Below are positions 1-32,172 of a stretch of DNA of 32,172 nt, piece after piece. The DNA lies in NCBI GenBank assembly GCA_039588275.1, contig JBDHAC010000039.1, positions 1-32,172 on the forward strand, in the 5' to 3' direction. Position numbers and translations under genes: made by a program. How positions within the stretch are numbered: position 1 is the stretch's first letter; the number at the start of each line of letters is the position of its first letter. A model generated the notes under the pieces. The model saw nothing but the letters and a program-made list of their open reading frames with translations, was not told the origin of the DNA and made no database searches. Origin of the DNA: Gemmatimonadota bacterium. GTDB taxonomy: Bacteria; Gemmatimonadota; Gemmatimonadetes; Palauibacterales; Palauibacteraceae.

Positions 1-489
1 TACATCGACTGTCGGACCACCACGATGCATGCGCACGGCCAGGTGTTGATCGGCCAGGTGGGGTTTGACGTCATTCACACCGCAGGGCACCGTCCGGACG
101 CCATTGGCGGGCTCACGATGGGGGCCGATCCGCTGGCGTACGCGATCGCGGCCGAGAGCTGGCGCCAAGGCGAGCCCATCCACGCTTTCTCCGTGCGAAA
201 GCGAGCGAAGCGTCATGGTCGCGGACAGCTGATCGAGGGGTGCTTCGAGCCAGGCGCCCGGGTCGTGGTCGTAGAAGACGTAATCACCACCGGCGGCTCC
301 GCGCTCAAGGCCCTCGACGCGGTGCGCCAGGCCCAGGGGGACGTGCTCGCGGTGCTCGGTCTGGTTGACCGGGAGGAGGGCGGACGGCAGAACATCGAGG
401 GGGCGGGCCTTCCTACCATCGTATTGTTCACCGCGACCGATCTGCGTCGTTGTCTCGCTGCGCGCACCGACGGCGAGAATGCTCCGTAG
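1..489 (+). CDS. pyrE: Orotate phosphoribosyltransferase (5' end lies outside the window)
   Basis: Frame is open from base 1 (YIDCRTTTMH). Contains GGLTMGADP, VRK..K.HG, the PRPP motif VVVVEDVITTGGS and LVDREEGG. Confidence 0.95.
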   Translation, partial: YIDCRTTTMHAHGQVLIGQVGFDVIHTAGHRPDAIGGLTMGADPLAYAIAAESWRQGEPIHAFSVRKRAKRHGRGQLIEGCFEPGARVVVVEDVITTGGSALKALDAVRQAQGDVLAVLGLVDREEGGRQNIEGAGLPTIVLFTATDLRRCLAARTDGENAP

Positions 490-1390
490 ATCTCTCCTGT
501 TCCTCAGCGAGCGAGAGGGATTCAAGAACGCGCTCCTCAAGCTGCCGGGCGCGAAGGGCATGGCGACCAGGTTCGCGGCGGGTGAGACGGGCGCGGAGGC
601 CCTGCGCGCCTCCCGAACGCTGAATCGCGCGGGCTTCCGCGTTACCCTCGATTACCTGGGTGAGAGCGTTCGCAGCCCCGACGAGGCCGAGCGGGCGACG
701 CGAGCCTACCTCGACAGCCTGGTCGAGATCTCCTCCAGCGACGCCGAGACGACGATCAGCTTGAAGCTCACCCAGCTGGGGCTGGACATCGATGAGGATC
801 TGTGTACGCGCAACGTCGGCCGGATCGTCGAGCAGGCCGAGGAGCTCGACAACTTCGTTCGGATCGACATGGAGGATTCGCACCACACGGCCGCGACCCT
901 CCGTGTGTTCCGCAGCGTGTTCCCTAGGCACCGCAACGTAGGCGTCGTGATCCAGTCTTACCTTCGTCGGAGCGCGGAGGACGTGGACGAGCTCGTCCGC
1001 ATCGGCGCGCCGGTGCGTTTGTGCAAGGGAGCGTACCAGGAACCCGGTACCGTCGCGTTCCAGCGAAAGTCGGAGATCGACGACAGCTTCATTCAGCTGA
1101 TGAAACGCCTGCTCGACGGTGGCGTGTCCACCGCCATCGCTTCACATGACGAGCGGATGATAGAGGCGACGAGCCGCTACGTGGAGGAGCGAGGGATCTC
1201 CAGGGAGGCATTCGAGTTTCAGATGCTGTACGGTGTGCGTCGCGACTACCAGGCCCTGCTCGTGGAGCAGGGGTATGGGGTACGCATCTATGTGCCGTAT
1301 GGGACACAATGGTACCCTTACTTCATGCGACGCATGGCGGAGCGGCCGGCGAACCTCGTGTTTGTGGCGAGGGCGATTCTCGGGAACTAG
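479..1390 (+). CDS. Monofunctional proline dehydrogenase
   Basis: Motifs TLDYLGE, SLKLTQLGL, RIDMED, VRLCKGAY, IASHD, FQMLYG and YVPYG.QWYPYFMRRMAERPAN. ATG at 479 (MLRRSLL) overlaps the pyrE end. Confidence 0.93.
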   Translation: MLRRSLLFLSEREGFKNALLKLPGAKGMATRFAAGETGAEALRASRTLNRAGFRVTLDYLGESVRSPDEAERATRAYLDSLVEISSSDAETTISLKLTQLGLDIDEDLCTRNVGRIVEQAEELDNFVRIDMEDSHHTAATLRVFRSVFPRHRNVGVVIQSYLRRSAEDVDELVRIGAPVRLCKGAYQEPGTVAFQRKSEIDDSFIQLMKRLLDGGVSTAIASHDERMIEATSRYVEERGISREAFEFQMLYGVRRDYQALLVEQGYGVRIYVPYGTQWYPYFMRRMAERPANLVFVARAILGN

Positions 1391-1439
1391 AGGTCGCTGA
1401 CACTTCAGACACCCCCTCGAGGCGGGAGCTATGCGCGGC

Positions 1440-2033
1440 ATGGTCGTCGCGTTCACCGAAGCGGCTCGCGAGCAGATACGCGGCTTCATTCAGGAAGATG
1501 AGGGCGCGGACCTGGCTGTCCGAGTCCGGGTGCGAAACCCAAGTCCGGTGTCTCCGGAGTACGAGATGGCGCTCATCGAGCCCGACGAGCGCGAGCCGGA
1601 GGACGAGGTCTTCGACGGCGGCGGGTTCGAAGTCGTGGTCGATCCCGAGAGCGCCCGCATCCTGAGCGGCACCGAGATCGATTGGGTGGACTCGCTGCAC
1701 GGCAGCGGATTCCAATTCAGCAATCCGAACATCAAGCCGCTGGGCTCGGAGCCCCTCGAGGGGCCGCTCGCCGAGCGCGTACAGCAGGTGCTGGAGCAGC
1801 GGATCAACCCCGGGATCGCGATGCACGGCGGCGCCGTCAGCCTAGTCGACATCCGAGAGGACGTGGTCTACCTGCGCATGAGCGGCGGGTGCCAGGGGTG
1901 CGGCATGGCATCGGTCACGCTGTCCCAGGGAATCAAGCAGGTATTGCAGGAGGCGGTGCCCGAGATCGTCGATATCCGCGACGTGACCGACCACGCGGCG
2001 GGCACGGACCCCTACTTCTCGCCCGAGAAGTAG
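1440..2033 (+). CDS. nfuA: Fe-S cluster carrier NfuA (degenerate A-type domain plus NifU-C domain)
   Basis: Cys-less IscA-like N-domain (FTEAAREQI, GFQFSNPN) and an Nfu domain (INPGIAMHGG...MSGGCQGCG...DVTDH..G..PYF). GGGAG spacing favours ATG 1440; ATG 1431 is the alternative. Confidence 0.88.
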   Translation: MVVAFTEAAREQIRGFIQEDEGADLAVRVRVRNPSPVSPEYEMALIEPDEREPEDEVFDGGGFEVVVDPESARILSGTEIDWVDSLHGSGFQFSNPNIKPLGSEPLEGPLAERVQQVLEQRINPGIAMHGGAVSLVDIREDVVYLRMSGGCQGCGMASVTLSQGIKQVLQEAVPEIVDIRDVTDHAAGTDPYFSPEK

Positions 2034-2080
2034 CGCCCCGAGACGGATCGGGCGCAGCCGGTCTCCAGGGCGCAGCTCCG

Positions 2081-3355
2081 ATGGCCGACCCGCGGCGCGT
2101 CCTGCTCCTCATCGCCTCCACCAGCTACAAGGCGACGGACTTCCTGGAGGCCGCCAACCGTCTCGGCGTCGCGGTGACGGTGGGCTCCGATCACGAGGCC
2201 ACCCTCGCCGAGGAGGCACCCGGAGGTACCCTGACGCTCGACCTGTCGGATTCGACCGGCAGCATCGCGGCGATCGCGGATCTCCACGCGCACGACCCGC
2301 TCGCGGCCATCGTTGCCGCCGAGGATGATGGGACCGAGCTGGCCGCCGAGGCCGCCCGTGCCCTCGGTCTCAAGCACAATCCGCCGGAGGCGGTCCGCGC
2401 TTGCCGGCGCAAGCACCTGTTCCGGGAGGTAGTCTCGACGCTCGATCTCCCTGCGCCCTGGTTCGACGCCTTCGACGAGGCCGCCGACCCGGCGCGGATC
2501 GCTCGCCAGGTCCCGTATCCATGCGTGGTGAAGCCGGTCTCGCTGGCTGCGAGCAGAGGCGTGATTCGCGCCGACGGACGAGCCGAGTTCGAGGCCGCGT
2601 TTCGTCGGGCGTTGGACATCACGCTCGCGGCCGGGAGCGATCGGCGCGATGGCCCGATCGTACTCGTCGAATCCTATATCCCGGGCTTCGAGGTGGCGCT
2701 CGAGGGACTGTTGGTGGGCGGGGTGCTGGAAACGCTGGCGATCCTGGACAAGCCGGATCCGCTCGTGGGTCCGTTCTTCGAAGAGACGTTGTTCGTTACG
2801 CCGTCGCGTCTTCCCGCCGAGGTGCAATGCGAGGTCGAGCGCGTGGCCGGTCATGTCGCGGCGGCGCTCGGACTACGCGAGGGGCCGGTGCACGCGGAAC
2901 TGCGGGTCAACGAGAGAGGGGTGTGGATCATCGAGCTGGCGCCTCGAACGATTGGGGGGCTGTGTTCGCGCATCTTCCGGTACCGAGCCGGCGTATCGCT
3001 CGAAGAGCTCGTCTTGCGGCACGCACTGGACGAGACGCTCCATGAGCTGGGCGAAGCCCTCCCTCCCTCCGGAGTCATGATGATCCCGATCCCTGGCCCC
3101 GGACGCCTCGAAGAGGTGTCAGGATTGGAGAGCGCCGAGGCGGTCGAGGGAGTGCAGGAGGTCGTGATGAGCCTCCTTCCGGGCCAGGAAGTGCTCCCGC
3201 TGCCCGAGGGCAACCGCTACCTCGGGTTCATCTTCGCGCGCGGGGAGAGCGCCCCGGTAGTCGAGAGCGCCCTACGGGAGGCCCACGAGCTTCTCGACAT
3301 CCGCATCGAGCCGACGGGGGGAGACCGCCCGACCCCCGACGTGGCGGCTCGGTGA
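2081..3355 (+). CDS. ATP-grasp ligase, L-amino acid ligase-like, substrate unknown
   Basis: PCVVKPVSLAASRGVIRAD, LVESYIPGFEVALEG, GPVHAELR, IIELAPRTIGG and a C-terminal YLGFIFARG. Start placed at the first ATG after nfuA. Confidence 0.85.
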   Translation: MADPRRVLLLIASTSYKATDFLEAANRLGVAVTVGSDHEATLAEEAPGGTLTLDLSDSTGSIAAIADLHAHDPLAAIVAAEDDGTELAAEAARALGLKHNPPEAVRACRRKHLFREVVSTLDLPAPWFDAFDEAADPARIARQVPYPCVVKPVSLAASRGVIRADGRAEFEAAFRRALDITLAAGSDRRDGPIVLVESYIPGFEVALEGLLVGGVLETLAILDKPDPLVGPFFEETLFVTPSRLPAEVQCEVERVAGHVAAALGLREGPVHAELRVNERGVWIIELAPRTIGGLCSRIFRYRAGVSLEELVLRHALDETLHELGEALPPSGVMMIPIPGPGRLEEVSGLESAEAVEGVQEVVMSLLPGQEVLPLPEGNRYLGFIFARGESAPVVESALREAHELLDIRIEPTGGDRPTPDVAAR

Positions 3356-3381
3356 AGACTCGGCGTCCGATTTCGACCCGG

Positions 3382-3732
3382 TCAGCGACGCTTCTTGGGC
3401 TTGACGAACAGGTGGAGGAACGTCGCCACGATCGACATGACGAGCGCCCCGAGGATCGCCGCCCCCAGGCCCGAGAGCTCGAAGCCGGGCGTGAGGGCCG
3501 CCGCCAGGTACAGCATGAGCCCGTTCAGCACGAAGTAGAACAGCCCCAAGGTGATCACGGTGATCGGGAACGTGATGAACCTCAGGATCGGTCGCACGAT
3601 GGCGTTCACGAGCCCGATCACGAGCGCCGCGAGGAAGAGCGCCTCGGTTCCCGCGACCTCCACCCCTGTAATCAGTCGCGCCGCCACGTACAGCGCGGCG
3701 GCGTTGATCAGCCAGTTGATGATGAGTTTCAC
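3382..3732 (-). CDS. Phage holin superfamily IV / YvlD-like 4-TM membrane protein
   Basis: 116 aa hydrophobic protein with LVIGLVNAIVRPIL..ITFPITVITLGLF..VLNGLML. GTG start with upstream GGGGAAG. Confidence 0.88.
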   Translation of the reverse strand: MKLIINWLINAAALYVAARLITGVEVAGTEALFLAALVIGLVNAIVRPILRFITFPITVITLGLFYFVLNGLMLYLAAALTPGFELSGLGAAILGALVMSIVATFLHLFVKPKKRR

Positions 3733-3784
3733 TGACTTCCCCCAGTTGCCTGTGGTAGGACGTCGCTTACCCGATAAGCATACG

Positions 3785-4324
3785 ATGATGACGGAGCGCT
3801 CGATTCACGGCCTCCGGATCGACTGCGTGCAGGGCGATATCACGGACCAACCGGGGTACGCTGCCGTAGTGAACGCGGCGAACGCTCAGCTGCGTCCGGG
3901 AGGGGGCGTGGCCGGTGCGATTCACCTGGCTGCCGGGCCCGGACTCGATGTCGAATGTCGGCGGCTCGCGCCGATTCAGCCCGGCGAGGCGGTACTGACC
4001 GGCGGTCACGACCTCCCCAACAAACACGTGATCCACTGCCTCGGACCGGTGTATGGACGCGACGAGCCATCCGACGAGCTCCTGGAAGCTTGCTACCGGA
4101 ATGCGCTAAAGCTGGCGGAGGAACACGCCCTGGAGTCGATCGCGTTCCCCGCGATCTCGACCGGTGCGTTCGGCTTCCCGCTGCGCGAGGCGGCGGAGAT
4201 CGCCATGCGGACCGTCGCGGACGCCGCGCCATCACTGGCTCGTGTGCGTCGAATCCGTTTCACGCTGTTCAGGCGTGAAGCCCTTGATGCCCACGCGGGG
4301 GCGCTGGAGCGCCTCGAACGTTAA
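3785..4324 (+). CDS. Macro domain protein (YmdB-like ADP-ribose hydrolase)
   Basis: GDIT, VNAANAQLRPGGGVAGAIH, VIHCLGP and SIAFPAISTGAFGFP. Confidence 0.92.
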   Translation: MMTERSIHGLRIDCVQGDITDQPGYAAVVNAANAQLRPGGGVAGAIHLAAGPGLDVECRRLAPIQPGEAVLTGGHDLPNKHVIHCLGPVYGRDEPSDELLEACYRNALKLAEEHALESIAFPAISTGAFGFPLREAAEIAMRTVADAAPSLARVRRIRFTLFRREALDAHAGALERLER

Positions 4325-4354
4325 CCCGCGGATAGCGCGTACGGGCGAGATGCC

Positions 4355-4384
4355 GAGAGGGCGGCCGGAGCCGCCCTCTCTTCA
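4355..4384. terminator. Hairpin between convergent genes, probable terminator
   Basis: Perfect 11-bp stem GAGAGGGCGGC / GCCGCCCTCTC with a CGGA loop, lying between the convergent stops at 4324 and 4410. The U-tract is weak. Confidence 0.6.
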
Positions 4385-4409
4385 GCTGGTAAACATGCCG
4401 GATCGCCGG

Positions 4410-7400
4410 CTAGAAGCCCGGCGTGAGGCTTAGCTGCCACACGGAGTTCTTCTGGGGTCGGTCGAACGGGAACGCGTAGTCGAGCTCCACGATCATGAAC
4501 CCGAACAGGTTGAGCCGGGCGAGCGCCCCGGCGCTCTTTACCCAATCGCGTTCTTTGAACGTGTTGCCCTCGACACCGGTCCACGCCTTCCCGATATCGA
4601 AGAACCCGCCGATCTCGATCGGCGGCACGCCCGGCGCGCGGATCAGGCCGATCCCGCCGAGCAGCGGGAGTCTGAGCTCCACGTTCGCCACCCCAACCCG
4701 GCTCCCGAGCAGCTGATCGAACACGGGACAACCGAAGGCGGCCGCCCCGGGGGTCTGGCACTCGAACACATCGAACGTGTTGTCGTCGTATCCGCGGACC
4801 AGACCCGGCTGCCCGATGAACAGGCGCCCCACGCGCGGATCGTCCGAGTCGCCGCCGTAGCGGCCGAAGTGCAGCACGCGGCCGGCGAGCGTGAACGGCG
4901 CGATGCGGAAGTAGCGCCGGACATCGCCCAGGAGCGTCACGAAGTTGAGCGTCCCGAACGTCGGCTCCGCCTCGATCCGGTAGCGCTGCCCCAGGATCGG
5001 GCTCGTTCCGCCGAAGATCGACGTGTCGTATACGAGCGCGGCGCTCGCGCTGCCCATGTAGATGGACTCGGGTGAACAGTTTAAGAAGAACTGGTCGTCC
5101 GGTCCGCAGTCGGGGACATCGAACTTTTCATCGATGACGATGGCGCCGGTGTTGAGGTTGACCCCGATATCCTCGATCTCGGCTGCGAAGTCGATCTGCC
5201 GCGCCGACGCGCTGAACTCGATCCGGCTCGCCCGATTGAAGGCGTATGAGATGAGCCCCGTCAACTCGCGGTTGATCTCGAAGAACCGGCTCTCCCGAAA
5301 CACCCGAACCGGCTGACCCTCTACGAGCACGTCCTGGAACTGGAACGAGCTCGTGACGAACGGAATCTGTCCGCCGATGCCGGCCCAGTTCCACCGCGAT
5401 CTACGGTTCTCGTACGCCACGACGGCGGCCGTACCTTTGAACAGGTCGCCGCGTGACGTGTTGATCTGGAGCAGCGTTTGCAGGTTCTGATCGCCGAGCA
5501 GATCGCTCCAGTAGAGACTCGCCCCTCCCGCGAAGAACACCCCGTAATCGCTCGCGCCGAACGCCAGCGACGGCTGCGAGATGAAGTCGAGCGACAGGGC
5601 TGCGCTGTACTCGTCGTCCTCGAAGGTGATGGGGTCCACGAGGCCGAGTCTCGCGTTGTCCAGCAGTTCGACGAGCTCGAGGGACACGCGCTCGCGCGGC
5701 GGGATCACCGCAGGGTCCACCTCGGTGAGGAACTCGGGCGCGGGCTCGCCCTGCAACACCTCGGGATCATCGATCACGAAGATCTCGAAGCTGAACGGCC
5801 CACCCTCGTTCACGCTGAACGCGACCTCGCCGGTCTGGCTCGCCACCGAGATCGCCGGGCTCAACGCCGTCAATCCGCTGACACCGGTCCACAGGTCGGT
5901 GATGACGAACACCTCCCGGGACTCCATGTTCATTCGGTAGAGGTTCGAGATCCCGTCGTGGTCCGAGACGAAGTAGAGATCTCGCCCGTCCGGCGACCAT
6001 TGCGGGTTCAGGTGCCTCCCCTCCTCGAACGTTTGGAGGCGATCGATCCTGCGCGCCTCCACGTCGTACAGCGCCAACTGATACGGTCCCGCGGTCAGCA
6101 GCTCGAGATCGGTCCCAAAGCGATCGGTGATGAACGCGATGTGTCGGCCGTCGGGGGACCATGCGGGTTGCAGATCCGCGTACGGGTCAGAGGTGAGCCG
6201 GGTGAGGTTCTCGGTCTCCAGATCGAGCGCGTAGAGATCGGTGAAGCCGCCGGTCATCGCCGAGAAGGCCACCTGCTGCCCGTCCGGTCCCCAGGTGGGG
6301 GTGAAGATCTCGCCGAGCTCATCCAGCTTCACTTCGCGGATCTTCGCACCGGTGTTCACGTCCATCACGCTGACGACAGGTCGTCCCTTGCTGACGGCCG
6401 AGAACAGGAACTGGCGTCCGTCCGGGTGCCACACACCGGCCGAGTTGATCCACTGCAGGCTCTCGAAGTGGGGGTCGACCGATGTCTTGGTAACCCTCCG
6501 TGTGACCGCGCCTGTCTCCGCGTCCGCGAGGAACATCTCGATCGAAAACAGGTCTCGCTCGGAGATGAAGACCAGGTCCTTGCCGTCAGGGCTGATGGCG
6601 GGGCCGAGGTTGAGCCGCCCCTCGGACTGCTCCTCGAACACCAACCTGCGGCCGAACTCACCCGCGTCGTGCGTCTCGTCCCGGATCGAGGCGAAGTAGG
6701 TCTCGAGATCGTTTCGCCACCGATCCGACAACTCGCTGATCGGTGTCTCGAGCACTGCCTCGATCGCGCCGATCGCGTTTCCGGTCCGCCCGGCCAGGTT
6801 CAGGATGCGGCCGATCCTGTCGTCACCGTAGTTCCCGGCAATGTAGGACCACAGCGCGTGTCCGTACCGGTACGGGAAGTACTTCGTGTTGTTCAGCTCG
6901 GGAATCGTGGGAAACTCGCCGATACCGATGGCATCCCGTATCCACATCGTCGTGAAGGGATCGATCGGCCCGATCGACAGGTACTCGGCCATCCCCTCGA
7001 TGAACCACAGGGGCAAGCGAATCGCGCCCGGCACATCCACGCCGACGGCACCCGGGCCTTGCCCGGTCATGTCGAACTGGAACGAGTGGACCAGCTCGTG
7101 ACCGAGCACGTGGTCGGTCTCGGCCAGGGAGCTCGCCAGCGGCAAGACCACACGGCGTTTCAGGATCTCCGTGAAACCGCCCGTCGACTCGTCGATCTGC
7201 GTCGGCGTCGCGTTCGTTTGCTCGAAATCGGAATGGTCCGCGTAGAGGATGATCGGCTGGCGAGAGCGAAACTCATGGTTCAGCACGCGGGAGAGGCGCG
7301 CGTACCAGCGTTCCGCCATGCGGGCCGCCATCTGAACGGCCTCGGCCTCGGCCTCGTAGTAGTAGATGTCGTAGTGCTCGGTCTTGAGGACCTGGAAGTC

Positions 7401-7532
7401 GAAGTGCTGGTACTGGACCTTGTTACGGCCGAAGTAACGGCCCGCCTGAGCGCTCGCCGCTTCCACCGCAGGTCCGGCCAGAACAGCCAGGGCCGTCAGC
7501 GTGGCCAGAAGTAGTGTGCGTCTCTGACTCAT
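4410..7532 (-). CDS. Secreted fusion: gluzincin-like peptidase, TolB/PD40 beta-propeller and Omp85 (BamA/TamA-type) barrel
   Basis: Signal peptide; HELVH plus WFIEGMAEY; repeated P.(I/W)SPDG motifs; barrel with LVRGYD and a terminal Phe (WQLSLTPGF). Confidence 0.85.
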   Translation of the reverse strand: MSQRRTLLLATLTALAVLAGPAVEAASAQAGRYFGRNKVQYQHFDFQVLKTEHYDIYYYEAEAEAVQMAARMAERWYARLSRVLNHEFRSRQPIILYADHSDFEQTNATPTQIDESTGGFTEILKRRVVLPLASSLAETDHVLGHELVHSFQFDMTGQGPGAVGVDVPGAIRLPLWFIEGMAEYLSIGPIDPFTTMWIRDAIGIGEFPTIPELNNTKYFPYRYGHALWSYIAGNYGDDRIGRILNLAGRTGNAIGAIEAVLETPISELSDRWRNDLETYFASIRDETHDAGEFGRRLVFEEQSEGRLNLGPAISPDGKDLVFISERDLFSIEMFLADAETGAVTRRVTKTSVDPHFESLQWINSAGVWHPDGRQFLFSAVSKGRPVVSVMDVNTGAKIREVKLDELGEIFTPTWGPDGQQVAFSAMTGGFTDLYALDLETENLTRLTSDPYADLQPAWSPDGRHIAFITDRFGTDLELLTAGPYQLALYDVEARRIDRLQTFEEGRHLNPQWSPDGRDLYFVSDHDGISNLYRMNMESREVFVITDLWTGVSGLTALSPAISVASQTGEVAFSVNEGGPFSFEIFVIDDPEVLQGEPAPEFLTEVDPAVIPPRERVSLELVELLDNARLGLVDPITFEDDEYSAALSLDFISQPSLAFGASDYGVFFAGGASLYWSDLLGDQNLQTLLQINTSRGDLFKGTAAVVAYENRRSRWNWAGIGGQIPFVTSSFQFQDVLVEGQPVRVFRESRFFEINRELTGLISYAFNRASRIEFSASARQIDFAAEIEDIGVNLNTGAIVIDEKFDVPDCGPDDQFFLNCSPESIYMGSASAALVYDTSIFGGTSPILGQRYRIEAEPTFGTLNFVTLLGDVRRYFRIAPFTLAGRVLHFGRYGGDSDDPRVGRLFIGQPGLVRGYDDNTFDVFECQTPGAAAFGCPVFDQLLGSRVGVANVELRLPLLGGIGLIRAPGVPPIEIGGFFDIGKAWTGVEGNTFKERDWVKSAGALARLNLFGFMIVELDYAFPFDRPQKNSVWQLSLTPGF

Positions 7533-7768
7533 ACAGCCTCCAAACCGATACCACGTCTACGCGTTTTCCGGGTGATCGCCGCGGGACGAGCCGACGTCTT
7601 ACAGGGACAGTTCAGGTCAGGTTCATGTAAAAGACCGTGGGGCGAGCGTGAACCTACCAACGCTCAGATGCGACCGCTACCGATCCACCCACTCTATATG
7701 ACGTCTGAGCCACCGCTGTTCAGTAAAAGCCCCGCACCAGTCCGTGGGTTCCGTCCGGCAGGCCACAC

Positions 7769-7818
7769 GCTCGGCTAGCCCCGGCGCTTGCTCGGCTTAC
7801 CCCCGTGACCGCTTGGCT
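7769..7818. repeat. Three direct repeats GCTYGGCT with exact 21-bp period
   Basis: GCTCGGCT at 7769, GCTCGGCT at 7790 and GCTTGGCT at 7811, all in intergenic DNA. Confidence 0.6.
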
Positions 7819-7871
7819 TGCCTCACCGACAACCGCACGCCGCGCGGTGACCCCGTTCTGTTCACGACGCG

Positions 7872-8519
7872 TCACCGAGATGGGTCACATCGACGGTAGA
7901 ACCCACCCAACCTCCTCTCGGCCGCCTCCGCGCTGGCGCCGCTGTCGAACGGACCGGCGATCACTCGCAGGAGGCCACCTGGCCCCACCTCCGAGCGGGC
8001 GCTATAGCCGGCTTCGCGTACGCGCCGCCGGGCCGTTGCCGCGAGCTCGGGGTCCCGGAAGGCACCCACCTGGAGCTCGATACATTCCCAGGGTGGGGTG
8101 CCCGGATTCTCGACGGCCTGCACCACTGTCACGCGCACACGCGCCGTGCCGGGACCCAGCATGCCGAGTCGGCGTGCGGCGGCGCGCGATAGATCCAGGA
8201 TCCTACGGCCCACGAACGGCCCGCGGTCGTTGATGCGCACCTCCACGGTGCGCCCGTTGTCTCGGTTCTCGACGCGAACGACGGTGCCGAACGGCAGCGT
8301 CTGATGAGCCGCCGTCATCGATTCCATGTCGTAGGTTTCTCCGGACGCCGTCCGCCGCCCATGGAACGGCTCGCCGTACCAGGACGCGACGCCCGTCTCA
8401 ATCCAGCCGGCATCCGCAGCCGCTCCGGGCTGCGCCCGCGGGACACAACCGCCGGCCATGAGAGCGATCGCGAGCCCCCCGGCGAGCTCCGGGATTCTCG
8501 CCCGGAGATTGCGCAACAC
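7872..8519 (-). CDS. rlpA: Septal ring lytic transglycosylase RlpA with SPOR domain
   Basis: GVASWYG..FHGRRTASGE.YDM..MTAAHQTLPFG and VRINDRGPF..RILDLSRAAA; SPOR-like LQVGAF...RVIAGPF; lipoprotein-like signal ending MAGGC. Start (GTG 8519) is approximate. Confidence 0.92.
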   Translation of the reverse strand: MLRNLRARIPELAGGLAIALMAGGCVPRAQPGAAADAGWIETGVASWYGEPFHGRRTASGETYDMESMTAAHQTLPFGTVVRVENRDNGRTVEVRINDRGPFVGRRILDLSRAAARRLGMLGPGTARVRVTVVQAVENPGTPPWECIELQVGAFRDPELAATARRRVREAGYSARSEVGPGGLLRVIAGPFDSGASAEAAERRLGGFYRRCDPSR

Positions 8520-8615
8520 TGCTCGGGATCCCCCCGTAGGGAGCGGTAGGGGAAGCCGACCCGAGTTCACGCAGCCGGGTCGGACACGTCGACGGTGACC
8601 ACGGTCTGAGGCCAT

Positions 8616-9941
8616 ATGCCGCGAGCCAGTAAGCGGACGCCCGGGGCGGGCGAGAACACTCCGAAGGTTCTCATCCTCGGTGCGGGCTTCGGCGGATTGT
8701 GGGCCGCTCGAGCGCTGGAGCGCACGCCCGTTTCTGTGACCCTGCTCGACCGCAACAACTACCACACCTTCCTCCCTCTCCTGTACCAGGTCGGTGCCGC
8801 GGAGCTGGAGCCCTTTGCCATCGCGCGACCCGTGCGCACCATCGTGCGCCGCCAGGCCAACCTCCACTTCCTCATGGCCGAGGCGCGGAGCGTCGACCTG
8901 CGGAGCAAGGTCGTGCGCACCAGCCGTGGTGTCCACGGCTACGACTACCTGGTGATCGCGACCGGCAGCGTACCCCACGACTTCGGCGTGGCGGGCGTGG
9001 CGGAGCACGCGTTCCCTCTCAAGACGCTCGAGGACGGTGTCGCCCTTCGCAGCCATATCCTGGCCCGGTTCGAGGCGGCCATGCACCAGCCGGACGGGGG
9101 ATCTCGGAAGGGCGCGCTCCGGTTCGTGATCGTGGGGGGAGGACCCACCGGTGTCGAGTTCGCCGGGGCGCTGGCCGAGCTGGTCGCCGGCCCGCTGGCG
9201 CGCGATTACCCGGAGCTTGAAGCGCAGGTCTCGATCGTCCTGCTGGAAGCGAAAGAGAGGCTGCTGGACGGCATGCCGGAGCGATTGGGGCGCTACGCGC
9301 TGCGCCGCTTGCAGCGCATGGGGGTCGAGGTCCGGCTAGGAGCTCTCGTTTCGGAGGTAACCGACGACCGCGTGCGGCTGGGAGACCGAACGGAGCTCAG
9401 GGTCGAGACAGTAGCGTGGACTGCCGGGGTACGGGGGAGTCCCGAGGCGGCCCGCTGGGGTCTCCCGTTGACGGACAGCGGGCGGATCGAGGTGCAACCG
9501 ACGCTACAGGTCCGGGGTCATCCCGAGGTATACGCTGTGGGCGACATCGCCCAGCTCGCTCCCGCGGGGGACGAGGCGCTCCCGATGCTCGCACAGGTCG
9601 CCATGCAGGGAGGGGAGCGCGCGGCCGACAACATCCGCCGGGCTCTATCGGGGGCAGAACCCAGACCGTTCGTGTATCGGGACAAGGGCGTCATGGCCGT
9701 CATAGGCCGCAATTCAGCCGTTGCCACGCTACGCGGGCGGAGCTTCACGGGCTACACGGCCTGGTTGCTGTGGCTGCTCATCCACATCGTCTATTTGATC
9801 GGGTTCCGCAACCGACTGGCAGTCCTGCTGAACTGGTCGTGGGATTATCTGTTCTTCGAGCGTGTCGCCCGCATCCTGTTGCCGTGGCGCCAGCAGGCGC
9901 CGCAGTGGCCGGAGGCAGAGGAGCCTCGCGCGTCCGGCTGA
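8616..9941 (+). CDS. ndh: Type II NADH:quinone oxidoreductase
   Basis: ILGAGFGGL, FLPLLYQV, VGGGPTGVEFAG, WTAGV, AVGD, AQVAMQGG, Y.DKG.MAVIGRN and WL.IHI..LIGFRNR. Confidence 0.92.
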   Translation: MPRASKRTPGAGENTPKVLILGAGFGGLWAARALERTPVSVTLLDRNNYHTFLPLLYQVGAAELEPFAIARPVRTIVRRQANLHFLMAEARSVDLRSKVVRTSRGVHGYDYLVIATGSVPHDFGVAGVAEHAFPLKTLEDGVALRSHILARFEAAMHQPDGGSRKGALRFVIVGGGPTGVEFAGALAELVAGPLARDYPELEAQVSIVLLEAKERLLDGMPERLGRYALRRLQRMGVEVRLGALVSEVTDDRVRLGDRTELRVETVAWTAGVRGSPEAARWGLPLTDSGRIEVQPTLQVRGHPEVYAVGDIAQLAPAGDEALPMLAQVAMQGGERAADNIRRALSGAEPRPFVYRDKGVMAVIGRNSAVATLRGRSFTGYTAWLLWLLIHIVYLIGFRNRLAVLLNWSWDYLFFERVARILLPWRQQAPQWPEAEEPRASG

Positions 9942-10055
9942 TCGGGCATCCGGCCCCCGAGGGCAGGCCACCTGTTGCATCCAGCCACGGATGTCGTACC
10001 TATTCCTTCTGACGTCAAAGCCGCACGTCACGAACCCGAGCTGGAGAGGGTAACG

Positions 10056-10847
10056 ATGCGGTATCCGTTCGATCGTCTCGCCTTCATCTGGGCCACGGTC
10101 ATTCTGATCGGAGCCGGCCATGCCACGCGGAGCCTCCACGCGCAGGAGCTCGCCGAGTTGTGTCCCGATGCCAGCGCCGAGGAAGCCGCGCTATTTGGCT
10201 TCGTCCAGGACCCGGAGTCGGGGATGGTTCTGCCCGGCGCAGAGGTCACGGCAAGCTGGGTTTGGCAAGGCGAGCGGAAGCGCGCGCTCGCTCAGGTGGG
10301 CATCGACGGCGGGTTCACGCTGTGCGGCTTGCCGAGGGAGATCGAGGTCGCCGTCCGGGCGGCCTTCGCCAGCCGTCGGGGTCCCTCGACCACGTTGGTG
10401 ATCAACGGGCCCGTCGGGCAATTCGACCTGACGGTTTCGCTCAGCGAGGACGCACCTGAGGAGGAGCCCGAAGAGATCGTCGTCGACGGGCGCGTGAGCC
10501 GCGTGTTCTCGGCCACGCTGATCACCGAAGAAGATCTCGCCGCTCTTCCCGCCATGCCTCTTTACGACCTGCTCCGGCAACACAACCGCTTGCGCTTCGA
10601 ACGGCTAACGGGTGGCGGGGATGTGATCCTGTTTACGGATCGAAGCTCGACGAGCGTCGTCGGGGGACAGCTCCGCGGCGTCCAGGTGTACGTGAACGAG
10701 CGTCGCGTGCCGGACCCGATCGTGGCGATTCGCGACCTGTACAGCGATGAGGTGAGACGGCTGGAGATTCTCAACGCTGCGGAGGCGAGCGCCCGGTACG
10801 GAGGCGACGGTTGGATCGGGATCATCGCGATCCGTACGAAGGGCTGA
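10056..10847 (+). CDS. Exported protein with carboxypeptidase-regulatory-like domain and C-terminal TonB plug-like segment
   Basis: RBS GGAGAGG and a signal peptide; G.V.D..SG..LPGAEV...G.F.LCGLP; C-terminus VRRLEILNAAEASARYGGDGWIGIIAIRTK. Confidence 0.75.
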   Translation: MRYPFDRLAFIWATVILIGAGHATRSLHAQELAELCPDASAEEAALFGFVQDPESGMVLPGAEVTASWVWQGERKRALAQVGIDGGFTLCGLPREIEVAVRAAFASRRGPSTTLVINGPVGQFDLTVSLSEDAPEEEPEEIVVDGRVSRVFSATLITEEDLAALPAMPLYDLLRQHNRLRFERLTGGGDVILFTDRSSTSVVGGQLRGVQVYVNERRVPDPIVAIRDLYSDEVRRLEILNAAEASARYGGDGWIGIIAIRTKG

Positions 10848-10927
10848 GGCGAATGTAAGGTTTCGGCCACTCGTGGCATCTAGAGCACAGGGGAGAGGGG
10901 TGTGCTCTGGGCGGATGGAGGTGCCAG

Positions 10928-11320
10928 GTGGCCGATCAACGGGAGACCGCGACGACGGAGACGACAGCAGGACAATCAGAGCGCCCCGGAGACGCTGGCC
11001 GCAAGGAGACACCCCTCGACCCTGACCTCGATGCGGACACCCTCCCCCCCGGACCCGACCTGGACCGTCTCGTTCACACCAAGGTTCGCAAGCTCCGTGC
11101 GGAACCTGACGGATCGTATCCACCGTACTCGACGGACGACGGGCTGTTCAACGAGATTCGCCGCGTGGTGGGATTCCTCGCCATCGAAGCTGCCGACGAC
11201 GGGTATAGCGCGAGCGTGAGTCTGCCCGACAGCGATCACGCCGAATCCTCGTGGGGCGAAACCCGGGCGTTGGCGCTCTGCCGAGCGGGTGTGAAGGCGG
11301 CTCTGTCCGCCGACCGTTAA
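10928..11320 (+). CDS. Small protein resembling the phage ABA-sandwich (BC1872-like) domain
   Basis: GGAGG RBS before GTG; pattern GPDLDRLV..KV...PPYSTD...GETRALALCRAGVKA. Confidence 0.6.
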   Translation: MADQRETATTETTAGQSERPGDAGRKETPLDPDLDADTLPPGPDLDRLVHTKVRKLRAEPDGSYPPYSTDDGLFNEIRRVVGFLAIEAADDGYSASVSLPDSDHAESSWGETRALALCRAGVKAALSADR

Positions 11321-11358
11321 CGCTCCGGGTCGGAAGGCCGCACACTGATCGCTCGGGT

Positions 11359-12375
11359 CTAGGCGGTCTTCGTGCCCGACATCGTGAAGCAGTTGAAGCG
11401 GAGACCGAAGGGAACCCAGGCAGTCTGCGCCATCATTCTGGACAGCGGACCGGGGCGGCCGAACGCCAGCTTGGGACCGTCATCCGCCGCTCGGTTTCGA
11501 GACGCAGCGGCCATTCGATCGGCGACCCACTGCATAACGGGAAACCCCGAGAAGGTGGACCGGAACGACTGGTACTCCGGAACCGAGAACGCGTAGAGGT
11601 AGTCGCGGATCCTCAGCGGCGCGAAGGATCCGCGGTAGGTGACGCCGGTGTCATCGAACCAGCGGAGGACCTCACCCGCCGTGTGGAGGCTCTCGTGCGG
11701 GAAGCCGAAGATGTCGTACGCGATCTGTTTGGTGTTCAGCCCATGATATCGCTTGTCCAGCTTCCTCAGCGTGCGCCCGAACAACCGCTCCCCCAAAGCG
11801 ACCCGCCGATCTATGTCGTCTCCACCGAGCAGCTTACACGTGATCTGCTTGCTCCTCAGGACACGGCGGCTGAACGCGTTGTAGAGGCTCACGATGATCG
11901 TCCCACCAGGCTTGGTCACACGGACGAGCTGCTTGAAGCCGCCAAATGGGTCGCCGGTGTGGTGCAGCACCCCCACCGAGAAGCTGTAGTCGAAGCTGTT
12001 GTCGGGGAGCTCGCAGCGCAGGATGTCCGACTCGCGGAAGGATGCGTTCTCGACCCCCGACTGCCGTTGCCGATCTCTGGCGATGGCGAGGGAACCCGCT
12101 GACAGGTCGATACCGATAACCCGATCGGCACCCTGGACGGCGTACCAAAGCGCGTACTCGCCGGTTCCGCACCCCATGTCCAGGACCCTCTTCCCCACGT
12201 AGTCGGAGGGCTGGATACCCAGACATTTGAGGCGCCAACCCATCTCCTCGTCGGCGTTCCGATCCAGCGGCCACGGGTGATCGGAGTACATGCCGACCAC
12301 AGTGTCCTGGATTCGCCGAATCCTCTCCGAGTGTGGCCCCGTGGGGGTGGTTGTCACGGATGCGGAGGTCGACAT
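11359..12375 (-). CDS. Class I SAM-dependent methyltransferase
   Basis: VLDMGCGTG, IGIDLS, FDY..SVGVLHHT and L.RVTKPGG. Starts 1 nt after the carbamoyltransferase stop. Confidence 0.9.
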   Translation of the reverse strand: MSTSASVTTTPTGPHSERIRRIQDTVVGMYSDHPWPLDRNADEEMGWRLKCLGIQPSDYVGKRVLDMGCGTGEYALWYAVQGADRVIGIDLSAGSLAIARDRQRQSGVENASFRESDILRCELPDNSFDYSFSVGVLHHTGDPFGGFKQLVRVTKPGGTIIVSLYNAFSRRVLRSKQITCKLLGGDDIDRRVALGERLFGRTLRKLDKRYHGLNTKQIAYDIFGFPHESLHTAGEVLRWFDDTGVTYRGSFAPLRIRDYLYAFSVPEYQSFRSTFSGFPVMQWVADRMAAASRNRAADDGPKLAFGRPGPLSRMMAQTAWVPFGLRFNCFTMSGTKTA

Positions 12376-12376
12376 G

Positions 12377-14197
12377 TCAGGAACCCACTGAGGCCCTCCT
12401 GGGCCGGTGCGCGGCCCAGACGCTCCTCCCCTCCCATCTCTTCCGCGCTCCCGCAGTCCCGACCGGGCCTTTCGCCACGAACGGGCCTAGCTGCAAGTAG
12501 TCGAGGTCGCTGTCGAGAAAAGCCTTCACGGCATCCTCCGCCGTGCGTACGATCGGTTCCTCGTGGACGTTGAACGACGTGTTTATCACGGCGGGAAAGC
12601 CGGACAGCTTTCTGTACTCGTCGATAATCGCATAGAAACCCGGGTTGTCCAGCTCGCGCACCAATTGCGGGCGGGCCGTGCCGTCGACGTGGACGACACC
12701 TGCGCCGAATTCACACATCCAATCGGTGCAGTGAAATGTGGTCGTCATGAAGCGCGCTGTCTCACGACCTCCGGCGGCATTCAGATACAGCTCATCGCTG
12801 TACTCGTCGAGTGATGCGGGGGCGAACGGCATGAACTCGGTGCGCTGCAGCAGCTCGTTCAGCCAGTCGTTCACCGTCGGATCGTCCGCTCGATACATGA
12901 TGGAACGGTTGCCCAGGGCACGGGGGCCATATTCGAGCTTGCCCGTCGCACGTGCGACGACGTGTCCTTCGTGCAGGAGTCTCGCCGTGTGCGCTGCCAC
13001 GTCCCTCGGGGATTCGAACTCGAGCTGGGTGGCCCTCAGGGCGTCCTCGCAGAGCGATTCGTCGATTTCGGTACCGAGATGTACGGTCGATAAGACCTGC
13101 GGCTCGATACGCCGACCGCGGCGCCGCGCCGCCTCGTGACTCAAGGCCAGCGCGGCACCGACACCCAAACCCTCATCGCTCATCCCGGGGTGGACGAAGA
13201 CTCTCTCCACCCCTTCCAGATCAAGGATCTCCTCGTTGATCCGGACGTTCGCGAACACCCCTCCCGCGAGCGCGACCTGCGAGTGCCCCGTGACCTGCAG
13301 CCAGTGCCGAAGGAGGGAGGTCGCGACCTCCTCGGCTACCACCTGAATCGTGGCCGCGAGGTCCGCGTGGGACCACCCTTCGGGCAGCGACGCACGGAGT
13401 CGGTCCAGCGCGCTGTTGAAGAGCACCCGCCCCTTGTTGATCAGGCGCCCGTCCTCGCAACCGATCAGCGACTCGAACAGCTCCCGGTAGACAGGATCCC
13501 CACGGGCCGCCAGCCCCGTGATCTTCCCCTCGTGGCGCTTCGCCTTGAACCCGCACAGTGCGGTCACGTAGGCGTAGTAGTTCCCCAACGAATCATATGA
13601 ATCCGTAGTCGAGAGTCTCTCGAAGTCGCCATTCCGGACGCTGTAGACGTGCGAGCAGTGGCCATCTCCCCCACCATCCATGGTGACGACGAGCGCGTCG
13701 TCAAACCCACTCGTGTGATACGCCGACGCCGCGTGTGCGTAGTGGTGGTGGAAGAAACGCACGGGGGCGCAAAACCCGAATTCATCTCGCAGGATGTCGC
13801 GGATTCGACGCCTGCGCTGAGCGTGGTAGGGCGCGCGAAGCCCGTAGTAGACTCGTTTGATCCCCGGAACGAAGGGGACGATACCTCCCAGCCGAGAGGC
13901 GGTGTGGAAGAACAGGTCGTGCACACCGTCGCGAGATTCCGCGCGTGCCTCGAACCACCCGGGCCACGCGTCGACGTCTTCTCGCAGCTTCATCCTGAGA
14001 TCCGAGACGGCGACCGCGCCGATTTCGGAAGGCTCGACACCCGCCAGCCGCAGCGCCTCTCGGATCGATTCGCGCGGGAATCCTCGCGCTTGCTTCAGGC
14101 GAACGATCCTCTCTTCATTCACGGCGGAGATAATGCGCCCGTCGTGCACCACGCAGGCACCGGACGTTTGGCCGTCCGCTAGTCCGAGGATCAACAT
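12377..14197 (-). CDS. NodU/CmcH/TobZ-family O-carbamoyltransferase
   Basis: MLILGL start; AVNEERIVR.K, HHYAHAASAY, DGGGD, HEGKITGLA, LAGGVFANV, EYGPRALGNRS, PFAP, HVDGTARPQ and NTSFN. Confidence 0.93.
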   Translation of the reverse strand: MLILGLADGQTSGACVVHDGRIISAVNEERIVRLKQARGFPRESIREALRLAGVEPSEIGAVAVSDLRMKLREDVDAWPGWFEARAESRDGVHDLFFHTASRLGGIVPFVPGIKRVYYGLRAPYHAQRRRRIRDILRDEFGFCAPVRFFHHHYAHAASAYHTSGFDDALVVTMDGGGDGHCSHVYSVRNGDFERLSTTDSYDSLGNYYAYVTALCGFKAKRHEGKITGLAARGDPVYRELFESLIGCEDGRLINKGRVLFNSALDRLRASLPEGWSHADLAATIQVVAEEVATSLLRHWLQVTGHSQVALAGGVFANVRINEEILDLEGVERVFVHPGMSDEGLGVGAALALSHEAARRRGRRIEPQVLSTVHLGTEIDESLCEDALRATQLEFESPRDVAAHTARLLHEGHVVARATGKLEYGPRALGNRSIMYRADDPTVNDWLNELLQRTEFMPFAPASLDEYSDELYLNAAGGRETARFMTTTFHCTDWMCEFGAGVVHVDGTARPQLVRELDNPGFYAIIDEYRKLSGFPAVINTSFNVHEEPIVRTAEDAVKAFLDSDLDYLQLGPFVAKGPVGTAGARKRWEGRSVWAAHRPRRASVGS

Positions 14198-14262
14198 GTC
14201 GGGGGTGAAGTCCAAGTTCCCGGGTTCGGTCCATCTGCCCTGCCGCGATGACTCGGCGAACG

Positions 14263-14278
14263 CGCATGATGCGTGCCA
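14263..14278 (-). promoter_or_regulatory. Candidate sigma-54 (-24/-12) promoter for the carbamoyltransferase operon
   Basis: Minus strand reads TGGCACGCATCATGCG versus consensus TGGCACG-N4-TTGC. GG-N10-GC spacing is exact, about 65 nt upstream of the ATG at 14197. Confidence 0.6.
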
Positions 14279-14570
14279 CCTGGGGGCGGAGCCCTCCGGA
14301 GCCATGCGAGTCACCGAAGGATCGAGGAATGCCGGGAACTGTCGACCATCGGGTCCTGCCCCAGGCGTCATCGGGTGGCCGCGAGTGTCGCCTGGCTACA
14401 ACGCCGACCCCTGCGAGCACCATGGGAGCTATACGGCGGCGGTCCAGGTCGGCCTTACGCCGGATTCCTTCCCCGGCGGCACGCCCGTACGTTCAAATGG
14501 AGGTGCGACGAACTTCCAGGAGGCCGGTCCGCGCCGGCCCACGTGATCGAGCCACGGCCACGGACGACAC

Positions 14571-17252
14571 ATGCCGCTAGTCGCGTTCGCGCTCAACGGT
14601 CGAGAGACCTCGGTGGAGTACGACGAGGGAATGAACTTCCTCGAGGTGCTCAGGGATGTCCTCGGGATCATTTCGCCGAAGGACGGGTGCGCCCCCCAGG
14701 GGGTGTGCGGCTGTTGCACGATCCAGGTGGAGGGACGCGCTGTCCTTGCCTGTCGTTGCAAGCCCGAGTCCGTCGCGGGGAAGCGAGTGACCACTCTTGA
14801 GGGAATCCCCGAATCACGACGTCAGATGCTGGCAGACGCGTTCACGCGCGAGGGCGGACTTCAATGCGGCTACTGCACTCCTGGCATCGTCATGCGGGCT
14901 TCCTCACTCATCGATCGCGGCGGAGCGCACGACCGCGATGCCGTCGCGCGCTCTCTCTCGGGTCACCTGTGTCGCTGCACCGGCTACAAGCGGGTCGTAG
15001 ACGCCATCCTGACCGCTGACGCGGCCTCGAACGAAACGGGACGGCTTTCCGGCTCAGAACCGCGACATGCGCTCTTCTTCGGGGAGGACTTCGGTCTCGC
15101 ACGCACGACGGGCCACACTCCCAATGGTGTGGGCAGCTCGAGTGACCGCTTTCGGGCGAAGGATCACGCGTTGGGCGACAAGCCCTACGTGGCCGATATG
15201 GTGATGGACGAGATGCTCCACGCTTCAGTGGTGCTCAGTCCCCACGCTCGCGCGCGTGTGCTCGAGATCGATGCGGCGGTGGCCCACGCGATGCCGGGCG
15301 TAGAACGCGTACTCCTGGCGAAGGATGTACCGGGCGAGAGACATATCGGGCTCATCCGACCCGATTGGCCCGTCCTCATCGCCGTGGGCGAGGTCACGCG
15401 CTGCGTGGGCGACGTGCTGGCCCTCGTTCTGGCGGATACGCGGATCCACGCGCGTGACGCGGCGCAGGCGCTCGAGGCCGCGGTTGAATGCGAGGTTCTC
15501 GACCCGGTCTCGGACCCTGATGGGGCGCTCGCGCCGGAAGCGCCCGAGCTACATGAGGGGGGCAACCTTCTGGAGGTCTGCCGCTTCTCGCGCGGCGATG
15601 TCGATGGCGCACTGGCGGTATCGGAGCACGTGCTGGAAGAGGTCTTCGCCACGCAGCGGATTGAGCACGCGTTTCTGGAGCCCGAAGCGTGCGTCGCGGT
15701 ACCGATGACCGAAGAGACCGGCAGGGTCACCCTCAAGGTGTATTCGCAGGGCCAGGGCGTGCACGACGACCAGGCTCAGATCGCATCGGTGCTGGGACTT
15801 CCGCCTGAGATGATCGAGGTCGAGCTCGTGGCGAACGGGGGCGCGTTCGGGGGCAAGGAGGACCTCTCGATACAGGCCCAGACCGCGTTGGCCGCGCTCA
15901 TCACGGGACGGGCGGTGCGCACGATACTCACCCGTGAGCAGTCCATGCGCATGCACCCCAAGCGGCACCCGATCACGCTCCGCTACACGGTCGGCGCGGA
16001 CGCGGACGGGCATCTGACCGCGGTGCGGGCGCGCATCGTCGGCGACACCGGCGCTTACGCTTCGGTCGGGATGAAAGTGCTCGAGCGCGCCGCCGGGCAC
16101 TCCTGCGGGCCATACCGGGTCCCGAACGTCGACATCGAGGCGAAGACCGTCTACACGAACAACCCACCTTGCGGGGCGATGCGCGGCTTCGGCGCCAACC
16201 AGGCCGCGTTCGCGATCGAGGGCATGATGGACCTGGTCGCGCAGGCGGCCGGGATCGACGGGTACGATGTTCGGGAGAGGAACATCCTCGAGCCGGGAGA
16301 CGCGTTCGCGACCGGGCAGTTGATGACGGAGAGCTGCGGCATCCGACAGACGCTCGAGGCCGTGCGAGACGTCTACAAGGGGGCCCGCTACGCCGGGATC
16401 GGGTGCGGGATCAAGAATACCGGCATCGGGAACGGGATGGATGACAGCGGTCGCTTGTTGCTGCGCGTCGGCGAGGGCGGGGCGATCGAGATCCTCACCG
16501 GATACACCGAGATGGGACAGGGTCTGTATACCATCCTTCGGCAGGTGATCACCGAGGAAACGGGGCTCGACCCGGAGCTCATGAGCGTACGGACGGCCAG
16601 CGACCCACGAGTGGTGTGCGGGATGACGACGGCCTCGCGGGCCACGGCGCTCCTGTGCGCCGCTGGACAAGTCGCGGCACGCAAGCTGACGACCGACCTG
16701 GAGGGGCGGTCTCTGGAAGACCTCGCGGGTCGGGAGTACCTGGGCGAGTACGTGTGCGATTTCACCACCAAGCCGGGCGAGGAGGTCGAGAACCCCACCA
16801 CGCACATGACGTTCAGCTACGCGACACAGGTCGTGATCCTCGGTGAAGACGGCCGCGTGTCGCGCGTGGTGGCCGTGCACGATGTCGGCCGGGCGATCAA
16901 CCCGCTGCTGTGCGCGGGGCAAATCGAAGGCTCCGTTCACATGGGCCTGGGGTACGCGCTCAGCGAGGATTTCCCGTGCACCGACGGCCGACCCGACTCT
17001 CTTCTGTTGCGGGATCTCGGGATCGTGAAGGCGAAGGACACGCCACCTATCGACGTCATCCTGGTCGAGGTACCTGACGAGGTCGGCGGGTACGGCGCAA
17101 AGGGTGTGGGTGAGATCGGTCTCGTCCCGACCGCCGGCGCGGTCGCCGGCGCGCTGTACGCGTACGACGGAGTCCGGCGGTTCGCTCTTCCGATGAGCGA
17201 CGCCCCGGCCGCGGCCCCCTCGGTGCCCAAATCGCGGCGCGGATCCTCCTGA
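14571..17252 (+). CDS. xdh: Xanthine dehydrogenase-family molybdenum hydroxylase, fused 2x[2Fe-2S] and Mo-binding domains (Se-dependent Xdh/XdhD-like)
   Basis: GCAPQGVCGCC..C, QCGYCTPG, HLCRCTGY, HAFLEP, GGAFGGK, AMRGFG, EMGQG, GQIEG and GAKGVGE. No FAD domain. Confidence 0.92.
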   Translation: MPLVAFALNGRETSVEYDEGMNFLEVLRDVLGIISPKDGCAPQGVCGCCTIQVEGRAVLACRCKPESVAGKRVTTLEGIPESRRQMLADAFTREGGLQCGYCTPGIVMRASSLIDRGGAHDRDAVARSLSGHLCRCTGYKRVVDAILTADAASNETGRLSGSEPRHALFFGEDFGLARTTGHTPNGVGSSSDRFRAKDHALGDKPYVADMVMDEMLHASVVLSPHARARVLEIDAAVAHAMPGVERVLLAKDVPGERHIGLIRPDWPVLIAVGEVTRCVGDVLALVLADTRIHARDAAQALEAAVECEVLDPVSDPDGALAPEAPELHEGGNLLEVCRFSRGDVDGALAVSEHVLEEVFATQRIEHAFLEPEACVAVPMTEETGRVTLKVYSQGQGVHDDQAQIASVLGLPPEMIEVELVANGGAFGGKEDLSIQAQTALAALITGRAVRTILTREQSMRMHPKRHPITLRYTVGADADGHLTAVRARIVGDTGAYASVGMKVLERAAGHSCGPYRVPNVDIEAKTVYTNNPPCGAMRGFGANQAAFAIEGMMDLVAQAAGIDGYDVRERNILEPGDAFATGQLMTESCGIRQTLEAVRDVYKGARYAGIGCGIKNTGIGNGMDDSGRLLLRVGEGGAIEILTGYTEMGQGLYTILRQVITEETGLDPELMSVRTASDPRVVCGMTTASRATALLCAAGQVAARKLTTDLEGRSLEDLAGREYLGEYVCDFTTKPGEEVENPTTHMTFSYATQVVILGEDGRVSRVVAVHDVGRAINPLLCAGQIEGSVHMGLGYALSEDFPCTDGRPDSLLLRDLGIVKAKDTPPIDVILVEVPDEVGGYGAKGVGEIGLVPTAGAVAGALYAYDGVRRFALPMSDAPAAAPSVPKSRRGSS

Positions 17253-19378
17253 TGGCGGAGCTCGAACCGATCCCCTTCCCGCACCTCGTGCGTCGCATGA
17301 GACGCGAGGTGGAGACGAGCGGCTCGATCTTCGACCTCCCGATTCGAAAGTGGTGGGTGCCGGACGGTCACATGGACTTCTCGGCTCTCCATTTCGCGCG
17401 TCGCGCTTCCACGCCCGTGGGGCCGGCTGCGGGCCCGCACACGCAACTGGCGCAGAATATCGCCCTCGCGTGGCTGGCCGGGGGCCGCATCGTGGAGATC
17501 AAGACGGTGCAGGTGAACGACCGGCTCGATATCCCGCGCCCCTGCATCCACGCGCCGAACATCGGTTACAACGTCGAATGGTCGCAGGAGCTCCGCGTCG
17601 AGGAGTCCACGCTCGAGTACGCGAAGGCGGCTTATCTGATCGAGATCCTCAAGGCCACGCGCGCGTTCGGCGCTTATCCGTCCGATGCCGGCTTCGACAC
17701 GGTGTTCGACATCAGCGTCGGGTACGATCTCCAGGGGATCCGCGGCGAGAAGGTCACGGGCTTCATCGAGGCTCTCAAGCACCCGGGCACGATCTTCGAC
17801 GAGCTGCGCGGTCAGCTGACGGGCGATGTGGCCGAATTCCGTGACCTTGCTCTCCCGGACTGCATCTCGGACTGCGTCACGCTCTCCACGTTTCACGGCT
17901 GTCCGGCCGACGAGATCGAATCCATCGCTCGCTACCTGCTCGAGGAGCTCGGACTCCACACGATCATAAAGCTGAACCCGACGCTGCTGGGCTTCGAGCG
18001 TGTGCGGGAGCTCCTCGTGGATCGACTCGGGTACACGCACCTGAAGCTCCGGCGCGAGGCATTCGACGTCGACCTCCAATACGAGGCGGGTCTGGACATC
18101 CTCAGGCGCCTGCGGTCGGTGGCCGAGAGCATCGGTTCGATCGTGGGCGCCAAGTTCACGAATACGCTGGTCGTCGAGAACGACCCCGCCATCTTCGCGA
18201 CGCAGGCGGATCCGTACATGTACGTCTCGGGACCTCCGCTCCACGTCATCTCGATGAACCTGATGCAGCGGTTTCGGGAGGATCTGGGGTTCGAGTTCCC
18301 CGTCTCGTTCTCGGCCGGAATCGACGTCAAGAACGTGGCCGCCGCGGTCGCGTGCGGGATGGTCCCCGTCACGACGTGCACAGACCTGCTGCGCCAGGGA
18401 GGGTTCGGCCGGCTGTCGGGATACCTGCGCGCTCTCGCGCGCGCCATGGAGCGTTGCGGGGTCACGACCCGCGAGGCCTACGTACTGGCGGCGCACGGAC
18501 ACGCGGCTGCCGCCGTGCGAGAGGCGCTGGCCGCGTTTTCCGGAGGCGAGGCCGCCTGCGAGCGGCAGGGGGCGCGACTGGAGACGGTGGCGCTGGAGGC
18601 GCCCGACGAGCTCCCGGGCGCGCTGCGCGACGCCGCGGACGCGGCGGGGCTGGACGGCGATGCGTTGGCCCTCCACGCGACGCGGGTGGCCGGCCGCTTG
18701 AACGGCCGGGACATCGTGCCCCCATTGGCCGATGATCCGCGCTACTCGGCGGACTCGAACGCCAAGACGCCGCGTCGAATCGAGAGCGTCCTCGAGCTGT
18801 ACGACTGCATCAACTGCGATCTGTGCATCTCGGCCTGTCCCAACGACGCCATCTTCGCATACGAAGCCCGGCCCATGGAGACGGACACGGAAATCCTCGA
18901 GCTGCCAGGCGACGGATCGCTGCAGCGGGTGCCAGGTGAGGGGTTCGCGATCCTCGAATCGCACCAGTTGGCCGTGCTGGAGAGCGCCTGCAACGAGTGC
19001 TCGAACTGCGACGTCTACTGCCCGGAGCACGGGGCCCCGTTCCTGATCAAGGAACAACTCTTCCTGGGAGCCGATACCTTCCATGCCTCCGGGGCGGATG
19101 GCTTCTGCCGCGTCGGAGACACGCTGCTCGGACGCGTTCGCGGCCGCGAGCTCCGCCTCGACGTGGAGCCGGGGTCGAACCGCGCGGTCGTGACCACCGA
19201 CGGCGTGGTGCTGCACCTGTCCTGGGAGCCCCTCGAGGTCCTGGGCGCGCGGAGGACCACCGCCGACGGATCCGCGGGGAGGGCGGCGACCGACACAGCA
19301 GTCCTGTGGCGCATGAAGACGGTGTGGGATCGGATCTACGGGGCTTCGGCACCCAATCCGGTCAACACGGACGCGTAG
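17252..19378 (+). CDS. ygfK: YgfK-like oxidoreductase, short form (flavin TIM-barrel plus 2x[4Fe-4S])
   Basis: GPAAGPHTQLAQNI, YNVEWSQEL, TLSTFHGCP.DEIE.I, KLNPTLLG, KFTNT, CINCDLCISACP and CNECSNCDVYCP. TGATG overlap with xdh. Confidence 0.85.
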   Translation: MAELEPIPFPHLVRRMRREVETSGSIFDLPIRKWWVPDGHMDFSALHFARRASTPVGPAAGPHTQLAQNIALAWLAGGRIVEIKTVQVNDRLDIPRPCIHAPNIGYNVEWSQELRVEESTLEYAKAAYLIEILKATRAFGAYPSDAGFDTVFDISVGYDLQGIRGEKVTGFIEALKHPGTIFDELRGQLTGDVAEFRDLALPDCISDCVTLSTFHGCPADEIESIARYLLEELGLHTIIKLNPTLLGFERVRELLVDRLGYTHLKLRREAFDVDLQYEAGLDILRRLRSVAESIGSIVGAKFTNTLVVENDPAIFATQADPYMYVSGPPLHVISMNLMQRFREDLGFEFPVSFSAGIDVKNVAAAVACGMVPVTTCTDLLRQGGFGRLSGYLRALARAMERCGVTTREAYVLAAHGHAAAAVREALAAFSGGEAACERQGARLETVALEAPDELPGALRDAADAAGLDGDALALHATRVAGRLNGRDIVPPLADDPRYSADSNAKTPRRIESVLELYDCINCDLCISACPNDAIFAYEARPMETDTEILELPGDGSLQRVPGEGFAILESHQLAVLESACNECSNCDVYCPEHGAPFLIKEQLFLGADTFHASGADGFCRVGDTLLGRVRGRELRLDVEPGSNRAVVTTDGVVLHLSWEPLEVLGARRTTADGSAGRAATDTAVLWRMKTVWDRIYGASAPNPVNTDA

Positions 19379-19406
19379 CGTCGAGGGGCCCGGCTCGAGA
19401 TCGACG

Positions 19407-20807
19407 ATGCGGAAGAGATTCACGAATCTTCGGTTGCCAGCGGGCGGTGACGAGACCGCCACCGCCGAGGTCCTGGTTCTTGACGGTCGGATCGCCGAGG
19501 TCGGCCCGCCGGGATCCGCGCCGGCGGAGGCGGATGAAGAGGTCATCGATCTGGGAGGCGCGCTCGTTCTTCCCGGCGCGATCGACGGTCACGTTCACTT
19601 CGACGATCCGGGCTTCACGCACCGCGAGAACTTCGAGACCGGGACCCGCGCGGCCGCCGCGGGTGGCGTCACCTGCATCGTCGACATGCCGTGTACATCC
19701 CTTCCTCCTGTCACGTCGCGTGCGAACCTGCGCGAGAAGTTGGCCGTGATCTCGCCAAAGGCTCACGTGGATTTCCTGTTGTGGGGCGGCGTGTCGGACA
19801 ACGCCCTCGAGGAGCCCGACTGGCGGGTCCATCTCGAAGAAATCGTCGAGGAGGGCGTCGGGTCGATCAAGGTCTACATGCTGTCCGGCATGGAGACGTT
19901 CCGTGACCTGTCGAGGAGCCAGCTGGCGGAGGTGTTGGCCGAGACGCGGCGGCTCGGCGTCCCCGTCGGGGTGCACGCCGAGGACCGCGATCTGGTGCGT
20001 GCACTGACCGGGCATCTGCAGGCCGAGGGAATGGATGATCCGCTCGCGTATGCGGCATCGCGCCCGCCCGCGGCGGAGATCAAGGCCGTCGAGACGATGC
20101 GGGATCTGTGCAGGGAGACGGGAGCCAGAACCCACATCGTGCACCTGGCCACCGGCTGGGCCCTCGATATCGTGACGGCCGCGAGAGAGGAAGGTCTCCC
20201 GATGACGGCCGAGACCTGCCCGCATTTCCTGCAGTTCACGGCGCACGACCTCGCCGACCAGGGAGCCCTCCTCAAGACGGCACCGGTCGTCAAGTCGCCC
20301 GCCGACCGGGACCGGCTGTGGACGGGGCTCGCATCCGGCGAGCTGGAGTTCGTGGCCACCGATCATGCCGCCGGGCAGTGGCCCGACGAGAAGCACACGG
20401 GCTCCATCTGGACCGATTACGGTGGTGTCCCCGGGGTCGAGCTCCTCCTCCCCTATCTGTACTCGGAGGGTGTGGGGCGCGGCCGGATCACACTCGAGCG
20501 CCTCACGGAGGTCACCGCCTCCGCACCGGCGAAGTTCTTCGGAGTCGAGAGGCGAAAGGGACGCATCGCGCCGAGCCTCGATGCCGATCTCGTCGTCCTG
20601 GACGAGAGCGAGACGTGGACCGTTCGCGCCAACGAGCTGCACAACCTGAACCGGTATACGCCTCTGGAGGGGTACCGGCTCACGGGCCGCGTTCGGGGCG
20701 TGTTTCTCCGCGGCGAGCAGATCTTCCGACGTGAAGACGGCGGCGAAACGTTCGGAGCCGCGGGCTTCGGAGAGCGAGTGCGTCGGGGAACCGCAGTCGC
20801 GGGCTGA
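19407..20807 (+). CDS. Cyclic amidohydrolase, allantoinase/dihydroorotase-like
   Basis: DGHVHFDDPG.T.RE.FETGTRAAAAGGVT..VDMP, GVHAED, HIVHL, ETCPH and ATDH. Confidence 0.88.
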   Translation: MRKRFTNLRLPAGGDETATAEVLVLDGRIAEVGPPGSAPAEADEEVIDLGGALVLPGAIDGHVHFDDPGFTHRENFETGTRAAAAGGVTCIVDMPCTSLPPVTSRANLREKLAVISPKAHVDFLLWGGVSDNALEEPDWRVHLEEIVEEGVGSIKVYMLSGMETFRDLSRSQLAEVLAETRRLGVPVGVHAEDRDLVRALTGHLQAEGMDDPLAYAASRPPAAEIKAVETMRDLCRETGARTHIVHLATGWALDIVTAAREEGLPMTAETCPHFLQFTAHDLADQGALLKTAPVVKSPADRDRLWTGLASGELEFVATDHAAGQWPDEKHTGSIWTDYGGVPGVELLLPYLYSEGVGRGRITLERLTEVTASAPAKFFGVERRKGRIAPSLDADLVVLDESETWTVRANELHNLNRYTPLEGYRLTGRVRGVFLRGEQIFRREDGGETFGAAGFGERVRRGTAVAG

Positions 20808-20818
20808 GAGGCCGCGCC

Positions 20819-22177
20819 ATGAACCAGACCGTACTCGGGAACGGAGTGGTCGTCACCGGCTGGAGCGAGCCGCGCATCATCGTCGATGGTGCGGTGGGCT
20901 GGCACGATGAGCGGATCGTGTCGATCGGGGACCAGACCGAGGTTCGAGCCGCGCTCCCGGAGGCCCGCTTCCTGGACGCGGGCGGCGGGCTGATCCTACC
21001 CGGGCTCGTGAACCTGCACCACCATTTCTACTCGGCGCTCGCTCGTGGGCTGGACCCCGGGGCGAGCATGAAGAACTTCGGCGAGGTGCTCGATCGACTG
21101 TGGTGGAGGCTCGACCGCGCGCTGGACCCCGCGACCGTAAGCCTCTCGGCCTCCTTGTCGGTGGCGGAGTGCGTCCGTCACGGGTGCACGACCGTGTTCG
21201 ACCACCACGCGTCCCCATCCTTCATCGATGGCAGCCTGGACGCGATCGCCGATGCGGTGGAGGAAGCGGGGATCTCGGCCGCCCTCTGCTACGAGGTCAC
21301 CGACCGGAACGGCCGCGAGGGAGCGGCCGCCGGGATCGAGGAGAACCTCCGGTTCCTGGCAGAGCGCGAGGGCGACGCCCGCATCCGGGGCGTGTTCGGG
21401 GTCCACGCCAGCTTCACAGTCGGCGACGAGACGCTGGCGGCGGTCGCGGAGCGGCGGCCCCCCGGGGCCGGTTGCCACATTCACGTGGCAGAGGACCCGA
21501 TCGATGTCGAGGCGTCGGTGGAGGCGTTCGGCGCCGGGCCGGTGCAGCGCCTGGAACGATCCGGGTTGCTGGATGGGGATGCTCTCCTCGCGCACGCTAT
21601 CCATCTCGAGGACCGCGATTACGAGCGGGCGGCAGCAGCCGGCTCTACCCTGATCCACAACCCCGAGTCCAACGCCAACAACGGCGTCGGGCGACTGGAC
21701 GCCTCCGAGGCGGCCAGATCGGGGTGTCTGGTCGGGCTCGGAACGGATGGCATGTCATCGTCCGTCCTGCGCGCTTTACGCTTCGCGTTTCTCACGCACC
21801 GCGGAGCCATGCGCGACCCGGCGTCGGGTTTCGAGCTCCTCCCCGATCTGCTGACCAACAACGTGCGAGTGGCGCGTCGGTTCTTCTCCGAGCCGCTCCT
21901 GGGCGAGCTTTCAGCCGGCGCCCCGGCGGATGTCATCGCCGTCGATTGCGTGCCGCCGACCCCGATCTCGCCGGAGAACCTGTTCGGACACCTCGCGTAC
22001 GGCGCCAGCGAAGCGATCGTACGACACACCGTGGCGCGCGGCAGGGTGCTCCTGGAAGACTTCACGCACACGACGCTCGATCCTGGACAGCTGGCGGCCC
22101 GGGCGCGAGAAGCGGCGCCGGCCCTGTGGCAGCGGTTTCATTCGCTGGATTGGGGCACGAGCTTTCTCGGGCGCTAG
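20819..22177 (+). CDS. ssnA: SsnA-family amidohydrolase
   Basis: HHHFYSALARG, LWWRLDRAL, DHHASP, CYEVTDR.G, HASFT, HIHVAE, HNPESN.NN.VG and GTDG. Confidence 0.9.
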   Translation: MNQTVLGNGVVVTGWSEPRIIVDGAVGWHDERIVSIGDQTEVRAALPEARFLDAGGGLILPGLVNLHHHFYSALARGLDPGASMKNFGEVLDRLWWRLDRALDPATVSLSASLSVAECVRHGCTTVFDHHASPSFIDGSLDAIADAVEEAGISAALCYEVTDRNGREGAAAGIEENLRFLAEREGDARIRGVFGVHASFTVGDETLAAVAERRPPGAGCHIHVAEDPIDVEASVEAFGAGPVQRLERSGLLDGDALLAHAIHLEDRDYERAAAAGSTLIHNPESNANNGVGRLDASEAARSGCLVGLGTDGMSSSVLRALRFAFLTHRGAMRDPASGFELLPDLLTNNVRVARRFFSEPLLGELSAGAPADVIAVDCVPPTPISPENLFGHLAYGASEAIVRHTVARGRVLLEDFTHTTLDPGQLAARAREAAPALWQRFHSLDWGTSFLGR

Positions 22178-22210
22178 CAGCCTGCCAGCAGCCTGTCACG
22201 GAGGAGGAGA

Positions 22211-23713
22211 ATGAGCCAGCGGCCGACGGACATCGTCGATGAGGAGGCCCGCGGGCGCGCGGTGGAGCGGTGCCGGGAGCGCGGGATCCTCATCCCCACC
22301 TTCGCGCAGATGCGCGATCCCGCCGCGCTCGACGTCGCCATCACGGATGCGCTCGCCGGCGTGGACATGCAGGCCGTGGACCCGCTCAACCTGTTTCGAA
22401 TCACGTGGCGCAACGATACGGGCTCGGGCCGGTTCGGAGAGGTGAACACGTTCGAGGTACCGTCGGAAGTGACCGGCGTGCCGGCGCGCATCGTGGGCCT
22501 GGTCGGAGCGCACTTCCCCACCGGCGCGCACAAGGTGGGGGCCGCGTTCGGGTGCCTCGTGCCGCGCCTCGTCACGGGCGAGTTCGATCCCTCGGTTCAT
22601 CGCGCGGTGTGGCCATCAACCGGCAACTACTGCCGCGGGGGTGCGTTCGACAGCGCGTTGTTGGGGTGTCAGGCGGTGGCGATCCTGCCCGAAGAGATGA
22701 GCCGTGAGCGGTTCGACTGGCTGGGTGAGATCGGTGCCGAGGTCATCGCTACGCCGGGCGGCGAGAGCAACGTGAAGGAGATCTTCGACGTCTGCTGGGA
22801 GATCCGTCGGACGCGGTCGGAGGCGGTGATTCTCAACCAATTCGACGAGTTCGGGAACTACCTGTGGCACTATGGCGTGACCGGCCCGGCCGTCGAGGCG
22901 GCGTTCGGCCGCATCGCCGGCCCCGGGGACCGTTGCGCCGCGTGGGTAGGTGCTACGGGGTCCGCGGGGACCTTGGCGGCGGGCGACTACCTGAAACGCG
23001 TTCGGTCCGAATGCCGCATCACTGCCGCGGAGGCGCTGCAGTGCCCCACCCTACTCCTGGGCGGATTCGGCGAGCACCGCATCGAGGGCATCGGTGACAA
23101 GCACGTTCCCTGGATCCACAACGTGCGCAACACGGATTTGGTGACCGCGATCGATGACGAGGCGACGCTACGCCTCTTGCGGCTGTTCAACGAGCCCGAG
23201 GGGCATCGAACGCTCATCGAGCGCGGCGTGGCCGAGGAGGATGTCCGGCGGCTTCCGCTGCTCGGCATCTCGAGCATCTGCAACCTGTTGGCGGCCATCA
23301 AGACGTCCCGCTACTTCGAGCTCGACGAGGGTGATGTCCTGTTCACCTCGTTCACCGATTCGGTCGACCTGTATCGGACCCGGCTGGAAGAGCTCGCCGA
23401 GGTGCGTGGGCCATATACCGTGCGGGAGGCGGAGATCGACATCGAGCGCTACCTCCTGGGTGCCACCACGGACCACCTGCGCGAGCTGCGCTACACGGAT
23501 CGCAAGGCGCTTCACAACCTGAAGTACTTCACCTGGGTAGAGCAGCAGGGGAAGACCGCGGAGGAACTGAATGCGTTATGGAGCCCGGCGTTCTGGGAGG
23601 ACCTGGCCGGACAGCTGCCCTGGTGGGACGAGGCCATCGCCGCGTTCAACGACGAGACGGGGGCGCTGAACCGGGTGCGGGAGCGGGCCGAAGCGGCGGG
23701 AGCGGCAACCTGA
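22211..23713 (+). CDS. PLP-dependent fold-type II enzyme, extended cysteine-synthase-like (500 aa)
   Basis: PTGAHKVG (PLP Lys), STGNY, NQF, GSAGT, HRIEGIG and GISS. GGAGGAG RBS. Confidence 0.85.
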   Translation: MSQRPTDIVDEEARGRAVERCRERGILIPTFAQMRDPAALDVAITDALAGVDMQAVDPLNLFRITWRNDTGSGRFGEVNTFEVPSEVTGVPARIVGLVGAHFPTGAHKVGAAFGCLVPRLVTGEFDPSVHRAVWPSTGNYCRGGAFDSALLGCQAVAILPEEMSRERFDWLGEIGAEVIATPGGESNVKEIFDVCWEIRRTRSEAVILNQFDEFGNYLWHYGVTGPAVEAAFGRIAGPGDRCAAWVGATGSAGTLAAGDYLKRVRSECRITAAEALQCPTLLLGGFGEHRIEGIGDKHVPWIHNVRNTDLVTAIDDEATLRLLRLFNEPEGHRTLIERGVAEEDVRRLPLLGISSICNLLAAIKTSRYFELDEGDVLFTSFTDSVDLYRTRLEELAEVRGPYTVREAEIDIERYLLGATTDHLRELRYTDRKALHNLKYFTWVEQQGKTAEELNALWSPAFWEDLAGQLPWWDEAIAAFNDETGALNRVRERAEAAGAAT

Positions 23714-23741
23714 GGCCCCGGGCACGAGGGGTGTTCGGAGC

Positions 23742-24959
23742 ATGAGCCGGGAGCGGGGTCGCGCCGCGTTGGACGGCGCTCGCGGGTTCGAGACCGAGAT
23801 CGTGAGCTTCCTGCGCGAGCTGATCGCGATCCCGGCCGAGAGCCGGCGCGAGGGCGAGCGCTGCGAGCGCGTGCGGCGCGAGTACGAAGCTCTCGGGTTC
23901 GACGAGGTATTCTTCGATCGTCTCGGGAACGTCGTCGCCCGGATCGGAAGCGGACCGTTCACGATCCTGATGGACGGCCACATCGACTGCGTCGGCGTCG
24001 GGGACCCCGACGCGTGGGACCACGATCCGTTCGAGGGCAAGTTCGAGGACGGGTTGGTGTGGGGCCGGGGCGCGGTGGACGAGCTGCCGGCGGTCGCTTG
24101 CATGGCGTACGGGGCCCGGTTGCTGCGGGAGCGCGGGCTCCCCGACGAGATCACGCTCTATCTGACGGCCTCGGTCATGGAGGAGGATTGTGACGGGTAC
24201 TGTCTGCTCCATTTGATCGAGAACGAGGGTATTCGACCCGACGCCGTCGTGATCGGGGAGCCGACGGACCTGGATGTATACCGGGGTCACCGCGGCCGGG
24301 TGGAGGCCACGATTTCGACGGCGGGGGTGTCGTCGCACGCCGCGCACCCGGATGCGGGCGAGAACGCGTTGTACAAGCTGGCGCCCATCATCTCGGACAT
24401 CGAGGCCCTGAACGGGGGCCTGGCGTCCGACGACTTCCTCGGGGCGGGGACCGTGGTGGTCTCGTTCATCGAGTGCACGACGGCGTCGTTGAACGCGGTA
24501 CCGGATAGCGGGCGCATCTACATCGACCGCCGGCTCACCGCGGGGGAGACGGTCGAGAGCGCGGTCGCGGAGCTCCGTGCCCTGCCCCATCTGGGCGATG
24601 CGAGCGTCGAGCTCCTGGCGTACGACGAGACGAGCTGGAGAGGGGAGCGGGCACGCCAGGACAAGTACTTTCCCACGTGGGTCCTGCCGGAAGCGCACCC
24701 CCTCGTCGAGGGCGTCGCGGCGGCCGCAGGCGCGGTGCTCGGGTCGCCGCCGGCCATATCACGCTGGTCGTTTTCCACCAACGGGGTCGCGACGATGGGG
24801 CGCCACGGGATCCCGACGGTGGGGTTCGCCCCGGGACGGGAGGAGCTGTCACACACGACGCGCGAGCGGGTCTCCGTGGATGACCTCGTGCGGGCCACCG
24901 CAGTCTATAGCCTGATCCCCGAATACCTGGCCGAGCGCCGGGTGGAGCTGGAGGGATGA
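23742..24959 (+). CDS. ygeY: YgeY-family M20 hydrolase
   Basis: DGHID.V, GRGAVD, VMEEDCDG, GEPT...YRGHRGR.E, DRRLT.GE, WSFSTNGV and GFAPG.E..SH. Confidence 0.88.
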   Translation: MSRERGRAALDGARGFETEIVSFLRELIAIPAESRREGERCERVRREYEALGFDEVFFDRLGNVVARIGSGPFTILMDGHIDCVGVGDPDAWDHDPFEGKFEDGLVWGRGAVDELPAVACMAYGARLLRERGLPDEITLYLTASVMEEDCDGYCLLHLIENEGIRPDAVVIGEPTDLDVYRGHRGRVEATISTAGVSSHAAHPDAGENALYKLAPIISDIEALNGGLASDDFLGAGTVVVSFIECTTASLNAVPDSGRIYIDRRLTAGETVESAVAELRALPHLGDASVELLAYDETSWRGERARQDKYFPTWVLPEAHPLVEGVAAAAGAVLGSPPAISRWSFSTNGVATMGRHGIPTVGFAPGREELSHTTRERVSVDDLVRATAVYSLIPEYLAERRVELEG

Positions 24960-25975
24960 ACGCGGATCTATCGAACATGCAGCCCGTGGGCGAGGGGGCG
25001 AGCCCCGGCCTACGGGGCAGGGACCTCATCACCACACAGGAGTGGAGTCTGGATGAGCTGGAGGCGGTCTTCACGCTGGCTGCGAAGCTCAAACAGGCGA
25101 AGCGGGCGGGGGAACCGACGCCGTTCCTGCTCGGGAAGACGTTGTACATGATCTTCTTCGAGGCCTCTACCCGCACGCGGAACTCGTTCGAGACCGGCAT
25201 GACCCAGCTCGGAGGACACGGGATCGTGCTCTTCCCGGATCACATGCAGATTAGCCACGGAGAGACGGCGCGTGATACGGCGAAAGTCCTTTCGCGTTAC
25301 GGGGACGGGATCGCGATCCGGCATTGCATCTACGGGGAGGGGAACGCGTACCTGCGGGAGGTGGCCGAGAACGCCGACATTCCGGTGATCAGTATGCAGT
25401 GCGACGTGTATCACCCGTGTCAGATCCTGGCCGACTACATGACGATCCGCGAGAAGTTCGGGGACGATACGCGAGGATTGAAGCTCGGCGTCGCATGGAC
25501 CTGCGCTCCCAACTACATGCGGCCGATCTCCGTGCCTCAGAGCCTCATCCTGATGATGTCCCGCTTCGGGATGGATGTGACGCTGGCCTACCCGCCGGAG
25601 TTCCGGTTGCTGCCCGAGATCGAGGAGCAGGCACGCGCGAACGCGGAGGAGGCGGAAGCGAGTTTCGAGATCAGCCACCGCTTCGAGGATGCATTCGAGG
25701 ACGCGGACGTAGTCATCCCCAAGTCCTGGGGCCCCCTGGTCACGACGCCCGACCGGGTGGCCGGATTGCGATTGATCGACCGGTATCCGGAATGGCGGTG
25801 CGACGCAGCCCGCATGGCGCTGGGTAAGGACCACCTCATCTACATGCACCCGCTGCCGGCGGACAGGGGACGTGAGGTTACCGACGAGGTCATCGATGGA
25901 CCCCAGTCCGTCGTGTTCGACGAGGCCGAGAACCGATTGCACGTACAGAAGGCCCTCATGGCCCTCATCATGTGA
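24956..25975 (+). CDS. YgeW/AOTCase-type (knotted) carbamoyltransferase
   Basis: STRT, HPCQ and HPLP; KSW instead of the OTC SMG motif; RPISVPQS resembles YgeW KPLSVPQG; ends DEAENRLH.QKA. ATGA overlap with ygeY. Confidence 0.82.
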   Translation: MNADLSNMQPVGEGASPGLRGRDLITTQEWSLDELEAVFTLAAKLKQAKRAGEPTPFLLGKTLYMIFFEASTRTRNSFETGMTQLGGHGIVLFPDHMQISHGETARDTAKVLSRYGDGIAIRHCIYGEGNAYLREVAENADIPVISMQCDVYHPCQILADYMTIREKFGDDTRGLKLGVAWTCAPNYMRPISVPQSLILMMSRFGMDVTLAYPPEFRLLPEIEEQARANAEEAEASFEISHRFEDAFEDADVVIPKSWGPLVTTPDRVAGLRLIDRYPEWRCDAARMALGKDHLIYMHPLPADRGREVTDEVIDGPQSVVFDEAENRLHVQKALMALIM

Positions 25976-26011
25976 GGAGTGGGTTGCACGCGTGACCACC
26001 TTTGGAATCCC

Positions 26012-27253
26012 GTGAGTATGTTCAGGTTTCGCTGTACCGAGTGCGGCCGCGAGCACGCGGAGGAGAGGTCGCGTCTCGTGTGCGACGGCTGCGCCGCGCT
26101 CCAGGAGCCCGGGGGGCCCACACGGGGTGTTCTGGCCGTGGAGCTGGACGAGCTGCCCGGCGAGTGGCCAGCGGCCCGCGCGTCGGACCCGGCGTTCCTG
26201 ACCGCTTTCTTGCCGCTCGCTTCGGCCGCGTCGCTCCCGTCGATCCCCGTCGGCGGGACTCCGTTGCTCACGGCCCCCGAGCTGCGACAAGCGCTCGATC
26301 TGCCCCGCCTGTGGGTCAAAGACGACACGCGGAATCCGAGCGGCTCCACCAAGGACCGCGCATCTCTCCTGGTCGTCGCCAAGGCGCGCGAATACGGCTA
26401 CGAGACGGTCGCGACCGCCTCCAGCGGCAACGCGGCCACCGCCCTGGCCGCGGTCGGGGCCGCCGCCGGCATCCGCACGGTGCTCTTCGTCCCCGCGACC
26501 GCCCCGGAGGCCAAGCTCGTGCAGATGATCACGTACGGCTCCGAGGTCCTCCCCGTCGACGGGACCTACGACGAGGCGTTCGAGCTCTGCCTCGCCGCCT
26601 GCGACGAGTTCGGGTGGTACAACCGCAACACGGCCCTCAACCCGTTCACGATCGAGGGCAAGAAGACGGCCGCGCTCGAGATCGCGGCGTCCATGCGTCC
26701 GGAGTCACCGGACGTGGTCATCGTACCGGTCGGTGACGGGGTCATCCTGGCCGCGATCGCCAAGGGGTTCGCGGATCTGGTGCTGGCCGGTCTCATCGAA
26801 AGAAGTCCGCGCCTCATCGCCGTGCAGCCCGCCGGCTCGGCGGCCATCGTCCGCGCGCTGCGAGACGCGGCCGCCGCGATTACGCCGGTACCGGGCGCGG
26901 CCAGCGTCGCGGACAGTCTGAACGTCGAGACACCGCGCAACGCGATCCTGTGCCTGCAACGCGTGCGGGAGTCGGGTGGAGCGGGGGTGGAGGTGCCCGA
27001 CGAGGCGATCCTCCTCGCGATCCCGGATCTGGCGAGGCACACCGGAGTGTTCGCCGAGCCGGCGGCCGCGGCGACGCTTGCGGGTCTTCGCGCCGCGCTC
27101 GCCGAGGGCCTGGTCGACCACGATGAGAGAATCGTGCTGCTCGTCACCGGAAACGGGCTGAAGGACGTGCCGGCGGCAGCGCGCGCCGTCAGCCGGCCGC
27201 AGCCGATCCCGCCCGATCTCGGCGCCGTACGCGAATCCCTCGCCTCCTGGTAG
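26012..27253 (+). CDS. Threonine synthase-like PLP enzyme
   Basis: N-terminal CTECG...CDGC, GGTPL, NPSGSTKDR, ASSGN, EGKKT, PVGDG, EPAAA and VTGNGLKD. Start is GTG 26012 or ATG 26018. Confidence 0.88.
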   Translation: MSMFRFRCTECGREHAEERSRLVCDGCAALQEPGGPTRGVLAVELDELPGEWPAARASDPAFLTAFLPLASAASLPSIPVGGTPLLTAPELRQALDLPRLWVKDDTRNPSGSTKDRASLLVVAKAREYGYETVATASSGNAATALAAVGAAAGIRTVLFVPATAPEAKLVQMITYGSEVLPVDGTYDEAFELCLAACDEFGWYNRNTALNPFTIEGKKTAALEIAASMRPESPDVVIVPVGDGVILAAIAKGFADLVLAGLIERSPRLIAVQPAGSAAIVRALRDAAAAITPVPGAASVADSLNVETPRNAILCLQRVRESGGAGVEVPDEAILLAIPDLARHTGVFAEPAAAATLAGLRAALAEGLVDHDERIVLLVTGNGLKDVPAAARAVSRPQPIPPDLGAVRESLASW

Positions 27254-27276
27254 CCACCACCGGTCGTCAGGCGGAT

Positions 27277-28800
27277 ATGCCTCGGGTCGCCATCGCCTCC
27301 GTGTCCCAAATCGCCGTCGACGCCGGTGCGCAAGCTGTGGCGGAAGGCGGTAACGCCGTAGACGCCGCGGTCGCCACGACCCTGGCGGCCGCCGTCACGT
27401 CACCGGCGATGACTTCGCTTGGCGGGGGAGGGTATGCGACGATCTGGCCACCCGATGGACCGCCGGAGACCATCGACGGCGGTTTCGAAACGCCGGGGCG
27501 CGGGCTTGATCCAGCGAGGCTGGGCGGCGGACGCATCGACGTGCACATCGGCTACGCGGGTGGCACGGACACCACCGTCGGCCCAGGCTCGGTGGCCACC
27601 CCTGGCGTGCTCGCCCTCTGCGCGCTCGCTTCGGAGCGTCACGGTCGCCTTCCCTGGAAAGCGTTGGTGCAACCGTCGTACGAGCACGCGCGCGATGGAT
27701 TCCCACTCCCAAAGCCCTGCCATGATTATCTGGTGCACGCTCACGACTCCGTCTTCGGTTGGAACCACGATAGCTTCACCGCGCTCCACGACGCCGACGG
27801 GCAGTTGCTCGAGCCCGGGGCGCGGATTGAGGTCCCCGATCTTGCGGACAGCCTGCGATTGATCGGCGAGCAAGGCGCCGACGCGTTCTACCGAGGTGAG
27901 CTGGCCCGGCGAGTCGCCGATTACATGGAACGGGAAGGCGGCATCGTGACCGCGGACGATTTGGCCGCCTACCGTGGGAGGGTCCGGAAGGCGCTTACTA
28001 TCGACCATTCCGGGTGGCGCGTCGCGACGAACCCACCCCCCGCCGTCGGCGGGGTCGTCCTCGCGGCCATGTTGCTCCTGATGGGCGGCCGGCCGAGGGA
28101 GCGGTGGAGCACTCGGGAGGTGGAGCGGCTGATCCGGGTGCAGGAGGCGGTCCTGCTACACCGTCACGATGTGCTGATCCGAGCCGATGACCTCACCGCG
28201 GAGGCGAGCGCCCTCCTGAGGCGGGCGGATGCGGGGAACCTCCCCGGCCGAATGTCGGCTTCCACCGTCCATACGTCGGCCGTGTCCAGCGACGGTCTCG
28301 CGTGCTCGATCACGATCTCGGAGGGGTACGGATCGGGCGCCATCGCACCCGGGACGGGGATCTGGCTCAACAATTCGCTGGGCGAGCTCGAGCTCAATCC
28401 GCGAGGATTCCACCAGTCGCCGCCGGGCCACCGACTACCTTCCAACATGGCCCCGTCCGCGGCACGGTCGCCGGATGGAACCGTGCTTGCGATCGGGTCG
28501 CCCGGGGCAGACCGGATCACCACCGCGATCCTGCAGGGGACGCTGAACATCATCGATCTGAAGCTGCCCCTCCAGGCAGCGGTCGATCACCCGCGACTGC
28601 ACGTCAAGCTGACCGACGAGGGCTCGCTGGTGAGGTTCGAGGAGGGGCTGCCGGTAGAGGAATTGAGTGTGAACAGCCACTGTGTCGGCAAGCGTGTCAT
28701 GTACTTCGGCGCTGTCGAGGCGGCGGCCTTCCACCCCGTAGCAGGCCTGGAGGCTGCAGCGGATGTCCGCCGGGTTGGAGGAACGGCGGTCGCGGGCTAG
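27277..28800 (+). CDS. Gamma-glutamyltransferase-family Ntn hydrolase
   Basis: GGNAVDAAVA, SLGGGGY, SVATPG, FYRGELA, DLAAY, STVHTSAV (putative Thr nucleophile), GIWLNN, GSPG and PRLH. Confidence 0.88.
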   Translation: MPRVAIASVSQIAVDAGAQAVAEGGNAVDAAVATTLAAAVTSPAMTSLGGGGYATIWPPDGPPETIDGGFETPGRGLDPARLGGGRIDVHIGYAGGTDTTVGPGSVATPGVLALCALASERHGRLPWKALVQPSYEHARDGFPLPKPCHDYLVHAHDSVFGWNHDSFTALHDADGQLLEPGARIEVPDLADSLRLIGEQGADAFYRGELARRVADYMEREGGIVTADDLAAYRGRVRKALTIDHSGWRVATNPPPAVGGVVLAAMLLLMGGRPRERWSTREVERLIRVQEAVLLHRHDVLIRADDLTAEASALLRRADAGNLPGRMSASTVHTSAVSSDGLACSITISEGYGSGAIAPGTGIWLNNSLGELELNPRGFHQSPPGHRLPSNMAPSAARSPDGTVLAIGSPGADRITTAILQGTLNIIDLKLPLQAAVDHPRLHVKLTDEGSLVRFEEGLPVEELSVNSHCVGKRVMYFGAVEAAAFHPVAGLEAAADVRRVGGTAVAG

Positions 28801-28888
28801 GCACCACCCCATCTCTTCGGGCTGAAACCGTCCTCCCCACCCACCCGTAGTGGCCCCAGTCCACGACTCCCCATCCAGAGGCCACGAC

Positions 28889-29740
28889 ATGAACGATGCA
28901 AGCGGCGTGAACGGCGACGGGACCGTCAACCGCGGCGGGAGCGCCGCCGGTAACGGCGGCGGCGACGCGCGCCACAACGGAAGCGGTATCCCGCTGATAC
29001 AGATGGAGGGCGTCCGCAAGATCTTCTTCACGGAAGAGGTGGAGACCCACGCCCTTCAGGACATCTATCTCACGATCGAAGAGGGCGAGTTCGTATCCGT
29101 CGCCGGCCCGTCGGGTTGCGGCAAGTCCACGCTTCTGTCTCTGCTGGGGCTTCTCGACTCTCCCACCAAGGGCGCCTACCAGTTGGATGGCACTCCGGTG
29201 GAGACGCTTTCGGCCTCGCAAAGGGCCACGATCCGCAATCGCCATATCGGGTTCATCTTCCAGGCCTTCAACCTGATCGGAGACCTGACGGTGTACGAGA
29301 ACGTGGAGCTGCCGCTCACGTACCGGGGTCTGCCCGCCTCGGAGCGGAAGGAGAGGGTACACCGCGCGCTCGAGCGGGTGGGCATGTCGCACCGCACGGG
29401 TCACTATCCGTCACAGCTCTCCGGCGGTCAGCAACAGCGTGTCGCGGTCGCGAGAGCCGTAGTCGGCGACCCGCTCATCCTGCTGGCCGACGAGCCCACC
29501 GGGAACCTGGATTCCTCCAACGGCCAGGCCGTCATGGAACTCCTCGGAGAGCTTCACGCCGAGGGGGCGACCATCTGCATGGTGACGCACGACCCGCGGT
29601 ACGCGCACTTCGCGGACCGCCAGATACACATCTTCGATGGCCAGGTGGTGGATACGGAAGATCTGTCCGATGAGGTCGCGCGAGATCTGCGGGAGAGCGG
29701 CTACGAGGTGGGCGCGGTCAGCGGAGCGGTAGCCGAATGA
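28889..29740 (+). CDS. ABC transporter ATP-binding protein (LolD/MacB type)
   Basis: GPSGCGKST, GFIFQAFNLI, LSGGQQQRVAVARA, ADEPTGNLDS and MVTHD. ATG 28889 follows AGAGG. Confidence 0.95.
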   Translation: MNDASGVNGDGTVNRGGSAAGNGGGDARHNGSGIPLIQMEGVRKIFFTEEVETHALQDIYLTIEEGEFVSVAGPSGCGKSTLLSLLGLLDSPTKGAYQLDGTPVETLSASQRATIRNRHIGFIFQAFNLIGDLTVYENVELPLTYRGLPASERKERVHRALERVGMSHRTGHYPSQLSGGQQQRVAVARAVVGDPLILLADEPTGNLDSSNGQAVMELLGELHAEGATICMVTHDPRYAHFADRQIHIFDGQVVDTEDLSDEVARDLRESGYEVGAVSGAVAE

Positions 29741-32160
29741 GCGGCCTTCTGAAGGAGATCCGTTACGCGGCCCGGACGCTGCGAAAGAGCCCGGGTCTGA
29801 GCGGGATCGCGGTCCTCGCCCTGGCGCTCGGGATCGGGCTCACGACGATCATGTTCAGCATCGTCCACGGCGCGATCCTCAAGGGTCTCCCGTTCGACGA
29901 CGCCCATCGGCTGATGCACCTCGAGCGCAACAATCTCGCCGAGGACATCGAGTCGATGGAGGTCACGATCCACGACTACATGGACTGGCGCGAGCAACAA
30001 CAATCCTTCGAGTCACTAGCCGCCTTCTACGACGGAACGATCAACCTCAGCGGGACGGAGCGCGCCGAACGGTACGAGGGCGCGTTCATGACCGCCAACG
30101 CGTTCGGCTCGCTCGGTGTGCAGCCGATCCTGGGGCGCGGGTTCCGGGAAGACGAAGACGAGCCCGGAGCGCCCCCGGTGATCATGCTCGGCTACCACGT
30201 GTGGCAGGATCGCTTCTCGGGCGCCGAAGACGTGATCGGGAGCACCGTGCAGGTGAACGGCGAGCAGACCACGATCATCGGCGTGATGCCGGAGGGGTTC
30301 CGCTTCCCGTTTCTCCAGGATGTATGGGTGCCGCTCCGCATGGATCCGCTGGAGCTCAAGCGCGGCACCGGGACGACGCTCGAGGTCTATGGACGGCTCC
30401 GGGACGGGGTGAGTCTCGATCAGGCGACGGCCGAGATGCAGGCAATCGCCCAGCGGCTGGGGACCGCGTACCCCGAGACCAACGAGGGCGTCGGCGTGGT
30501 CATGAAGCCGTATGCGGAGGAGTACGTCGGTGAGGAGCCGCGCGGGCTCCTGTTCACGATGTTGGCTGCCGTATTCCTCGTCCTGCTCATCGCATGCGCG
30601 AACGTGGCCAATTTGTTGCTGGCGCGCGCTTCGACCCGCTCGCGCGAGCTCGCGATCCGGAGCGCCATCGGGGCGAGCCGGCTACGCGTGGTCCTGCAGC
30701 TCCTGGGTGACGGTCTCGTGCTGTCGACGGTGGGGGCCGCGCTCGGCATCGGGATCGCCTGGTTCGGGGTTCGCGCCTTCAACGACGCGATCGCGTCGGC
30801 GGACCCGCCGTTTTGGATCGACATCGGTCTGCACCCCACCGTTCTCCTGTTCGTCCTCGGGATCACGGTCCTCGCCGGGGTGCTCTCGGGCATCATCCCC
30901 GCTCTGCAGGCATCCGGAACGAGGGTCAACGAGGTCCTCAAGGATGAGTCGTGGGGCTCCTCGGGCTTCCGCGTGGGCAAGTTGAGCCGCGGGCTCGTGG
31001 TGGCCGAGATCGCTCTCTCCGTCGGTCTGCTCGTCGGCGCCGGGCTCATGATCAAGAGCGTGGCCAACCTCAACAGCATCGAGTACGGATTCACCACCGA
31101 GGAGGTGTTCACGGCCCGCATGGGTCTATTCGAGTCCGAGTACCCGGACCGCGAGAGCCGGCAGATTTTCTTCGACGAGGCCGTGCGGCGGCTGGACGGC
31201 TTGCCGGGCGTGGAGGCGGCTACGCTCGCCACGAGCCTGCCCGGCGTGTGGTCGGGTGGCACGTGGTTCGCCGTGGAAGGCGAGAGCTACGACCGGGATC
31301 AGGACTATCCGGGCGCCAACTGGGTCGCCGTCACGCCCGATTACTTCGAGACGTTCGATGTGGAGATCTCCGGGGGTCGCGGGTTCACGACGGCCGATGG
31401 TGCGGACGGCATGCAGGTGGCCATCGTGAACGAGAGCTTCGCCGACCGTTACTTCGCGGGCGAGGACGCGCTGGGAAGGCGCATTCGCCAGGGGCGCTCC
31501 GAGAGCGTGCAACCGTGGCTCACGATCGTGGGCATCGTGCCGGACATGTACCTGGAGGGCGTGGAGGATCAGGAGGACGATCCGGAGGGCATGTACGTCC
31601 CGCTCGCGCAGGCGGACGTCTCCTTTATCTACATGGCCCTGCGAGCCGGGGGTAACCCGATGACGTTGGCCAACCCCGCTCGGGATGCGGTGGCCGCCGT
31701 CGATCGGGATGTGCCGCTGTACTGGGTCCAGAGCCTGCAGTCGGCGATCGATGAGACCACGTGGTACTTCCGGGTATTCGGGACGCTGTTCGTGATCTTC
31801 GGGATCGTGGCGCTGTTTCTGGCCTCGGTGGGGCTGTATGGGGTCATGTCGGCGTCGGTCAGCAATCGCACCACCGAGATGGGGATCCGGATGGCGCTCG
31901 GTGCCAAAGCGGGTGACGTGCGCCGGCTCGTTCTGCGGCAGGGGATGATCCAGATGGCGATCGGCGTCGCGCTGGGGCTGGCCCTGGCCAGTCTGCTGGC
32001 CCGCGGATTGGAGATCCTGCTGTACCGGGTCGAGGCGTGGGATCCGTTGACCTTCATATCCATCTCGCTCGTGCTGACGGCGGTCGGGCTTCTCGCTTCG
32101 TACGTGCCGGCGCTCCGCGCCACGCGTGTCGAGCCGATGGCGGCGCTCCGCTACGAGTAG
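29737..32160 (+). CDS. Duplicated MacB/FtsX-type ABC permease (ADOP-like)
   Basis: R.LRKSPG...LALGIG, LLIACANVANLLLAR...RELAIRSAIGA, GLYGVM...RTTEMGIRMALGA and RATRVEPMAALRYE. ATGA overlap with the ATPase. Confidence 0.93.
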   Translation: MSGLLKEIRYAARTLRKSPGLSGIAVLALALGIGLTTIMFSIVHGAILKGLPFDDAHRLMHLERNNLAEDIESMEVTIHDYMDWREQQQSFESLAAFYDGTINLSGTERAERYEGAFMTANAFGSLGVQPILGRGFREDEDEPGAPPVIMLGYHVWQDRFSGAEDVIGSTVQVNGEQTTIIGVMPEGFRFPFLQDVWVPLRMDPLELKRGTGTTLEVYGRLRDGVSLDQATAEMQAIAQRLGTAYPETNEGVGVVMKPYAEEYVGEEPRGLLFTMLAAVFLVLLIACANVANLLLARASTRSRELAIRSAIGASRLRVVLQLLGDGLVLSTVGAALGIGIAWFGVRAFNDAIASADPPFWIDIGLHPTVLLFVLGITVLAGVLSGIIPALQASGTRVNEVLKDESWGSSGFRVGKLSRGLVVAEIALSVGLLVGAGLMIKSVANLNSIEYGFTTEEVFTARMGLFESEYPDRESRQIFFDEAVRRLDGLPGVEAATLATSLPGVWSGGTWFAVEGESYDRDQDYPGANWVAVTPDYFETFDVEISGGRGFTTADGADGMQVAIVNESFADRYFAGEDALGRRIRQGRSESVQPWLTIVGIVPDMYLEGVEDQEDDPEGMYVPLAQADVSFIYMALRAGGNPMTLANPARDAVAAVDRDVPLYWVQSLQSAIDETTWYFRVFGTLFVIFGIVALFLASVGLYGVMSASVSNRTTEMGIRMALGAKAGDVRRLVLRQGMIQMAIGVALGLALASLLARGLEILLYRVEAWDPLTFISISLVLTAVGLLASYVPALRATRVEPMAALRYE

Positions 32161-32172
32161 CCTCGGCGTCGG

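Follow-up and report, generated by a model that had tools for sequence, protein, structure and literature searches.

The oxygen-free route for urate breakdown was solved in gut bacteria in 2025 and is being engineered into probiotics, with its stereochemistry, electron donor, selenium need and gut origin as open points. Here I will discuss what a run of genes resembling that pathway does, and how it ends, in a Gemmatimonadota bacterium whose genome encodes heme-copper oxidases. The window, i.e., the whole stretch of DNA analysed, comprises 32,172 nucleotides of contig JBDHAC010000039.1. Eight of its genes most likely encode a variant form of the reductive route from urate through 2,8-dioxopurine, and I consider it fairly probable that this variant uses ferredoxin and that its ending is a sequential pair of pyridoxal phosphate (PLP) enzymes, a long CysK/CBS-fold protein (PLP500) and a ThrC-like protein, replacing YgeX. 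The genes, domain losses, folds and co-occurrence described below were observed directly and the activities of the Escherichia coli and Clostridium orthologs are taken from papers; from these I infer, as likely, what each enzyme does, where the electrons come from and in which order the PLP pair acts.

A conserved eight-gene operon

Positions 14571-28800 hold nine co-directional ORFs on the plus strand (Table 1) with intergenic gaps of -1, 28, 11, 33, 28, -4, 3 and 23 nt and a GC3 of 0.80-0.89, bearing out the tight packing described in the original prediction. A promoter scan returned 0 promoters, a terminator scan 5 terminator-like sites against 5.0 expected, and a look-up of RNA runs listed none. 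That prediction also looked to the same nine-gene synteny in other genomes; what recurs in related non-gut bacteria is the order of eight genes, from xdh to thrC-like, in 9 of the 40 relatives searched, all of them in the same family (9/24 family genomes), and also in loci L002, L006, L011 and L123. This recurrence is more than chance and upholds the idea of a distinct, conserved version of the 2,8-dioxopurine cluster. The ninth, GGT-like gene is not part of the unit: it adjoins the operon only in two same-genus genomes, its ortholog is carried by 16/24 family genomes and by 8/15 of those without the operon, and none was found in Acidobacteriota-like genomes with the operon. Pathway membership was ruled out by this same-genus-only adjacency and by the operon-free carriers, and the gene is likely a genus-level passenger.

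Table 1. Genes of the nine-ORF run, with positions in the window and the model or relative used for naming.
Product	Positions	Strand	Length (aa)	Model or relative
Xdh, fused 2Fe-2S and molybdopterin hydroxylase, XdhAC/DOPDH type	14571..17252	+	893	TIGR03311
Short YgfK, FMN barrel and two 4Fe-4S motifs	17252..19378	+	708	39% to E. coli YgfK 5-405
Allantoinase/L-hydantoinase-type cyclic amidohydrolase (gene 3)	19407..20807	+	466	TIGR03178
SsnA amidohydrolase	20819..22177	+	452	PRK07203, E. coli SsnA
PLP500, long CysK/CBS-fold PLP enzyme	22211..23713	+	500	PF00291
YgeY M20 hydrolase	23742..24959	+	405	PRK13004 and TIGR03526 passed
Short YgeW-type carbamoyltransferase	24956..25975	+	339	35% to E. 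coli YgeW
ThrC-like PLP enzyme	25979..27253	+	424	TIGR00260
GGT-like Ntn hydrolase	27277..28800	+	507	GGT model, 267 vs 358

Predicted reductive front end

Orthologs or positional substitutes are present for all seven published pathway steps, and those of SsnA, YgeY and YgeW stand clustered, as in reductive urate pathway clusters. Xdh passes TIGR03311 (874, cut-off 830), comes without an FAD subunit, finds its best solved relative in the Se-dependent nicotinate dehydrogenase 3hrd and is 41% like its counterpart in L142, a YgeX-type cluster of Bacillota; it likely reduces urate to 2,8-dioxopurine. Since its residue 621 is Asn where three YgeX-type clusters have Val, and since neither YqeC (0/11 operon genomes searched) nor YqeB (0/6) was found in genomes that are 84-96% complete, one of them closed, the substrate or cofactor of Xdh may differ. 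SelD is present in the genome, but it is family-wide and uninformative as a selenium-trait marker (5/5 genomes with and 5/5 without the operon carry it).

The original prediction allowed for a different N-heterocycle, and the Xdh residue, the missing YqeB/YqeC and the match of gene 3 to the allantoinase model would all fit an operon acting on such a compound, or on allantoin, and not on urate. This I regard as very unlikely, given that YgfK, SsnA, YgeY and YgeW orthologs gathered in one operon correspond to the published urate set, that the same PLP pair dominates Bacillota-like clusters and that purine genes flank the operon in relatives: directly upstream of it, G013, G015 and G180 have a guanine-deaminase-type gene together with a three-subunit XDH, genes that in this genome lie on another contig (C35). 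Nucleobase permeases and carbamate kinase are also encoded, and no uricase was found in the genome.

The short YgfK aligns in its best stretch with only positions 4-398 of 1012 of TIGR03315, with its C-terminal 4Fe-4S motifs in addition, and does not reach this full-length model (384 vs 835). Its central FAD/NADPH module is missing through a clean internal deletion, which spans about 390 columns of the alignment; no GxGxxG motif was found in the protein. A PDB sequence search with the YgfK alignment gave 0 hits, so a fold search was needed, in which the predicted structure (pLDDT 93) matched residues 528-932 of pig DPD (Z 27.0, rmsd 2.5, 294 aligned). The short forms make up one clade (28 rows, SH 100) spanning several phyla, no full-length YgfK was found elsewhere in this 85.8% complete genome, and 2-oxoacid:ferredoxin oxidoreductases are present. 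The protein is likely a ferredoxin-fed 2,8-dioxopurine reductase, in which electrons would travel through the two 4Fe-4S clusters, from ferredoxin instead of NAD(P)H, to reduce the ring at FMN. Three free-standing FAD/NADPH proteins are candidate in-trans partners, and two of them adjoin 2-oxoacid:ferredoxin oxidoreductases. That flavin-NAD modules are missing was correctly foreseen, with no FAD in Xdh or YgfK, but this is not new in kind: flavin-free Xdh and reductases are already known in Clostridia, where C. sporogenes XdhAC and C. difficile XdhD/UacX come without such modules.

Predicted ring opening and loss of the ureido groups

HyuA was expected to have been replaced, and its position is indeed taken by gene 3, which passes the allantoinase model TIGR03178 (381 vs 358) and stays below the D-hydantoinase cut-off of TIGR02033 (269 vs 393). 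Among solved relatives it ties between the 3hm7 allantoinase (230.9 bits) and the 1gkr L-hydantoinase (230.1), with D-hydantoinases at 204 or less, and its clade is separate from HyuA; HyuA was not found elsewhere in the genome at 85.8% completeness, nor was any D-hydantoinase over cut-off in 5/5 operon genomes, one a closed chromosome. Gene 3 likely opens ureidomethyl-hydantoin, and SsnA, the sole copy in the genome, 3 bits short of the PRK07203 cut-off (441 vs 444) and 37% like the E. coli protein, likely opens the six-membered ring. YgeY (profile score 455, cut-off 321; 45% to E. coli YgeY) likely strips the last ureido group to leave diaminopropionate. The carbamoyltransferase passes neither the OTC nor the YgeW models, retains the proline-rich loop of E. 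coli YgeW and has relatives in Bacillota clusters as well; in the tree, long YgeW is nested within a group of short forms from which the OTC of this genome stands apart. The short enzyme likely yields carbamoyl phosphate; YgeW and YgeY would together remove the ureido groups, with ATP gained through the unlinked carbamate kinase.

Two PLP enzymes as a probable substitute for YgeX

PLP500 has a lysine at position 108 and acidic residues E185, E292 and D296, scores 81 on the CysK model TIGR01139 (cut-off 351), and carries STGN (120/120 copies) and IEGIGD (116/120) in place of the CysK motifs TSGN and IQGIGA. Its predicted structure (pLDDT 92) matches Fn1220 at Z 34.5 and diaminopropionate (DAP) lyase at only 22.5, putting it in the beta-replacement (CysK/CBS) fold branch and not among eliminating lyases. 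The family occurs in at least 598 genome stretches; an ESM Atlas search returned generic PALP clusters only, and its neighbours in loci without pathway genes share no common function. The ThrC-like protein scores 182 on the thrC model TIGR00260 (cut-off 167) and 257 on PRK08197 (cut-off 303). Threonine synthases have a phosphate-binding arginine before an EG(Q/K)KT motif; here the position is Thr, and Arg occurs in 0/79 cluster copies. Solved ThrC proteins retain it, as does a separate ThrC paralog encoded in this genome. The ThrC-like enzyme is likely the terminal lyase.

The operon likely has the different final steps that were suggested, with PLP500 and ThrC-like present and YgeX absent. 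The replacement of DpaL holds within the operon but not genome-wide, since an unlinked YgeX/DpaL-family gene (404, cut-off 276) lies on contig C48, the only one found of hyuA, dpaL and full-length ygfK, which elsewhere in the genome would complete the ordinary pathway. Among operon-bearing relatives this unlinked gene is confined to this genus, and YgeX was found neither in 7/7 other-genus family relatives with the operon nor in G047.

Two phylum samples of ssnA-positive genomes, 35 Acidobacteriota-like and 68 likely Bacillota, contain PLP500 in 33/35 and 57/68, ThrC-like in 31/35 and 57/68 (against 0/20 and 0/12 ssnA-negative genomes), both in 29/35 and 55/68, and YgeX without either PLP enzyme in 0/35 and 7/68. 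The Bacillota-like sample divides into 55 genomes with both, 9 with neither (7 having YgeX) and 4 discordant; Fisher association values overstate these links because genomes within samples are kin. In the genomes sampled the pair is commoner than YgeX, the sole final enzyme studied so far, and the two enzymes, far from being peculiar to this lineage, are the commonest form in both samples. Among PLP500 loci, YgeX occurs in 0/80 and ThrC-like in 44/80. All 3 ThrC-positive genomes without a PLP500 trace (G275, G296, G582) encode, within the cluster or close by, a short CysK-type protein that shares the STGN, ES[DN]V, IEGIGD and CP motifs with PLP500, unlike E. coli CysK; in a quick tree these short proteins group with ordinary CysK and not with PLP500. 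Twelve genomes (10/68 and 2/35) have PLP500, ThrC-like and YgeX, with the genes side by side or almost so in G609 and G343, so the three are not strictly redundant.

On the sequential reading, PLP500 would act first on diaminopropionate, either replacing its 3-amino group to give serine or inverting the stereocentre, and ThrC-like would then eliminate to pyruvate, the two together doing the job of YgeX, diaminopropionate to pyruvate and ammonia. YgeX takes either enantiomer of diaminopropionate, D or L, so one enzyme can replace two. An SHMT gene lies inside the module in two phyla, which hints at serine.

PLP500 by itself was rejected as the YgeX substitute, as only ThrC-like trades places with YgeX in the Acidobacteriota-like sample (YgeX in 3/4 genomes without ThrC-like vs 2/31 with it). 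The converse, ThrC-like alone as the diaminopropionate lyase with PLP500 on a side branch (urea from albizziin, or scavenging of free diaminopropionate), I find rather unlikely. Albizziin is the regio-isomer with a free alpha-amine. It builds up in a published overexpressing strain, the two pathway papers conflict on which ureido group YgeW removes, G067, G194 and G265 (Acidobacteriota-like) swap only ThrC-like for YgeX while PLP500 stays, and PLP500, which occurs without ssnA in G103 and in the closed genome G030, persists alongside YgeX in the latter; yet the Bacillota-like sample loses both PLP enzymes together in 9 genomes, and ThrC-like had a CysK-fold partner wherever it was seen, counting the short substitutes and G386, which is cut by a contig end.

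Parallel lyases, one per diaminopropionate enantiomer, would fit a YgeX that handles both enantiomers and a pair that accompanies ring openers of the D-hydantoinase type as well as of the allantoinase type, but PLP500 belongs to the beta-replacement branch, and RidA adjoins 3/6 YgeX-only loci whereas the 73 pair loci gave a single weak hit for it, so this is quite improbable. The CysK fold, the invariant cysteines of the close PLP500 family and the scarcity of yqeC (0/10 Gemmatimonadota-type and 2/25 Acidobacteriota-like genomes) would suit a PLP500 that takes over from YqeB/YqeC in supplying the molybdenum enzyme with sulfur or selenium, an idea that is barely credible when PLP500 tracks ThrC-like and Cys141 is lost in divergent members; substitution for YqeC is largely ruled out by co-occurrence in Bacillota-like genomes, where yqeC is found in 24/34 with PLP500 and 8/11 without. 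A more ambitious extension, which is unlikely, makes the two-PLP ending the majority, older form, with a new beta-replacement of diaminopropionate to serine before or instead of pyruvate that would feed glycine and one-carbon metabolism and, in this lineage, a Se-independent ferredoxin front end and an L-selective opener; as it would run in an oxygen-respiring, non-gut bacterium, the pathway would predate the gut.

Significance and comparison with known systems

The pair, two unstudied enzymes that likely finish the pathway here, would lead to the re-annotation of two widespread families that at present go by the names of threonine and cysteine synthase. Gene surveys requiring ygeX would miss most carriers, because 51/68 ssnA-positive Bacillota-like genomes are without it; in the work of Li et al. 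(bioRxiv 10.1101/2025.05.19.654654 / PMC12507026), YgeX was scored with Pfam PF00291, a model that the two PLP enzymes of the operon match as well. Each of the open points named at the outset could be tested on this one compact operon, with its FAD-less YgfK, its allantoinase-type opener, no YqeB/YqeC found, and a heme-copper-oxidase host in which uricase was not found.

Compared with the E. coli K-12 cluster, ygeW-ygeX-ygeY-hyuA-yqeA ... ygfK-ssnA-ygfM-xdhD (Li et al., bioRxiv 10.1101/2025.05.19.654654 / PMC12507026), the predicted route is the same (SsnA 37%, YgeY 45%, YgeW 35%, YgfK FMN domain 39%), whereas the operon here is without YgeX, HyuA, YgfM, YqeA and YqeB/C, has two extra PLP enzymes, a YgfK without the FAD/NADPH module and an Xdh only 25% like XdhD. 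C. sporogenes XdhAC (DOPDH; Liu et al., bioRxiv 10.1101/2025.04.24.650524), compared by description, is likewise a fused Fe-S/Mo protein with no FAD domain and, like Xdh here, nearest to Se-dependent nicotinate dehydrogenase. All cluster-bearing gut strains of Liu et al. (10.1101/2025.04.24.650524) had YqeBC and SelD, whereas here SelD is present and YqeB/C were not found. With C. difficile UacX and clostridial PydAc, likely ferredoxin-dependent and with an example in L142, the short YgfK has in common an FMN barrel plus 4Fe-4S and no FAD domain, but it is a YgfK-derived deletion form of ~700 aa and theirs is a PF01180 PydA homolog of ~380 aa. The two PLP enzymes share fold, catalytic lysine and PLP loops with threonine synthase and with the CysK/CBS branch (Fn1220, CysK, CmnB, SbnA); ThrC-like differs from the former in lacking the threonine-synthase arginine, and PLP500 from the latter in being about 150 residues longer and in having acidic replacements in its substrate loops.

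Operon content and conservation

Family-profile scans, combined with a comparison to the E. coli K-12 cluster, bear out the original prediction of nine co-directional, tightly packed genes, which encode a fused Fe-S/Mo hydroxylase (Xdh, over the TIGR03311 cut-off), a YgfK-like protein of 708 aa, an allantoinase-type amidohydrolase in the ring-opener slot, SsnA, a PLP enzyme of 500 aa and CysK/CBS fold (PLP500), YgeY, a carbamoyltransferase of 339 aa, a ThrC-like PLP enzyme and a GGT-like hydrolase. The host genome (G000; 4.1 Mb, GC 0.67) encodes heme-copper oxidases; at 85.8% completeness, it yielded no uricase.

Coordinates of the operon, of other genes in its genome (G000, contigs C) and of loci in other genomes (L)
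Feature	Location	Remarks
Nine-ORF operon	window 14571-28800 (+)	intergenic gaps -4 to 33 nt
NodU/CmcH-type carbamoyltransferase and methyltransferase genes	window 11359-14371 (-)	divergent, 199 nt upstream of operon
YgeX-family gene	G000:C48:396-1661	unlinked to operon
Carbamate kinase gene	G000:C3:39224-40180	unlinked to operon
Guanine-deaminase-type gene and three-subunit XDH	G000:C35:29659-33995	59-71% identity to genes immediately preceding the operon in G013, G015 and G180
Mo-hydroxylase trio with NCS1 permease, amidase and M20 hydrolase	G000:C9:30656-42287	candidate second N-heterocycle locus
SelD gene	G000:C4:94346-95272	one in-frame TGA; tRNA-Sec also in G000
PLP500 gene of G015	L090:8883-10432	in two frames; frameshift or assembly error
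SHMT gene between or directly after thrC-like and PLP500 genes	L073:2877-6938; L155:13851-17786	a Synergistaceae and a Bacillota-like cluster
YgfK of ~550 aa	L144:6299-7999; L146:15375-17084	second, separate shortening; YgeX-type Bacillota-like clusters; long branches

PLP500 orthologs of at least 64% identity occur in 10 of 40 relatives, nine of which, all within 24 same-family genomes, keep the eight-gene order from xdh to thrC-like (counting G015 and G002, whose operon is spread across two contigs), and the tenth, G030, has PLP500 without the rest of the operon; the same order recurs in L002, L006, L011 and L123. The expected nine-gene synteny holds for eight genes and fails for the GGT-like gene, which lies downstream of the operon only in two same-genus genomes. 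Its ortholog is present in 16 of the 24 family genomes (8/9 with the operon, 8/15 without), none was found in the Acidobacteriota-like operon carriers searched with the G000 protein as query, and from such sequence comparisons the gene appears to be a passenger.

Had canonical genes elsewhere in the genome completed the ordinary pathway, the operon would not be a distinct version of it; no D-hydantoinase over the model cut-off was found in G000 or in four further genomes with the operon, of which one is a closed chromosome, nor a full-length YgfK in G000, but a relative of YgeX, the published diaminopropionate (DAP) ammonia-lyase, does exist on C48, scoring 404 bits against the family cut-off of 276 and falling under the narrower TIGR03528 cut-off (287 vs 532). 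Both same-genus genomes share this type of gene; a search of 61 PLP500 genomes, namely 11 relatives and 50 of the best 80 loci, recovered YgeX-family genes in only 7, and the seven family operon carriers of other genera gave none.

A pair of PLP enzymes

PLP500 is encoded in at least 598 genome stretches, the best 80 of which contain another pathway gene in 58 cases, a ThrC-like gene in 44 and YgeX in none. Phylum samples were drawn by ssnA, which avoids selecting on the feature being counted. The first, 251 genomes of the phylum of G067, judged Acidobacteriota-like by GC and closest matches, includes two PLP500 carriers known beforehand (G067, G043) and, among the ssnA-negative controls, an unpublished genome (G113) that by itself carries no conclusion; 35 genomes were ssnA-positive at E 1e-90 (21 above the model cut-off), and these 35 had PLP500 in 33 cases against a single one of the 20 listed negatives, cluster-type ThrC-like in 31 versus 0 (at a threshold chosen post hoc, where scores break from 423 to 339 bits) and YgeX in 5 versus 2. 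The second, 301 genomes from the phylum to which a Halanaerobiales record belongs, likely Bacillota, yielded 68 ssnA-positives with PLP500 in 57, ThrC-like in 57 and YgeX in 17 (each 0/12 in negatives); 55 of the 68 have both PLP enzymes (10 also with YgeX), nine have neither (seven with YgeX) and four are discordant, including G386, where a contig end interrupts PLP500, and G582, where a short CysK-type gene adjoins ssnA. Such a short gene is also found in G275 and G296 of the first sample, and these proteins and their 120 listed homologues have STGN, ES[DN]V, IEGIGD and CP as in PLP500, unlike E. coli CysK, although the short proteins cluster with CysK in a quick tree. In four Elusimicrobiota loci (L013, L015, L016, L017) a CpXC-domain gene follows PLP500, apart from other pathway genes.

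Across genomes, YgeX is sufficient alone, ThrC-like always comes with a CysK-fold partner and PLP500 may persist beside YgeX in place of ThrC-like, a co-occurrence pattern that fits a pair catalyzing two consecutive steps. Counting against a pure swap of YgeX for the pair, all three enzymes are retained together in 12 genomes, and G030 and G103 have PLP500 without ssnA. The PLP500 model (pLDDT 92) falls in the beta-replacement branch (Z 34.5 to Fn1220 versus 22.5 to DAP lyase), its acidic loops would suit a diamine substrate, and the threonine-synthase arginine is absent in 79/79 ThrC-like copies. The intermediate between the two consecutive steps would be serine or the other DAP enantiomer; of the 73 loci with both enzymes, two have SHMT within the module, and RidA occurs in three of six YgeX-only loci (L142, L145, L147; one being the query) versus one weak match among the 73, hints that, small as the numbers are, lean toward serine as intermediate or product.

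Ring opening and the reductive front end

The ring opener scores equally against allantoinase and L-selective hydantoinase and forms its own clade apart from HyuA, the D-hydantoinase-type opener, so L-selectivity is possible. The carbamoyltransferase belongs with the short YgeW relatives, among which long YgeW nests. Six loci (L031, L038, L063, L072, L079, L149) have a second, more distant carbamoyltransferase branching toward the aspartate-type outgroup, often directly before short YgeW, which could act on the alpha-ureido group.

Short and long YgfK differ by a single clean deletion, across which the sequence passes from where the central module begins straight into the C-terminal ferredoxin, with a CxxCxxCxxxC motif rebuilt. 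The short form, modelled at pLDDT 93, resembles pig dihydropyrimidine dehydrogenase in its FMN barrel (Z 27.0). A FastTree phylogeny built on the shared domain unites 28 short forms, whose records span at least six phyla, in one branch (SH 100), with two Bacillota-like short forms outside it. A further reductase variant, a fused PreT-PreA-type protein (~830-850 aa in most), takes YgfK's place in L007, L014, L018, L102, L109, L110 and L116. By analogy with UacX/PydAc, and with 2-oxoacid:ferredoxin oxidoreductases encoded in G000, the electron donor is probably ferredoxin.

Relation to known systems

The pathway itself is already known, running from urate through 2,8-dioxopurine, a reduced ring, ureidomethyl-hydantoin, diureidopropionate, a mono-ureido compound and DAP to pyruvate (10.1101/2025.05.19.654654; 10.1101/2025.04.24.650524), with YgeX active on both DAP enantiomers (10.1101/2025.05.19.654654). 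The predicted loss of flavin-NAD modules stands, in that the YgfK central module is deleted, but is not new in kind: C. sporogenes XdhAC, which works independently of NAD(P)H, has no FAD domain (10.1101/2025.04.24.650524), and C. difficile XdhD and UacX are without FAD modules (10.1101/2025.05.19.654654). Literature searches, with few subscription journals among the sources, turned up no description of the PLP pair, the deleted YgfK or the allantoinase-type replacement; cluster tables in the supplements of the pathway papers could mention these variants. The terms 'threonine synthase' and 'cysteine synthase' have no occurrences in PMC12507026, whose survey scored YgeX by PF00291 and would therefore lump the pair with YgeX.

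SelD is family-wide, and Xdh residue 621 is Asn here versus Val in three YgeX-type clusters. YqeC was found in 0/11 and YqeB in 0/6 operon genomes searched, whereas both are present in all gut carriers surveyed by Liu et al. (10.1101/2025.04.24.650524); Xdh has Se-dependent nicotinate dehydrogenase as its nearest relative, just as the same authors describe for DOPDH.
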